Below are positions 1 to 64,000 of a stretch of 64,000 bases of DNA, piece after piece. The DNA lies in the NCBI GenBank assembly GCA_964364265.1, contig CAYILA010000005.1:6418-70417 (forward strand), in the 5' to 3' direction. Source of the DNA: an uncultured Candidatus Saccharibacteria bacterium (lineage in GTDB: Bacteria; Patescibacteriota; UBA1384; XYA2-FULL-43-10; 1-14-0-10-43-13). The notes below the pieces were generated by a model that was given only the letters and a program-made list of their open reading frames with translations, was not told where the DNA came from and did no database searches. Within the stretch, counting starts at the first letter, position 1, and each line of letters begins with the position of its first letter. The translations under genes were made by a program, and so were the position numbers.

Positions 1-1062
1 TCCGGTTCATCAGCCAATCTTTTGGCTTTTTCGGCTCTCTGCTCTCCGACGCTTGGAAAGAGGCAGATAAAGAAAGGGGACGAGGTCATCACGACCGCCG
101 CAGGATTCCCGACAACGGTCAACCCGATTATTCAAAACGGTTGTGTGCCGGTATTTGTCGATATTGACCTGGAAACTTATGAGATTGATGTTTTGGAACT
201 TAAAAAGGCGCTGTCGAAAAAAACCAAAGCGGTTATGGTCGCCCACACTCTTGGTAATCCCTTTAATCTTAAAGAGGTTTTAAAGTTTTGCCGCAAACAT
301 AAGCTTTGGTTGGTTGAGGACAATTGCGACGCTTTAGGCTCAAAATACGATGGCGAATATACCGGCACTTTTGGCGACATCGCCACCTTTTCCTTCTATC
401 CAGCCCATCACATTACCACAGCCGAGGGGGGCGCCGTTGCAACCAACGACCCGATTCTCTCAAAGATAGTCCGTTCAATTCGCGACTGGGGTCGGCACTG
501 TTGGTGTCCAACCGGCAAAGACAATACCTGCAAGAACCGTTTCAGATGGCGGTCGGGGGATTTACCGGAAGGATATGACCATAAGTATATTTATGGTGAA
601 CTCGGCTATAATTTAAAGTTAAGCGACCTCCACGCGGCCATTGGCGTTGCCCAGTTAGACAGATTGACGGGTTTCATTAAAAAACGGCAGGAAAATTTCC
701 AAAAATTATCAAGGGTTTTAAAAAAATATGACCAATACCTGACTTTGCCGAAGGCGACAAAAAATTCCGATCCGTCGTGGTTTGGTTTTATTCTTACCCT
801 TAGGGACGATCATATCAATCGCGAGGATTTTATGCGCTTTTTGCAAGACAAAAACATAGGTTCCCGGCTTCTTTTTGCCGGCAATATCACCAAACAGCCG
901 TATTTTCATGATAACAAAGAGATTAAATATCGAAAAATCGGGAAGCTTAAAAATACCGATCTTGTGATGAATAAAACTTTCTGGATCGGTCTTTTCCCGG
1001 CCATTACGGACAATATGATCAAAACAGTCGATAAAGCTTTTGGAGATTTTTTCAATGACTAA
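1..1062 (+). CDS. DegT/DnrJ/EryC1/StrS-family PLP-dependent sugar aminotransferase (5' end outside window)
   Basis: The ORF runs off the 5' edge. Translation has typical DegT-family blocks (NCDALGSKYDG, TFSFYPAHHITTAEGG, DWGRHCWCP). It sits first in a nucleotide-sugar gene cluster. Confidence 0.8.
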   Translation, partial: SGSSANLLAFSALCSPTLGKRQIKKGDEVITTAAGFPTTVNPIIQNGCVPVFVDIDLETYEIDVLELKKALSKKTKAVMVAHTLGNPFNLKEVLKFCRKHKLWLVEDNCDALGSKYDGEYTGTFGDIATFSFYPAHHITTAEGGAVATNDPILSKIVRSIRDWGRHCWCPTGKDNTCKNRFRWRSGDLPEGYDHKYIYGELGYNLKLSDLHAAIGVAQLDRLTGFIKKRQENFQKLSRVLKKYDQYLTLPKATKNSDPSWFGFILTLRDDHINREDFMRFLQDKNIGSRLLFAGNITKQPYFHDNKEIKYRKIGKLKNTDLVMNKTFWIGLFPAITDNMIKTVDKAFGDFFND

Positions 1063-1909
1063 AAAGATATTAATTGCCGGCGCCACCGGTTTTATCGGAT
1101 CCCGCTTGGTTCACGAATTGCTTGCTAATAAATTCGAGGTCGTAATTCTTAAAAGATCTATTGAGGATACTACCAGAATCAAAAAAGACCTGAAAAAGTT
1201 GAAGTTTTTCGACACGGACAAAACCGATTTTACCACGATATTTAACGAACAAAAGATAGATTTTGTGATTAATCTGGTGACCAATTTCGGCCGAGGAGAG
1301 GCAAATCAGCCGAGCCAGATTGCCGAAACAAATATTATCTACGGTTTAAAACTGATTGAAGCGTCCGTAGAAGGAGGAGCGGAGTGTTTTTTCAATGTTG
1401 ATTCAGCCCTAAATCCCGATGTAAATCTATACTCATACACCAAACGGGTTTTTCGGGATATCATCAAGAAACATTTTAAAAGACGGATCAAGATTTTTAA
1501 CTGCCGGCTGGAGCATGTTTATGGTGAAAACGACGATCTCTTTAAATTTATTCCGATGGCGGTTTCTAAGTTAAAGAAGAATGAAGACCTGGATATGACC
1601 GACGGTAAACAAAAACTCGATCTTATTTATGTTGGAGATTGCGTCAGCGCTTTCATTTTTCTAATCAACAACGCGGACAAATACAAGAGCTCATTTTCTA
1701 AATTTGAAATTGGTACCGGTAAAACGATCTCTTTGGGTCGTTTTATTAAAAAGATTAAGGAAAAATTGAACTCAAAGTCAAAGATCAATTTCGGGTCAGT
1801 CAAGTATCGGTCGGATGAACAAATGTACTCAAGAGCCGATATTAAAACTGTTGCAGGCTGGCGCCCCAAGTATGATTTTGAAAGGGGGATTCTTCAATTA
1901 ATTAAATAA
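1040..1909 (+). CDS. NAD-dependent epimerase/dehydratase (extended SDR)
   Basis: N-terminal Rossmann motif ILIAGATGFIGSRLV; ~289 aa. It overlaps the upstream gene, suggesting an operon. Confidence 0.7.
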   Translation: MEIFSMTKKILIAGATGFIGSRLVHELLANKFEVVILKRSIEDTTRIKKDLKKLKFFDTDKTDFTTIFNEQKIDFVINLVTNFGRGEANQPSQIAETNIIYGLKLIEASVEGGAECFFNVDSALNPDVNLYSYTKRVFRDIIKKHFKRRIKIFNCRLEHVYGENDDLFKFIPMAVSKLKKNEDLDMTDGKQKLDLIYVGDCVSAFIFLINNADKYKSSFSKFEIGTGKTISLGRFIKKIKEKLNSKSKINFGSVKYRSDEQMYSRADIKTVAGWRPKYDFERGILQLIK

Positions 1910-1921
1910 CGGGGCCTTCGT

Positions 1922-2935
1922 ATGAAAAGACCCACATTTTCTATTCTATTGCCGGTCTACAAGTCGGCCGACATAGTCAGCGAAACAATCGATAGTATAA
2001 GAAAACAGACCTTTTTGGATTATGAATTAATCATCATTGACGATAAATCGCCCGATGATACTTTTCTTGTTCTAAAAAAATACGCCGCCAAAGACAGCCG
2101 CATCAGACTGTCCGCTAATAGAAAAAATCTGGGTTATGCCGGCAATTTACAGAAATGCTTGGATAAAGCTGCCGGAGAATTTGTTTTTCTAATGGGTAAC
2201 GATGATATTCTTTCGCCGATCGCTCTTTCTAGGACATATAAAGCTTTTCAAATGGATCCCGATGTCGGTGTTGTGACCAGACCATTTTACTGTTTTGAAA
2301 ACAGGGACATCAATCATGCCGTTAGGGTATTTGGCAAACCCCTTGATCCATCAAAAGATCGGATTATTTCAATTTTTGATAGCAAAAAGAAATATCTAAG
2401 CGTCTATACCTCCATCGGCCAATTATCGGGACTGGCAATGCGCCGGCGTTGGATCGAAGCTCCGGTCAACCCCCATATTTTTCCGGCTCACGCATATCCT
2501 TTCTTCTCTATTTTCAGAAACCACAAGGTGGTCCATCTTAAGGACTATCTCTTGGCGGTCAGAATTTTTTCTAGCCAGACAAGATCAATGTCATCAATTT
2601 ACGATCCCTCTCCGACCTGGACTTGGATAAAGATGTTCCAAACACTTCTGCCGGGCAAGAAATATGAATTACCGAGGAATTGGGGCATCGATTTTATCGC
2701 AAGCGACTTTGTCGGTTTAATTCAAATTAAAAACTTTGGGAAATACCGGCAGCTTTTCCGTGAAATCGGAGTGTTGATAAAATACCGTCCCAAAAATTTG
2801 ATAAATCCTAAGTTTTGGTTTTATGCTATTGGCGTAATGCTGACACCGCGATTTATCTTAATTCCACTGGTTGATTGGTTCAAAAGAAGGGTTAAATCCC
2901 AGAAACTAAAAAATGTTAAGTTGAAGATGAGATGA
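1922..2935 (+). CDS. glycosyltransferase family 2
   Basis: [42 protein letters not shown] is a classic GT2 N-terminus with a DxD region. Confidence 0.75.
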
Positions 2936-3468
2936 GAATAATCAGAAACACAATCGGATATCTTATTTCCTTGCCGGCCCGTTTGAAGGGAATGAAATTC
3001 GGCCGGAATAGTTTTATTGCCCCCGGCTACGATTTTCTTTTTGAACAGCTCAAGAATATCTCGGTAGGGGATGATTGTTTAATTGGAAAAAATGCTTGGA
3101 TTCACACCATCGATAGAGGTGAAATTAGAATCGGTGATCAGACGATAATCGGTCGTCGTGTCACCATTGCGGCCAGAAATAAAATTAAAATAGGAAAAAA
3201 CTGTTTGATTTCATATGATGCCTCGTTCCTCGATCATGACCATAATTTTAAAAACAAAAAGTTATCTCCTGCCAAAAGCGGATTAACTTCAGGCTACGAG
3301 ATTGAAATTGGAGACGGTTGCTTTATCGGCGCACATTCATTTATCTTAAAAGGGGTTCGCTTGGGAAGAAATTGTGTTGTAGGAGCAAATAGCGTGGTTA
3401 CAAAGTCATTTCCCAATTATTCTATGATCGGGGGTAATCCTGCCAAACTTATTAAAAAGATTAAATAA
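2932..3468 (+). CDS. hexapeptide-repeat (LbH) sugar O-/N-acetyltransferase
   Basis: Repeated [LIV]-G-x-x-x-x hexapeptides ([31 protein letters not shown]). ATGA overlap with the upstream GT2. Confidence 0.7.
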
Positions 3469-3478
3469 GTAGAACCAT

Positions 3479-4501
3479 ATGGCCAAATCTCAAAAAAGGC
3501 AAAAAAAAATCAAATCCGATCAGTCAATATCGATCATCACCGTAACATATAATGCCAAGAATTTTATCAAAGATTATGTAAAATCAATTTTTTCCGGTGT
3601 CGCAAAACCAACCGAAGTATTGATATATGATAGCGGATCAACAGATGGTACGGTTGAACGGATTAAGAAGTATCAAAAATTGCATCCGGAAATACATTTA
3701 TTTGAAGGGGACGGTATTGGTTTTGCGGCAGGCAATAATTTTCTGGCGAAGAAAGCGACCGGTCATTTTTTGTTCATCTTGAATCCCGATACAAAAATCG
3801 ACCGCAATTGTTTATCTAATCTTGTCGCCAATCCTTTTCGCGAGGAAAAAATCTTGATGCCGAAAAGGTATCTTTTTGATGGCACTTTTTTGCATCACGG
3901 GATGGGATTGGATGTTTTTGGCTATCCGGCAGACGGCGAAATATTTTTTGTGGACGGGGCGGCAATCTTTTTAAAGACAAAAACATTTATCAATCTGGGT
4001 ATGTTTGATCCCGATTATTTTATGTTCCAAGAGGATGTTGATTTGTCCTGGAGAGCCCATCTTCGCGGTGTTGAGCTTGTAACAGCCGAAGACGCCTCAC
4101 TTTTTCATTACAGCGGTGGATCAACTCCAAGCGGAGGGATTAAAAAAGAAATAAAAAACTATACTACGAATACTTTCAAAAGGTATCTTGGCGAAAGGAA
4201 TACTTTACAAAACATCATTAAGAATTATTCATTTCCAACTTTGCTGATTATCATTCCGTCTGTTATTCTTTTTAGTTTACTTGAAATTATATTATTTACA
4301 GTTACACTTAACTTTAAATTCGTGGGTTGTTATCTGAAAGCTTATGGTTGGGTTATAATCAATATTAGAAAAATTTTAAAGAAAAGAAGGATTGTTCAGG
4401 CCAAAAGAAAGGTCAATGACTTTATGATACTGAAGAAGATGTATATCGGTAGTTCAAAAGTACAGTATTTCAAAAAATATGGCATTCCCAAGATAAGATG
4501 A
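3479..4501 (+). CDS. glycosyltransferase family 2
   Basis: ISIITVTYNAKNFIKDYVKSI ... GNNFLAKKATGHFLFILNPDTKID is a GT2 (rhamnosyltransferase-like) signature. The C-terminus is hydrophobic. Confidence 0.7.
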   Translation: MAKSQKRQKKIKSDQSISIITVTYNAKNFIKDYVKSIFSGVAKPTEVLIYDSGSTDGTVERIKKYQKLHPEIHLFEGDGIGFAAGNNFLAKKATGHFLFILNPDTKIDRNCLSNLVANPFREEKILMPKRYLFDGTFLHHGMGLDVFGYPADGEIFFVDGAAIFLKTKTFINLGMFDPDYFMFQEDVDLSWRAHLRGVELVTAEDASLFHYSGGSTPSGGIKKEIKNYTTNTFKRYLGERNTLQNIIKNYSFPTLLIIIPSVILFSLLEIILFTVTLNFKFVGCYLKAYGWVIINIRKILKKRRIVQAKRKVNDFMILKKMYIGSSKVQYFKKYGIPKIR

Positions 4502-5640
4502 ATAATAAAACAATACTTTATAATCTAAACACCTTTCCCGTGATCGGGAACACCGTTCCGTTGGTCAACAAAATGAGCTATTGGCAGAAATCCGGTTATT
4601 CTGTTACTGTTTTTGGGAGCCGAGCTTTGATTGGAAAAATTAAAAAAGAAAAATTTCTGCTTCCTTTCAAAGCAATCGAAATTGTCGGTAAGAGTGAATC
4701 TAACAACAAAATCAGATTTATGATTGAATGCTTGAGAAGAAATTTAATTTCATTGTCGTATTTGAAAAAAATTGAAGAGAGAAAATTCGCGGTTGTCTAC
4801 ACGATATCATCGGTTTTGGATCTGGTCTTTATCCCTTTCTTGTTAAAAGTTCGCAAGAACAAATTCCTTTGGTTGACTGTTTTTGACAATACGGTACCGT
4901 TCACCGGCGCAGGAAATAAGTTAATACGTTTCTTAAACTGGTTTTTCTTTAGCATCAGTATCCGGTTGATTAAAAAAGCAGACCGCGTCTTTGCTCCATC
5001 TGGTAATGTCCGTTCATATCTAGAGAGCAGACACTTTCCGGCTCAAAAAATCATACCAACTTGTGGCGGAATCGAAGTCGATCTGATTAAAAAGGCGAAG
5101 AAAATGAAAGGCATTAAAATCGATGCCTTATACATTGGCCGCATCAACGAAGCCAAAGGTATCTATGAATTACTCAATGTGCTCGCATTGGTCAAGAAAA
5201 AAATCCCGAATTTTCAGTTGGCGATCATGGGAAATGGCGAAGAGACCACGGTAATTAAATTTAAGGATAGGATACAGAAGATGGGATTATCTGATAATGT
5301 ATTCTTTTTGGGTTACAAAGAGGGACAAGAAAAATTCGACATTATCAAAAGTAGTAAATCCTTCTGGTTTTTTAGTGAAGCCGAGGGATTCCCGCAGGTT
5401 ATAATGGAGGCAGTCTCGTCCGGCCTTCGGTGTTTCGTTTATTGTCTACCGGCCTATGATTATTATAAGAATAATGAATTGATTATTTTTAAACAGAAAG
5501 ATTATAAATCAGTAGCTAAAGCGGTCATTGCTTTATTTAATAAAAAGGATTTTGAGAACAAGGCGGGCGCCGCCTTGCTGATGGATTTTTCCTGGAAAAG
5601 AATCGCCAAACTTGAACTTGAGTCAATAATAAACCGCTAA
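4498..5640 (+). CDS. glycosyltransferase family 1 (GT4-like)
   Basis: C-terminal EAEGFPQVIMEAVSSG motif typical of GT-B/GT4 enzymes. Confidence 0.6.
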   Translation: MNNKTILYNLNTFPVIGNTVPLVNKMSYWQKSGYSVTVFGSRALIGKIKKEKFLLPFKAIEIVGKSESNNKIRFMIECLRRNLISLSYLKKIEERKFAVVYTISSVLDLVFIPFLLKVRKNKFLWLTVFDNTVPFTGAGNKLIRFLNWFFFSISIRLIKKADRVFAPSGNVRSYLESRHFPAQKIIPTCGGIEVDLIKKAKKMKGIKIDALYIGRINEAKGIYELLNVLALVKKKIPNFQLAIMGNGEETTVIKFKDRIQKMGLSDNVFFLGYKEGQEKFDIIKSSKSFWFFSEAEGFPQVIMEAVSSGLRCFVYCLPAYDYYKNNELIIFKQKDYKSVAKAVIALFNKKDFENKAGAALLMDFSWKRIAKLELESIINR

Positions 5641-5649
5641 GACCCATTT

Positions 5650-8049
5650 ATGTCAAACAAATATTTAAAAATATTTATTAAAACCCTGCCTTTTTTATTT
5701 CTTATTCTTGTTTCTTTGATTCCCGTTTACTACACTCGGGGTAAATTGGCCATTGGCGGAGATACGATCTTACCGTTTAACCCGGAAGGGGTTCAAAAGT
5801 TTCTTTGGCAATGGTACGGAAGTGAAAACGGTCAATACTTTTCTCAGAATCTAGCGCCACTCTATTTGATTTATAAAATTGCCGCCTATTTTTCTTTGAG
5901 CTTAACGACAACCGCGGCCATTATTTTATTTACATTAAACTTTATCTCCGGTCTGGCAATTTATAAGCTTTGCAAATTGATTTATCAACCGGAAAATCCT
6001 CTCTACCTTTCTTTCCCGATTGTTTTTTATGTTATATCGCCGGCTTTATTGAATAGTTGGAGGTACTGTTTTATCTATGCCTTTGCGCCTTGGTTTGTTT
6101 ATTTTGTAATTAAGATATTGATTACCAGACGGATTACCATCCGAGATCTTGTCCTCTCGAATTTTGTCATCTTTTTTGCCTCGATCGATCTGCCAAATCC
6201 CAAGTATCTTTTCTTTTTATTTATATTTCTTTTTTCCGCGATGATTATGGCTTTGACTTTGAAAATAATTAATTTAAAGTCAATTGCCAGAAACTGGTGG
6301 AAAGCGGTCCTGTTTTCAGTGTATTTGTTTTACTTGATTATCCCATTGATTTTTTTCGCCTTGAGCTTTTCTCCCGGGAATTACAAAATACACATCAAGC
6401 AAAATTACAGCGACACAGGTCTTTTTATGGATGAAAACTCCTCGACTATTAACAGGATGGTCCAACTGCATCATAGCGGTCTCAACATTAACGCCAGGGA
6501 CAGGATCGCTTATAATGCTTCAAAGAAAGTCGTATTCGCCGGATCCGTGTTTTTTATTTGTATTTTACTGGGTCTATTATTCAAAAAGAAAAAACCTAAA
6601 TTTGAGATCGAGTTAATCTTTCTGGCACTGGTCTGTCTGTTCCTCTTCTTTGCCGTCGGCCCTAATCCGCCTTTCGGACAGATATACAAGACAATAGTCT
6701 CAAGAATAGGCGCCCTGGCCTTTTTGAGGACAACAGCCGGCGCAGTTTTTTTCCTCTCTATCTTTTATTCGGTGTTGTTATTTGGTTTTATCGAGAATTT
6801 CAAGGGCAAATCAAAACTGATAATTACGATTCTGCTAACCGTCGCGCTATTGGTATCGAGCTACCCTCTGATAAACGGTAAGTTCTATCAAAATCTGGAT
6901 GTGGTCGGAAATATGGCGATAGACACAAAAAGCCATGGGGTTAATCTGCCAAAGGAATATTTTGATATGAAGAAAGTGATTGATGAACAAAAAATCGACG
7001 GAAAACTCCTTAGTCTGAAAAATGATCTGGCCTATATGAATACAACCTGGGGTTATTTCGGACCAAGCGTTTATAATTTTATGTTTGATTATTACAACAT
7101 CGGTTATAACAACATATTTTCAACTCCAGAAAATCATAGCGTGGCCTATACGCTTGATGATAAGTCCCTAATAACCAATAAAAATGTTCCGTCCTTTAAG
7201 GTTGACAATACAACCAAAGTCCAAGAAAACAATCTTTTGATATTGAGTAGTGTCGCTTCAAACAGATATCTGCCTCATTTCTGGATTCCAAAGCAAACTT
7301 ATTCAAGCAACGAACCAATTGGAGATTTGATTCAAGATTCGAATCAAAATCAGTTTGGCAACGCTGTTTATCTGGTAGACCAGAACAAATCATCTCAAGA
7401 TATATTATCTGCCCTTCCAAAGACAACGGAAGATAAACCGACATTGGAGTATAAAAAAATCAATCCGACCAAATATCGAGTTATTGTTCATGGAGCAAAA
7501 AAGCCGTTTCCACTTATTTTTAATGAATCCTCGAATAAATACTGGAAGATATATTTAGAAAAGCATGTCCCAATCGATACTGAATCCCTAACCGAATCAT
7601 TAAGTCGCTATAATCAATTTAGGGGAGATGAAAACTTCCAAGCCACAAAAGAAGAGACAGGCAACTATATCCGGCAGGGTTTCATCTCTGAACTTAAATC
7701 AGGCGAAAGTTTAGATTTTATATCCAAAAATATGGCCGGTACTATTCAAAACAACAACCTGGATAATGGATCTTTTCTTGAAACTTGGTTTCAAAAATCG
7801 ATTCTTGATGATAAGCGACTGACTGCCAATGGCTATTCAAATTCCTGGTTGATGGATCCAAATACCATCTGCGGCCAATCAAACCTCTGCCAGATAAATT
7901 CCGATTCAAGCTTTGATTATGAAATAGTAGCCGAGTTTCTGCCTCAAAGAATATATTGGACCTCCCTCCTTGTGAGTATTTCCGCAGTATTCGTTAGCGT
8001 TATTTATCTCCTTGCGATAGGGCTAATAGCAATCTGGAAAAAGAGATGA
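5650..8049 (+). CDS. large polytopic membrane protein with extracytoplasmic C-terminal domain (putative GT-C-like glycosyltransferase)
   Basis: 799 aa. The N-terminal ~400 aa are strongly hydrophobic with many predicted TM helices, followed by a long soluble domain and a final TM helix. It lies in a glycan locus. No specific family could be recognised by eye. Confidence 0.4.
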   Translation: MSNKYLKIFIKTLPFLFLILVSLIPVYYTRGKLAIGGDTILPFNPEGVQKFLWQWYGSENGQYFSQNLAPLYLIYKIAAYFSLSLTTTAAIILFTLNFISGLAIYKLCKLIYQPENPLYLSFPIVFYVISPALLNSWRYCFIYAFAPWFVYFVIKILITRRITIRDLVLSNFVIFFASIDLPNPKYLFFLFIFLFSAMIMALTLKIINLKSIARNWWKAVLFSVYLFYLIIPLIFFALSFSPGNYKIHIKQNYSDTGLFMDENSSTINRMVQLHHSGLNINARDRIAYNASKKVVFAGSVFFICILLGLLFKKKKPKFEIELIFLALVCLFLFFAVGPNPPFGQIYKTIVSRIGALAFLRTTAGAVFFLSIFYSVLLFGFIENFKGKSKLIITILLTVALLVSSYPLINGKFYQNLDVVGNMAIDTKSHGVNLPKEYFDMKKVIDEQKIDGKLLSLKNDLAYMNTTWGYFGPSVYNFMFDYYNIGYNNIFSTPENHSVAYTLDDKSLITNKNVPSFKVDNTTKVQENNLLILSSVASNRYLPHFWIPKQTYSSNEPIGDLIQDSNQNQFGNAVYLVDQNKSSQDILSALPKTTEDKPTLEYKKINPTKYRVIVHGAKKPFPLIFNESSNKYWKIYLEKHVPIDTESLTESLSRYNQFRGDENFQATKEETGNYIRQGFISELKSGESLDFISKNMAGTIQNNNLDNGSFLETWFQKSILDDKRLTANGYSNSWLMDPNTICGQSNLCQINSDSSFDYEIVAEFLPQRIYWTSLLVSISAVFVSVIYLLAIGLIAIWKKR

Positions 8050-9575
8050 ATATTTATTTCCTTAAAAAAAATATCAAATATTTTATAGTTTTAATCTTTC
8101 TTAGTTCACTTTTCTTTTTGGGTCAGCGTTTTAATTCTGTTGATTACTCCACCGTGATGATCAAACTTCAACAGAAACAAACAGAAAAAATTAAAAAAGG
8201 TGTGTACGAGTCCAAATCTGGGAGTAAGCCGACGGAAATTGATCTTCCGGGCGATTACAAAAAAGGAGATTATATCCGTTTGCTCATTGATCTTGAAACC
8301 AAAAACGAACTCCTTTATCAAAATTATGAAAACCGGCCGATCGAATTTTCCATCTACGCCGCCTCTGAATATGGAAACGAGCAGTTGATCGGTCAATTCT
8401 CGCTAACCATACCCTCAAAAAGCAATTCCAGGGAATTGGCATTTAAATCGGAATTTAATATTGCGCGATTAATTATAAAGCGAACTGACACCAGGAAAAC
8501 AGGCGATCTTATTATAAGCAATACCAGAGTATATCGGTTGAATATTAGTGATAGTGGCTTAGGGGGTCTAAGGCCGACTATTATCGGCGGATATGAATCG
8601 GCCGGAATCGTGTTTCAGACATCAGCTGATCCCAGCGGCCGATACCCCTTCATTTTTAATCGAAAACAGGAGCTCTTCGGCCAAACATTTAAATCCGATA
8701 TTAAGCAAATTTCATCTGTCGATCTTGCTTTATTGTGGAAGGGGACCGGGGGATCGGGCGATTATATCATTGAATTAAAAGAAGTTCTTTCAGAGGGTGT
8801 TTATTCCGATTCGCTTGCTTATTACTACTTCAATAAGGAAGTGATGCAAGATAATTCACTTGGTAAAAGCGTCTACCGTATTCCACTGGCCGCCAACCTA
8901 TCTTTCGGTAAAACATATATTGTTACTATAAGTAACTATGGGGTTAAATTTAATTTATTTAATACTCTCAAAGTCGGAAGTCCGGAGATCGGAAACAACA
9001 AAACGCTTCCGGCAGTAACGAAAATAAGGGAAGGGAAAGTTAAATCGATCCCACCTTTGTTTATGAAGGTGAACGGAATCAAGTGTAGGGAATTCTTGGG
9101 CAGTTGTCTGCCGAACGGGGTTGTGGTTCAGGACTTGGGGGGTGGAAACGGACAGTATAATTATATGTCGGTTGGGGAGTCGACCGATATTCTTGATCTT
9201 TATAAATACGACCCGAGTACGGTGTATGATAATCTGGTGGGAGGTTTGATCGCGTCGGCGAAAGGAGAAACGAGTTTTTACTACAAATTTAATACAATCT
9301 ATACAATAAATGAGTTAAAAATTACCCTTGATCAAAGTCTCGCAAGTGCTGCCGACAATCGACTATTTTACTCTTTTGATGATAAAAACTGGCGGTCGAT
9401 AAGTCAAAACGAGGATGGCGATCCTATTTTCCAGCAAGTCGTAACTCCACCCTCAAACAATGAGAGAAATTTCTATCTTAAAATTACCTATGATCCAGAT
9501 GACGCCAGATATAAACACTCGATCTTCTTCGGTTTGGAAGGAATAAACATTGAAGCCTCACTTGTAGTAAAATAA
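8046..9575 (+). CDS. hypothetical membrane-anchored extracytoplasmic protein
   Basis: 509 aa. The N-terminus has a single TM/signal segment (YFIVLIFLSSLFFLG). The rest is soluble with no recognisable catalytic motif; the C-terminal part could be a beta-sandwich carbohydrate-binding-type domain (guess). Confidence 0.35.
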   Translation: MNIYFLKKNIKYFIVLIFLSSLFFLGQRFNSVDYSTVMIKLQQKQTEKIKKGVYESKSGSKPTEIDLPGDYKKGDYIRLLIDLETKNELLYQNYENRPIEFSIYAASEYGNEQLIGQFSLTIPSKSNSRELAFKSEFNIARLIIKRTDTRKTGDLIISNTRVYRLNISDSGLGGLRPTIIGGYESAGIVFQTSADPSGRYPFIFNRKQELFGQTFKSDIKQISSVDLALLWKGTGGSGDYIIELKEVLSEGVYSDSLAYYYFNKEVMQDNSLGKSVYRIPLAANLSFGKTYIVTISNYGVKFNLFNTLKVGSPEIGNNKTLPAVTKIREGKVKSIPPLFMKVNGIKCREFLGSCLPNGVVVQDLGGGNGQYNYMSVGESTDILDLYKYDPSTVYDNLVGGLIASAKGETSFYYKFNTIYTINELKITLDQSLASAADNRLFYSFDDKNWRSISQNEDGDPIFQQVVTPPSNNERNFYLKITYDPDDARYKHSIFFGLEGINIEASLVVK

Positions 9576-9597
9576 TTAAAATCGGACAGATGATAAA

Positions 9598-10014
9598 ATG
9601 AAAAAGAAAATTGTTATAAAAGAAATACCAAAACGATATATCGATTGGGGATTTACTCTTGTTGCGTTTGTTCTGGCGATTTATTTGAACTGGTCACTCA
9701 CAGTCGCTTTCATTCTGGGTTTGGCGGTTTATGGTTTCTTAAATGATTATCGGGCTGATTTCTACAAAATGATTGCAATTATTGCCGGGTTTGTATCGGC
9801 CTTCGCACTAGCTTTTAAAATTCAAGTAATCTCCAAGGAGTTGGGTATTCTTTCATTTTCCTCGCTGATAATATTATTGATTATGATTGTAATTGAAAAC
9901 AGAAAAGAAAAAGATGAAATAAATAAAAAACAGAGTGAAAAATTTACAACAGGAACAAATTCGCTTAAAAAAAGTTATTATCAAAAAACCATCGTCGGTG
10001 AAAAAAAATGGTAA
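9598..10014 (+). CDS. small integral membrane protein
   Basis: 138 aa with three hydrophobic segments and a basic C-terminus. Confidence 0.3.
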   Translation: MKKKIVIKEIPKRYIDWGFTLVAFVLAIYLNWSLTVAFILGLAVYGFLNDYRADFYKMIAIIAGFVSAFALAFKIQVISKELGILSFSSLIILLIMIVIENRKEKDEINKKQSEKFTTGTNSLKKSYYQKTIVGEKKW

Positions 10015-10853
10015 AAAACAGGAAGATTCTAATATTAGGAGGAGAGGGCTTCATCGGCAGGAACTTGTCTGATGTTCTATCGGCTGATTTTGATTGTTAT
10101 TCACTGGATCATCGGAAGTCACTTTTTCCCGGTAGTAAGACCCATTTCCTAAATATCGATCCATATAATAAAAGAATTAAAGATCATTATGATGTTGTGA
10201 TTGTTTTGATCGACAATCCCGTACCGCTCGAAGAAGTTGAAAAGACAGAACAAGGAATTTTAACAAATCTCGACTTGATATCTCCGGAGCAGATAATTGT
10301 GTTCTCTTCCGCTTCAACTTATGTCTTGCCGAATTCAGAATATGCAAAGCGTAAATTGTTGATTGAGGAAATTTATAAAAAATATGCAAAGAATAGGAAA
10401 GTCGGTCTTTCAATATTACGGCTTTTTAATATTTTTGGTCCTTATCAGATACCGGATAGAAAAGGCAGTTTGGTAGCCAACCTATTTTTCAAGTATTATG
10501 CGAAAGAGTCTGTTGAAATAAATGATTTTAGCGCCGAAAGAGACCTGATATACTCACCGGACATGGCCCAATGTGTCAAAGAGGTTATTAGAAAAAAGCT
10601 TTTTGGCACCGATGACTTGGCGACGAATGAGATGACCACGATAGAAGAACTGGTTGTAAAGATCAATCAATTTATACCGGATAAAATCAAAATTATTAAT
10701 AAAAATATAAAAGAAAAAGAAACCTCTCCCAGTGCGTCAAGTCATATTGTGAAACGAATCAAATTGACTCCAATGGCTCAATCACTAAAAAAGACGGCCG
10801 ATTTTTATCAAGAAAATTGGCGAATAATTAAAGAAAAAACAGGAAGATGTTAA
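10008..10853 (+). CDS. NAD-dependent epimerase/dehydratase family protein
   Basis: N-terminal ILILGGEGFIGRNLSDVL Rossmann motif; 281 aa. Confidence 0.6.
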   Translation: MVKNRKILILGGEGFIGRNLSDVLSADFDCYSLDHRKSLFPGSKTHFLNIDPYNKRIKDHYDVVIVLIDNPVPLEEVEKTEQGILTNLDLISPEQIIVFSSASTYVLPNSEYAKRKLLIEEIYKKYAKNRKVGLSILRLFNIFGPYQIPDRKGSLVANLFFKYYAKESVEINDFSAERDLIYSPDMAQCVKEVIRKKLFGTDDLATNEMTTIEELVVKINQFIPDKIKIINKNIKEKETSPSASSHIVKRIKLTPMAQSLKKTADFYQENWRIIKEKTGRC

Positions 10854-12253
10854 AAAGCAAAAGAATCATCATAATCGGGGCTGGTATCGCCGGACAATTG
10901 TTGGCCAGTAACATTAAAGAGCACCATCAAAAGATTAAGATCATCGGTTTTGTCGATGATGAAGATTACAAAGAAAGCAAGAATATTGGTAAAATTGCCG
11001 ATTTGCCCAAAATCGTCCGGAAGCATCGAGTCGAGGAATTAGTTATCGCCATTCCCTCCGCGAGCGGAGAATTAATCAGGAAGATATTACTGACAGTTAA
11101 AAACAGTACCGTGCCGATAAAGATTGTTCCCAGAGACCAGAGCGTGATCAGCTATGACAGAGTCGAATATTTTGATGTTAAAGATCTCGCCCAAGAAGAT
11201 TTTCTAGGCCGTCCCTTTATCAAGGGCGACATTCAGAAATTAAAATCTCATTTCCAAAATAAAACTATTTTGATTACCGGCGGCGCCGGCTCAATCGGAT
11301 CGGAAATAGTGCGTCAGCTTCTAAGTCTGGATGTCAAAAAAGTAGTAGTCTACGATAATTCAGAATTTCTGACTTTTAATCTGGATCAGAGTTTGCGTGA
11401 AAAGGAGATAAAGAAAGCCCGATACCATTTGATAATTGGTAATATTCTAGATGATGAAAAACTGGACAAAGTGGTAAAGACAGAGAAACCAGATCTCGTT
11501 TTTCATGCCGCCGCCTACAAACACGTCTATCTGATGGAGGACAATCCCGAGGAAGCGATTATGAATAATCTTGTCGGCACAAAGAGAGTCGTCGACATTG
11601 CGGTCAAAAATGAGGTCAAACATTTCGTTTTCATTTCAACTGATAAGGTTGTTAACCCCACCAGCATTATGGGCGCTACTAAAAAACTGGGAGAGTATTA
11701 TATCAAATTCGTCGAGAGGAAATCCAAAACAAAGTTTACTATTGTCCGGTTTGGAAATGTCATAAATTCAAACGGTTCGGTCCTGCCTCTTTTTGACCGA
11801 CAGATTCGAGAGAACGGTTATGTCACGGTGACGCATAAAGATATCAGAAGATATTTTATGTCTATCAGAGAGGCATCGCACTTGGTAATTACCAGCGCTT
11901 TCTATGACAAAAAGGGGAATGTCTACGTTCTTGATATGGGCGATCTGATTAATATCTACGAAGTGGCGAAGTGCTTGATTAGGAGCAAATCGCTAATTCC
12001 CGAAAAGGATATTGAAATCAGGTTTATTGGCCTTAAAAAAGGCGAGAAAATGATTGAAGAATTATTCACCAAAAAGGAGAGAGAAAATCTAGTCAAGACC
12101 GATATCGAGGATATTTTATGTTTGAAAAACTTTGGCGATTGTCCAAATAATATAGAACGGATTATTGCCAAACTGGAAAAGTTGATCTTCGGGAACAAAT
12201 CAAAAATCAGGTCATCCTTAATAAAAATATTTCCTTCATTATTGATTAAATAA
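10847..12253 (+). CDS. CapD/PglF/WbpM-type polysaccharide biosynthesis protein (UDP-sugar 4,6-dehydratase)
   Basis: ILITGGAGSIGSEIVRQLL ... FHAAAYKHVYLMEDNPEEAIMNNLVGTKRVVDIA ... FISTDKVVNPTSIMGATKKLGE are hallmark blocks of the FlaA1/CapD family. Confidence 0.8.
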   Translation: MLKSKRIIIIGAGIAGQLLASNIKEHHQKIKIIGFVDDEDYKESKNIGKIADLPKIVRKHRVEELVIAIPSASGELIRKILLTVKNSTVPIKIVPRDQSVISYDRVEYFDVKDLAQEDFLGRPFIKGDIQKLKSHFQNKTILITGGAGSIGSEIVRQLLSLDVKKVVVYDNSEFLTFNLDQSLREKEIKKARYHLIIGNILDDEKLDKVVKTEKPDLVFHAAAYKHVYLMEDNPEEAIMNNLVGTKRVVDIAVKNEVKHFVFISTDKVVNPTSIMGATKKLGEYYIKFVERKSKTKFTIVRFGNVINSNGSVLPLFDRQIRENGYVTVTHKDIRRYFMSIREASHLVITSAFYDKKGNVYVLDMGDLINIYEVAKCLIRSKSLIPEKDIEIRFIGLKKGEKMIEELFTKKERENLVKTDIEDILCLKNFGDCPNNIERIIAKLEKLIFGNKSKIRSSLIKIFPSLLIK

Positions 12254-12269
12254 CAAGAAAGGCGGGATA

Positions 12270-13589
12270 ATGATAAAGAAATTCTTAATAAAACAACTAG
12301 AGATATTGCCGTTCTGGATCTCGTTGCTAGTCATTATTCCAATTTCTTATTATACATTTCATTCCGATTTTATCATTCTCTCAAAACTAGCTCAAAAAAT
12401 AGCCGGCGGCAACCTTAACTTTTATGAAGATTTATATATTGGAGCGGCTAATTATCATGTCCCGATGCTGCCGCCCCTTCTTTGCCTAGTCGATGGTTTG
12501 GCCTACTATTTGGCTGAACGATTGGGATTAATAAACTTTGACTTTACCCTTATTTATCACACTCCCTTTATCCATTTATTACTGCTTAAAAGTCGTTATA
12601 TTATAATTTTTATTCTTTCATATTTTCTGGTTAATAAAGTCGCGCTTGTTTATACTAATCAAGATAAAAAGCTGTCGAGAAGGATCGCTAATTTATGGAT
12701 CGCCAGCCCAATACTGATTTATCTACCATTTGTTCAGGGTAACAATGATATTTATCCGGCGATTTTCAGTTTGATTTTTCTATTATTTGTTTTTCGCAAT
12801 AATTTTCTTCTGGCTATGATATTTCTTGGTTTAACAGCTGCCCTGAAAGGATATGCTCTTTTCCTGATTGTTCCGGTTGCTCTAATTCTGGCCGAAAAAA
12901 ATCTTAAAAAAACTTTACTTTATTGTCTAACTTCTGGACTAGCGTATTTTCTGCCAACTCTATTTTACCTTAAAGATGTTGTCTATTTTACTAGTGGAAA
13001 TAGTGAAAAATTTATGATGCTTAGCACCTCGATTCCTTCTTCTTTGGTATCATATTCAATATTTGCGATTGGTTATTTTCTTATTTTACTTTTTCTTTAT
13101 TATAATGATGAGAATATTGAAAATATAATTGATAACAAACACAAAACACTGTTGGTTTATTGTTTTCTTGTAATGTCACTTTTTTTTGTGACCGCTTTTT
13201 ATCCTCAATGGTTTCTTTGGATATTGCCCTTTTTTATTTTCTTAATTTATAAGAACAAAAAATTATACTCCATCTATATTCTGATTTGTTCAGCTTACCT
13301 TTCATTAACATACATAGGATATCCCGGTAATCTTGATATTTACCTTTGGAGAAAAATATTTCCATCAGGGCCAAAAGGCTATTATTTCCCCGTAGGAGCG
13401 GATGAAATTAAACAATTGTTGATGTTCAACGCCGGTCTTTTTATCTCCCTTTTGATCGCATTTATTTATTTTTTGTTAAAAGACAACAGAAAAGAAAAAA
13501 CAGATGATAAGTTTTCTGTGTATTTAAGCTATTTGCCAACGGCTATTCTTCTTTTAGCTATATATGCAGTCGCTTTGCTTTCCAAATAG
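12270..13589 (+). CDS. polytopic membrane protein (putative GT-C-fold glycosyltransferase)
   Basis: 439 aa, ~11-13 hydrophobic helices, no soluble domain. Glycan-locus context. Confidence 0.4.
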   Translation: MIKKFLIKQLEILPFWISLLVIIPISYYTFHSDFIILSKLAQKIAGGNLNFYEDLYIGAANYHVPMLPPLLCLVDGLAYYLAERLGLINFDFTLIYHTPFIHLLLLKSRYIIIFILSYFLVNKVALVYTNQDKKLSRRIANLWIASPILIYLPFVQGNNDIYPAIFSLIFLLFVFRNNFLLAMIFLGLTAALKGYALFLIVPVALILAEKNLKKTLLYCLTSGLAYFLPTLFYLKDVVYFTSGNSEKFMMLSTSIPSSLVSYSIFAIGYFLILLFLYYNDENIENIIDNKHKTLLVYCFLVMSLFFVTAFYPQWFLWILPFFIFLIYKNKKLYSIYILICSAYLSLTYIGYPGNLDIYLWRKIFPSGPKGYYFPVGADEIKQLLMFNAGLFISLLIAFIYFLLKDNRKEKTDDKFSVYLSYLPTAILLLAIYAVALLSK

Positions 13590-13670
13590 AGTTTGAATTT
13601 GAGTCAATACTTTGACCTTTTTGTGTGTTAGATTATATATGTCTGTTTACATTCCTTGAAAAAATAAAAA

Positions 13671-14972
13671 ATGGTAGCTAATATGCGAATATATTATTTA
13701 ATCGAAAGAATAATGTTTGTACAGGTGAAAAAAATAATCAAGTATGTATTTAGCAGGGAGATCAGAGTGCCAGTTCTGATTATTTTCATTGGTACAACAA
13801 TAAGAATTATTCTACTGCCTTTGGCGGCACATGGCGATACTTGGAGCGCTCTCCGCGGTGAGTATTACTGGATTAATTTTGGGATCTTTCGATTAAATCA
13901 ATTTCCAGAAGTTTTACAAGCGGTCTATTTGAGGCTAATTGATGCACCAATCCTACAATCAGCTCTCCCTTCTCTTTTCGATACCTTTTTCCCAATTCAG
14001 GGACTAGGAGGAGACGTACAAACGAAATTAGTTGCTAATCCGATGGCGATGAGGGTATTGTTTTTCTACAAGTTGCCTTATCTTTTATTCGATATGGGTT
14101 GTGTGTTTGTTTTATTCAAAATATTTACCCAAAAAAGAAACCGAATTATTGCGGCTTTATTGTGGGCATTAAATCCACTTGTTTTGCATTCTGTTTATAT
14201 GTGGGGACGCTATGAAATATTTTCGATACTATTTGTTTTGGTTGCGTTTTATTATGCTAAAGAAAACAAGGCGTTTTGGTCCGTACTATTGTTTGGATTG
14301 GCGGTGGCATTTAGGATGCCATTTATCTTAGTGTTGCCTTTACTGATAATTTATTTTAGTGACAATTGGAAAGATGGATTAAAGTATACAGTGCTGGGTT
14401 TACTACCACTTTTCATGGTTAACCAGTTAATGTCGTTTTTAGGACCGGATACCTCTGTATATTATAAGTCAGTGGGATTTTTTAATTTTTTTGCCTCTAC
14501 AGGACTTGTTGGTGATTTCGCCCCGGTGGGAATTAATTACCTAGTCTACCCGGTTATTATCTGTCTTTTTCTAAATGAAAAAAGAAAGGGAATTGGTTTT
14601 GTTAAATTAGTATATTTTGCTTTCACTATTTTCTTGACAACTTTCTCTTTTAGTTATTTCCATCCACAGTATGCAGCATGGTTGACTCCTTTTTTACTAA
14701 TCGCAGTAACTTTAAATCGAAAATTGATAATTCCATCAATTATATCTTTAATTTTACTCTATCTTTTAATTAATTACGGTCTGGGCGAGACGACCGGTCT
14801 CGGTCTTTTTTTGCCTTCAAGTGCGATAATTTCCCATTTGCCAAAATTTGAAGTATTGCCGTTTGACAACCAAATGAACACCACGGTAGTGTATAATCTT
14901 TTTATCATTGTCAATATGTATTTAATAGTAATGATGTATAAGGACAAAGACAGGAAAAACAGTGAAGTTTAA
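13671..14972 (+). CDS. polytopic membrane protein (putative GT-C-fold glycosyltransferase)
   Basis: 433 aa, many TM helices. Its architecture resembles the upstream gene. A candidate promoter (ttgacc-17nt-tatata-like) is upstream at ~13615-13650. Confidence 0.4.
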   Translation: MVANMRIYYLIERIMFVQVKKIIKYVFSREIRVPVLIIFIGTTIRIILLPLAAHGDTWSALRGEYYWINFGIFRLNQFPEVLQAVYLRLIDAPILQSALPSLFDTFFPIQGLGGDVQTKLVANPMAMRVLFFYKLPYLLFDMGCVFVLFKIFTQKRNRIIAALLWALNPLVLHSVYMWGRYEIFSILFVLVAFYYAKENKAFWSVLLFGLAVAFRMPFILVLPLLIIYFSDNWKDGLKYTVLGLLPLFMVNQLMSFLGPDTSVYYKSVGFFNFFASTGLVGDFAPVGINYLVYPVIICLFLNEKRKGIGFVKLVYFAFTIFLTTFSFSYFHPQYAAWLTPFLLIAVTLNRKLIIPSIISLILLYLLINYGLGETTGLGLFLPSSAIISHLPKFEVLPFDNQMNTTVVYNLFIIVNMYLIVMMYKDKDRKNSEV

Positions 14973-15627
14973 ACCACGCAATCTATTGATTTTATTTGCA
15001 GTCACATTACTATTGTGGCTTATTTACAATAAAGCAAGCTTCACGATGAAATTGAAAGACAACCCCGGTCGGACAATAAGTTCAGGAGATTTACTACAAC
15101 CTAACGGGGTAGATAGTATGGCTATTACCCCCCTTTATGATGGAATTGTAACTATGGTTTTTACACCTCATCGTCCTTATTACTTAAGAGGCGAGGACGA
15201 AAGTAAGCTGAATGTGGAAATGATATGCTATTCATCAGATAACAAAATTATTGATCAGTTCAATACCTCAATACCTGTAAGTAAGATAATAGCGACAGAA
15301 AATCAAAAATTGAAAACTGACACTATTTTAACCTATAAACTTAATATTGATCCCCAACTTGACTGTAAAGGGAAAGAGACGATTGTGAAATTTACTGCTA
15401 CTACACCAGGAACTGCCATAGCTCCTGATGAATACTTATCAGTATCCACAAGTGATAGTAATTTCCCTTTCTACTATAATCGTGTTTATTTGAAAGATAT
15501 ATTGCAAGAGATTAACCAGAACTTAAAAGGAGATAATAAATTCAGAGTACTATATTATTGGTCAGTCGTGATAAGTCTACTACCAATAATATTATTTTCT
15601 CTTTTTGAAACCAAGAAAATAGAATAA
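14962..15627 (+). CDS. hypothetical protein with N- and C-terminal TM anchors
   Basis: 221 aa with hydrophobic N- and C-termini and a soluble middle. Confidence 0.3.
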   Translation: MKFKPRNLLILFAVTLLLWLIYNKASFTMKLKDNPGRTISSGDLLQPNGVDSMAITPLYDGIVTMVFTPHRPYYLRGEDESKLNVEMICYSSDNKIIDQFNTSIPVSKIIATENQKLKTDTILTYKLNIDPQLDCKGKETIVKFTATTPGTAIAPDEYLSVSTSDSNFPFYYNRVYLKDILQEINQNLKGDNKFRVLYYWSVVISLLPIILFSLFETKKIE

Positions 15628-15684
15628 ACTATGTAGCGCGAAATCTTGTTCGATGAAAATTGAATGTTTTAATTTGTAATAATT

Positions 15685-16575
15685 ATGCCGAAGAAAAAAG
15701 TTAAGAGTAGCAAAATTAAAGTTGGAATATTGGGTACCGGCAATATTGGGACAGATCTTCTAGTCAAACTCCAGCGATCAAGAATTTTGGAGTGCGGTAT
15801 GTTCTCCGGACAAAACCCGGATTCTTCCGGTATTAAAAAAGCACGGTCAATGGGAGTTAAAACCTCCCTTGATTCAATCCAGGCCTTTGTAAATAAGCCA
15901 GATTGTTGTGAAATAGTGATTGACGCAACCTCGGCTCGAGCTCATTTTATTCACGCGCCTATCTTAAAAAAACTAAAGAAGTTTACTATTGATCTGACTC
16001 CTTCGCAAATCGGCAAGGCCTGCATTCCGGTCCTGAATATGAAGGAATGTTTAGAAGAGGATAATGTTAATCTAATTACATGCGGCGGTCAATGTGCGGT
16101 GCCGATTGCTTGCGCTATCACCCGAGTTCATCCGGAAATCGAATATATTGAAGTGGTGGCTTCTATCGCTTCTCTCTCTGCCGGTCGAGGAACCAGAGCC
16201 AATATTGATGAATTTACACAAGCCAGTAAGGACGCGATAAAAATATTTTCTGGTGTTTCGAGGGCCAAAGCGATTATCATATTAAATCCGGCCATCCCAC
16301 CGATTTTAATGCATAATACTGTTTATGCTTTAGTTAAAGAGCCAAAACTAAAGCAAATTAAGAAAGAGATTGATAAGATTACGAATTTGATTAAGGAATA
16401 TGTTCCCGGTTATACAATTACTTTAGGTCCGATTATGGAAAGCGGCCGATTGACAGTCATGATCGAGGTTACTGGCAAAGGCGATTTTTTGCCAAAATAC
16501 TCCGGAAATTTAGATATTGTGACCAGCGCCGCGATCAAGGTTGCCGAGGAGTATGCCAAAGCAAAGTTGATGTAA
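15685..16575 (+). CDS. acetaldehyde dehydrogenase (acetylating), DmpF/MhpF family
   Basis: KVGILGTGNIGTDLLVKL N-terminus and the CGGQCAVPIACAI catalytic-Cys region match DmpF-type enzymes; 296 aa. Confidence 0.8.
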   Translation: MPKKKVKSSKIKVGILGTGNIGTDLLVKLQRSRILECGMFSGQNPDSSGIKKARSMGVKTSLDSIQAFVNKPDCCEIVIDATSARAHFIHAPILKKLKKFTIDLTPSQIGKACIPVLNMKECLEEDNVNLITCGGQCAVPIACAITRVHPEIEYIEVVASIASLSAGRGTRANIDEFTQASKDAIKIFSGVSRAKAIIILNPAIPPILMHNTVYALVKEPKLKQIKKEIDKITNLIKEYVPGYTITLGPIMESGRLTVMIEVTGKGDFLPKYSGNLDIVTSAAIKVAEEYAKAKLM

Positions 16576-16673
16576 TATTGAAAAATATCCGCTAATTAAT
16601 CTTGCACCTGCCTTCGCCGGGATGACGCAGAAAAGGACAGAGATAGGGAGCGGCGGACGTAATAAAAACCATT

Positions 16674-17705
16674 ATGAAAACTAAACAAAATCAGAAATTA
16701 TTGTTCTTTGACTCCACTCTTCGTGACGGATCTCATGCTATTGCTCATCAATTAAGCCAGCAAAATATTCGTGACTACTGTAAAGTGATCGATCAAGCCG
16801 GTCTGGAGGTAGTGATAGTCGGTCACGGCAATGGACTAGGCGCTTCTTCGCTTCAGGTCGGACTGTCTGCTTTGACCGATCGCGTAATGTTGAAAACGGC
16901 TCGTCGCGAGCTTAAGCGAACCAAGTTGGGAGTATATTTAATTCCCGGTTTCGGGACAATAAAAGATGATCTTGACCCAGTTCTGAAGATTGGCGTGGAT
17001 TTAGTTTGTGTCGGTTGCCACTGTACCGAGGCCGATACAACCTATCAGCATATTGGTTATGTTCGAGCGGCCGGCAGGGAGGCCTACGGGGTCCTAATGA
17101 TGTATCATATGGTGACTAAGGAGGTAGTGCTAAAGGAAGCGCTAAAAATGCAGGAGTATGGAGCGCAAGGGGTTATCTTAATGGATTCAGCCGGCGCTTC
17201 TACTCCGCAAATGGTCAAAGAGACAGTTCAATTGCTGGTTGATAAGCTTAATGTGAGGGTAGGTTTTCATGCTCATAATAATCTAGCGCTAGCAGTTTCG
17301 AATTCAGTTCTTGCTTTAGAAGCCGGCGCAACTATAATTGATGGTACCGCTCGGGGTTTTGGCGCCGGCGCCGGCAATTGTCCGCAGGAGGTCTTGGTCG
17401 GCTTACTTACAAAAATTGGAATTAAAACCGGTCTTGACCTATATAAATTAATGGATGCCAGTGATCTCATTGCCACTATCCAACTTAAACCGCAAGAGAT
17501 ATCTTCAGAAAGCTTATCGAGCGGTTTGTCCGGAGTATTTTCGGCGTTTGGACCCCATGTTAAGCGAGCGGCGGAGAAATTTAAAGTCGATCCGCGAGAT
17601 ATTTTCGAAGAGCTTGGCCGTCGCAAAATGGTAGCCGGTCAAGAAGATTTTATAGTGGACATCGCCGTTAAACTGGCTAAACAACAGGGAAAACATCAAT
17701 CATGA
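16674..17705 (+). CDS. 4-hydroxy-2-oxovalerate aldolase-like (DmpG/MhpE, HMGL-like class II aldolase)
   Basis: FFDSTLRDGSHAIAHQLS and VIVGHGNGLGASS match the DmpG TLRDGxHA and HGxGL motifs. It is adjacent to its usual partner, the DmpF-like gene. Confidence 0.8.
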   Translation: MKTKQNQKLLFFDSTLRDGSHAIAHQLSQQNIRDYCKVIDQAGLEVVIVGHGNGLGASSLQVGLSALTDRVMLKTARRELKRTKLGVYLIPGFGTIKDDLDPVLKIGVDLVCVGCHCTEADTTYQHIGYVRAAGREAYGVLMMYHMVTKEVVLKEALKMQEYGAQGVILMDSAGASTPQMVKETVQLLVDKLNVRVGFHAHNNLALAVSNSVLALEAGATIIDGTARGFGAGAGNCPQEVLVGLLTKIGIKTGLDLYKLMDASDLIATIQLKPQEISSESLSSGLSGVFSAFGPHVKRAAEKFKVDPRDIFEELGRRKMVAGQEDFIVDIAVKLAKQQGKHQS

Positions 17706-19498
17706 ATATAGCGGATTTTATTTTTAAGTTTTTGACCGATAAAGGAGTTGACACTGTCTTTATGATTTCCGGTGGTCAGGCGATGTTTTTGAATGATGCG
17801 GTCTGTCGAAACAAAAAACTAAAGCAGGTAATCTGTAATCATCATGAGCAGGCTGCCGGTATGGCGGCCGATGCTTACGGCCGGATTACAGGAAAAGTTG
17901 CTGTGGCTTTAGTAACCGCCGGTCCCGGTTCGATTAATATTACCAATGGTTTGGTTGGCGGTTGGACAGATTCAGCCCCCATGATTGTCATCTCCGGACA
18001 ATCTAACTTATCGTGTGTTCAGTATCAAGAGAAAAACCCGATTAGGCAGTATGGTATTCAGGGAATAAATATTAGACCTTATGTCGAAAAAGCGACAAAA
18101 TTTTTTGCGACCGTCGATGATCCGAAAAAAATATTATATTATTTACAGAAGGCCTATCACCTCGCTTTGTCAGGTCGACCGGGTCCGGTTTGGCTTGATG
18201 TTCCGCTTGATATTCAAAAGATGGAGGTACAAAAGGGCCGACTCAAAGAATATATCATCCAAAATGACGAGATAAAGTCTGACCAACTTAAAAAAGAGGT
18301 AAGAGAAACCTTAAAACTTCTAAAATCGTCAAAGAGACCGATTTTATTGGTGGGACAGGGGGTTCGGTTGGCGGGAGCGGTGCCAGAGTTTGCAAAATGT
18401 GTCAAAAACCTAAATATTCCGGTTCTAACCTCGCGACTTGGAATCGATTTGATTAACAGCGATAATCCGCTCTATGTCGGCCGACCGGGAAATTATGGCG
18501 AACGCTCGGCCAATTTGGCAGTTCAAAATGCCGATTTAATCATTAGTGTCGGTTGCCGGTTAGCTTCAGCTTTAGTCGGTCATAATCCGAAAAGTTTTGG
18601 CAAACATGCTAAAAAGGTCGTTGTGGACGTTGACCAAGAAGAGCTCAACAAGCCGGGAGTGGAAATCGATTATAAAATTCGGTGCGACGCTAAACGATTT
18701 TTCGCCGAACTATTGAATCAGAGCGCGAAAGTATCAGGAAAAAACAACTCTAAGTGGATTTCAAAATGTAACGACTGGAAAAATCGTTATCCGGTAGTTC
18801 AAGCTGAATATAAAAACGAGAAGCCGGTTAACTCTTATTATTTTAGTGAAAAGCTTTCAAAACTGGCTGATAAAGACGATACGATAATCGTTGACACCGG
18901 CACCTGTTTTCATGTTGTTTGCCAGGTATGGAAGATTAAAAAGGGGCAGCGTTTCTTGACTACCGGCGGTTTATCGTCAATGGGCTGGTGGGTCGCGGGG
19001 ACGGGCGCTTGTTTGGCCAATAACAAAAAAAGGACGATTGTTGTGACTGGAGACGGTAGTTTACAAATGAATATACAGGAATTCGCGACCATAAAACATC
19101 ATAAACTTCCAATCAAAATTTTTATTTTTAATAATAACGGCTACCTTCTAATCCGGCATACCCAAAAAAACTTTTTAGATGGTCGATTATTTGCCGAGGG
19201 ACCAAAATCAGGTGTTTGGTGTCCCGATTCATTGAAGATTGCTAAAGCATACGGCATTAAAGGGGTTAGAATCAACTCGGTTAATGAAGTTGAGAGGAAA
19301 ATCAAAGAAGTGCTTGAGTATAATGGTCCGGTAATTTGTGATGTCATGACTCCGGAGTGGCAATTGATTATTCCTCGGGTTTCTTCAGATAAGTTGGCCG
19401 ACGGAACACTCGTCTCCAAACCGTATGAGGACATGTTTCCGTACTTGGATCGCAAGATTCTTAAAAAGGAGATGGTTGCTGAAATAGAAAAAGAGTAG
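17702..19498 (+). CDS. thiamine-diphosphate-dependent enzyme, acetolactate-synthase large-subunit-like (three-domain)
   Basis: N-terminal block HHEQAAGMAADAYGRITGKVAVALVTAGPGSINITNGLVGGWTDSAPMIVISGQ and C-terminal ThDP-binding block VVTGDGSLQMNIQEFATIKHHKLPIKIFIFNNNGY (GDG...NN motif). Confidence 0.8.
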   Translation: MNIADFIFKFLTDKGVDTVFMISGGQAMFLNDAVCRNKKLKQVICNHHEQAAGMAADAYGRITGKVAVALVTAGPGSINITNGLVGGWTDSAPMIVISGQSNLSCVQYQEKNPIRQYGIQGINIRPYVEKATKFFATVDDPKKILYYLQKAYHLALSGRPGPVWLDVPLDIQKMEVQKGRLKEYIIQNDEIKSDQLKKEVRETLKLLKSSKRPILLVGQGVRLAGAVPEFAKCVKNLNIPVLTSRLGIDLINSDNPLYVGRPGNYGERSANLAVQNADLIISVGCRLASALVGHNPKSFGKHAKKVVVDVDQEELNKPGVEIDYKIRCDAKRFFAELLNQSAKVSGKNNSKWISKCNDWKNRYPVVQAEYKNEKPVNSYYFSEKLSKLADKDDTIIVDTGTCFHVVCQVWKIKKGQRFLTTGGLSSMGWWVAGTGACLANNKKRTIVVTGDGSLQMNIQEFATIKHHKLPIKIFIFNNNGYLLIRHTQKNFLDGRLFAEGPKSGVWCPDSLKIAKAYGIKGVRINSVNEVERKIKEVLEYNGPVICDVMTPEWQLIIPRVSSDKLADGTLVSKPYEDMFPYLDRKILKKEMVAEIEKE

Positions 19499-19516
19499 GT
19501 TGTTAATCTCTAAAAT

Positions 19517-21043
19517 ATGCAAAGGAATACAATGTCGCAGGTATTAAAAAATATTTCCGCAAAGAAATTACTCAAGTTGGCTCTTAAACATCAGGAAGGT
19601 CGTATCTCTCAAACCGGAGCTTTAGTAGTGGAAACCGGAGTTTATACCGGCAGGTCGCCGAATGATCGGTTTATTGTTAAAAATCATCAAAGCCAGAAAG
19701 AAATCAACTGGGGCAAAGTAAATCAGCCAATTGCAAATTATGATTTTCAACGATTACATAGGAAGATTTTATCTTATTTGAAAAAACTTGAGCAAATTTA
19801 TCAGACCGATGGCTGGGTCTGCGCCGATCCTTCTGACCGAATATCGGTTCGGGTGATCTCGGAGTTTGCTTATCAAGCGCTATTTGCCCGTCATATTCTA
19901 AGGAACGGTCGAACAGAGGAGCTTTTGAACAGAAAGCCCGATCTAACGATTTTAGTTGCCCCGAATATCAAGGCCAATCCAAAGGCGAACGGGACAAACT
20001 CGGAGGCCTTTGTCATCATTAATCTGGAAAAGAAGTTAGTCATAATCGGCGGAACCAAATATGCCGGCGAGATTAAAAAATCAATTTTTTCATATCTCAA
20101 TTATGTTTTACCGCAAAAAAATGTCTTTCCAATGCACTGTTCGGCAAATATTGGCAAAGATGGCAGATCGGCTTTATTTTTCGGTCTGTCAGGCACTGGC
20201 AAAACCACTCTATCATCTGATTTGAATCGAAATTTAATTGGCGATGATGAGCATGGTTGGTCTAAGAAGGGTATTTATAATTTTGAGGGTGGTTGTTACG
20301 CAAAATGCATCAATTTGAGCAAGGAAAAAGAACCGCAGATTTTTAATGCAATCCGTGACGGCGCGGTGGTCGAAAATGTGGTTATGGACACCAAGGGGGA
20401 ACTTGATTTTGACGATGGCAGTTTAGCCGAGAATACTCGTGTTGCCTATCCATTAAACTATATTAGTAACTATCAACGCTCTGGCGCAGGAGGTCATCCT
20501 ACAAATATCATCTTCTTAACTGCTGACGCTACCGGGGTTCTTCCAGCCGTGGCTCGTCTAGATTACAACGAGGCAATCTATTATTTTCTTTCTGGTTATA
20601 CATCCAAGCTGGCCGGGACCGAGAGGGGGATTATCAAGCCGATACCAACTTTCTCTGCCTGTTTCGGCGCTCCTTTTATGCCGCTTAAACCCGAGGTTTA
20701 TGCCGAACTTCTAAAGAATAAATTGATTAAGCATCAGCCGAGTGTCTTTTTAGTCAATACCGGTTGGTTTGGCGGGCCTTACGGAATCGGCCAAAGAATC
20801 AGTATTCAAGAGACCAGAAGAATTGTATCAAAAATATTAGGCAACCGGCTCAATAATCTAGTCTTTGAGAAAGAGCCGATATTTGGCTTAAGTGTGCCAA
20901 CAAAAATTGAGAAAATAGATGAAAAGCTATTAAAACCGCGATTCGGTTGGAGTGATCCGCCGGCATATGACCGGCAGGCGAAGAAGCTCAAAAAATTATT
21001 TGTCGAAAACGCCAAACCATTTAATCAATTTGGTCAAAAATGA
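19517..21043 (+). CDS. pckA: phosphoenolpyruvate carboxykinase (ATP)
   Basis: TGRSPNDRFIV, FFGLSGTGKTTLS (kinase-1a) and GDDEHGW motifs of ATP-type PEPCK. The real start is probably MSQVLK at ~19532. Confidence 0.8.
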   Translation: MQRNTMSQVLKNISAKKLLKLALKHQEGRISQTGALVVETGVYTGRSPNDRFIVKNHQSQKEINWGKVNQPIANYDFQRLHRKILSYLKKLEQIYQTDGWVCADPSDRISVRVISEFAYQALFARHILRNGRTEELLNRKPDLTILVAPNIKANPKANGTNSEAFVIINLEKKLVIIGGTKYAGEIKKSIFSYLNYVLPQKNVFPMHCSANIGKDGRSALFFGLSGTGKTTLSSDLNRNLIGDDEHGWSKKGIYNFEGGCYAKCINLSKEKEPQIFNAIRDGAVVENVVMDTKGELDFDDGSLAENTRVAYPLNYISNYQRSGAGGHPTNIIFLTADATGVLPAVARLDYNEAIYYFLSGYTSKLAGTERGIIKPIPTFSACFGAPFMPLKPEVYAELLKNKLIKHQPSVFLVNTGWFGGPYGIGQRISIQETRRIVSKILGNRLNNLVFEKEPIFGLSVPTKIEKIDEKLLKPRFGWSDPPAYDRQAKKLKKLFVENAKPFNQFGQK

Positions 21044-22080
21044 ATAAGATTATTGAAGAAGATATCCACAATATTTTAAAAACATCCATCAAATGGGAAT
21101 TGTTTAGAGGTAGTACGGTTCTGATTTCAGGTGCTTCTGGTTGCCTCCCCGGTTATTTGGTTGAGACACTCTTAAAATTGGATGCTCAAGGATTCAATAT
21201 TAAGGTCTTGGCACTTGTTAGGAACAGAGGGAAAGCCAGGGCACGTTTTAAAAATTATTTAAATAATAAAAATTTATTTTTTATTAATCAAGATGTGACT
21301 TTGCCGGTAAAATATCATGGGAAGATTGACTACATTATTCATGCTGCGAGTCAGGCCAGCCCAAAATACTACCAGGTAGATCCAGTTGGTACACTAACAT
21401 CTAACACTATGGGAACTTATCAATTACTTCAGCTAGCGGTTGCCAAAAAAGTGAAAGTTTTTTTATTTTTCAGTAGCGGTGAAGTTTATGGTCGGGAAGA
21501 TCAAAAAAGAACCAAGGAAACTGACTACGGTTATTTAGATCCATTAGATGTTCGTTCCTGCTATGCCGAGAGCAAACGGGCTGGCGAGACTATGTGTATC
21601 AGTTTTTTGGCCCAGTATAAAGTTCCGGTTAAGATTATTCGTCCCTTTCACACTTTTGGCCCAGGTATCGGGCTAAATGATGGCCGAGTTTTTGCTGATT
21701 TTATCGCAAATATTATTCGAAATGAAAACATTGTTATGAAAAGTGATGGTTTGTCGGAACGCTCATTTTGCTATTTGGCAGATGCTACAGTTGCTTTTTT
21801 CCTGGTATTGCTTGAGGGTAAAATAGGAGAAGCATATAATGTGGGTAGGGAAAAACCGATTTCAATTATTGAATTAGCCAAATTGGTAGTCGGATTATTT
21901 CCCGAGAAGGGGCTTAAGGTAATAAGTAGAAAAAGAGTAGAGTCTGATCGATATATCGAGAGTCGTTTTTTGCATATTGCGCCAGACATTTCTAAAATTA
22001 AAATGCTAGGTTGGCAGCCAAAATATTCGATCTCTGAAGCATTTAAAAGAACAATATTAAGTTTTGGGGAACAAAAATGA
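21040..22080 (+). CDS. NAD-dependent epimerase/dehydratase (UDP-glucuronate decarboxylase / dTDP-glucose 4,6-dehydratase-like SDR)
   Basis: VLISGASGCLPGYLVETLL Rossmann motif and YAESKRAGE catalytic YxxxK. Confidence 0.7.
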   Translation: MNKIIEEDIHNILKTSIKWELFRGSTVLISGASGCLPGYLVETLLKLDAQGFNIKVLALVRNRGKARARFKNYLNNKNLFFINQDVTLPVKYHGKIDYIIHAASQASPKYYQVDPVGTLTSNTMGTYQLLQLAVAKKVKVFLFFSSGEVYGREDQKRTKETDYGYLDPLDVRSCYAESKRAGETMCISFLAQYKVPVKIIRPFHTFGPGIGLNDGRVFADFIANIIRNENIVMKSDGLSERSFCYLADATVAFFLVLLEGKIGEAYNVGREKPISIIELAKLVVGLFPEKGLKVISRKRVESDRYIESRFLHIAPDISKIKMLGWQPKYSISEAFKRTILSFGEQK

Positions 22081-23021
22081 CAAAACGAAAAACGATCTCT
22101 GTCCTAACGCCTTGCTATAATGAGGCGGAAAATGTTGAGAACTTGTATTTGGCGGTCAAAAAAATCTTTCAAGATATCGGCAGGTATGATTATGAGCATA
22201 TTTTTATTGATAATTGTTCAACTGACCGAACAGTCCCAATACTCAAGACACTGGCTTCAAAAGATAAAAATCTAAAAATCATCGTTAATATTCGGGATTT
22301 TGGTCAAGTGAAATCACCGGTTTATGGTTTAATGCAAACCTCGGGCGATGCAGCTATTTATTTGGTATCAGATTTTCAGGATCCGTTAGAATTAATTAAC
22401 CAATTTGTAAAGAAATGGGAAGAGGGTTTTGATATTGTCATCGGCATAAAGAAAAAAAGCGCAGAAAACCCAATATTGTTTCTCTTTCGCCAATTTTACT
22501 ATAATCTTCTTAAAAAATTATCAGAAACGGATCATATTAAGAATTTCACCGGTTTTGGTCTTTATGACCGAAAATTTATTAATATTCTCCGCCGCCTTGA
22601 TGATCCTGTTCCATATTTTCGTGGTTTAGTTGCTGAACTCGGTTTTAACCGTGTAGAGATTGAATACAACCAACCAAAGCGACGCGCTGGGAAAACCCAA
22701 AATAATTTTTATACTCTTTATGATATAGCCATGCTGGGTTTTGTCAATCACACCAAAATACCCTTAAGACTGGCCAGCTTTGTCGGCTTTACTATCGCCA
22801 CCGGCAATTTAATTGCGGCCTTTGTCTATCTCATATTTAAATTGATCTATTGGAATGAATTCGATGTTGGCATGGCACCATTGGTAATCGGAGTATTCTT
22901 CTTCTCGGCGGTCCAGTTATTTTTCATCGGCATAATCGGTGAATACATCGGCGCCATCTACACGCAGGTAAAGCGCCGGCCTCTAGTAATTGAAAAAGAG
23001 AGAATCAATTTTGATAAATAA
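22077..23021 (+). CDS. GT2 polyprenyl-phosphate glycosyltransferase (GtrB/DPM1/ArnC-like) with C-terminal TM helices
   Basis: ISVLTPCYNEAENV ... IFIDNCSTDRT at the N-terminus. Two C-terminal TM helices as in GtrB. The last ~47 aa are identical to the paralog at 23931-24893. Confidence 0.75.
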   Translation: MTKRKTISVLTPCYNEAENVENLYLAVKKIFQDIGRYDYEHIFIDNCSTDRTVPILKTLASKDKNLKIIVNIRDFGQVKSPVYGLMQTSGDAAIYLVSDFQDPLELINQFVKKWEEGFDIVIGIKKKSAENPILFLFRQFYYNLLKKLSETDHIKNFTGFGLYDRKFINILRRLDDPVPYFRGLVAELGFNRVEIEYNQPKRRAGKTQNNFYTLYDIAMLGFVNHTKIPLRLASFVGFTIATGNLIAAFVYLIFKLIYWNEFDVGMAPLVIGVFFFSAVQLFFIGIIGEYIGAIYTQVKRRPLVIEKERINFDK

Positions 23022-23031
23022 TCGATTGAAA
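22881..23031 (+). repeat. ~150-bp direct repeat (copy 1) spanning the 3' end of the GtrB-like GT2 and the start of the downstream gene
   Basis: ~95% identical to 24753-24904. The last ~80 bp (gaatacatcggcgccatctacacgcaggtaaagcgccggcctctagtaattgaaaaagagagaatcaattttgataaata) are identical in both copies. Confidence 0.85.
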
Positions 23032-23958
23032 ATCGCAATTTTAGGTGCGACCGGGCATATTGCTAAAGGGTTGGTTGAGAATTTCATAACAAATACCAAT
23101 CATCAACTTTTCCTCTATTCTCGCTCGATTGATTCATTCAAGAACTATCCGGTAAAACTTCCGCAAAAGCGGGCAACGACCCTGATGAATGATTCGTTCA
23201 AGCAATATCGGTACGACGCAATTGTTAATTGTGTAGGAGTCGGCGATCCACAAAAGGTTAAAGAATCGGGTGGACGAATTTTCTTGATAACCGAGGAATT
23301 TGATCAATTGGTTATGAATTATTTATACGAATATCCGAAGTGCAAATATATCAACTTCAGCAGCGGTGCTGTTTATGGCAAGGAACTAAATGGTATTGTT
23401 TCCCTGGAATCAGAGTTTAAATTGGCGGTAAATAATATTAGCGACAAAGATTATTATGCCATCGCCAAATTAAATTCCGAAGCCAAGCATCGAAGTTTTG
23501 GAGAGTTAAATATCATTGATATTAGAGTGTTTTCATATTTTAGCCGCTATATTAATCTTAAGACAAAGTACTTGATAACTGAAATACTGGATAGTATATT
23601 GCATGGAAAAACTTTTGTTACCGATTCAAACGATATCGTTCGAGATTACATCGGGCCGAAAGATCTTTTTAACCTGGTGGATCATTGTCTTAAATATCCG
23701 AATCATTTAAATCTAGCTATTGATGTTTATAGCAAAGAGCCGGTCAAAAAAACGCAGATTCTTAAATTTTTTACTTCAAATTTTCAGTTGAAATGGCGAG
23801 TCGAATCCGGCCTAAAAATCTTAAACGCTACCGGAATGAAATCTCAATATTATTCGACTAACAAAACAGCAGAGATTGTCGGATATAAGCCTGCTTCGAC
23901 ATCGTTGGAAATACTGGGCGGCGAAGCAAAATGTATTTTAAAAAAAAGGAAACAATGA
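22990..23958 (+). CDS. NAD(P)-binding Rossmann-fold protein (SDR-like epimerase/reductase); real start probably TTG near 23026
   Basis: LKIAILGATGHIAKGLVENF glycine-rich motif. The ORF-track start (TTG at 22990) lies in the repeated segment shared with 24862 and overlaps the upstream gene. Confidence 0.45.
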   Translation: MKKRESILINNRLKIAILGATGHIAKGLVENFITNTNHQLFLYSRSIDSFKNYPVKLPQKRATTLMNDSFKQYRYDAIVNCVGVGDPQKVKESGGRIFLITEEFDQLVMNYLYEYPKCKYINFSSGAVYGKELNGIVSLESEFKLAVNNISDKDYYAIAKLNSEAKHRSFGELNIIDIRVFSYFSRYINLKTKYLITEILDSILHGKTFVTDSNDIVRDYIGPKDLFNLVDHCLKYPNHLNLAIDVYSKEPVKKTQILKFFTSNFQLKWRVESGLKILNATGMKSQYYSTNKTAEIVGYKPASTSLEILGGEAKCILKKRKQ

Positions 23959-24893
23959 AAACCTTAATCTCAATAGTTACCCCCTGTTATAATGAAGAGG
24001 AAAATATTCAGGAACTGCGAAAACAGGTTTTGGAAGTGGTCTCAAAAATTCAGGGTTATGAATTCGAGCATATTTTTATTGATAACGCTTCTACCGACCG
24101 AACCCAGCAGATACTCCGACAGATGGCCAAAGAGGATAACAGTGTCAAAGTCATCTTAAATCTGAAAAATTTTGGCCACATTCGCTCGCCTTACTACGCT
24201 CTTCTACAAGCTAATGGATCAGCGGTTATCCAAATCGTTTCCGATCTTCAGGATCCTCCGAAAATGATCAAGGACTTTGTACGAGAATGGGAAGCCGGTC
24301 ATCAGATAGTTATTGGGGTTAAGAAAAAGAGTGAAGAAAACCGATTATTGTTTGCGATTCGATGTTTATATTATCGTTTGCTTAAAAAGATGTCGGAGAC
24401 GGAACAGATAGAGAACTTTACCGGTTTTGGTTTGTATGATCGTTCATTTTTGGATATTATTCGTCAAATCACTGAACCCTACCCTTATCTTCGGGGGTTA
24501 GTTGCAGAATACGGTGTCAACCGGTTAGAAATTGAGTATGTCCAACCGCGCCGAAAAAAGGGCAAAACAAATAATAATTTTTATACTCTTTATGATATGG
24601 CGATGACCGGCTTTGTTAACCACTCCAAGGTTCCCTTGAGATTGGCAAGTTTTATCGGTTTTAGTGTTGCAATTTTAAGCCTGATGGTGGCTATAATTTA
24701 TTTTATTATTAAATTAATTCATTGGGATGAATTTAATGCCGGTATTGCTCCTCTGGTAATCGGAGTATTCTTCTTCTCGGCGGTTCAATTATTCTTTATC
24801 GGGATAATCGGGGAATACATCGGCGCCATCTACACGCAGGTAAAGCGCCGGCCTCTAGTAATTGAAAAAGAGAGAATCAATTTTGATAAATAA
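23931..24893 (+). CDS. GT2 polyprenyl-phosphate glycosyltransferase (GtrB/DPM1-like), paralog of 22077-23021
   Basis: LISIVTPCYNEEENIQEL ... IFIDNASTDRT. Roughly 60% identical to the upstream paralog, with the C-terminal 47 aa 100% identical (inference). The real start is probably MKTLIS at ~23955. Confidence 0.75.
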   Translation: MYFKKKETMKTLISIVTPCYNEEENIQELRKQVLEVVSKIQGYEFEHIFIDNASTDRTQQILRQMAKEDNSVKVILNLKNFGHIRSPYYALLQANGSAVIQIVSDLQDPPKMIKDFVREWEAGHQIVIGVKKKSEENRLLFAIRCLYYRLLKKMSETEQIENFTGFGLYDRSFLDIIRQITEPYPYLRGLVAEYGVNRLEIEYVQPRRKKGKTNNNFYTLYDMAMTGFVNHSKVPLRLASFIGFSVAILSLMVAIIYFIIKLIHWDEFNAGIAPLVIGVFFFSAVQLFFIGIIGEYIGAIYTQVKRRPLVIEKERINFDK

Positions 24894-24904
24894 GCGATTG
24901 AAAA
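24753..24904 (+). repeat. ~150-bp direct repeat (copy 2)
   Basis: See copy 1 at 22881-23031. Confidence 0.85.
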
Positions 24905-27123
24905 AATACCGGGTTGTTTTACTCTATCTTTTTCTTTCACTCATTTTTTTGGCTCCGATATTAACCGGAAATGGTCTACCGTTTCGTTATGACTGGGTCT
25001 GGCCGATCTTTAATACGGGGCAGTTTTGGGATGGTCTAACGACAGGCAATTCACTTGGTGTTTTTTCAGCTCTATCAAAAAACGGACCGGCGGTTCTAGG
25101 AGTATTGGGAATGACTTATCTTCCGCCCTTATATTTGTTTAAAATATTTATCTTTTTGATCCATTTTGTAGCCGGATATGGATTTTACCGGTTTATCAGA
25201 GAGAGGGTACAGTCAGAAACGGTAGCAATCGTTTCCGGTTTGGCCTACGCTTTGACGCCCTATATATTCATAAGAACTATCATCGGTTTTGTCTGGTCGA
25301 TGCTGGCTTATGCGCTACTGCCGGTTTTTTTATTAAAATATTTCGAAGCTAAGAAAAAAATCTTTGACTATCTGATTATTGGTTTTCTTTTCTCTTTGAT
25401 ATTCGGCCAAATCCAAGCCGGTCTTTTAACCTTTTTAATCATTTCGATTTATTCGGTTTTGTCTCTATTTACTACGGATTCTAAAAAAGCGGTCAAAAAT
25501 TATATTTTTACCCTTATCTCCCTCTTTGTTTTCGCCTTGCCATGGCTATCGGTTATTTTTTTTAAGAAACAAACTTTAGCCACTGTTTCCGGCGGAGCTG
25601 CCACAACCCTGGATTTTATTTCCTCCCTCCCTCACAGTTACCGCAACTTCATAATGCTTTCAGATCATCATATAACCTCGGATTTTTTCAATTCTTTGGG
25701 GCGGGATAAACTATTTCTAGCCGGTTGGCTGGTCGTCTGGTTCGTGTCTGCCTGCGTCGTATTTAATAAAAAAAATAGAACATTGGCGCTGACATTTTTG
25801 GTTTCCTCATTATTGGTTTTGCCTTTCATTAAAGGTCCGCTTGGAGTTTTCGGACATTTTTATATCTGGTTTTATGATCGAGTACCTCAAATTGCTGTTT
25901 TTAGGGAAACCTATCATTTTGAATTTTTATTCGCCATCTCTATTTCTGTTTTGTTTGCTCTGGGACTCGATTGGCTTTGGCAAAAGATTGATAATCAAAA
26001 AAAAATAACCCTGCCTCGCCGACAGGCGGGCAAGATACAAGGTTCAGACGGACTTATTAGCTTACTGCTTACCGGCTTAAAAGCTATTTCAGCCGGCAGT
26101 ATTATCTTCATCATCTCGCCTTATCTGACATTTGATTATGCCGGTTATCTAAAACTTCAAAAAATTCCCGCTGAATATAATCAGCTAAATATTTTTCTAA
26201 AAGAAAATAAAAATTACTGTCAGAAGATTTACTACCCTCCCGGACTGGGTTTTCTTTATTTTAAAAACGATAATTTAAAAGGCGCCTCAAATGCCGACAC
26301 CTTTGCTTCCTCAGTCGGTATTCCGCATCTGACCGATGGCGCTTCCGTTTTGAGTGTGCCAAGCGAAGAGATGTTTTATCGAAACGAGATCGTATCCCAG
26401 TTTTATGAAAGGTCTGATGACGGCCGGTTTGTAGATTTGCTGAATGAGGGTGGCGTTGACTGCCTAATATTGCGCTTGAATATGGAAACGAGATATGATC
26501 AGGCCTCAAACCTTTGGCGAGAGAAAGATCCAGTCATCCTAAAGAAATGGAACAATATCGACCTCCTTTCTTTAGCCAAAACGAAAAAGGGGATGAAACT
26601 GGAGAAGCAATTCGGAGAAAATATTTTCATTTATAAGATCGACTCAAACAAAGTTCAGGATCCGGGACTCGGGACTCGGGACTCGGGACTGAATAATCTG
26701 GAACCGGTGGCCTGGAACCAGAGACCTAGGACGTATCTGCCGCTAACCGATTGGGCGAATAATTTTGCTTACTATAGGGATGGTTGGAGCCGAGGCCGAT
26801 ATGACTTTTGGCGCAAACACCTCTTCACACAACTGCGACAGGATTTTATCTATACCGATAAGCCTGACTCAACTTTGACTGGAAAAATTTCGGAAAACGG
26901 ATCCTATGAGCTCTGGGTGCGGTATCTAGACGGCGGAGGAGCAGGCAGATTTAAGATTATTGTTAATAATATGGAATTTGTGGTACAAAAGGAGGCAGGC
27001 GCGGAGAGATTCGCTTGGAAGATATTAAATGAAGTTAAAATTAATGGAAACGCTTCCTTTGAAATTACCAATCTTAGCGGCGAGAATGCCATATCGGATC
27101 TTGTTTTGATAAAAAACGATTGA
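24862..27123 (+). CDS. large polytopic membrane protein with C-terminal soluble domain (putative GtrC-like/GT-C glycosyltransferase partner of the GtrB-like GT2)
   Basis: 753 aa. The N-terminal ~420 aa are multi-TM and the C-terminal ~330 aa are soluble. It contains a 4x heptanucleotide tract (26663-26690). The ORF-track TTG start is inside the duplicated segment; the real start is probably ~24898. Confidence 0.4.
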   Translation: MKKRESILINKRLKKYRVVLLYLFLSLIFLAPILTGNGLPFRYDWVWPIFNTGQFWDGLTTGNSLGVFSALSKNGPAVLGVLGMTYLPPLYLFKIFIFLIHFVAGYGFYRFIRERVQSETVAIVSGLAYALTPYIFIRTIIGFVWSMLAYALLPVFLLKYFEAKKKIFDYLIIGFLFSLIFGQIQAGLLTFLIISIYSVLSLFTTDSKKAVKNYIFTLISLFVFALPWLSVIFFKKQTLATVSGGAATTLDFISSLPHSYRNFIMLSDHHITSDFFNSLGRDKLFLAGWLVVWFVSACVVFNKKNRTLALTFLVSSLLVLPFIKGPLGVFGHFYIWFYDRVPQIAVFRETYHFEFLFAISISVLFALGLDWLWQKIDNQKKITLPRRQAGKIQGSDGLISLLLTGLKAISAGSIIFIISPYLTFDYAGYLKLQKIPAEYNQLNIFLKENKNYCQKIYYPPGLGFLYFKNDNLKGASNADTFASSVGIPHLTDGASVLSVPSEEMFYRNEIVSQFYERSDDGRFVDLLNEGGVDCLILRLNMETRYDQASNLWREKDPVILKKWNNIDLLSLAKTKKGMKLEKQFGENIFIYKIDSNKVQDPGLGTRDSGLNNLEPVAWNQRPRTYLPLTDWANNFAYYRDGWSRGRYDFWRKHLFTQLRQDFIYTDKPDSTLTGKISENGSYELWVRYLDGGGAGRFKIIVNNMEFVVQKEAGAERFAWKILNEVKINGNASFEITNLSGENAISDLVLIKND
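26663..26690 (+). repeat. heptanucleotide tandem repeat (cgggact)x4 inside the CDS at 24862-27123
   Basis: cgggactcgggactcgggactcgggact encodes GLGTRDSGL. Unit length is not a multiple of 3. Confidence 0.8.
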
Positions 27124-27127
27124 TATT

Positions 27128-28171
27128 ATGTCCCCCAAAAAAGATAAAACATTATTGACAGGAAACGAGGCGGCGGTTTTAGGGGCGATTGATGCCGGTG
27201 CCACGATTATGTATGGCTACCCGATCACTCCGGCCACCGAAATATTGGAGGGTTGGATTGCTACCGCTGAAAAAAATAGAGATCTAAAATATCTTCAGAC
27301 CGAAGATGAAATAGCGGCTGGTTTTGGAGTAATCGGTTCCGTTTTGGCGGGAGTAAAATCCTTCACCGCCTCGGCCGGACCGGGCCATGTCCTGCTACAA
27401 GACGCAATTTCGATGGCTGAAAATTTAAGATTGCCCTTTGTTGGGATTATGATGCAAAGGGGCGGCCCCTCCACCGGTACTGTCAATTACTCTCAACAGG
27501 AAGTCAATCTGGCCGCCTTTGGCGGCAATGGCGATGGATTAAGGATTGTTTATTCGGCTTCCTCGGTTCCTGAAATGTATGAGCTGACTATAAAATCATT
27601 CCAGTCGGCTTGGAAATACCGTTTTCCGACGATTCTTTTGGGAGACGGCTATCTGGGCAAGATGAAAACTACGATAAAGTTAAAAGATAAAAGAGAAAAG
27701 ATAAAAGTAGACAGCAAACCGATTCTGGCGGAAGATTCCAAACATCCGGTCAATTTGCGCAACTGTTACAGTTCGGAGGAAATTTTCGGAAGTTATCTGG
27801 CAAAAAATATTAAAGATTGGAAAAAATATTCCGGAAAAATTGCCGAGTCCGAAAGTTTTAAGGTTAAAGATGCCGATATGGTTCTTATCGCTCACGGCTT
27901 GGTTGCCAGCGCCGCCAAAGAAGCGGTCTTGGAACTTCGGAAAAAGAACAAGAAAATCGGACTGTTTCGGCCGATAACCCTAAATCCTTTTGATGCCGAA
28001 ACCCTAATAAAATGCCGAGCCAAGAAATTGATAATCATCGAATCAGCCAAGGACCAACTTGCCAGAATCGTAAAATATGAAATGTCAGGTCAAAATCGCC
28101 AAATTATCGAGATTTCTAAACCAGCCGAGGGCTTTACGTCTGATGAAATCATTCAGAAAATCAAATTATGA
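27128..28171 (+). CDS. 2-oxoacid:ferredoxin oxidoreductase, alpha subunit (PorA/KorA/VorA-like)
   Basis: LLTGNEAAVLGAIDAGATIMYGYPITPATEILE N-terminus is typical of OFOR alpha subunits. Confidence 0.8.
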   Translation: MSPKKDKTLLTGNEAAVLGAIDAGATIMYGYPITPATEILEGWIATAEKNRDLKYLQTEDEIAAGFGVIGSVLAGVKSFTASAGPGHVLLQDAISMAENLRLPFVGIMMQRGGPSTGTVNYSQQEVNLAAFGGNGDGLRIVYSASSVPEMYELTIKSFQSAWKYRFPTILLGDGYLGKMKTTIKLKDKREKIKVDSKPILAEDSKHPVNLRNCYSSEEIFGSYLAKNIKDWKKYSGKIAESESFKVKDADMVLIAHGLVASAAKEAVLELRKKNKKIGLFRPITLNPFDAETLIKCRAKKLIIIESAKDQLARIVKYEMSGQNRQIIEISKPAEGFTSDEIIQKIKL

Positions 28172-28884
28172 ACATTGAACCGAAAAGTTGGAAAAAATCA
28201 TCGAAGCCGCATCTTTTCTGCCCCGGATGCGGACATGGAATAGTTTTAAAACAGATTGGTTTTTTGATTGATGAGATGAAAATTCAAAACAAGGTTACCT
28301 TTGGTATTGATATCGGTTGTTCGCTATTGGCTTGGGATTTTTTTGATATTGACACCATCCAAACCCATCATGGCCGGACGGTGCCGGTGATGACGGGGTA
28401 CAAAATGGCCAAGCCCAAAAGAATTACCCTGGCTTACATGGGCGACGGCGGAGCATATGCCATCGGTTTGCAATCATTGATTCATGCCGCGGTACGCAAT
28501 GATCCGATTACAGTTATTGTTATCAATAACCAAAATTATGCCATGACTGGCGGCCAAATGTCGCCTACGACCTTGATTGGAGCCAAGACGACAACCTCGC
28601 CTTCGGGCAAGAAAAAACTTTTCGGCGAGGGTTTTTTGGGCCCGGAGTTGCTAAGGAATATTGTCGCCGAGAAGGCCTTCATCGCTCGCGCTTCGGTCTC
28701 CAACCCGATCCTTTTGAAAAATCTACTCAAGAAGGCGATATTGAATCAATTGGAAAACGATTCCTTCTCCTTCGTCGAAATCATCTCGACCTGCCCGATA
28801 AATTGGAAAACGGATGCCAGAGGTTCGCTCGAGAAAATAAGTAAGCTAGAGAAGTATTATGAAGTGGGGGAAATTAAGACATGA
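28168..28884 (+). CDS. 2-oxoacid:ferredoxin oxidoreductase, beta subunit (ThDP-binding)
   Basis: CPGCGHG N-terminal Cys motif and GDGG...N ThDP region. ATGA overlap with the alpha subunit gene. Confidence 0.8.
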   Translation: MNIEPKSWKKSSKPHLFCPGCGHGIVLKQIGFLIDEMKIQNKVTFGIDIGCSLLAWDFFDIDTIQTHHGRTVPVMTGYKMAKPKRITLAYMGDGGAYAIGLQSLIHAAVRNDPITVIVINNQNYAMTGGQMSPTTLIGAKTTTSPSGKKKLFGEGFLGPELLRNIVAEKAFIARASVSNPILLKNLLKKAILNQLENDSFSFVEIISTCPINWKTDARGSLEKISKLEKYYEVGEIKT

Positions 28885-29693
28885 AAAAGAATCCGACAAG
28901 AATAGTATTGGCCGGCGAAGGCGGACAGGGGATTCAGACCATTGCCAAGGTTATCGCTTCGTCCGCCTCAAAAACTGGTTATGAAGTTACCTATCTGCCG
29001 TCCTTCGGCGTGGAACAGCGGGGAACGCCCTCTGTCGCTTATTTAATTATATCTCGCCATAAAATACTCTATCCTCGTTTTGAAACGGCCGATTATGCCG
29101 TCGTCCTTTCCAAGCGGGCAGTTCAAACCTTAGAAAAAAATATCGGCAATCATACCGCAGTGGTTTTTAACAGCTCGATAATCAATGAAAAGAGCTTCAA
29201 GATTGGCAAACTGCTTGGTCTTGCCGCCACAGAATTGGCTTCGACTGTCTCACCCCGGTCTTTCAATGTCTTAATCGCCGCCAAGATATGCCAGATATTA
29301 TCGCTTGATAAAATAACTTCATGGAAATCGGTATTAGAGATACTTGAACATAAATTAAAAAGCAAAGAGATCGTAAATAATAATCAAAAAGTTTTTGACC
29401 TCGGCTGGGAGACGGATTTAGAGAACAAAATCTTTTCAAAACAAACCTTCAAACCGGTCAATGGTATTTCTGAACACAAAAACAAAAAAAGGATCGCTAA
29501 GGTCTTCAATGAAAGATGCAAGGGTTGTGGACTCTGTGTTGAGATTTGTCCGGTCAGGGCAATAAGATTCGGATCAAAAATCGGGATTTACGGGAATTTT
29601 CTACCTGAAATTGATATTGAAAAATGTATCGGTTGCGGCAAGTGTTTCGAAATATGCCCCGATGTGGCGATCAAAGTATCCAACTTAAAATAA
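28881..29693 (+). CDS. 2-oxoacid:ferredoxin oxidoreductase gamma subunit fused to delta (2x[4Fe-4S] ferredoxin) domain
   Basis: N-terminal gamma-like domain (RIVLAGEGGQGIQT). C-terminus carries two CxxCxxCxxxCP motifs (CKGCGLCVEICP, CIGCGKCFEICP). Confidence 0.7.
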   Translation: MKKNPTRIVLAGEGGQGIQTIAKVIASSASKTGYEVTYLPSFGVEQRGTPSVAYLIISRHKILYPRFETADYAVVLSKRAVQTLEKNIGNHTAVVFNSSIINEKSFKIGKLLGLAATELASTVSPRSFNVLIAAKICQILSLDKITSWKSVLEILEHKLKSKEIVNNNQKVFDLGWETDLENKIFSKQTFKPVNGISEHKNKKRIAKVFNERCKGCGLCVEICPVRAIRFGSKIGIYGNFLPEIDIEKCIGCGKCFEICPDVAIKVSNLK

Positions 29694-30464
29694 ACGGTAA
29701 AAGAAGCGAAGAGATTTCATCACTAATGTTGCGACTTCGCCGTTGTGTTTTTTCCAATATAAATCCTGACTTTTGTAATAAAAGTTTTTTTTATCTTTGT
29801 CGGTGGAACTTTTGCCCTCAAGATGGATGATTTTAGCAGTATTCAAAACAGCGTTTTTATAACCGGCATCTACCAACCGTTTACATAGATCATCATCCTC
29901 TAAATACATAAAGAAACGCTCATCAAAACCGTCAATTTTATCAAAAATTTCTTTTTTAATCATTAGAGCCGCCCCGGTTACGATATCGGTATAGACAAAT
30001 TCCTTGTCAGGATCAATTCTTGGGTGGTTGTGTCGTCTGATCGTCAAACCGGATAAAGATTGAAATCGGCCCAAAAAACTTTTTTGCAGTGAATCTTTGT
30101 CTGGACCAAGCAGACATGTCAGAGCGCCGACTTCAGTATGACTTGTGATAAAATGAAGCATTTTATCAATCGAATTATCAGGGACAATAGTATCGGGGTT
30201 TAAGAGAAGGAGATATTCGCCCTCTGCCTTTCTCGCTCCTAAATTGTTGGCTCCGCCAAAGCCGAGGTTTTTATCTAGCCGGATCGCTTTGATTCTCTTG
30301 TCGACTTTTTCGTATTCCTTGGTATGGTCTTTAGTGGAATTATTATCAATAATAATAACTTCGAAATCAAGTTTTGAATTAGAGATTATTGAGTTCAAAC
30401 AGGCCAAAAGATATTGGTCGCTATTGTAGTCAACAATAATAATCGAGAGCTCCGGATTGTTCAT
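29685..30464 (-). CDS. glycosyltransferase family 2
   Basis: LSIIIVDYNSDQYLLACLNSI ... EVIIIDNNS and LGFGGANNLG are GT2 motifs. Confidence 0.7.
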   Translation of the reverse strand: MNNPELSIIIVDYNSDQYLLACLNSIISNSKLDFEVIIIDNNSTKDHTKEYEKVDKRIKAIRLDKNLGFGGANNLGARKAEGEYLLLLNPDTIVPDNSIDKMLHFITSHTEVGALTCLLGPDKDSLQKSFLGRFQSLSGLTIRRHNHPRIDPDKEFVYTDIVTGAALMIKKEIFDKIDGFDERFFMYLEDDDLCKRLVDAGYKNAVLNTAKIIHLEGKSSTDKDKKNFYYKSQDLYWKKHNGEVATLVMKSLRFFYRLF

Positions 30465-31717
30465 CTAATTGATTGTTTTCTTCTTTTAATTAACTGCCAG
30501 ATTTGCAGACCCAATAGTATCAAAAGCAAAGATCCAAGTATAATCGCAATCGTTTTGTAATTTATTGATTTGGTATTGGAGACGACGGTTTTGGCCACGG
30601 ACTCCCGGGAATCCTTGTCTGTTAAGATATGAATCGCTCCGCCGTTGAATTGCGAAATCTCAAAAGTTGTGGTATCGGAAACCGGAGTTAAAACCTTTAG
30701 AAGTTGTCCTTGGATGGAGAGCGTGTATCGGCCGGCAGGGATCGGGAAGTCGATATTGAACTCAAAATTCCCCGAAGAATCGGCGAGAGCCGTCAGCGTC
30801 TTGCCTTCAGGCAAAGTTATTGTCGGTTTCAAAGTTAAATTTGCGGTGTAGCCGGCTTCGGTCTGGCCTGAAATCTTGATGCCGACAACCGTGCCGTCGG
30901 TGATATTATTTTCAAAAGCAGAGGATTTTTTGATTTGAATATCGGAGGGTTTGGAGAGGGTTTCATCGACTTTGGCGTCCGGTTCTTTGATCGTAATTTT
31001 AAAGTGGGTGACTCCGCCCCAACCGTCTCCATTTTGAGCTTTGATGTGGAAATAATAGACGCCGACCGCTTGATTTGGGTAACTTGCCGTGGTGTCGGTA
31101 GAGGTTACTTTGCTTCCGGGATCAGTAGTTGGGTTATGATCGAAAGCGTGGGCAAAACCGGTCACGCCGCTCTCCTTGTTCCAGCTCAAGGCGACGGTCG
31201 TGGCTTCATACGGAGTGTTTTGGTCGGGGTGAGTGGAGGAGGTGACAGTTGGAGATCCAGGCAGGGAAAGGGCGCGGTTGATTGTAAAACTGCTTCCGCC
31301 GGCCCCGGTTGCAACGACAACACCGGCATTTTGAAGGGCAACTCCGGAAACATTAACAGCTCCGCTCCCGACCCCGGTTGCTTTAAGTTTGATCGTTGCT
31401 ACGGTGAAAGAGGTCTTTTTCTCACCAAGAAAGGCGCCAGTGAAAGTGGCCCCGTTAGCGGGCGCCACAATCCAGGTGGCGCTTCCGGCTGAAAATGAGG
31501 TGATCGAAACATTGCCTGAAACCGAAATGTATCCTTTGACCGTATCAAAAGTAGCGCCGCTTGCCACTACCGAGATAGTTACAGATTGTCCGACAGTAAT
31601 CGTTTTGCCGCCGGAGGCGTAGATTCCACCAGCCGCAAGAGCACGGGGGATATTCAGCACCAATAGTGTTAATAAGATTATTACTGTAAAAAATCTTTTC
31701 ATTCCACTCCTTAACAA
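30461..31717 (-). CDS. cell-surface protein: signal peptide, cohesin-like beta-sandwich domain, Ig/Fn3-like domains, C-terminal TM anchor
   Basis: Signal peptide (LLTLLVLNIPRALAA). The N-terminal ~140 aa (TITVGQSVTISVVASGATFDTVKGYISVSG...TVATIKLKATGVGSGAVNVSGVAL) resemble type-I cohesin modules. The C-terminus is IAIILGSLLLILLGLQIWQLIKRRK, a TM segment plus basic stop-transfer. Confidence 0.45.
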   Translation of the reverse strand: MLRSGMKRFFTVIILLTLLVLNIPRALAAGGIYASGGKTITVGQSVTISVVASGATFDTVKGYISVSGNVSITSFSAGSATWIVAPANGATFTGAFLGEKKTSFTVATIKLKATGVGSGAVNVSGVALQNAGVVVATGAGGSSFTINRALSLPGSPTVTSSTHPDQNTPYEATTVALSWNKESGVTGFAHAFDHNPTTDPGSKVTSTDTTASYPNQAVGVYYFHIKAQNGDGWGGVTHFKITIKEPDAKVDETLSKPSDIQIKKSSAFENNITDGTVVGIKISGQTEAGYTANLTLKPTITLPEGKTLTALADSSGNFEFNIDFPIPAGRYTLSIQGQLLKVLTPVSDTTTFEISQFNGGAIHILTDKDSRESVAKTVVSNTKSINYKTIAIILGSLLLILLGLQIWQLIKRRKQSIR

Positions 31718-31794
31718 TTAATTGTTCGATTGTCCAATTGTTCGATTGTTGGGAAGCGGCAACAATTGAGCAATGAAACAATTGAGCAATTGAG

Positions 31795-32796
31795 TTATTT
31801 GCCCCACATGTCGGCTAGAATCGAAAGATCGGTGCTATCAACATAACCGTCCCCGTTAAAATCAGCTCCGGTGTTGGCGGTTATATTTTTGTTCCATTGA
31901 TCTGCTAAAACTGAAAGATCGGTGCTATCAATAATGACATCGCTGTTAACATCGCCGGCCTTTCTGGGTGGAGGAGGCGCCGGCGCGGCCGGAGCGACAT
32001 AAATCATCGGATAAGGAGTGCTGATATAAGCTGGAATAGTATAATTTGCCAACCAACCGCCTCTGCCAACTAAGAAAGTATTAATTTCATCAGCCGTCAT
32101 CGGCGAATTATTCAAAAAGTTCGCGTCCGATATTATATTATTTTGGGCGTACTCCCCGCCGTTAGGGGTTGCGCCCCACCAGCTGACCCAGTTTGTATAG
32201 AAAGCTGAATTTGTATCATAGGAAACCAGGTGGGGAGTGTAGGCATACAGAACACGGGTGGCGATGTTGGCGCAGGTAATTATTTGGCCGTCGACAGTAA
32301 TCGGGTCGGCATAAGTGGTGGCGTAGGTTTTGTATAAAATTTGAAAATTGTAGCTTGAATAGGCGATTTGCTGGCCGACACCGCCGAAATTGTAGGAGCG
32401 GAAATAGTAGTTGCTCTCACCGTATCTTGTATCATTACACATAGATTCATCACCGTTCAAACAACCGGCCATTCGCTCATCATACATATAAAACATCGGC
32501 CAGGCGGCAGTAGTTTGGCTCGATGGAGTTGCGCTGGTAACAGCCGAGCTTTCGCGTTGCAGGATTGTTAAAATTAATCTAGGGTTAATATTATGGCCGG
32601 GGGAAGCTTGAGCCGATTCTTCGGCTATCAGGGTTGCTACCGTTTTATTATAAAAAATAGTACTGCCGTTTAGTGCCTGCCAGGCGTCAACATAACCCAA
32701 GACAACTGCGGCCGAGACCCTCAAAGGACCAGAAAAGATCAATCCCAGAAGCATTGTGCTAAAAACGATCGATTGAATTATTCCGGTCTTTTTCAT
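31795..32796 (-). CDS. secreted protein with C-terminal dockerin domain (two Ca-binding repeats)
   Basis: Signal peptide. The C-terminal GDVNSDVIIDSTDLSVLADQW and ADFNGDGYVDSTDLSILADMWGK are canonical dockerin type-I repeats. The encoding DNA also shows the internal duplication (gaaagatcggtgctatcaa twice). The N-terminal domain is unassigned; it contains an LILTILQRESS motif, possibly glycoside-hydrolase or transglycosylase-like. Confidence 0.6.
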   Translation of the reverse strand: MKKTGIIQSIVFSTMLLGLIFSGPLRVSAAVVLGYVDAWQALNGSTIFYNKTVATLIAEESAQASPGHNINPRLILTILQRESSAVTSATPSSQTTAAWPMFYMYDERMAGCLNGDESMCNDTRYGESNYYFRSYNFGGVGQQIAYSSYNFQILYKTYATTYADPITVDGQIITCANIATRVLYAYTPHLVSYDTNSAFYTNWVSWWGATPNGGEYAQNNIISDANFLNNSPMTADEINTFLVGRGGWLANYTIPAYISTPYPMIYVAPAAPAPPPPRKAGDVNSDVIIDSTDLSVLADQWNKNITANTGADFNGDGYVDSTDLSILADMWGK

Positions 32797-33236
32797 TACT
32801 CCCTTCCTCCGGAGGCGTCATTATTGTTGAAAGTATTCTTTTCTAATACGTCCAACTTGCTCTTTAATAGCTCATTTTCAGGATCGACTTTCAGTCCTTC
32901 GTTCACGGTAGCGATTGCGGCCGTTTTGTCACCGCTCAAATATTCGGCCTCGGCTTTCATGGAATAATAATCGGTGGTGTAAGGGTCTTCGGCGATAGCG
33001 TTGTTCATAGTACTGATAGCGTCATCGTAATTCTTGTTGGCGATATCACTGGCTGAATCGGCGATAGGGTCGTTCCGGGAAATTTCAGTGAAACTTTTTT
33101 CTTTCTTGAGCGCGGAAATATATTTATTAAATATAAAATACTCAACACCAATACATGCTAATATAACCACCAACAGAACAAGAACCTTCCTGTTCTTAAA
33201 ATGTAAGGCACTCCGCACAAAAAACTGTCCGGGCAT
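32796..33236 (-). CDS. membrane-anchored tetratricopeptide-repeat (TPR) protein
   Basis: N-terminal TM segment followed by TPR-like helices (AEYLSGDKTAAIATVNEGLKVDPENE). Confidence 0.5.
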   Translation of the reverse strand: MPGQFFVRSALHFKNRKVLVLLVVILACIGVEYFIFNKYISALKKEKSFTEISRNDPIADSASDIANKNYDDAISTMNNAIAEDPYTTDYYSMKAEAEYLSGDKTAAIATVNEGLKVDPENELLKSKLDVLEKNTFNNNDASGGRE

Positions 33237-33310
33237 ATGTTCCTCTCCTAGATTAACCCTATTGTATCACAAAAAAACCATTATTTAACTTAACTAGTTC
33301 AAAATACATT

Positions 33311-34621
33311 CTAGCCGCTCTTTTTAGGATACAATTTTTTCAGAAGGCCGTAGTAGTAAAACTTTGAAGAGTAGGAATGAAATTGGCCCTTCTTAATTTT
33401 TATAATTGGGATTTTGTCCTCTTCAATCAAGAGAGCCAATTTGGTCAGTAAATTATCCCAGATGAATTCTGATTTGACTGCGGCGATATTCTTCCTAAAC
33501 TTTTCTGATAATTTTTTATCGTTAGCCAGTTTTAAGATAGCGGCTTCGATTTCATCTGGTTTTTCATAATCAACCACAATTCCAAGTTGGTTTTCCTCTA
33601 CAAATTCAGCCAGGCAGTCGCCTTTGGTTAAAATCATCGGTTTTTCGGCCCACAAATAGTCCAAAATCCTGGTTCGGAAGGAAAAGAAGGTTTCAATGTT
33701 GTCGAAATGGGTTGAGACACAAGCATCGGTGCGACAGAGGAAGCCGACTCTTTTTTGGTAGGGTGTCCAATCAAAATTGAAAAATACCGACTCATCAAGG
33801 AGATTTTTATCCTTAGTATATTCCAATGATTTGGCCGCCATCTCCATTTCTTTTACTTTTGGATTGGGGTGACGCATTCCCAGAAAGAAAAGCTTAATAT
33901 CGTTCCTTCGTTTTGCGATTTTCTCAACCGATTTGATAACAGAGAGGGGATCAAACCAATTCCAAACTCCGCCGCCCCAATAGAGGACAAAATCACTCTT
34001 TTTGATCTGGGGAAATCTCTCTTCCATTATCCGGATATTACTCGGCTTGGGATTTTCTTTTGGAAAACCGAAGGGAAGAAGGGAAATTGTACTGTCAAGA
34101 TCAAGACCGTTCTGCCAGGACAGCTTCTTAATTCCATATTGTGCCATCAGATCAAGATAAAGCTCGCGTTGTCGTTCCGAGGCGCAGAGTATATGGTCGG
34201 AAGCCGAGAGTTGAAGAAGAAGGAGATAAAATTGAAAATTATAGACGATATTTCGATAGGCCGGCCGGTCGTATTTCAAGTACTCCATCACCTCGATAAT
34301 CAGAGGGTCATAGAGATCGGCGATAAATTTAATTCCGGCTCGTTTGACTTTCCAGAGTAGAAACGGGCGGAGCGATTGGGCGACGACATAATCGCAGCCG
34401 CTCAAATTCGGAAAAATAGTACTGGTCGACTTGGAGGAATCATAAGTCCTGAAATTGATTTCCGGATGATTGCCAGCCAAGTCGGATGATTCAGGGACAA
34501 GAAGTATGACATCGTAATTCCTTGAGAGGACCTTCGCCATCTCGAAATAACGGATTCCCGGTCCGGCCATGCTTTTACCGACTTTGTCGTTGCAGATGAG
34601 AGCTATCCTTTTTTTCGGCAT
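33311..34621 (-). CDS. glycosyltransferase family 1 (GT4-like)
   Basis: 436 aa. N-terminal RIALICNDKVGKSMAGPGIRYFEMAKVL and the overall GT-B layout (weak). Confidence 0.55.
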   Translation of the reverse strand: MPKKRIALICNDKVGKSMAGPGIRYFEMAKVLSRNYDVILLVPESSDLAGNHPEINFRTYDSSKSTSTIFPNLSGCDYVVAQSLRPFLLWKVKRAGIKFIADLYDPLIIEVMEYLKYDRPAYRNIVYNFQFYLLLLQLSASDHILCASERQRELYLDLMAQYGIKKLSWQNGLDLDSTISLLPFGFPKENPKPSNIRIMEERFPQIKKSDFVLYWGGGVWNWFDPLSVIKSVEKIAKRRNDIKLFFLGMRHPNPKVKEMEMAAKSLEYTKDKNLLDESVFFNFDWTPYQKRVGFLCRTDACVSTHFDNIETFFSFRTRILDYLWAEKPMILTKGDCLAEFVEENQLGIVVDYEKPDEIEAAILKLANDKKLSEKFRKNIAAVKSEFIWDNLLTKLALLIEEDKIPIIKIKKGQFHSYSSKFYYYGLLKKLYPKKSG

Positions 34622-36039
34622 TAGTTGCTCCTTAGGACTTCTTTCAAAGTCGAGATTTTGATAATACCAAAAACGGCAAACAGCAAGGCTTGTATCAGTA
34701 AAGAGAGTAAGATTAGGATGATGAAATTTATCTCGAGTGATTTGAGCGCTATCCCGATGAAGTAGGCGGCGCCGCTGGAGAGAAGGATCAGGAAGACTTT
34801 TCCGAAATCAATTTTATAAGGAATGATTTTCTTAGTGAAATGCAGATTGATGATCAGCAGCAAGAGTTCCGAGAGCAAGGTCACTGTTGCTGCGCCCATG
34901 AATGAATACCGCGGGATCAGTATCAGGTTTAAAATCAGATTGAAGGAGAGTATGAAGGCAGCGACTTTCATCAGGAGGCGCCGTTCATCATTCGCAACTA
35001 AAATTTCACCTAAGAGAGTATCTAGGTAAATCAATGGCAGAGTCGAACCTAACAAGATTAAAGCCGGCGCGCCGGCGGTAAAGCTTTCGTTACTTAAAAA
35101 ATTTATGATCTCACGCGGGAAAAGGGCGCTGATCAATGAGACTGGAACCGAGAGTATCAGCATTATCAGAAAAGATTTCGAAATGAGGTTGGCCATAAAC
35201 TCTTTGTTGCCGATATTGCGGGAGATGACCGGTTTTAAGGAACTGGCGAAATAAGACCCGATGAAGACGGAGACTTCCAGTACCTTGTAAGCGACTGTGT
35301 AGATACCAACTTCGACTGCGCCCTTGACGATGAAGAGGATTAGGGTGTCAATCTTGAAGTAGAGGTTGTTTAAGATGAAGACGATACCCATCGGCCAGGC
35401 CATGTTGAATACCCATTTGGAAACTTTTGCGTTATAGGCCGGAGAGAATTTGATGAACTTCCCTGAAAAGTACCACTTGATTAAGAAAATGACGACTGCA
35501 TAGAGAGGGATTGTTGCGACGATCAGCAGGAAATCACCCGACAACCTGATTATGACAAACAAAGCGGCAATGGAAACCAGTTTGCTAATAAATTCAGCTA
35601 GAGCGGAGAATTGCATCTTGAGCCGGGTCTGCAGGACCATATCGTAAACCGATGACATCAGGTTGAAAAGGACATAAACCGATGCGACCAGCGTACCCAG
35701 CTTAATATGGGGGTCGTAATCGGTAAAATAGACTATTAAGACCGAGCTGACCGCTGCGATCAAAGCGGTGATGAAACGAAGATAGAAAACATTTGAGATT
35801 ATTCTTTTTTCGTCTTGGGGATTTTTCGCAATTTCGCGGACAGTTACCGAGAATAGGCCCAGGTCGGCTATGACGATGAAGAAATTTATATAAGTCGTGA
35901 TGGTGTTGTACTCGCCGGTACCGGCCGGTCCTAGAAAGTTTGTGATCAGTTTGACCGAAACCAAAGTAAAAATGAGCGTTACAAAACGCACTAAAACTTG
36001 GGAAACAGTATTTAAAAAAATGTCTCTCTTTTCGCTCAT
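34621..36039 (-). CDS. wzx: oligosaccharide/polysaccharide flippase (Wzx, MOP superfamily)
   Basis: 472 aa, ~12-14 TM helices, N-terminal architecture typical of Polysacc_synt/MATE-like flippases. Confidence 0.7.
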   Translation of the reverse strand: MSEKRDIFLNTVSQVLVRFVTLIFTLVSVKLITNFLGPAGTGEYNTITTYINFFIVIADLGLFSVTVREIAKNPQDEKRIISNVFYLRFITALIAAVSSVLIVYFTDYDPHIKLGTLVASVYVLFNLMSSVYDMVLQTRLKMQFSALAEFISKLVSIAALFVIIRLSGDFLLIVATIPLYAVVIFLIKWYFSGKFIKFSPAYNAKVSKWVFNMAWPMGIVFILNNLYFKIDTLILFIVKGAVEVGIYTVAYKVLEVSVFIGSYFASSLKPVISRNIGNKEFMANLISKSFLIMLILSVPVSLISALFPREIINFLSNESFTAGAPALILLGSTLPLIYLDTLLGEILVANDERRLLMKVAAFILSFNLILNLILIPRYSFMGAATVTLLSELLLLIINLHFTKKIIPYKIDFGKVFLILLSSGAAYFIGIALKSLEINFIILILLSLLIQALLFAVFGIIKISTLKEVLRSN

Positions 36040-36140
36040 TTTAACCTATCAATTTTGATGTTATTGTACCTGAAAAATACCTATTCGCCAAGCGCTTGGA
36101 ATAAGTTGCAAGAAAGAATATAATAAGGAGCGAATATTAA

Positions 36141-37442
36141 TTGTACCGGGATTTTATGTTGGGGAAAATCGCACTAATCAAAGAAACTTACCTTCTGTAT
36201 TTAATCATAGCGTTGTTTTTCTTGTTGCCATATGAGCGGATTCCCAGCTATGAATTGGCAGGGTATACTATTAAACTTAGTTATATTGTTGCCCTTATTT
36301 TAATTCTTGTTTCTTTGCCGCGCTTTATTTCCGTATTTTCTAAATTGAAACTTGGTACTAGCGACAAGGCGCTATTATCCTTTTGGCTGGCGGGCTTGTT
36401 TTCGATACAATTTTCCCCGGATCCCGGAAAATCATTTGTGGTTCTTGCCCTATGGCTTTTTATGATTATTTTGTATCTCTTGATTTCGCGGTATTTGAGC
36501 GACAGGATAGTCAGGGAAAAAGCGATTACCGCTCTTCTGATTACAACAGCTATCGTGATTGTCTTCGGTCTCTATCAATTTATCGGCGATTCTTTGGGTC
36601 TTCCTCAAAATCTTACCGGTCTTCGAAATGAATACCTAAAAACAATTTTTGGTTTTCCCAGAATCCAATCTGTTAATCTTGAACCTCTTTATTTCGGTAA
36701 CTTTCTGTTTGTTCCGTTTTTTTTGGCCGCTTCCCGCTATGTCGAACAGAAGAAACCTATTGGGGCTTATTGGTGGCTGTTGGTCGGTATATTAATAAAT
36801 GTTATCCTGGGAATTTCTCGCGGTGTCTATCTGGCCCTAGCCGTTTCCTTGGTCGCGTATCTTGTCATTTTGATACGAAGATTCAAGGCCGGACGCCAGG
36901 TGACTGGAATTATACTAGCTGTCGTGGCCGCTGTTGCAATCTCACTTTCTTTGATTGCTGGTTTGGATGGCAAAGCGGCTCTCCGCAACTTTCTTGGACA
37001 CGCCCAAGTCAATGATGTTAGTACTGGCGAGTCGATTCCTTCCCGGGTCAACAACTACGAGATTGCCGGTCAGTTAATCGTTTTAAAACCTATCTTTGGT
37101 CACGGACCGGGTTCATATGCCGTCAAAGCGCCGCAAATTTCAAATTTTCCCTGGCTTAGCAAAATAGTAAACAACGAATATTTTGAATTAATAGTTGAGA
37201 CCGGATTTATCGGCCTCTTCCTCTTTCTGCTTTTTATACTCACCGCTTTCAATGAGGTCGCCACAAGATACCGGATAACAAAAAACCAAGAAAATAAGGG
37301 TACAATCCTGGCCTTGATTTGTGGAGCGGCAGCTATACTGATTCAATATAATTTCTTTTCCACTCTCTACATTATTTATATTTGGGTTTTTTGGGCTTTA
37401 ATGAAATCATTTGCCGTGACCGGAGAATCGCTCGATGAATAG
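36141..37442 (+). CDS. O-antigen ligase/polymerase family membrane protein (Wzy/WaaL-like)
   Basis: Multi-TM with a periplasmic loop bearing IFGHGPGSY, typical of the O-antigen ligase (Wzy_C) family. Confidence 0.55.
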   Translation: MYRDFMLGKIALIKETYLLYLIIALFFLLPYERIPSYELAGYTIKLSYIVALILILVSLPRFISVFSKLKLGTSDKALLSFWLAGLFSIQFSPDPGKSFVVLALWLFMIILYLLISRYLSDRIVREKAITALLITTAIVIVFGLYQFIGDSLGLPQNLTGLRNEYLKTIFGFPRIQSVNLEPLYFGNFLFVPFFLAASRYVEQKKPIGAYWWLLVGILINVILGISRGVYLALAVSLVAYLVILIRRFKAGRQVTGIILAVVAAVAISLSLIAGLDGKAALRNFLGHAQVNDVSTGESIPSRVNNYEIAGQLIVLKPIFGHGPGSYAVKAPQISNFPWLSKIVNNEYFELIVETGFIGLFLFLLFILTAFNEVATRYRITKNQENKGTILALICGAAAILIQYNFFSTLYIIYIWVFWALMKSFAVTGESLDE

Positions 37443-38940
37443 ATTAAACAAATATCTCCCAGCAGTTTTTGTGATAGGGATTACTCTTGTTTTTCTATTT
37501 TTAAATCTTATCTGGCAAGAAATGGACGCCCGGCCTCCTCATTGGGATATGGGACGACATCTTTACACTAGTTTGAGATATAGGGAATTGTTAACCGGTC
37601 TTCATCTCAAGACCTTTCTGCTAGGTTATTTTTACTATCCACCGTTATATTACTGGGTTTCCATACCAGTGTTTGGGATTTTTGGATTTTCACTTTCTTC
37701 GGCCGTATTTACAAATCTGTTTTTCATGCTGATTTTATCCCTCTCGACTTTTTTTGCAACGAAGAAGCTGTTTAATCAAAATTGGGGGATGTTAGCTTCG
37801 ATTATGATCCTGACCTTGCCCATGCTCTCCGGTCAGTTCAAAGAGTTTCAATTGGACGCCCCCTTGTCGGCCATAGCCGCCTTGGTTCTGGCTCTCACAA
37901 TCTACAATCCTAATTTCTCGAATCGGAAACTCTCAATTTGGCTCGGCCTGTCGGTTGGTTTCGGGATGTTGCTCAAATGGACATTCATCGCTTTTTCCGG
38001 TCCGCTTTTGATTTATCAGATAGTTATTACTATAAAGAATAAATCAAGAAATTGGTCTAATCTACTTTTATCAATCATCACTACCGCAATCATCTCGGCG
38101 CCATGGTATCTCCACAATTTCAGGCAACTCGGACATGATATTAAAATGGGTGGAATTGGTTCAGCCGTAGCTGAAGGCGATCCGACCGGTTTTGCTTGGA
38201 TGGCATTTACTTGGTATTTTAAGACCTTTTTCGAACTTCATCTTTGGTTTTTGGGAACGGCATTGGCTGCCATTTCGATAATTTTTGTACTCTACAAAAA
38301 AGATTTGAGAAGCAGATTATCACCCTACCTGATATCCGGCGCTTTCGGCTATCTGGCTTTCTTTGTTTTCGCCAATAAAGATGCGCGTTACATTATGCCG
38401 ATTCTGCCGGCTATCGTTATGATTGAAATCGGTTTCCTAAGTTCACTATCCTATTCTTGGCGAAAATTGTTGATACCGTTGATAATAATTTTTAGTTTAT
38501 TTACTTTTTCTGAAACTTCTTTCGGTTGGCCCGTTAATAAATCGGTTGGCTTCAATATCGAAAACTATCATACCAATTTATTTACCGCCGGCAGCTACAC
38601 CGTTTCACCTCCCGATCCGGCCCCATGGTTTTACGACGATATCGTAGCAAAAGCGAAATCGGATGGCGGAGAGGGCAAGTCGATACAGTTCTTAGGGTCC
38701 GATACGATGAACTTCAACCGTTGGGATGTGGCTTATCTTGCCCAAGCCAACGGTCTTATTTGGCCGGGGGAGAATCTGGAACAGATTGATTATGATTACC
38801 TCGTCTATCGTCAAAGTGGTGCGGCAAAATTAGCCGACGAGGTTAGCAAATTGCAACAGTCGGGCTATAATAGTGAAGTAATAGGGAATTGGAGTTTGCC
38901 TGATAAATCAGACGTGTTTCTATTGAAAATAAAAAAATGA
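37435..38940 (+). CDS. GT-C family glycosyltransferase (ArnT/PMT-like, GT39/GT83-like)
   Basis: First loop DARPPHWDMGRHLYTSLRY (DxD/E + R/H motif of ArnT/PMT enzymes), ~11 TM helices and a C-terminal soluble domain. Confidence 0.5.
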   Translation: MNRLNKYLPAVFVIGITLVFLFLNLIWQEMDARPPHWDMGRHLYTSLRYRELLTGLHLKTFLLGYFYYPPLYYWVSIPVFGIFGFSLSSAVFTNLFFMLILSLSTFFATKKLFNQNWGMLASIMILTLPMLSGQFKEFQLDAPLSAIAALVLALTIYNPNFSNRKLSIWLGLSVGFGMLLKWTFIAFSGPLLIYQIVITIKNKSRNWSNLLLSIITTAIISAPWYLHNFRQLGHDIKMGGIGSAVAEGDPTGFAWMAFTWYFKTFFELHLWFLGTALAAISIIFVLYKKDLRSRLSPYLISGAFGYLAFFVFANKDARYIMPILPAIVMIEIGFLSSLSYSWRKLLIPLIIIFSLFTFSETSFGWPVNKSVGFNIENYHTNLFTAGSYTVSPPDPAPWFYDDIVAKAKSDGGEGKSIQFLGSDTMNFNRWDVAYLAQANGLIWPGENLEQIDYDYLVYRQSGAAKLADEVSKLQQSGYNSEVIGNWSLPDKSDVFLLKIKK

Positions 38941-40208
38941 TCAATAAAATCGAAAAAATCTGCGTGCTCATCACCGTCTTCCTGATCCCTTTTTATATAT
39001 TCCGTTTTAATTTCCTTGGAATTCCGTCAAATATTTTTGAGCTCATGGTGGCTGTCTCTGTGGCAATTACTGCCTACAATAAATTCACAAAAACATATAA
39101 TCTGGATTTCAGTTTCCGGTGGGGCAGAATCTGGCCATACCTTTTTATCCTTACCGCTTTGTTTGGGGTCCTAATCGCAGACGACAAAGCAACCGCACTC
39201 GGAATATTGAAGGGCTGGTTCATAATTCCCGTTGCTCTCTATTGGCTGATTCTGAACAATTTTAAGTCAAAAGAGTTGCCTCAGATCTCATTATCATTAT
39301 TCTTATCCGTCATAATCATTTCGGTTTGGGCGATCTTGCAGCGGTCCGGCCTGATAACAACCCTCTTCTACCAAGCGAACGATGCCAATTTCAATCAATA
39401 CCTAGCTCCGACCAATTTCCGTGTTTTCGGACCTTTCGAGTCGCCGAATTATTTGGCGATGTTCTTGGCTCCGGCGCTTACGCTCTCCCTGCCTTCTTTG
39501 CTCCTATTGCGCAAAACGGTGGGCAAGATATTCCTGGTCTTGCTATTCATCCTGCCGCTCTTGGCGATTTATTTTTCGGCTTCGCGGGGAGGGTTGATCG
39601 CCCTGGCCGTAGTTTTGGTCGTAGCATTGTTGCTCTTCTCCGTGAAAAGTTATCTCGGACGGGTTGGCAGGATAGAAGCGAAGCTTATCTTGGGTTTGAG
39701 TTATTCCGTGAAGGCATTACTCACTTTAGGATTTGTCGGGGTTCTTGCAAAGATAATGATGGGTTCTCCCTTCAGCCGTCCCGTATTGGGGACGGATCAA
39801 TCAAGGACGGAGATTTACAAGCAGTCCCTCTTGATGTTGAAAGAGAATTATCTGACAGGTATCGGATTGGGCGGATTCAGGGACAAGATCGAAGTTGCCA
39901 CAGAGAACATGGTTTCATTCCGACAGTTCCTGCTTCCTTACGCGCTCCACCCGCATAATCTCTATTTAGCACTTTGGCTGAATTTGGGTTTGGCCGGAAT
40001 CATCATATTCACCATAATTCTGTACCGTTTTGCGAAGGATGTCCGGAAAATTTCCGGATTGATGCGGTTAGGGTTGATTCTTGCGATGCTTGCGATTTTG
40101 ACTCATGGGATCGTCGATACCACATATTTCAAAAATGATTTGTCGGCGATCTTCTTTCTGACGATCGCCTTATCGCAGGTAGCGGGGAGGGAGAATGAAA
40201 AGGCCTAA
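38937..40208 (+). CDS. O-antigen ligase/polymerase family membrane protein
   Basis: LHPHNLYLALWLNLGLAGIIIF (conserved H..HN.YL motif of the Wzy_C/O-antigen ligase domain) plus multi-TM. Confidence 0.6.
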   Translation: MINKIEKICVLITVFLIPFYIFRFNFLGIPSNIFELMVAVSVAITAYNKFTKTYNLDFSFRWGRIWPYLFILTALFGVLIADDKATALGILKGWFIIPVALYWLILNNFKSKELPQISLSLFLSVIIISVWAILQRSGLITTLFYQANDANFNQYLAPTNFRVFGPFESPNYLAMFLAPALTLSLPSLLLLRKTVGKIFLVLLFILPLLAIYFSASRGGLIALAVVLVVALLLFSVKSYLGRVGRIEAKLILGLSYSVKALLTLGFVGVLAKIMMGSPFSRPVLGTDQSRTEIYKQSLLMLKENYLTGIGLGGFRDKIEVATENMVSFRQFLLPYALHPHNLYLALWLNLGLAGIIIFTIILYRFAKDVRKISGLMRLGLILAMLAILTHGIVDTTYFKNDLSAIFFLTIALSQVAGRENEKA

Positions 40209-41415
40209 CAGCTTACCGGTCTATTTTGTCTGTGCCCTTGTGTTGTTCCTGCCCTTCAGTTCATGGCTGGTCAGTTATTTTGGGAATACTAACTTAAGTT
40301 TAGGACGCGATGTCCTGATTTTCTTAATCCTGTTTTCCTCATTGATTACCAAACGGTTTCAATTCAACAAAACCGCAACCGTGTATCTTGCGCTTGCTTT
40401 TATTATCTGGGCTGTTGCCACATTTTTCTGGCGGGAAGCGAGTGTCGAACAATGGTTGAGAGGGATGCGGTTCGACCTTGGTCCGATTGTTTTCTTCCTG
40501 TCTTTGGCGAACTTGAGATTAAAAAAGGGAGAGTTAAGGTCAATTATAGTTTCGGTGATATTGAGCTTCATCGTAATATCGATTTTTGCGATTTTAGAGA
40601 TCCTAAATGTCCCGGTTCCGTTGACCAGCAGTCATTCAGGGAGTGGTTCCCTTACTAGATTGTTCTATATCGAAGGGGATAATTGGCGTCGCATACAAGC
40701 GATTTTAGCCGGTCCGAACGCCCTGGGTTTATTCCTATTGGTTTCCGCCGCTTACATTGCCGGCGCTTTTCGAGCGGTGAACAAAAATCTCAAATACCTG
40801 ATGATAATAGTGGTCCCTTTGGTCGTCTTCACTTACTCAAGAAGCGCTCTACTCGGTTTGCTGCTAGTCCTTTTTATCCTGTTCTATCGCTTCATCGACC
40901 GGAAATTTGGCCGGCTGAATGCCGTCTTCGTCATTGTCCTTTTGTTTGTGGCACTGGGATTTTTCGTCCAATATCTTCGGATTACCCCGAAATATGAGGA
41001 TTTGATTACCCATAAAGCTTCATCGAGCCTTAGGGTGGAGCAGTATGAACGGATTTGGGAGACTCGCGCCGATTTTGAGATCAAAGGCCGCGGTGCCGGA
41101 GCGGCCGGACCATCGAGCCAAAACCGCATTGACGGAGGTCCGAATGTCTGGACGGAAAACGTTTATCTGGACATTTTTGAGACCTACGGGATTGTCGGTC
41201 TGGTCTTGTACCTTGCGATTCTGATACTGCTTGTGGTAAATAATTGGCGTATTAGAAATGACTACAACCGGACGGCGTTATTGGCTCTAGCCGGTTTTTC
41301 ATTCACCGGAATATTCATCAATTATTACACCGGACAGGTCGGAATTTACTTATTCTGGCTTGCTCTTGCTTTGACTTTGCAGGATAATCTATCCAATGAA
41401 AAAAATACTAATTGA
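40195..41415 (+). CDS. O-antigen ligase/polymerase family membrane protein (third copy)
   Basis: Multi-TM with a large periplasmic loop and NVYLDIFETYGIVGLVLYL, analogous to the upstream gene. Confidence 0.55.
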   Translation: MKRPNSLPVYFVCALVLFLPFSSWLVSYFGNTNLSLGRDVLIFLILFSSLITKRFQFNKTATVYLALAFIIWAVATFFWREASVEQWLRGMRFDLGPIVFFLSLANLRLKKGELRSIIVSVILSFIVISIFAILEILNVPVPLTSSHSGSGSLTRLFYIEGDNWRRIQAILAGPNALGLFLLVSAAYIAGAFRAVNKNLKYLMIIVVPLVVFTYSRSALLGLLLVLFILFYRFIDRKFGRLNAVFVIVLLFVALGFFVQYLRITPKYEDLITHKASSSLRVEQYERIWETRADFEIKGRGAGAAGPSSQNRIDGGPNVWTENVYLDIFETYGIVGLVLYLAILILLVVNNWRIRNDYNRTALLALAGFSFTGIFINYYTGQVGIYLFWLALALTLQDNLSNEKNTN

Positions 41416-42649
41416 CGGACGATTTGTCGGAATAGGCGAGTCGATGACACGCTATACCTTGGAGATTCTGCGGGGTATTTTGAAATTGGACCGAGAGAAT
41501 CAATACACTCTCCTGATAAGACCGTGCGGCCGTAAATCGCTGGATGATTATTTTGCGGTCATTCCCGCGGAAGCGGGAATCCAGGGGATGGATCCTCGGA
41601 TCAAGTCCGAGGATGATAATAGGGGTAAACTAATAATTCAACAATATAACAATTTGACAATTGAATTGTTGGACATACCTCACTATTCAATTAACGAACA
41701 ATTGAAATTATTGAAGTACTTGAACCGGAAGAATTTTGATCTGGTACATTTTATCCAGTTCAACCACCCGATCCGTTATAAGGGCAGTTTCGTAGTAACG
41801 GTCCATGACATGACGATGGTTGGCTATCTGCGCCGCGCCAACCCGATTCGCCGGATTGCTTTTACGAAAGTTATGGAATCGGCTGTTGCAAACTCCAAAA
41901 AAATCATCACTGTTTCAAACACGGCTAAAAAAGAGATCGTTGATTTTTATAAAATAAATCCGGAGAAGGTTGAGGTCGTCTACAATGGTTTGAATCATGA
42001 AAGTTATAACTCCAGAGTCAGGGAAAAGAGTACTGAAATTAAAAAAGTCCTGGAAAAGTTCAATATCGACAAAGAATACATTCTCTACACCGGAATGTGG
42101 AAGGAGCACAAGAATATTTTACGGTTAGTGTATGCCTTTGAAAAATTCTCTGAAATGCGTCTTCCTGATCCAAAATCGCGGATTATAAAACTGGTTTTGG
42201 CCGGAAAAGCGGACAAAGATGAGAAGGAAATACTTACCGAACTCGGCCGGATCAACCAATCCTTAAATATGAAATACAATGTCCGCGAGGCGATTATCAC
42301 GCCGGGATATATCGAAGAGTCAGAGCTTCCCTTGCTTTACAGCGGAGCAACCGCCTATGTCTTTGCCTCGCTCTCCGAGGGATTCGGCATGCCGCCGCTC
42401 GAATCAATGGCTTGCGGCACGCCCGTAATAGCTTCGGAGGTTTCAGCCATGCCGGAGGTATTGGGGGAGGCCGCCATTTACTTTGATCCGCTGGACTCGA
42501 CCAATATTGCCGAGGCGATGGAGGAAGTAACCGAGAACAAAAATGAGAGAGTTGAGATAATTAAAAAGGGCTACGACCAGGTTAAAAAGTACGATTGGTC
42601 AAAAACTGCCGAGGAAACGCTCAAGGTTTACAAGGATATTCTTAAGTAA
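41396..42649 (+). CDS. glycosyltransferase family 1 (GT4)
   Basis: [20 protein letters not shown] is a canonical GT4 E-x7-E region. Confidence 0.75.
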
Positions 42650-42667
42650 AAAGTCCATAATGTAAGT

Positions 42668-42745
42668 TTGTCATCCTAACGCTTTTATTCTTGTCATCCC
42701 GACCAACGCGGAGGGATCTTTAAAAAGATTCCTCGATTCGTTTCA
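42668..42745. repeat. palindromic repeat family 1 copy (gtcatcccga...gagggatc core), partial
   Basis: gtcatcctaacgc...gtcatcccgaccaacgcggagggatctttaaaaagattcctcgattcg shares the arms of the other family-1 copies. Confidence 0.6.
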
Positions 42746-42882
42746 TCAGCCCAAAGGGTCCCCTTAGGGGGAAATCAGCCAATCAGCAACGCCCTTAAGC
42801 ACTGATTGAGTGTAAATGGGTGTAAATACGAGAGACCCGCACCACTAAAGTAAAGGTGCGGGTCTCGGTAAACCACCCCGAT

Positions 42883-43287
42883 TTATCGGGGTGGCGGAAA
42901 AAGGTGGATGATTAGCGGTGATTTTTTCACCGCTAATTTCGTTGTCCCCAAAGAGCGATTCCTGTCCCAGAGGCAGAAGTCATACTTCCTTCCCGAGACA
43001 AGCTCTACATCTCCCTCAAAGAAGGGGTAGTGCACTCTGCGCGCCAGGATAACGCTGCCGTAGTGGTAACTTCCTGACGCAAAACAGAGTTCCCCTCTCT
43101 TAATTCCCTCGGAAACGCCCGGGACGACGATCCGGACATGAATTGACCAGGTATTGATAGGTTTCAGTACCAGGATTTCGACCTCGTCGTTAGCCGGCGC
43201 GCTCCAGAGCGTCGGGAGCAGGCCGCAAACAACCGCGGCCCCGATGATGACCATGATCCAAAGGAGAAATACCTTGACCATTTTCAT
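42883..43287 (-). CDS. small secreted hypothetical protein (GC-rich, atypical composition)
   Basis: 134 aa with a signal/TM N-terminus. Strong RBS (aggagagg) 7 nt upstream. Noticeably higher GC than neighbouring genes. It abuts a palindromic repeat (43304-43366). Confidence 0.35.
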   Translation of the reverse strand: MKMVKVFLLWIMVIIGAAVVCGLLPTLWSAPANDEVEILVLKPINTWSIHVRIVVPGVSEGIKRGELCFASGSYHYGSVILARRVHYPFFEGDVELVSGRKYDFCLWDRNRSLGTTKLAVKKSPLIIHLFPPPR

Positions 43288-43303
43288 TTTATTCCTCTCC
43301 TAA

Positions 43304-43366
43304 CCGCGGAGTTAGTCAAAACACACGCTGCAGCGTATGTTTTGACACAGTTTTCATGCTCCGCGG
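43304..43366. repeat. long inverted repeat containing perfect 32-bp palindrome gtcaaaacacacgctgcagcgtatgttttgac (copy 1 of 2)
   Basis: The palindrome is centred on CTGCAG and flanked by ccgcggag/ctccgcgg. It shares ~55 bp with the second copy at 47203-47258. Confidence 0.8.
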
Positions 43367-43575
43367 AATTTGGTCGTTGAGCGTATAATAGCAGGAAATA
43401 GTAATAAGTCAATATTGAAGAGAATAATCAAATCTGTTAAATTGTAGGCGTTGAATTTTACTATTATTCAAGCTGAATCTAATTCAGTTGGCCCCGGCAC
43501 CAGAACCCGATGAACGGGTACGGTGCGGGGTTAATTTTCTTGAAAGGACCGGGTAGTGAAATTTCGAAAGCGATT

Positions 43576-43836
43576 ATGCATTACGTATACTTAATAAGAA
43601 GCGAAGCAAACGACCAATTGTATATTGGTTATACAACAAATATTAAACGAAGGATTTTGGAGCATAATCGCGGCGAAAACCAGTCAACGAAACATTATAA
43701 ACCATGGAAATTAATATTCGCCGAAATCTATATTGAAGAGATGGATGCGAAGCGTCGAGAACAATATTTAAAAACTAATCAAGGGAGTAGGTTGTTGAAG
43801 AGAATGCTAAAGGAATATTTCTACAGGCATCCATAA
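43576..43836 (+). CDS. GIY-YIG nuclease domain protein
   Basis: HYVYLIRSEANDQLYIGYTTNIKRRILEHNRG matches the GIY-YIG motif (YVY...YIGxT...R..EH). The start is probably ATG at 43576 rather than the ORF-track 43510. Confidence 0.7.
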   Translation: MHYVYLIRSEANDQLYIGYTTNIKRRILEHNRGENQSTKHYKPWKLIFAEIYIEEMDAKRREQYLKTNQGSRLLKRMLKEYFYRHP

Positions 43837-43863
43837 TCGAAATTCTACTACCCGGGGAGATAT

Positions 43864-45978
43864 ATGGTAACAAACGCCATGATCATCGCTTTTGGGGCAT
43901 CGGCGCTGGCTCTTATCTATGGAATCTTGCTGATCACAATCATCAACAAGAAACCGGCCGGGAACAAGAGAATGACCGATATCGCCAAGGCAATCTCAGA
44001 GGGTGCTTCCGCTTTTCTAAACCGCCAGTACACGACTGTGGCGGCTGTGGCGGCGGTACTATTCGTAATTTTGCTCTACGCCTTTAACTGGCAGACGGCA
44101 GTCGGTTTTATCACCGGTGCAATTCTCTCGGCATTGGCCGGATACATCGGCATGAACATCTCGGTTCGGGCCAATGTCCGCACCGCCGAGGCCTCCAAAG
44201 ACGGAGTTGGCGCCGGTATGGGCGTGGCATTCAAGGCCGGAACAGTTACCGGTATGTTTGTAGTCGGGCTCTCGCTCCTAGCTGTGACTTTGTTCTATTA
44301 CATTTTTAGAAATACGACCGCTCTGATCGGATTCGGATTCGGCGGTTCACTGATCTCAATCTTTGCCCGTCTTGGCGGGGGAATCTTCACCAAAGGCGCC
44401 GATGTCGGGGCCGACTTGGTCGGCAAGGTGGAAGCCGGTATTCCGGAAGACGACCCACGCAACCCGGCTGTAATCGCCGATAATGTCGGGGACAATGTCG
44501 GCGACTGCGCCGGTATGGCCGCCGATTTATTCGAAACCTATTCAGTCACCACCGTGGCGGCAATGCTTCTGGGATCTCTGATGTTTATCAGTTTTGAAAA
44601 CGCAATCGTTTATCCGCTCGTCTTGGGCGGTATCTCAATTGTGGCTTCTATTTTGGGCACATTTTTCGTCAGATTATCCAAGAATTCAAAAAATATTATG
44701 GGCGCGCTTTACAAAGGTCTGATCGCCTCCGGCGTCTTGGCTGGCGGCGCCTTCTATTTTGCAACCAAGTGGTTAATGGAAGGAAACGGACTTTATTCCG
44801 TCAACAACCTTTACTATGCATCATTGTTAGGCCTATTAGTCACAGCTCTGATGGTTGTCATCACCGAGTACTTTACCTCGACCAAATACAATCCGGTCAA
44901 GTCAATCGCCGACGCTTCAACCACAGGGCACGGCACCAATGTGATCGCCGGCCTTGCTGTTTCGATGCGTTCGACTGCCGCACCGGTTATCGTCATTGCC
45001 GCCGCCATTCTTGGCGCATTCCAATTAGCCGATCTTTACGGCGTAGCAATTGCCGTTGTTTCAATGCTTTCAATGGCCGGAATTGTGGTCGCCATCGACG
45101 CTTTCGGTCCGGTTGTCGATAACGCCGGCGGTATCGCCGAAATGGCCGAGCTTCCGGAAAGTGTTCGCGTCCACACCGACGCCCTCGATGCGGTTGGAAA
45201 TACAACCAAAGCGGTTACCAAGGGTTACGCTATCGCTTCTGCCGGATTGGCCGCCGTGGTACTTTTCGCGGCATATATTCAGGAACTTGCCAATGCCGGC
45301 AAGATCTTAAGTTTTGATCTGGCCGATCCGAAAGTAATTGTCGGCCTATTCATCGGCGGACTCTTACCTTATTACTTCGGTTCGCTGGCCATGGAAGCGG
45401 TTGGAAAAGCAGGAAGCGCAGTTGTGATTGAAGTTAGACGCCAGTTCCGCGAGATTAAGGGAATTATGGAGGGCAAAGCCAAGCCGGATTATAAAAAAGC
45501 GGTTGATATCGTAACTCGAGCCGCTCTTCGCGAGATGATTTTGCCGACATTCGTGGCTGTTGCCTCACCACTACTGGTCGGTTTTCTCTTGGGTCCGGTC
45601 GCCCTTGGTGGATTCCTAGTTGGTACAATCATCACCGGTATTTTCATCGCAATCTCAATGACCTCCGGCGGCGGAGCTTGGGACAACGCCAAAAAATATA
45701 TTGAGAGCGGTGCGCATGGCGGAAAGGGTTCCTTGGCCCATCAGGCCGCTGTTACCGGCGATACAGTCGGCGATCCATACAAGGACACCGCCGGCCCGGC
45801 TATTAACCCGATTATTAAAGTTGTAAATATTATCGCCCTGATGATCGCCCCGATGTTGGCAAAATCCGAGGGGTCGCTGACGATGAAAGTGGTGGTTGTC
45901 GGTATAGTCGTGATTGCTTTTGCCGCTTACGCATTATTCGGCACCAAGAAATCTGTCTCGCCTAAAGCCGGTAATTAA
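43864..45978 (+). CDS. hppA: membrane-bound H+/Na+-translocating pyrophosphatase
   Basis: [18 protein letters not shown] and [10 protein letters not shown] motifs; 704 aa multi-TM. Confidence 0.9.
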
Positions 45979-46209
45979 ATGAAAAAAGATCATTCAAATG
46001 AGGTTGCGGTATCTCTTGACCGGTTTGAAGGAAATAAAGCGGTCTTGATTCTGGATGGCGAGGAAATAAATATTCCCAAAAAATATTTAAAAGATGCCAA
46101 AGAGGGGGATCAGGTTGTGATGATCTTGACCACTGACGAGGAGCTTAGGAAACAGAAAGAGGAGCGCGCCAAGAAGCTCCTAAACGAAATCCTCAAAGAG
46201 GGAAAGTAA
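45979..46209 (+). CDS. small hypothetical protein (DUF3006-like)
   Basis: 76 aa (LDRFEGNKAVLILDGEEINIPKKYL). ATGA-type junction with hppA. Followed by a terminator. Confidence 0.4.
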   Translation: MKKDHSNEVAVSLDRFEGNKAVLILDGEEINIPKKYLKDAKEGDQVVMILTTDEELRKQKEERAKKLLNEILKEGK

Positions 46210-46235
46210 AATAAGATAAAATATTGAATAAATGA

Positions 46236-46263
46236 AAAGCCCCAGTTTTCCGGGGCTTTTCTG
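46236..46263 (+). terminator. rho-independent terminator
   Basis: aaaagccccagttttccggggctttt: GC stem (gcccc/ggggc) followed by a T-run, immediately after the hppA-DUF3006 pair. Confidence 0.6.
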
Positions 46264-46494
46264 ATTATAAAACCGCTATTGCCAGAATATCTTAGTATGT
46301 GGTAGATAAATAGTTTCTCGCCCAAGGCGAGTAGGCCTGCTTTCAGGCCACAATGCCCGGATTTCTCTTTCTTCGGGAAGGGGAACGAACGAGTGGAAGC
46401 ACACCAGGTCGATCAAACCGCTTTGCGCGGTAATCTCACCCAAGGTGAAGAGGGCTGCTGTCAGCCCACCCGGTCTTCCTGGAGGAGGAAAAAG

Positions 46495-47128
46495 GATGAA
46501 AACTGATTCGTGGCGGCAGGGCGGTAAGACTCGGTATTACCGGGTTGAGATCGGAGCTGATAAGCCGCTTTCTGTTGGAGTGGTTTGGGAGTATGACTTT
46601 GAACCGGCGTTCAAGTTCGTATCTTTCGATGATTACAATCCCATCAGCGGTCAGCGGAAAACCAGGGTCATCGGTCAACCAAACAAGCCGATGAAAGCGA
46701 TCCACAAGGACTTCGTCAAGTATCTGCGGAGGCAGGAAATGCTGGAAAACCGGTATTTTCTCAGAGTTATTTTCCAGTGTATGGTTTACGACAACGATGA
46801 GCGTCATCGCCCGCCTGTCGTAATACGACCAATCCTCTGTTTCGAGGTCGAGATTGCCTCGGAAGTATACAATGGTATCGAGTCGAAAACACTTGCGCTC
46901 GGCATTGGCTGGCTCGAGGGTACTGTCGAAAATGTGCCCAGCATCCAGTTTTCCAGGAGGCAGTTCGAGATCAAGGATGGATTAATTTGCTGTTTTCTGG
47001 AGTACTCGGCAGACCTCAATCTCCACAACCTCGAGGCCTTTGAATTTGCTATGGTTGCAAGTGGATGGGCTCGTTCCGAGCCCCTCTTATCGGATGTTGC
47101 TGGAGTATACCGACAGGATGGCACATAA
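46495..47128 (+). CDS. hypothetical protein in GC-rich island (no recognisable domain)
   Basis: Strong RBS ggaggagg before the ATG at 46495 (the ORF-track start at 46445 is probably too early). GC ~50% versus ~40% for neighbours. Followed by a palindromic repeat at 47203-47258. Confidence 0.35.
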
Positions 47129-47202
47129 AATGTGCCACAGAGTATATCCCCGTGATGGTTCGCCGCCACGGGGATTTTCGTATCTTGGTGCCCTCTACAA
47201 TT

Positions 47203-47258
47203 CCTAATTGCGGAGTTGGTCAAAACATACGCTGCAGCGTATATTTTGACACAGTTAA
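47203..47258. repeat. palindromic repeat gtcaaaacatacgctgcagcgtatattttgac with shared left flank (copy 2 of 2)
   Basis: cctaattgcggagttggtcaaaacatacgctgcagcgtatattttgacacagtt is ~90% identical to 43296-43350. Confidence 0.8.
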
Positions 47259-47368
47259 TTTGTCATGTCTGTATTGGTTTATAACCCTAGTCTAACAAAC
47301 CAGTCTGTTGTAGTGGGGGGTGAAGAGTAGGAGTGGTGAATGTTCGCTAATTGTGCTAATTTGAGTGT

Positions 47369-48952
47369 ATGAACATTCACGAACTACAAGAAAAAATATC
47401 AGAGAAAGAGTTTGATTTTGTGCGCGGGATATTAAACATAACTCCGAATGTGCGGGTATTTCTGGTCGGGGGAATCGTCCGCGACGCCTTACTCGGCCGG
47501 GAGAATCCGGATTATGATTTTGTGGTTGAAAACATTGAAATCGATAAGTTGGTCGAGATATTAAAGGGTTACGGCAGGGTAACTGATGTTTCCGGACGCA
47601 ATTTCGGGGTGATTAAATTCACTCCGGAGGGGGAAAAACGGCAGTTTGACCTCTCCATACCACGAACGGAGAGGTATCAGAGCGGAAAGCGAAGGTCTGA
47701 CGCAGAGGTCAAGACCGATAAAGTGACTCTGAAAGACGATTTCATGCGCCGTGACTTTACGGTAAATGCAATCGCAATTCCATTGAATAAAGTCATTTCT
47801 ACAAAATCAGATCCATTGTCATCCCGAGCGACCGGAAGGGAGTCGAGGGATCTTTTAGAAGATTCCTCCGCTTCGGTCGGAATGACAGGAAACGACGGGT
47901 TGATGGAAATCTACGACCTCTTCGGTGGGGTTGAAGACATTCAAAACAAGATTATCCGGGCGGTTGGTGATCCGGAGGAAAGATTCGAAGAAGACCCGAC
48001 AAGGATCCTACGGGCCGTCAGATTTGCCTGCCGGCTTGATTTTGAAATTGAGCCAGAAACATTTTCGGCAATGAAAAAATTAAAAGGGGAGATATTAAAA
48101 ACATTTGAAAAAGAGGACGGAACCAAACTTCAAAGAGTGTCGAATGAGATGATTGGAATTGAAATCGCCAAGGCAATCGAAGGAAATCCGATTAAATTTT
48201 TAAGTCTTTTCGACGATTTGGGCTTACTTCCGGAGTTATTGCCGGAAATCGAAAAGTTAAAGGGTGTAGAACAGCCGATCGAGTGGCACAGTGAGGGTGA
48301 CGCCTTTGTCCATACTAAATTGGTGGTTTCAAATATTCCGGCCGATTCGTCGCTCGAACTAAAATTAGCGGCATTATTCCACGACATTGGAAAATATGAC
48401 ACGAGGGAACCCAAAACAGTAAATCAGCTAATCAGTAAATCAGCTAATCAGCAAACAATTCACTTTTATGGGCATGACAAGGTTTCGGTTGAAAAAGCGA
48501 GGCTAATACTAAATAGATACAGGTTCAAAAAAGATCTTATCGAAAATGTCTCTTGGTTGATCGAAAACCATATGAGGATTATGTCATTCCCGCAGATGAG
48601 AATATTTAAACAAAAAGATATGGCGCGCCATCCGCAATTTTTAAATCTGATCAAATTATCGGAGGCTGATGATGCGGCGACTATTCCGACCACGGCCAAA
48701 AAGTCGGTTTTTCTGCCGACGGTACGGGAAATCGTAAAACAGCTTGAGGAAGAAGAGAAAGCCGGCAAACCACGCCAGATATTGAACGGTAATGAAATCA
48801 TAGAACTATTAAAACGGGAAAAGCCGGGTTTTGATATTAAAAGTGAGGGAAAACTGATTGGAGAACTTAAGAGAAAAGTGAACGAAGAGTATGACGAAGG
48901 TCTTATTAAAAGCAAAAACGAAGCCCTTGATTGGCTTCGTTCCAATGTCTGA
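47369..48952 (+). CDS. cca: CCA-adding tRNA nucleotidyltransferase with HD domain, carrying an in-frame repeat-element insertion
   Basis: LVGGIVRDALLG, RRDFTVNAIAI, GDPEERFEEDPTRILRAVRF (head domain) and LAALFHDIGK (HD). Residues SSRATGRESRDLLEDSSASVGMT are encoded by a copy of the family-1 palindromic repeat (47818-47887). Confidence 0.8.
   Translation: MNIHELQEKISEKEFDFVRGILNITPNVRVFLVGGIVRDALLGRENPDYDFVVENIEIDKLVEILKGYGRVTDVSGRNFGVIKFTPEGEKRQFDLSIPRTERYQSGKRRSDAEVKTDKVTLKDDFMRRDFTVNAIAIPLNKVISTKSDPLSSRATGRESRDLLEDSSASVGMTGNDGLMEIYDLFGGVEDIQNKIIRAVGDPEERFEEDPTRILRAVRFACRLDFEIEPETFSAMKKLKGEILKTFEKEDGTKLQRVSNEMIGIEIAKAIEGNPIKFLSLFDDLGLLPELLPEIEKLKGVEQPIEWHSEGDAFVHTKLVVSNIPADSSLELKLAALFHDIGKYDTREPKTVNQLISKSANQQTIHFYGHDKVSVEKARLILNRYRFKKDLIENVSWLIENHMRIMSFPQMRIFKQKDMARHPQFLNLIKLSEADDAATIPTTAKKSVFLPTVREIVKQLEEEEKAGKPRQILNGNEIIELLKREKPGFDIKSEGKLIGELKRKVNEEYDEGLIKSKNEALDWLRSNV
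47818..47887. repeat. palindromic repeat family 1 copy, inserted in-frame in cca
   Basis: gtcatcccgagcgaccggaagggagtcgagggatcttttagaagattcctccgcttcggtcggaatgac is nearly the reverse complement of the copy at 60776-60876. Confidence 0.75.
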
Positions 48953-49006
48953 AAGATTAATTTGTTGAAATCAAGAAATTAGGTATAATGGAATTGAATT
49001 GTCGTA

Positions 49007-50890
49007 ATGGTCGAGAAAAATAATTACAAATTGCCGAAACTGAATAAGGCAAGAGTAAAACACCTATCAAAATTCGGGTTGCTAGGCATAACCGGCTTGA
49101 TAGTTGTTTTCTTGCTCTCTTTTGGCAGTTACTCGATTGTATTTTCAAACCGCGTTTTTGCCCGCCAGTTCATCGGGGATGAAAATTTCTCCTATATGAC
49201 TAGAGACCAAGTCAGAGGGATTATCGCAAAAAAATCAGCCGATCTGGCCGAAGCTGAAATAAAATTGATTTATGAATATGAAGCCGGCAACAAAGAGTAT
49301 ATTTTTAAGCCGAGCGATGTCGGAATCAACTATGATGTTGAGAAAACAGTAGATAGAATCTGGAATGTCGGTCGAAACGAGAACATCCAAAGGTCTTTTT
49401 GGAATCAATTGGTATCGGTCTTTGTTCCGACCAAACATAAGGCAGTCGTTTCATTTAATCAAGAGGTAATGAATAGCAAGATTGCCGAAATCGGTCAGGA
49501 AATCGACCAGCCCGAAAAAGATTTTTCACTCCAGTTCACCGGCGGGGAATTCGTCTTAACCTCCGACCGCGCCGCCGGCAAAAGAATCGATCAGAAAAAG
49601 ATTATCGAGTCTTTAAAAAATCAATTTTTGGTCTATAAAACTACCGAAATCAGTTTCGCTTCTGCCGTTTTCAAGCCGCAGGTTTCGCCGGAGAAAGCCG
49701 AGAGCCGTCTTAATGAGGCGAATAAAATTATCAGCAAGGGCGAGCTGGTTTTGTCATACGACAATCAGACCACGAAACTGGATGTAAATACAATCGGGGC
49801 GGTTATTAAATCAAAAACGAGCGGGGATGACCTTGAATTGGTATTTGACGATGCCCGCTTGAACCAATATCTTGATTCTTTGGCTCAACTAATCAATATT
49901 GAGCCGGTCAACGCCCGACTTCAGATTGTGAACGGTAAGGTTACTGCCTTTGATATCGCCCGGATTGGAAAAACCTTGCTCAAGGATCAGAGCCGGGAAA
50001 ATATTAAACAGGGTTTAATCTCGCGTATCAGCGATAGTGACACACCCACGGTTGTGCTGGCGATAGAAACAAAGAATCCGGATATTACCGAATCAAGTAT
50101 TTCCAGTTTGGGAATCGGCGAATTGATCGGCACCGGCACAACCCAATTCAAAAACTCTCCCGCTAATCGTGTACATAATATTCAAACCGGGGCTGCCGCC
50201 TTAAACGGCGTTTTGATTAAACCGGGAGAAGTTTTCTCGACAGTCGGCCGGCTGGGAGCAATCAACGACAAATCCGGCTATCTGCCGGAGCTGGTTATTA
50301 AAGAAAATTCTACTGTTCCGGAATATGGCGGGGGATTGTGCCAGGTTTCAACCACGCTTTTCCGGGCGGCGCTCAACGCCGGAATGGAGATAGTCGACCG
50401 GACCAACCACAGTTACCGCGTCAGTTACTACGAACCGCCGATCGGCATGGACGCCACCATCTACGATCCGGCGCCTGATTTCAAATTCAAAAATAATTAC
50501 GCCAGTTATGTCCTGGTTCAGGCAACAGTGTCGGGTTATTCTATTAAATTTGATTTCTATGGGACGAAGGATACTCGTGTTATAGAGATTGGGACCCCTT
50601 CGACTTGGGATCCGGTTGATCCGGTACCGAGAGTTAATGTTGAAACGGATACACTCCAACCGGGCGAGGAAAAACAGATTGAGAAAGCCCACCAAGGTAT
50701 TTCGGCTAAGTTTCATTACAAGGTGACCAAGGACGGCCAGGTTTTACAGGAGAGAGAATTCGTCTCCAAATATGTTCCCTGGCCGGAAAAATGGCTGGTC
50801 GGCAAACAACCGACTCCGGCGCCAGTTGATCCGGCCGCGATCCCCGTCCCGACACCCGTACCCGATCCGGCTGCAACACCGGCGACCTAG
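49007..50890 (+). CDS. VanW-family protein with N-terminal TM anchor and Pro-rich C-terminal tail
   Basis: YGGGLCQVSTTLFRAALNAGMEIVDRTNHSYRVSYYEPPIGMDATIY matches the VanW domain. N-terminal TM. C-terminal PTPAPVDPAAIPVPTPVPDPAATPAT. Confidence 0.7.
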   Translation: MVEKNNYKLPKLNKARVKHLSKFGLLGITGLIVVFLLSFGSYSIVFSNRVFARQFIGDENFSYMTRDQVRGIIAKKSADLAEAEIKLIYEYEAGNKEYIFKPSDVGINYDVEKTVDRIWNVGRNENIQRSFWNQLVSVFVPTKHKAVVSFNQEVMNSKIAEIGQEIDQPEKDFSLQFTGGEFVLTSDRAAGKRIDQKKIIESLKNQFLVYKTTEISFASAVFKPQVSPEKAESRLNEANKIISKGELVLSYDNQTTKLDVNTIGAVIKSKTSGDDLELVFDDARLNQYLDSLAQLINIEPVNARLQIVNGKVTAFDIARIGKTLLKDQSRENIKQGLISRISDSDTPTVVLAIETKNPDITESSISSLGIGELIGTGTTQFKNSPANRVHNIQTGAAALNGVLIKPGEVFSTVGRLGAINDKSGYLPELVIKENSTVPEYGGGLCQVSTTLFRAALNAGMEIVDRTNHSYRVSYYEPPIGMDATIYDPAPDFKFKNNYASYVLVQATVSGYSIKFDFYGTKDTRVIEIGTPSTWDPVDPVPRVNVETDTLQPGEEKQIEKAHQGISAKFHYKVTKDGQVLQEREFVSKYVPWPEKWLVGKQPTPAPVDPAAIPVPTPVPDPAATPAT

Positions 50891-50899
50891 GGAAGCGAA

Positions 50900-51010
50900 T
50901 AAATCCGAAATCCTAATTTCTAAATTCTAAACAAATTCTAATTTTTAAAATTTAGATATTTAGATTTCGACATTGTTTCGGATTTAGGATTTAGAGTTTT
51001 TTAATTTGTG
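50900..51010. repeat. palindromic repeat family 2 copy (cctaaatcctaaa / ttgtttcggatttaggattt TIR-like arms)
   Basis: aaatccgaaatcctaatttctaaattctaaacaa...ttgtttcggatttaggatttagag. Intergenic between the VanW-like gene and the P-type ATPase. Confidence 0.7.
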
Positions 51011-51019
51011 GGGCTTTAC

Positions 51020-53605
51020 ATGGAGGGGAATAAGTATTACCAGTGGACGGTAGATGAACTTTGCCGTCATTTCGAGGTTGACAAAGACGAGGGTCTTACC
51101 GAGAAGAAGGCCCATTCTTTGTTGGAAAAATACGGTCCTAATGTTCTGGAGGTGGTTGAAAAGAAAAGTTTCTGGGTGATTCTGGGTCGGCAGTTCTCCA
51201 ATTTCTTCGTCTGGCTCCTTCTGATTGCGGCGATTATCTCATATTTCGTTGACGGTCCGGTTCAGGCCGGGATATTAATATTGATTGTGGCCCTAAATGT
51301 CTTATTCGGATTTTTTCAGGAGAATAAAGCCGAAACCGCTATTTCTGATTTGAAAAAATCTTTCAAGTTAAGCTGTAAGGTAATCCGGGAGGGGAAACTT
51401 TCGGTGATTGAAAGCTCCGATCTGGTTGTCGGCGATATTGTATATCTTGATACCGGTGACCGGGTGCCAGCTGATATGAGGGTGATTGAAAGTGAATCAA
51501 TGCACGCCGATGAATCAATTTTGACCGGGGAATCTCTGCCGGTCGGTAAAAAAACTGATGGGCTGAAAGAGAGGACAGCTCTTGCCGATCAGAAAAACAT
51601 GCTTTTTGCTTCCACCATTGTCGTATCGGGACGCGGCAAGGGTTTGGTGGTTGAGACCGGTTCAAAAACGGAACTGGGGAAGATCGCCGGTTTGGTGAAC
51701 ACGATCGAATCGACCACCCCGCTTGGAAAAGAGATCGATTATCTGGGCGAGCTTCTGACCATCGTTTCGACTTTTGCGGCTGCCTTGGTATTTGTCCTGG
51801 GTTACTACCGCGATTACGAAATCTGGCCGCTTCTCACATTTTCAATCGCTCTCTTGGTGGCGGCGGTGCCGGAATCCCTGCCAACCATTATAACGCTCTC
51901 ATTGGCGATCGGGACTTCCAAAATGGCTAAGAAAAAAGCGATTGTCCGGCGCTTGGGGGTAATCGAATCGCTTGGTTCTATTAATGTAATCGTGACCGAT
52001 AAAACCGGAACTTTGACTGACAACAAGCTTTCAATCGGTTTGGTTGCCCTGAAAAAAAAGAAGGATTTTGAAATTATTGATGTGAATCGCGATCTGCATT
52101 ATCTGAAAGGAAAAAAGCAGGAGTTAAAAAGGATTTTATTGCCGGCGCTGATCTGTTCGAATATTGAAGATGACGAGGAGGGTGGTTGGATTGGCGACCC
52201 AATCGAGTCGGCAATCGCCAAAAAAGCGGTTGAGCTAAAGGCCGATATATTGCCAGAAGCCGGAAAATTTCAGCGGGAGATGGAGGTGCCTTTTGATTCC
52301 GATAAAAAATATATGGCGGTTTACGGCAAAGCTTATGGAAGAAAGATATTGATAGTTAAAGGTGCGGCCGAAGTGATAACTCGGTTCTGCCGGTTGTCCG
52401 AAACGGAGCGAGAAGAGATTAAAAACGAGGTCGCCGATTTGAGCTCAAAGGGATATAAAGTTATCGCGGTAGCGCAGTCCAGCCACTCGGCCTTAAAAAA
52501 TATGGATTTTTACGGGCTTATCGCCGTTATCGACGAACCTTCAGTTGGCGTGGCGGATGCCATTTCTCGGACAATTTCGGCCGGAATTCGGCCGATAATG
52601 GTAACCGGCGACCATCCCGAAACGGCCCGCTTTATTGGCGAGAAAGTTGGTTTGGAGGCGCAGGATTACGAAGTCGCAACCGGCCGGGAGATTGAAGAGA
52701 TGACCGAAAAGGCGCTGGAAAGTTTTCTAAAAGATGCTAAAATCATCGCTCGGGTGACGCCGGAGGGAAAGATGCGGATTGTCCTGACCCTGCAGAAAAT
52801 GGGCGCAAAAGTAGCGGTGATGGGCGACGGGGTAAACGACGCGCCGGCTCTGAAAGAGGCGAGCGTCGGCATCGCTATGGGTAAAAAGGGCACCGATGTC
52901 GTCCGCGACACCGCCGACATAGTTCTGACAAACGATAAATATTCCACGGTTGTTACCGCCATCGAATACGGTCGGACAATTTACGACAACATCCGCAACG
53001 CCTTTATTTTCTTATTGTCGAGTAACTTCGGCGAGATATCTTTGGTCACGACCGCTTTCTTGTTGAATTGGCCGATACCGTTTACCACTTTGCAAATATT
53101 GTGGATCAATATGGTCACCGACGCCCTGCCGGCTCTCTCTTTCGCTTTTGAAAAACCGCATTCTTCGGTTCTGGCCAGCGGGCCTCGAAAAAGCGAAAAC
53201 AACGGTCAACGGCAGATGCTTGCATTTGCTTTTTCCTTATCCTTAATTCAAACGGTTGTCGGGATGTTGCTTTACAGATGGGCTTTGGGAAGAGGCGTGG
53301 CCGAAGCTCAAACTCTGGTTTTTACCTATATCGTATTTTCGGCGGTGATAATCGCATTTTCAATCCGTTCGAAAGAGAGAATCTGGCAGAATTTTAGGTC
53401 GTTTTTCGCCAATAAAATCCTTCTTTACGCCGTCGGCTTGGCTTTCCTTTTGCAAGCACTCTTATTTATCGAGCCATTGAGCGGGATTTTTAAGATAACG
53501 CCGCTTGACGCGGTTGAAATTATCGTTCTCTTGCTGTCAGTTCTAATCTCTTTTGCTCTGGCCGAAATCATCAGGTTTATATTTGATAGAAAAATATCGG
53601 AGTAG
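51020..53605 (+). CDS. cation-transporting P-type ATPase (P2-type, Ca2+/Mg2+-ATPase-like)
   Basis: DKTGTLT phosphorylation motif, TGES, MVTGDHPETA, GDGVNDAPAL, and N-terminal cation-ATPase-N block (TVDELCRHFEVD). The start is probably ATG at 51020. Confidence 0.85.
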   Translation: MEGNKYYQWTVDELCRHFEVDKDEGLTEKKAHSLLEKYGPNVLEVVEKKSFWVILGRQFSNFFVWLLLIAAIISYFVDGPVQAGILILIVALNVLFGFFQENKAETAISDLKKSFKLSCKVIREGKLSVIESSDLVVGDIVYLDTGDRVPADMRVIESESMHADESILTGESLPVGKKTDGLKERTALADQKNMLFASTIVVSGRGKGLVVETGSKTELGKIAGLVNTIESTTPLGKEIDYLGELLTIVSTFAAALVFVLGYYRDYEIWPLLTFSIALLVAAVPESLPTIITLSLAIGTSKMAKKKAIVRRLGVIESLGSINVIVTDKTGTLTDNKLSIGLVALKKKKDFEIIDVNRDLHYLKGKKQELKRILLPALICSNIEDDEEGGWIGDPIESAIAKKAVELKADILPEAGKFQREMEVPFDSDKKYMAVYGKAYGRKILIVKGAAEVITRFCRLSETEREEIKNEVADLSSKGYKVIAVAQSSHSALKNMDFYGLIAVIDEPSVGVADAISRTISAGIRPIMVTGDHPETARFIGEKVGLEAQDYEVATGREIEEMTEKALESFLKDAKIIARVTPEGKMRIVLTLQKMGAKVAVMGDGVNDAPALKEASVGIAMGKKGTDVVRDTADIVLTNDKYSTVVTAIEYGRTIYDNIRNAFIFLLSSNFGEISLVTTAFLLNWPIPFTTLQILWINMVTDALPALSFAFEKPHSSVLASGPRKSENNGQRQMLAFAFSLSLIQTVVGMLLYRWALGRGVAEAQTLVFTYIVFSAVIIAFSIRSKERIWQNFRSFFANKILLYAVGLAFLLQALLFIEPLSGIFKITPLDAVEIIVLLLSVLISFALAEIIRFIFDRKISE

Positions 53606-53655
53606 CGTTATGTTTCAATAGTTTGGAAACACCCTCTTGCATATTTGATTATTAC

Positions 53656-53689
53656 CCCCGCTATAACAAACCAGTTTGTTATAGCGGGG
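53656..53689. terminator. bidirectional hairpin between convergent P-type ATPase and pyrG
   Basis: Perfect palindrome ccccgctataacaaac-ca-gtttgttatagcgggg (16-bp arms). A related hairpin lies at 47285-47318. Confidence 0.5.
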
Positions 53690-53724
53690 TTAAATGTTGT
53701 GTAATAATCGTAAATAATTTAGAA

Positions 53725-55449
53725 CTATGACTTATTGCCGGCCGCTTTAATGAAGGCCATAAAGAGAGGATGCGGGCGGAGAGGACGGGATTGGAATTCG
53801 GGATGGAATTGTGTTCCGACAAAGAAGGGGTGATTCTTAACTTCGACAATTTCGACCAGATCCCTTTCCGGATTGACACCGGCAACCACCAACCCGCATT
53901 TTTCCAACTGTTTTCTGTACTTATTATTCAATTCGAAACGGTGTCGGTGACGCTCTACCACGACTCCGTCGTGGAAATCCGAATATCTAATATCTAAATT
54001 CGAAACATATTTTGAATTTTCTTTTTTAGAATTTTCGATTTGTTTAGGATTTAGGATTTCTGATTTAGGATTTCTGTAAGCTTCGTATGAAATAGTTCCT
54101 TCTTTTAGCTTACAGCTATATCCGCCCAAACGCATCGAACCGCCGTAATCTTTCTCTTCCAGTTTTTTCTTCTGATCCGGCATTATATGGATGACCGGAT
54201 ACGGAGTTTTCGGATCGATCTCCTCGGTATGCGCCCCTTTCAGCCCGCAGACATTGCGGGCGAATTCAATGGTAGCGATTTGCATACCATAGCAGAGACC
54301 GAAGTAAGGAATCTTCTGTTCGCGGCAATACTTGGCGGTCAAAACTTTGCCTTCAATGCCGCGGGAACCGAATCCGCCCGGCACGATGATACCGTTATAC
54401 TGGTCAAGCTCTTTTAATTTCTTGGGATCTTTTTCAAATTCTTCGGCGTTGATCCAAGTCATTTTTGGACGAAGTTCCTGTGTCCAGGCGGCGTGTTTGA
54501 CCGACTCGATTATCGAAATGTAGGAATCTGCCAGGACATAATCGCCGGTGCCGAAATATTTGCCGACAAACCCGATTTTAACTTCTTTTCGGCCGTTCTT
54601 GGCGTGCCGGGCGAATTCTTCCCATTTCGAAAGATCGGATTTTTTTGGTCGCAATCCAAATAGTTTTAAAATTTTGTTGCCGAAATCCTCTTTTTCAAAA
54701 TTAATCGGAACATCATAAATTGAATCGACATCGGGGGCGGAGATGGCATTTTCCGGTTTGATTGAACAAAAAGTGGCCAGCTTTTCGCGGCGTTTGGCGT
54801 CAATCGGTTTTTCGGCGCGGCAGAGGATAAAATCGGCCTGTATGCCGCAGGAGTTTAATTCCCGCGAGGCATATTGTGTCGGTTTGGTTTTCATTTCGCC
54901 GACCGTGCCGGGAATTGGGAGATAAGAGACCAAGATGAAAATGACATCGGCCGGTCTTTTCATTTTCATCATTCTGGCCGCTTCTAAAAAGAGCAGATTT
55001 TCATATTCACCGACTGTTCCGCCGATCTCGACGATGGTGAAATCGGCCTTGGCCGCCTTGCCGGCTTCTAAAATTCTTCGTTCAATTTCCTCCGGGATGT
55101 GGGGCACGACTTGGACACATTTTCCACCGTAGTCCAAGTTTCTTTCTTTATGTATGACGGTCTCATAAATCCGGCCGGTGGTCATGTAATTAATTTTTTT
55201 GATTTCTTCGTCTAAAAATCTTTCGTAGTTGCCGCAGTCCTGATCGGTTTCGTCGCCGTCAATGGTTACAAAAACCTCGCCGTGTTCAGTCGGGTTCATA
55301 GTGCCGGCGTCGACATTTATATAGGGATCGGCCTTAATGGCGGTAACGCCATAGCCCTTGCTTTTTAAAATAGTGCCGATCGAAGCGGCAGCTATTCCTT
55401 TTCCAACCGATGACATTACTCCGCCAACCACAAAGATAAACTTGGACAT
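53725..55449 (-). CDS. pyrG: CTP synthase, carrying an in-frame repeat-element insertion
   Basis: N-terminal KFIFVVGGVMSSVGKGI, the GATase domain with GLCYGMQ and ERHRHRFE. The extra segment RNPKSEILNPKQIENSKKENSKYVSNLDIRYSDF before ERHRHR is encoded by a family-2 repeat copy (~53978-54078). Confidence 0.9.
   Translation of the reverse strand: MSKFIFVVGGVMSSVGKGIAAASIGTILKSKGYGVTAIKADPYINVDAGTMNPTEHGEVFVTIDGDETDQDCGNYERFLDEEIKKINYMTTGRIYETVIHKERNLDYGGKCVQVVPHIPEEIERRILEAGKAAKADFTIVEIGGTVGEYENLLFLEAARMMKMKRPADVIFILVSYLPIPGTVGEMKTKPTQYASRELNSCGIQADFILCRAEKPIDAKRREKLATFCSIKPENAISAPDVDSIYDVPINFEKEDFGNKILKLFGLRPKKSDLSKWEEFARHAKNGRKEVKIGFVGKYFGTGDYVLADSYISIIESVKHAAWTQELRPKMTWINAEEFEKDPKKLKELDQYNGIIVPGGFGSRGIEGKVLTAKYCREQKIPYFGLCYGMQIATIEFARNVCGLKGAHTEEIDPKTPYPVIHIMPDQKKKLEEKDYGGSMRLGGYSCKLKEGTISYEAYRNPKSEILNPKQIENSKKENSKYVSNLDIRYSDFHDGVVVERHRHRFELNNKYRKQLEKCGLVVAGVNPERDLVEIVEVKNHPFFVGTQFHPEFQSRPLRPHPLFMAFIKAAGNKS
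53978..54078. repeat. palindromic repeat family 2 copy inserted in-frame in pyrG
   Basis: gaaatccgaatatctaatatctaaattcgaaaca...tcgatttgtttaggatttaggatttctgatttaggatttctg. Translated on the minus strand as part of PyrG. Confidence 0.7.
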
Positions 55450-55497
55450 ATTTTTCCTCCGGAAAATGACTTTACATAAATAAAAACAGACTCACTT

Positions 55498-55565
55498 GTC
55501 ATCCCGAGCGAGCGTAGCGAGTCGAGGGATCTCTCCATTCTCGAAATCTCACCAGTCGAGACAAC
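55498..55565. repeat. palindromic repeat family 1 copy (half element)
   Basis: gtcatcccgagcgagcgtagcgagtcgagggatctctcc..., intergenic between pyrG and the NTase gene. Confidence 0.6.
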
Positions 55566-55664
55566 AAAAATCTTTTGATTTTTGTTGGTTTTTGTTTTCA
55601 TTCTAATAATAATTTAGAAACTTGGCAAGTGAATGTTGTGGACATTGTGATATATTAAAAATTA

Positions 55665-56366
55665 ATGAAAGCAGGGGATAAAAAGGCGGCCGAAAAATAT
55701 TTAAAAAAGGCAAGATTGCTTTCGATATTTTTGCAATGGGCGCCGTTTCTGCGTTGTATAATCTTAAACGGTTCATTGGCAGCCGGAACGGCAAAAGAAT
55801 CATCCGATATCGACATTCTAATCATCGCCAGGCGGGGTCGGATTTACACCGTCCGTTTTTGTGTCAATTCCTTCGCCGCAATCCTTGGCATTAAAAGATC
55901 GAATGATAATAAATCGCATGCCGGGAAATTTTGCTTCAATTATTTTCTAACCGATAATTTTCTGACCGTTCCGATCCGCCGCGGACGGAAAGTCGACCGG
56001 TATTGCGCCGATAATTATAGCAGAAGCGTTTTGGTCTGGGGGAAACAAACCGTATTCGACCGGTTTATGGAGGAGAACGAGGAGCTGTTTAGGAAAGCGA
56101 CGACCGACGACCGACGACCCGCCTACCGGCGAGGCAAGCCGCCGACCGAGGTTGCACTCCCTATGAAAATATTCCATCCCGTATTTGTTATAGGGAGAAT
56201 ATTAGAATTTTTCCTCAACGGCTGGTTGGGAAAGAGGATGGAGAATGTTTTGAAAAGATATCAGATTAGAAAAATCGAAAAAGATGAAAGAACTAAAAAA
56301 TATCCCGACTTTATCGTTTATTCCGACCGAGAGTTGCGCTTCCACCCGCCGAAAAGGGTCAATTGA
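55665..56366 (+). CDS. nucleotidyltransferase-domain protein (Pol-beta-like minimal NTase)
   Basis: GSLAAGTAKESSDIDILII matches the G[SG]x9-13Dx[DE] NTase motif. Contains a 3x gacgacc heptamer tract (56099-56119). Confidence 0.5.
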   Translation: MKAGDKKAAEKYLKKARLLSIFLQWAPFLRCIILNGSLAAGTAKESSDIDILIIARRGRIYTVRFCVNSFAAILGIKRSNDNKSHAGKFCFNYFLTDNFLTVPIRRGRKVDRYCADNYSRSVLVWGKQTVFDRFMEENEELFRKATTDDRRPAYRRGKPPTEVALPMKIFHPVFVIGRILEFFLNGWLGKRMENVLKRYQIRKIEKDERTKKYPDFIVYSDRELRFHPPKRVN

Positions 56367-56455
56367 CAATGGGCTCTCTTTCCGCTATCATTTTTCTTGG
56401 CGAGGCCATTTACCCCCTTATGGTCCTCGCCAATTTTCAAAGATTTATAAGGGGA

Positions 56456-56479
56456 AAGAGAGGGAAATCTCTCTTTTTT
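56456..56479 (+). terminator. rho-independent terminator after the NTase gene
   Basis: aagagag-ggaaat-ctctctt followed by ttttt. Confidence 0.5.
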
Positions 56480-56590
56480 AGTTCTCCCCCTAGAGTAGGG
56501 GGAGTAAGTGGGGGTAGAAAAGGCAGCATGGTTAAGTAATTACTATCATGCTACCACCCCTAACCCCTCCTAATCTAGGAGTGGAACCGC

Positions 56591-56621
56591 TTGACAAAAT
56601 GTAAAACATACTTTACATTTT
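56591..56621 (+). promoter_or_regulatory. putative groESL promoter (-35 TTGACA) overlapped by a 10-bp perfect inverted-repeat operator
   Basis: ttgaca at 56591-56596. The inverted repeat aaaatgtaaa-acatac-tttacatttt (56596-56621) covers the spacer and -10 region. It lies 55-85 bp upstream of the groES start. No CIRCE consensus is present. Confidence 0.45.
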
Positions 56622-56674
56622 CTAATGTATAGCAAGCTCGCACATAAATTATTAATTAAATGCTGGGAGGCAAA

Positions 56675-56953
56675 ATGTTTAAACCATTAGCTGATCGGGT
56701 TCTGGTCAAACCGCTGGAAGCCGAGCAAATCACAAAAGGCGGAATCGTCATTCCCGACACCGCCAAAGAAGCGCCGGCCGAAGGCGAAATCGTCGCCCTT
56801 GGCGACGGCAAGATGAAAGATGGCAAGAGCTATCAATTTTCAGTCAAAAAAGGGGACAAAGTAGTTTATTCAAAATACGCCGGCGATGAATTAAAAGTTG
56901 ATGGCAAGGAATATAAAGTGATGAAAGAGGAAGACATACTCGGGATTTTATAA
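56675..56953 (+). CDS. groES: co-chaperonin GroES
   Basis: MFKPLADRVLVKPLEAE...GGIVIPDTAKE...GEIVALGDG. RBS gggagg. Confidence 0.9.
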   Translation: MFKPLADRVLVKPLEAEQITKGGIVIPDTAKEAPAEGEIVALGDGKMKDGKSYQFSVKKGDKVVYSKYAGDELKVDGKEYKVMKEEDILGIL

Positions 56954-56988
56954 GTCAAAAGGCAAAAGTCTATAAAGTGACACAGTAG

Positions 56989-57085
56989 TGTCATCCCGAC
57001 TGAGCGGAGCGAACGGAGGGATCCCTCGGCTCGTTGTACTCGCTCGGGATGACATTCGCCACTTTCACCTTTATGGACTTTCGAC
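56989..57085. repeat. palindromic repeat family 1 copy (full hairpin) between groES and groEL
   Basis: gtcatcccgactgagcggagcgaacggagggatccctcggctcgttgtactcgctcgggatgac plus the cattcgccactttcac...ctttcgact tail shared with the 60776 copy. Confidence 0.75.
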
Positions 57086-57088
57086 TAG

Positions 57089-58738
<1,650 letters not shown>

Positions 58739-58851
58739 TAGAATCGTATTAAGTATCTAGTATTAAGTATTCCGATTGATTTCAAAAAAGAAGGCGTCCG
58801 TAGGATGTCTTCTTTTGCTTAATACATAATACATTATACTGGATACTTGTC

Positions 58852-59367
58852 TTAAACCATTTCCGCTTCGATGGCGGAGGTTTTGACATCGAGCGTGTCG
58901 TAATCGTTGTTAACCGTGATATGCTTTCCTTCAATCTTAGTGATGGCGGAGGTTGGAATTATTCTCTCTGAAACCAAGCTTTTGACATAAATCTTGGTGA
59001 TTGAAAGGTCGGTTGCTCGGACTAAATAGTCGAATACTTTGCCCAAATTTTTACCTGATTTTGAACGGACATGCTGGTTGATTCCATGCAACTTGTGATG
59101 ATAGGCCTCTTTGAGACGAACCGAATCATCAAAATTAGTGATCGCATCTTCGTCTTGGATGATAACGCCGTCGTGGCCAATCTCTAAAATATCGGTTTCG
59201 GTAATCACTTTCATTTTAGCGAAGGGGAGTATTGAGGTTCTAACGACCAGACCATAGATCGAGATGTCGCTTTTCTTGATTATTATATCCATAACATAAC
59301 CGGCCTTTGTTTGAGTCTTCATCTCAAACACCGGAGTCCCCATCAGCTTTGTGTATGGAATTATCAT
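58852..59367 (-). CDS. PRC-barrel-like domain protein (tentative)
   Basis: 171 aa with two ~80-aa repeats of beta-rich sequence (LMGTPVFEMKTQTKAGYVMDI / KSGKNLGKVFDYLVRATDLSI), reminiscent of PRC-barrel/YlmC-type proteins. Low certainty. Confidence 0.35.
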   Translation of the reverse strand: MIIPYTKLMGTPVFEMKTQTKAGYVMDIIIKKSDISIYGLVVRTSILPFAKMKVITETDILEIGHDGVIIQDEDAITNFDDSVRLKEAYHHKLHGINQHVRSKSGKNLGKVFDYLVRATDLSITKIYVKSLVSERIIPTSAITKIEGKHITVNNDYDTLDVKTSAIEAEMV

Positions 59368-59478
59368 TATTTAAAATTATACCATAAAAAAATTGATGCC
59401 ATATTTGACATTAGATTTTTCAAGTTCTACAATGTAAGAAAGCTCGGAAAGAGCCAAGTTATAATGTTGGAGGAAAAT

Positions 59479-60171
59479 ATGGTAGATACAAATCTTGGAA
59501 CAACAAGCGCGCCCGAAACAGGAATTCCGCCGGTTGATACTAAGGCGGAGGCACCGGCCGAAGCGGAAACCAAACCCGGTGATAGTATTGAATTTGGTTT
59601 TGATCCAAAAAAAGAGGAAGTTACGGCTGAAAAGGTCACTGCCGAAGCGCCGGATCTGACGGTACCGAATACTGAACCGAATCCGATTGCTAGCGGTGTA
59701 GATGATGCCGTCAAAAGCGAGCCGGTGTTGCCAGTCGCAGAGCCTGCTGCCCCGACAAATCCCGAGAATTCTGATCTGATAAATAGTCCGGCAGACAAGA
59801 TGGAGGAGATTAGAAGCACTATTGCGGGTATGCCCGATACACCACCAACCGCCGATCCAACCGCGCCGGAAACTACAGCGCCTGTGGCCCCGCCGGTTGA
59901 GGCGGCAGTCGGCGCACAGCCAGAAACAACAGGTGCGTCGGCAAGCACCGATCCGGAAGATCATTGGAGCGTAGGTCAAGCTCCCCCAGAAAATCCCGCT
60001 GCTTCGCCGTTTGTCGAACAGACAGCTTCTTTGGGATCAGATAAAAAAACCGGTGACGATAAGAATGTCGTCGAGAACAAACCAGAGGTTAAGAGAAGCT
60101 GGTTTCAAAAACTCTTTGGCATTGGGAATAATACGAAAGAAACCGGCCAGAATCCTGAAGACACTAAGTAA
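59479..60171 (+). CDS. acidic low-complexity (Pro/Ala/Thr/Glu-rich) hypothetical protein
   Basis: RBS ggagg before the ATG at 59479. Protein is compositionally biased (PETGIPPVDTKAEAPAEAETKPGD...) with no domain. Confidence 0.35.
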   Translation: MVDTNLGTTSAPETGIPPVDTKAEAPAEAETKPGDSIEFGFDPKKEEVTAEKVTAEAPDLTVPNTEPNPIASGVDDAVKSEPVLPVAEPAAPTNPENSDLINSPADKMEEIRSTIAGMPDTPPTADPTAPETTAPVAPPVEAAVGAQPETTGASASTDPEDHWSVGQAPPENPAASPFVEQTASLGSDKKTGDDKNVVENKPEVKRSWFQKLFGIGNNTKETGQNPEDTK

Positions 60172-60172
60172 T

Positions 60173-60730
60173 TTATGCCCGCTCGACATAGGAACCGTCG
60201 CGAGTGTCGATAAGAATTTTGTCGTTTTCTTTAATAAAAAGAGGGGCATCAACCAGGACGCCGGTCTCGATCGTGACTCTCTTGTTTACTGTGCCGGCCG
60301 AGTTGCCTCTAATTCCGGGAGGAGCGGAGGTGACGGCGAAAGCCATTTTAATCGGCAGTTCAATGTTAATCGGCTCGTTCTCGAAATAGAGAATATCAGT
60401 CGAGGCGCCCTCGACCAGGTATCTTTTGCTGTCGGCCACTTTTGAAATCGGGATCTCAAACTGGTCATAAGTTGCATTATTCATAAAGTAGGCGTTTGCC
60501 TCATCGGAATATAAATAAGTAGCGGTCTTTTTGGCCAGAGTAGCGTTGTCTAGTTTGTCGTTTCCCTGAAAGGTCTTGTCAATAACGCCGCCGGTTCGCA
60601 AATTCTTCAACTTGGTTTTGACAATCGCCCCGCCCCGCCCCATTTTGGAATGAGAATAAGACAAAACGATGTAAGGATCGCCTTCGTAAGTAATTTTTGT
60701 GCCGGTTTTTAGATCTGTGATTCCAAGCAT
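60173..60730 (-). CDS. efp: translation elongation factor P
   Basis: MLGITDLKTGTKITYEGDPYIVLSYSHSKMGRGGAIVKTKLKNLRTG matches the EF-P KOW/OB architecture; 185 aa. Confidence 0.85.
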   Translation of the reverse strand: MLGITDLKTGTKITYEGDPYIVLSYSHSKMGRGGAIVKTKLKNLRTGGVIDKTFQGNDKLDNATLAKKTATYLYSDEANAYFMNNATYDQFEIPISKVADSKRYLVEGASTDILYFENEPINIELPIKMAFAVTSAPPGIRGNSAGTVNKRVTIETGVLVDAPLFIKENDKILIDTRDGSYVERA

Positions 60731-60775
60731 GAAACCTCCGGTTTCTAGTCAAAGGGTCTTATAGATACACTATTG

Positions 60776-60876
60776 TGTCATTCCGACCGACCGAAGGGAG
60801 CGGAGGAATCTTTCAAAAGATCCCTCAACTCGCTATGCTCGCTCGGGATGACATTCGTCACTTTCGACTTTCGACT
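60776..60876. repeat. palindromic repeat family 1 copy (full element) between efp and rpsR
   Basis: gtcattccgaccgaccgaagggagcggaggaatctttcaaaagatccctcaactcgctatgctcgctcgggatgacattcgtcactttcgactttcgact. Confidence 0.75.
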
Positions 60877-60881
60877 CTTCG

Positions 60882-61121
60882 TTATTTGATTACGAATGGC
60901 AAAAGAGCCAAGTGTCTAGCCTGTTTGATTGCCCGCGCCAGTTCGCGCTGGTGACGGCGGCAGGTTCCGCTGCGCTGGGCGCTGTCGATTTGGTTCCAGC
61001 GGTTTAGGTAACGGGTGAGCATGGTGACATTTTTGTAATCAAGCTCGTTTACCTTTGCCTTGCAAAACAAGCATTTCTTAATCCTTGGCGTAAAACTTTC
61101 TTCTCTTTTTTGATAATACAT
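60882..61121 (-). CDS. rpsR: 30S ribosomal protein S18
   Basis: CLFCKAKVNELDYKNVTMLTRYLNRWNQIDSAQRSGTCRRHQRELARAIKQARHLALLPF. Confidence 0.85.
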   Translation of the reverse strand: MYYQKREESFTPRIKKCLFCKAKVNELDYKNVTMLTRYLNRWNQIDSAQRSGTCRRHQRELARAIKQARHLALLPFVIK

Positions 61122-61134
61122 ATGGCTCCTTCGG

Positions 61135-61300
61135 AGTAAATTCTAAATTCTAATATCGAAATCCTAAACAATTTCTAAATCCAAATTATCAAAATTGAAA
61201 TATTTTAGTCATTCGATTTTTTGATTTCTAATTTGTTTCGGATTTAGGATTTAGCATTTCGGATTTCCTTTCTAAACTTTCGGTTTAGAAAGGTATTTCG
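61135..61300. repeat. palindromic repeat family 2 copy between rpsR and ssb
   Basis: ttctaaattctaatatcgaaatcctaaacaatttctaaatcc...atttgtttcggatttaggatttagcatttcggatttcc. Confidence 0.7.
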
Positions 61301-61812
61301 TCTATATCGATCTCATCCTCGGTTTTTTCAGCCTTTTCAGCTTTTTTTGGGTCGGCCACTTCCGATTCGGAGGCGATCTTTTCAACCGGATTTTCCGACC
61401 CGCCTGCTCCTCGAGACTGAGCGACCTCGGAGTCGATGGCCGGCGAGGCAGGTTTGCTTTCGCCATATGATCCTCCGCCGCGATTTCCCAGAACATTAAC
61501 CATCTCGGCGACAATCTCGGTTTTGTATCTTTTGACTCCGTCCTGGCCTTCCCAGTTTCTGGTCTGGATCCGTCCTTCGACATAAACCGGCGTCCCTTTT
61601 CTTAACATCGGGGTGACATTTTCGGCCTGCTGACCCCAAACCACGACATCGTGATACTCGACCGCCTCGCCGCCCTCGCCGCCGTCCCGTCCTTTCCACT
61701 TACGGTTGGTGGCGACCGAAAACGATGTTACGGCTTGGCCGTTTGGGGTGTAACGCATCTCGGCGTCTTTGGTTGTGTTTCCCAATATCTGCGCTCGATT
61801 TAAACTTAACAT
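61285..61812 (-). CDS. ssb: single-stranded DNA-binding protein
   Basis: LNRAQILGNTTKDAEMRYTPNGQAVTSFSVATNRKWK OB-fold, Gly-rich linker, acidic C-terminal tail DEIDIDEIPF. Confidence 0.85.
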   Translation of the reverse strand: MLSLNRAQILGNTTKDAEMRYTPNGQAVTSFSVATNRKWKGRDGGEGGEAVEYHDVVVWGQQAENVTPMLRKGTPVYVEGRIQTRNWEGQDGVKRYKTEIVAEMVNVLGNRGGGSYGESKPASPAIDSEVAQSRGAGGSENPVEKIASESEVADPKKAEKAEKTEDEIDIDEIPF

Positions 61813-61862
61813 TTTGCCCTCAATTCTTTATTAATTATCAGTTCCTCATTTGTACCATACTA

Positions 61863-62594
61863 TTAAAGGTCATCTTTTAATAGATTGTCGAGCTCTTCAT
61901 CAAGTTTAGCCAATCTTTCGGCTTCGGATGAGACAACCGGCTTGGTTCTCTTTCTGGTTGGCTTCTCAGGTTTTTCTGTTTTCTCTTCAGCAACTGCCTC
62001 GAATTCCTTGGTTTCGGATTCGGTTACTTCTTCTTTAACTTCATCAACCTTCTTAGCTCTTGGTTTCTTGACTTTCGGCTCCTCTGCGTCCGGTACCTCG
62101 ATTTCAACTTGTGGTTCAGCTGACTTGCTTACTAGCTTACTTGCTGACTCACTTGTTTCTTCTTCCTGTTCTCTCTTGGCCATCAGATTTCTGGATTCCT
62201 CGGTCTCGCCAAGGACGGCCTCAAAGCTCTTCTCTCCGCCGATTGCGGCTTCGATATCTTCGGTGCCGACAATCTCTTCGGAGGTTAAAGTCAATTTCTC
62301 TTCGCCCATCTCACGCAAAATCAAAAGGTGGCGGATGATTTGGGAAGTGATTTTCAAATCGTGCTCCATTTCACGGACTTTTTCGGCCGCGATCTCAAAA
62401 TTAAGAGTGACATAGGTGGCAAATTCCTGTTTGTTAATCGGGTAGGCCAGTTTGCGTCTCTTCCAGATTTCCTCTTTCAGAACTTTGCCTTCGGCGTCAA
62501 CAACAAAACCGCCGACTTTGCCGGTTATTTTATTCAGGTCGCTCTCCGCGACTTTATCAGAAACGAGATAAGTGAGTTCGTATTGTCTCATCAA
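61863..62594 (-). CDS. rpsF: 30S ribosomal protein S6 with long acidic C-terminal extension
   Basis: MRQYELTYLVSDKV... S6 core (~100 aa) followed by a ~140-aa Glu/Lys-rich tail. Confidence 0.8.
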   Translation of the reverse strand: MMRQYELTYLVSDKVAESDLNKITGKVGGFVVDAEGKVLKEEIWKRRKLAYPINKQEFATYVTLNFEIAAEKVREMEHDLKITSQIIRHLLILREMGEEKLTLTSEEIVGTEDIEAAIGGEKSFEAVLGETEESRNLMAKREQEEETSESASKLVSKSAEPQVEIEVPDAEEPKVKKPRAKKVDEVKEEVTESETKEFEAVAEEKTEKPEKPTRKRTKPVVSSEAERLAKLDEELDNLLKDDL

Positions 62595-62782
62595 TATCCT
62601 TTCTATGGCTATGCCAATCCCGCGTAGCCCCTTTGGGGCGAAGTGGGATGGAAACTCTCGGTCTTTCAGACGAGAGAAAAAGGTTAATTAAATTGTAGGA
62701 TTACTTTAGCATAAGTTCATATAAAACACAAGCTTTTTGGGATAGAATAAATTAGTGTGATTGGGGGGATTTGGGGAGATAA

Positions 62783-63349
62783 ATGGCTGAATCAGGCTAT
62801 CACTATTTAAAGACATATATGTTGGCGACGGTCGTTTACGATTTGACAGTCGAATTTTGTGATAAATTTTTGCCTGGTCGGGAATATTTAAGGATGAGGG
62901 AACAGATGATTCACGCAGGAAGGAGCGGCCGGCAAAATATCGCTGAAGGTTACGAGGAAAAAAGTTTACAAAGCTATATTAAACTATTGGGTGTGGCTGA
63001 TGCTTCACTTGAAGAATTGTTGCTTGATTTTTAAGACTATCTTCGTCAGCGCAAATTGCCGTTATGGGAGAAGGACGACCCAAGGGTTAGGGCGTTTCGG
63101 GAGTTTCGGGTTGTTTGGGTAGATAATAATACCCTAAATACCCTAACGCTCCCAAATGATCCGGTTGAGGCGGCCAATTTGATGATCACCTTGATTTCAA
63201 TGACCACTTTTCTATTATCAAAGCAGATGACCAAATTGGAAGAGAAATTCGTAACTGAAGGCGGTTACAGAGAGAAGATGTTTAAAAAACGGGTGGAGTA
63301 TCGCCAGCATAATTACCCCAAATACCCTAATCTCCCTAATAATCAATGA
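62783..63349 (+). pseudogene. four-helix-bundle (23S rRNA IVS-protein-like) gene interrupted by in-frame TAA and a degenerate repeat insertion
   Basis: 62783-63034 encodes the N-terminal 4HB-family block (NIAEGYEEKSLQSYIKLLGVADASLEELLL). The same frame continues after the TAA at 63032-63034 into 63056-63349. The downstream part contains ccctaaataccctaa / gtttcgggagtttcggg motifs. Confidence 0.4.
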
Positions 63350-63350
63350 G

Positions 63351-64000
63351 TTATACATTAAACCTGAAAATAACAACATCACCATCTTGAAAGATGTATG
63401 TTTTACCTTCTGTTCTTACCATCCCGTGTGCTTTGGCGCCGGACCAGCCGCCCTGGGCGTAGAAATCCTGCCAGGGGATGACCTCGGCGGCGATGAAACC
63501 TTTTTGGAAATCAGTATGGATCGCTCCGGCCGCTTCCGGCGCGGTGGCGCCTTTTTTCACCGTCCAAGCCCGCGTTTCCTTCTCACCGGAGGTGAAGAAA
63601 GTAATCAATCCAAGTGTTTCGTAGGCTTTTTTAATCAATGAATCTAAACCGGTTTCAGATAAACCTAGGGTCTCAAGGTATTCCTTCTTCTCTTCATCTG
63701 TTAATTCGTTTAGGTCGGATTCAATCTTCGCGCTGATGGGAATGATGTGCCGTTTGATGTCATCCTGAGCGTTAGCGAAGGATCTGGGCGCCAGCCGCAT
63801 TATCGCTTCGCTGGATTCTTCACTTCGTTCAGAATGACTAACAGAAGCCAGTTGCTCTTCCGAAACGTTAGCGACATAGATGACCGGTTTCATGGTCAGA
63901 AGCGCCAAGCCCTTGAGTAATTCTTCCTCCCGTTCGTCCAGTTTCGCCTCGCGGGCGTTCTTGCCCTCATATAAGACATCTTTGATCTTCTGTAATCCCG
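63351..64000 (-). CDS. ychF: ribosome-binding ATPase YchF (C-terminal part; 5' end outside window)
   Basis: C-terminal TGS-domain sequence (TRAWTVKKGATAPEAAGAIHTDFQKGFIAAEVI...GDVVIFRFNV). The minus-strand frame stays open to the window edge (VIYVANVSEEQL coiled-coil region). Confidence 0.8.
   Translation of the reverse strand, partial: GLQKIKDVLYEGKNAREAKLDEREEELLKGLALLTMKPVIYVANVSEEQLASVSHSERSEESSEAIMRLAPRSFANAQDDIKRHIIPISAKIESDLNELTDEEKKEYLETLGLSETGLDSLIKKAYETLGLITFFTSGEKETRAWTVKKGATAPEAAGAIHTDFQKGFIAAEVIPWQDFYAQGGWSGAKAHGMVRTEGKTYIFQDGDVVIFRFNV

Follow-up and report, generated by a model that had tools for sequence, protein, structure and literature searches.

A palindromic element that lacks an open reading frame (ORF) lies in frame within the CTP synthase gene pyrG. 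It is probably (about two chances in three) a miniature of a selfish cassette of the intervening-sequence (IVS) type. The full cassette would be a long imperfect hairpin with a four-helix-bundle gene of ~120 codons (PF05635, S23p, "23S rRNA intervening-sequence protein", IVP) in its loop, and the short copies would retain the arms only. The arms of the pyrG copy are homologous to arms that flank PF05635 genes, and the ORF is lacking. The copy is therefore classed as a derivative and not as a full member of the IVS type. All positions refer to the window, which is the whole 64-kb stretch of DNA analysed.

The pyrG gene and its in-frame insert

The source organism is a groundwater CPR bacterium, and the CTP synthase gene is essential. 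The pyrG gene (53725–55449, minus strand), which hosts the insertion, is intact. Its product of 574 aa showed the Pfam domains CTP_synth_N (4e-104) and GATase (1e-34). The preliminary description had placed a palindrome copy in frame on the minus strand of pyrG, just 5′ of the ERHRHR motif. The copy was found there at 53965–54078, and its translation RNPKSEILNPKQIENSKKENSKYVSNLDIRYSDF was exact. The element itself is ~102–111 nt long, has arms of degenerate AAATCCN/NGGATTT heptamers, and contributes residues that read as (R)NPKSEILNPKQIENSKKENSKYVSNLDIRYSDF. The insert is free of stop codons, and its GC content is 0.29 versus ~0.45 for the pyrG gene. An AAATCAG unit is located exactly where AAATCCT would give an in-frame TAA.

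Alignment with the Thermus CTPS 1vco placed query residues 460–496 opposite 3 residues, in agreement with the ~34 aa insertion that had been expected. The insertion ends 4 residues upstream of the ERHRHR motif in the glutaminase domain. As anticipated, distant orthologues lack the segment, and so do the nearest insert-free CPR orthologues, which are otherwise equally conserved. It is also missing from solved CTPS structures and from CPR PyrG proteins of 548–552 aa. A search for an empty-site pyrG allele returned only close alleles (≥99% identical) that all bear the insert, and the near-identical allele P0122 likewise carries it; the insertion is read solely from orthologues with no more than 77% identity. 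The insert site is occupied in many CPR PyrG proteins. Four different palindromes occupy the same loop in the pyrG genes of relatives, and these inserts are mutually unrelated in sequence. A word-index peptide search of the protein database for the pyrG insert gave no candidate.

Folding of the pyrG site gave z = −3.3 for the plus strand and z = −2.3 for the mRNA strand. In the AF2 model of PyrG, residues 461–491 were coil with pLDDT < 50. The model is of mediocre quality (mean pLDDT 73.9, alignment of 21 sequences) and weakly suggests that the insert forms a disordered loop.

Three copies of the element in the window

The claim of a dispersed palindromic repeat family held, with three copies in the window. 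Intergenic copy 1 (50882–50999) is an ORF-less hairpin between a VanW-domain gene (49007–50890, plus strand) and a P-type ATPase gene (51008–53605, plus strand). Intergenic copy 2 (61124–61290) lies between ssb (61285–61812, minus strand) and rpsR/S18 (60882–61121, minus strand). Copy 2 retains "AATGACTAAAA", a remnant of the cassette start-codon region, and terminates in a CTCCGAAGGAG mini-hairpin, inside which the S18 Shine-Dalgarno sequence is located. The intergenic copies adjoin ribosome-binding sites. An ORF is absent from all three copies (111–167 nt), and all three fold into long imperfect hairpins with arms of 17–51 nt and a complementarity of 70–88%. TRF detected a 7-nt periodicity in each of them, and the unit number was variable.

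Exact GGATTTAGGATTT occurs in the window at 50980, 54047, and 61240 only. When ≤2 mismatches were allowed, 14 matches were found versus 5.3 expected, and none of 100 shuffles reached 14. When the 105-nt pyrG segment was compared with the full window by a Smith–Waterman scan, the two intergenic copies ranked first (scores 76 and 63), and the next score was 34. Forty dinucleotide-shuffled queries in the same scan had a mean of 32.7 and a maximum of 40, which upholds the reported nucleotide similarity between the pyrG segment and the intergenic copies. Aligned with MAFFT, the three copies had a mean column identity of 68%. The pyrG copy shared 65–74% identity with the intergenic copies over ~100 nt, including the non-repetitive core (TTGTTTMGGATTTAGGATTT and the inner arm).

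In syntenic relatives, heptamer hairpins of other unit sequence are found at the same intergenic positions, which could reflect in-place turnover rather than transposition. An Rfam scan of 50000–64000 (E ≤ 1) returned nothing at the elements and only two chance miRNA-like matches at 56488–56581. Resemblances to attC, parS, and promoters were weighed by eye, and none fitted. A second palindromic family in frame in another gene, also reported in the preliminary description, was confirmed in the GT4 glycosyltransferase gene (41396–42649).

Arms shared with PF05635 genes

Clustering of the loci showed that PF05635 is the recurrent neighbour bearing the arms. At four loci (L011, L099, L085, and L095), PF05635 genes are flanked by arms common to the pyrG element family, and long relatives with these arms carry a PF05635 ORF (Pfam 6e-16). 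IVP genes were then drawn from metagenomes by protein similarity alone, taking the best 80 of at least 574 relatives, and 78 of these were testable. Significant inverted flanks (z > 4) were present in 61 of the 78 genes, with the same consensus and the ATG within the left arm. The consensus arm of the IVP loci was AAAT.CG repeated four times and followed by ATG.

The nhmmer arm profiles were built from 76 independent IVP loci that had been selected without use of the arm sequence. They replaced a profile built from loci selected by an 18-mer, which mostly recovers its own selection motif. Across the 64-kb window, the IVP arm profiles matched only the three copies, in both orientations, with E values from 2e-13 to 4e-5. 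The E values were 1.8e-13 and 4.7e-13 for intergenic copy 2, 2e-11 and 7e-9 for intergenic copy 1, and 1.7e-9 and 3e-7 for the pyrG copy (53965–54077). The weak left arm of the pyrG copy was missed by the 18-mer-derived profile; the IVP arm-profile matches that cover it had E values of 7e-7 and 4e-5.

Plasmid "four helix bundle protein" genes of cultured bacteria (Nostoc, Planktothrix, Pseudanabaena, Chlorohelix, Bernardetia, and Treponema) had tandem-heptamer flanks in 7/7 cases, with inverted complementarity of z = 4–18. The arrays of the Treponema and Pseudanabaena genes are inverted only in part. Each plasmid gene has its own heptamer. An apparent match between heptamer type and protein subfamily suggests that the pentameric four-helix-bundle protein may recognise its own arrays.

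The disrupted four-helix-bundle gene

A disrupted PF05635 four-helix-bundle (23S rRNA IVP) gene is located at 62755–63349 on the plus strand, with an N-terminal fragment at 62783–63031 (Pfam 4.8e-9) and a C-terminal fragment at 63056–63346. G-rich/C-rich inverted arrays (~62755–62782 and 63310–63340) bracket the gene, and a hairpin at 63083–63150 of the same array type splits it. A degenerate relative of the pyrG palindrome had been proposed at ~63090–63340. It does lie inside the disrupted gene, but the relationship did not stand: the arrays at 63083–63340 match no GGATTTA-family profile and are G-rich with a period of 9, and they therefore belong to a different array subfamily. The segment 62755–63349 is of the same cassette class as the pyrG element, with arrays of another subfamily. 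Within the 64-kb window, no PF05635 gene was found that is both intact and flanked by GGATTTA-type arms. It is the four-helix-bundle gene, noted only briefly in the preliminary description, that reveals what the element is.

Distribution of the family

An 18-mer scan located the family at no fewer than 120 loci in CPR, Planctomycetota, Desulfobacterota, Chloroflexota, an ANME-1 archaeon, and other groups. Its presence in many phyla and one archaeon contradicts the earlier suggestion that it is lineage-specific. In ~1 Mb of loci, 78 paired elements were identified, 65 of which were ≤220 nt. Some elements are nested in, or adjoin, other palindromic elements. Stop-free frames were rare in 62 short family members (15/372, 4%). 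In other genomes, LeuRS (with at least 3 copies in a single gene), RadA, a PfkB kinase, and an alkaline phosphatase use the same NPKSE-type frame. In viral contigs, the right arm stands immediately 5′ of CTCCGAAGGAG and ATG. A role as a 5′-UTR or translation enhancer was dropped as a general account, because the arm adjoined gene stops 47 times versus 35 starts at the genome loci. We found nothing specific in the literature on the sequence itself, on CPR MITEs, or on PF05635 mobility.

Proposed origin of the pyrG insert

We propose that the hairpin arms of the full cassette are inverted arrays of degenerate heptamers. The left arm would read AAATYCGAAATYCGAAACAAATTCAAATGACC, with its ATG serving as the start codon of the four-helix-bundle gene, and the right arm would read TTTGAATTTTGAATTTGTTTCGGATTTCGRATTT. 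The short copies may derive from the full cassette by deletion of the ORF. The opposite direction, in which the ORF was captured into pre-existing hairpins, could also apply. The element encodes neither a transposase nor a reverse transcriptase, which leaves the four-helix-bundle protein or host functions as candidates for its mobility.

One short copy may have entered pyrG, by insertion or recombination, at a length-variable linker 4 residues before ERHRHR. Pure arrays of the heptamer would present TAG or TAA every 7 nt, and all six frames would therefore be closed within three units. To persist in the essential pyrG gene, a copy would need a length of 3n and mutations in its in-frame stop units. 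The ribosome would read through such a copy and produce a disordered, Asn/Lys/Ser-rich loop of ~34 residues. Most likely the insert is a tolerated passenger and not an adaptation.

The preliminary description had called the elements MITEs. A classical MITE would have arisen from an insertion sequence (IS) by deletion, would be non-autonomous and moved in trans by the IS transposase, and would have landed in frame by chance. The short length, the multiple copies (3 in 64 kb), the terminal inverted arms, and the nesting in or adjacency to other palindromic elements agree with such an origin, and in-frame MITE fusions are on record, for example the Rickettsia palindromic elements (RPEs; PMC10969869). 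However, when 1316 ORFs from the 134 element loci were clustered all against all, no transposase-like family recurred, and a RAYT (Y1 transposase) gene was not recurrent among these loci either. The gene found in the long form is PF05635, not a transposase. Inspection by eye of the pyrG and cassette borders showed no target-site duplication, and the repetitive A/T-rich ends hamper border calls. The same arm sequences occur in CPR, Planctomycetota, and the archaeon, a spread that would be uncommon if they were the ends of a single IS. We consider a MITE in the strict sense unlikely.

The insertion might alternatively be adaptive, with the hairpin acting as an element of mRNA processing or stability inside pyrG, or with the loop altering GTP activation or CTPS filament formation close to the ERHRHR motif. 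The many inserts at this site in CPR PyrG proteins, the maintained open frame, the distance of 4 residues from a conserved glutaminase-domain motif, and the ribosome-binding sites next to the intergenic copies would suit this explanation. Against it, the relatives' inserts are four different palindromes of unrelated sequence, the nearest insert-free orthologues are equally conserved otherwise, structure prediction leaves the segment unstructured, and the gene-adjacent arm has no orientation bias (35 starts vs 47 stops at the genome loci). An adaptive role is improbable.

Growth of the pyrG loop in situ by heptamer slippage and hairpin template-switching, with its likeness to the other copies due to convergence of AT-rich repeats, would fit the 7-nt period and variable unit number of the arrays, the differences in heptamer copy number between Coxiella strains (PMC4990558), and the different heptamer hairpins of syntenic relatives at orthologous intergenic sites and in the pyrG loop, but it is very improbable given that the similarity extends over ~100 nt at 65–74% identity with the non-repetitive core included, that the Smith–Waterman scores stand well above those of shuffled queries, that profiles from unrelated metagenomic loci match the pyrG site, and that a segment of GC 0.29 sits within a gene of ~0.45.

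Comparison with known systems

23S rRNA IVSs with an S23p/four-helix-bundle ORF (PF05635) occur in Leptospira, Coxiella, Brucella, and Xanthomonas. To our knowledge, no mobility enzyme is known for them, as for the pyrG family. The distribution of both is sporadic and appears horizontal, and in the long relatives of the pyrG family the PF05635 ORF likewise sits in the loop of a terminal-inverted-repeat stem. The Coxiella 23S IVS has an S23p ORF and terminal inverted repeats that are cut by RNase III; tandem GACAGAT heptamers, comparable to those described here, stand at the start of its ORF and vary in copy number among strains (PMC4990558). In contrast to these IVSs, the copies in the window are intergenic or inside pyrG and not in helix 25/45 of the 23S rRNA, and their heptamer sequence is different. 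The pyrG copy has no ORF, and it must be translated rather than removed by RNase III, since its excision would break the mRNA.

RPEs are restricted to Rickettsia and encode a conserved peptide in many copies, whereas the pyrG family is found in many phyla and most of its copies are intergenic and closed in all frames. RPEs are not known to be associated with a four-helix-bundle gene or with heptamer arrays. Both reside in reduced-genome hosts. PMC10969869 describes RPEs as palindromic repeats of ~100–150 bp that lie in frame in unrelated housekeeping genes, and, citing Ogata 2000 and 2002, as translated into additional peptide stretches considered compatible with the protein fold.

MITEs and REPINs (Correia, ERIC, Nezha, and REP doublets) are likewise short, multi-copy, hairpin-forming, and mostly intergenic, occasionally intragenic. 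They differ from the pyrG family in that no transposase/RAYT partner was found in the 134 loci and no target-site duplication was seen by eye, and in that its arms are tandem heptamer arrays with the same sequence across phyla. TIGR-Tas arrays, with a processed unit of ~36 nt, were dismissed on the basis of the 7-nt unit here, and a Tas gene was not noticed. The STRR and Beggiatoaceae TAACTGA repeats differ in being described as direct arrays, and we are aware of no description of them as inverted cassette arms or in-frame protein insertions. They resemble the pyrG family in their tandem 7-nt units, which are intergenic and often just 5′ of start codons, and they have a patchy cross-phylum distribution with "no mechanism evident" (PMC4679880). 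The heptamer arrays of the Nostoc and Planktothrix plasmids bracket four-helix-bundle genes.

Implications for CPR genomes and the PF05635 family

We tentatively speculate that PF05635 (S23p/Avd-like) genes and inverted heptamer arrays constitute one widespread, unrecognised class of mobile cassette without transposase or reverse transcriptase; this broad reading is possible rather than probable. The rRNA "intervening sequences" and the many stray "four helix bundle protein" genes would represent its full copies, and the dispersed heptamer palindromes (STRR-like arrays and the hairpins of CPR and Planctomycetota) its gene-less miniatures. The miniatures would colonise intergenic regions and, filtered for an open frame, add disordered loops to essential proteins such as PyrG, LeuRS, and RadA. 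If this is true, the origin of the rRNA IVS/S23p ORF and the scattered heptamer repeats of cyanobacteria and other phyla could share one cassette type. The very common "four helix bundle protein" family would gain a testable role, namely binding to the flanking heptamer arrays. With the arm profiles, low-complexity inserts that look like artefacts in the housekeeping genes of metagenome-assembled genomes would be recognised as biology and not misassembly. Selfish DNA would supply protein insertions to streamlined CPR genomes, as RPEs do in Rickettsia, and such insertions would affect the alignment, modelling, and annotation of CPR proteins.

The palindromic insert in CTP synthase

The sample was taken from Hainich groundwater (0.1 µm fraction; contig Hain_H51_01um_R1_185). 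The pyrG gene (53725-55449, minus strand) encodes a complete CTP synthase of 574 aa (Pfam CTP_synth_N, 4e-104; GATase, 1e-34), whose nearest named relatives are from Patescibacteria (CPR) and Berkelbacteria (72–77% identity). The alignment of PyrG with solved CTP synthases stopped at query residue 459 and restarted at 497. Thermus 1vco spans just 461–465 across this gap, leaving ~34 additional residues in the query, which terminate four residues upstream of ERHRHR. The insertion of ~34 aa expected in the GATase domain was thus seen. CPR orthologues of 548–552 aa have only ~15 residues at this position. The element (~53965-54078) has a GC content of 29%, against ~45% for the whole gene, shows a 7-nt periodicity, and folds into a long imperfect hairpin. 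In the AlphaFold model, which is mediocre overall (mean pLDDT 73.9), residues 461–491 are coil with pLDDT < 50. All close alleles found carry the insert, and no empty-site pyrG allele was found among them. The element arms are repetitive with A/T-rich ends, and no target duplication could be defined.

Copies of the element in the window

Only three perfect matches to the 13-mer GGATTTAGGATTT exist in the 64 kb, one in the pyrG element and one at each of two intergenic sites. When the pyrG segment was aligned locally against the whole window, the two intergenic copies came out on top, scoring 76 and 63; the next score was 34, and the maximum for 40 dinucleotide-shuffled queries was 40. The three copies aligned with 68% column identity. 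The 13-mer, the scan against shuffles and the alignment confirm the nucleotide similarity claimed in the preliminary description, and together with the insertion relative to orthologues, the low GC content and the 7-nt period they show the palindromic insert to be real.

Upstream of rpsR (61122-61135), CTCCGAAGGAG directly adjoins the element's right arm, and the start codon comes next. The same arrangement was found upstream of genes in four viral loci from IMG/VR (L128, L131, L133, and L139). The CTCCGAAGGAG mini-hairpin would sequester the Shine-Dalgarno sequence.

Distribution of the family

When GTTTMGGATTTAGGATTT was searched for in 185,579 genomes, each representing a species, at least 120 loci matched. 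Among the matches listed, a hand tally of record titles gave ~32 CPR, ~27 Planctomycetota, and ~13 Desulfobacterota, together with Nitrospirota, Chloroflexota, Omnitrophota, Acidobacteriota, and one ANME-1 archaeon. This spread contradicts the proposal of a lineage-specific family. The motif was also present on 14 IMG/VR viral contigs, and plain (CCTAAAT)n arrays accounted for a few matches in Flavobacterium, Pedobacter, and Bacteroidales. Most loci share one layout, in which (AAATCCK)n heptamer arrays lead to AAACAAATTCAAATGACCAAAA, a variable center, and the mirror image. No Rfam family matched the elements. The loci with the motif, ~1 Mb in total, contained 78 paired elements, of which 65 were ≤220 nt and five were >450 nt.

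Link to the PF05635 cassette

Clustering of all ORFs of the motif loci yielded no recurring transposase. A small four-helix-bundle protein was present in several loci, and in four of them (L011, L099, L085, and L095) its gene lies exactly between the left and right arms of the family. Pfam assigned this protein to PF05635, "23S rRNA-intervening sequence protein" (IVP). In a test independent of the DNA motif, similarity at the protein level was the sole criterion for collecting IVP relatives from JGI metagenomes. Among the best 80 of at least 574, 78 genes had enough flanking DNA, and 61 of these had significant inverted complementary flanks (z > 4). The left-arm consensus is AAAT.CGAAAT.CGAAAT.CGAAAT.CGAAACAAATTCAAATGACCGAAA, with the ATG of the gene inside the arm, and the right-arm consensus is TGTTTTGAACATTTG.AAATTTGAATTTTGAATTTGTTTCGGATTTCGA.ATTCGAATTTCGGATTT. 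Nhmmer profiles of the IVP arms matched exactly three sites in the whole window, in both orientations: 61124-61290, 53965-54077, and 50882-50999. These matches indicate that the three copies are homologues of PF05635 cassette arms without the gene. Two metagenome loci (L141 and L151) carry a tandem duplicate of the left arm and first IVP codons upstream of the full cassette, pointing to either nested insertion of the element or a duplication of part of it.

On plasmids of cultured bacteria, all seven "four helix bundle protein" genes (two in Nostoc, and one each in Planktothrix, Pseudanabaena, Chlorohelix, Bernardetia, and Treponema) had tandem-heptamer arrays on their flanks whose inverted complementarity was significant (z = 4 to 18), and the heptamer was a different one for each gene; the arrays of Treponema and Pseudanabaena are inverted in part only. 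Four such plasmid genes (L222, L225, L226, and L221) adjoin defence or recombination genes, namely an N-6 DNA methylase with a helicase-related protein, cas1, an MmeI-type restriction-modification enzyme, and xisH.

The 23S rRNA intervening sequence (IVS) of Coxiella contains an S23p ORF and terminal inverted repeats cleaved by RNase III, with GACAGAT tandem heptamers at the ORF start that differ in number among strains; its origin and mobility were described as unknown (PMC4990558). It has the same design as the PF05635 cassettes: an S23p ORF, inverted repeats, and heptamers at the ORF start. An incomplete literature search found no paper linking these cassettes to dispersed palindromes or in-frame protein insertions.

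The window has its own PF05635 gene (62783-63346), which is disrupted; G-rich arrays from a different subfamily flank it and interrupt it. These arrays had been described as a degenerate relative. They gave no match to the GGATTTA-family profiles and fall outside that family, while belonging to the same cassette class.

The open frame of the insert

With a 7-nt period, a TAG unit (TAA on the other strand) reaches all three frames within three units. Consistent with this rule, among the 372 frames of 62 short members of the family, only 15 were stop-free. The pyrG copy has a length divisible by three, and reads AAATCAG at the very position where AAATCCT, with AAA after it, would give an in-frame TAA. 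Such a stop-free copy of 3n length is what selection would be expected to spare in an essential gene. The NPKSE-type frame of pyrG was also found in a CPR LeuRS, a Saganbacteria RadA, a PfkB kinase, and a Bacteroidales alkaline phosphatase. The LeuRS gene of Patescibacteria SKW25 (L015, 427-3231, plus strand) contains the family in frame three or more times, as whole or half copies; one of these is complete with both arms and gives NSKSKIPNSKQSQNSNDKNSKSFENLNFKNSDLFRIWNLEFS on translation, and one copy lies in the editing domain.

Other palindromes at the pyrG loop and in the window

In four PyrG relatives, this position of pyrG is occupied by four other palindromes: a CGAAGGC/GCCTTCG heptamer hairpin in P0002, an 8/16-mer hairpin of GCTGAC-type arrays in P0006, and members of the GTCATTCCCG...CGGGAATGAC family in P0077 and P0091. 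Palindromes have repeatedly landed, or survived, in the pyrG loop. Orthologous intergenic positions of syntenic relatives hold heptamer hairpins built of other units; therefore, hairpins could also be turned over in place at these sites. On the contig of P0002 (L122, same Hainich site), at least 7 of 16 listed intergenic gaps >60 nt contain an imperfect heptamer-periodic hairpin, with a different unit in each (712-788, 2792-2929, 3401-3549, 3793-3898, 5472-5621, 7254-7398, and 16803-16970). The ssb-rpsR spacer has CTTGTTTCTTGATTATT arms in L122 and in L125, versus the GGATTTA family in the window.

A second in-frame composite insert (41560-41680; 38 residues) lies in a GT4 glycosyltransferase (41396-42649, plus strand), in the order GTCATTCCCGCGGAAGCGGGAATCC, GGATCCTCGGATCAAGTCCGAGGATG, and 8-mer arrays (TAACAATT) similar to the intergenic hairpin at 31712-31797. 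Two more housekeeping genes contain 8/16-mer arrays (CAGTAAATCAGCTAAT ×2.4 and AGCTGACTTGCTGACT ×2) of the kind seen in the P0006 insert: the CCA-adding enzyme (array 48417-48455; gene 47369-48952, plus strand) and ribosomal protein S6 (array 62118-62149; gene 61863-62594, minus strand), which at 243 aa is about twice the usual S6 length. Palindromes of a GC-rich family (TGTCATCCCGAGCGAGCG...GGGATGACA) are scattered intergenically (55497-55540, 56989-57054, 60776-60853, 47837-47880, and 42711-42734), with relatives in the P0077/P0091 pyrG loop and at the centers of several AT-rich elements from other phyla (L007, L012, L036, and L114). Between groEL (57101-58738, plus strand) and the gene at 58852-59367 (minus strand), the region 58746-58839 contains a GC-rich terminator-like hairpin inside inverted heptamer arrays (GTATTAA ×3.7 and TAATACA ×2.9) and as a whole folds with z = −5.0.

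Nature of the element

The preliminary reading as a lineage-specific MITE holds in part: the in-frame palindromic repeat stands, and the lineage restriction and a recurring transposase do not, given the many phyla and the ORF clustering. By analogy with MITEs, the short copies would derive from cassettes that lost the ORF, although hairpins may instead have captured it. On the best-supported reading, the pyrG element is an in-frame passenger resembling the Rickettsia palindromic elements (RPEs) and derives from a four-helix-bundle cassette of the IVS type, whose arms are heptamer arrays. Cassettes of this class occur across phyla.
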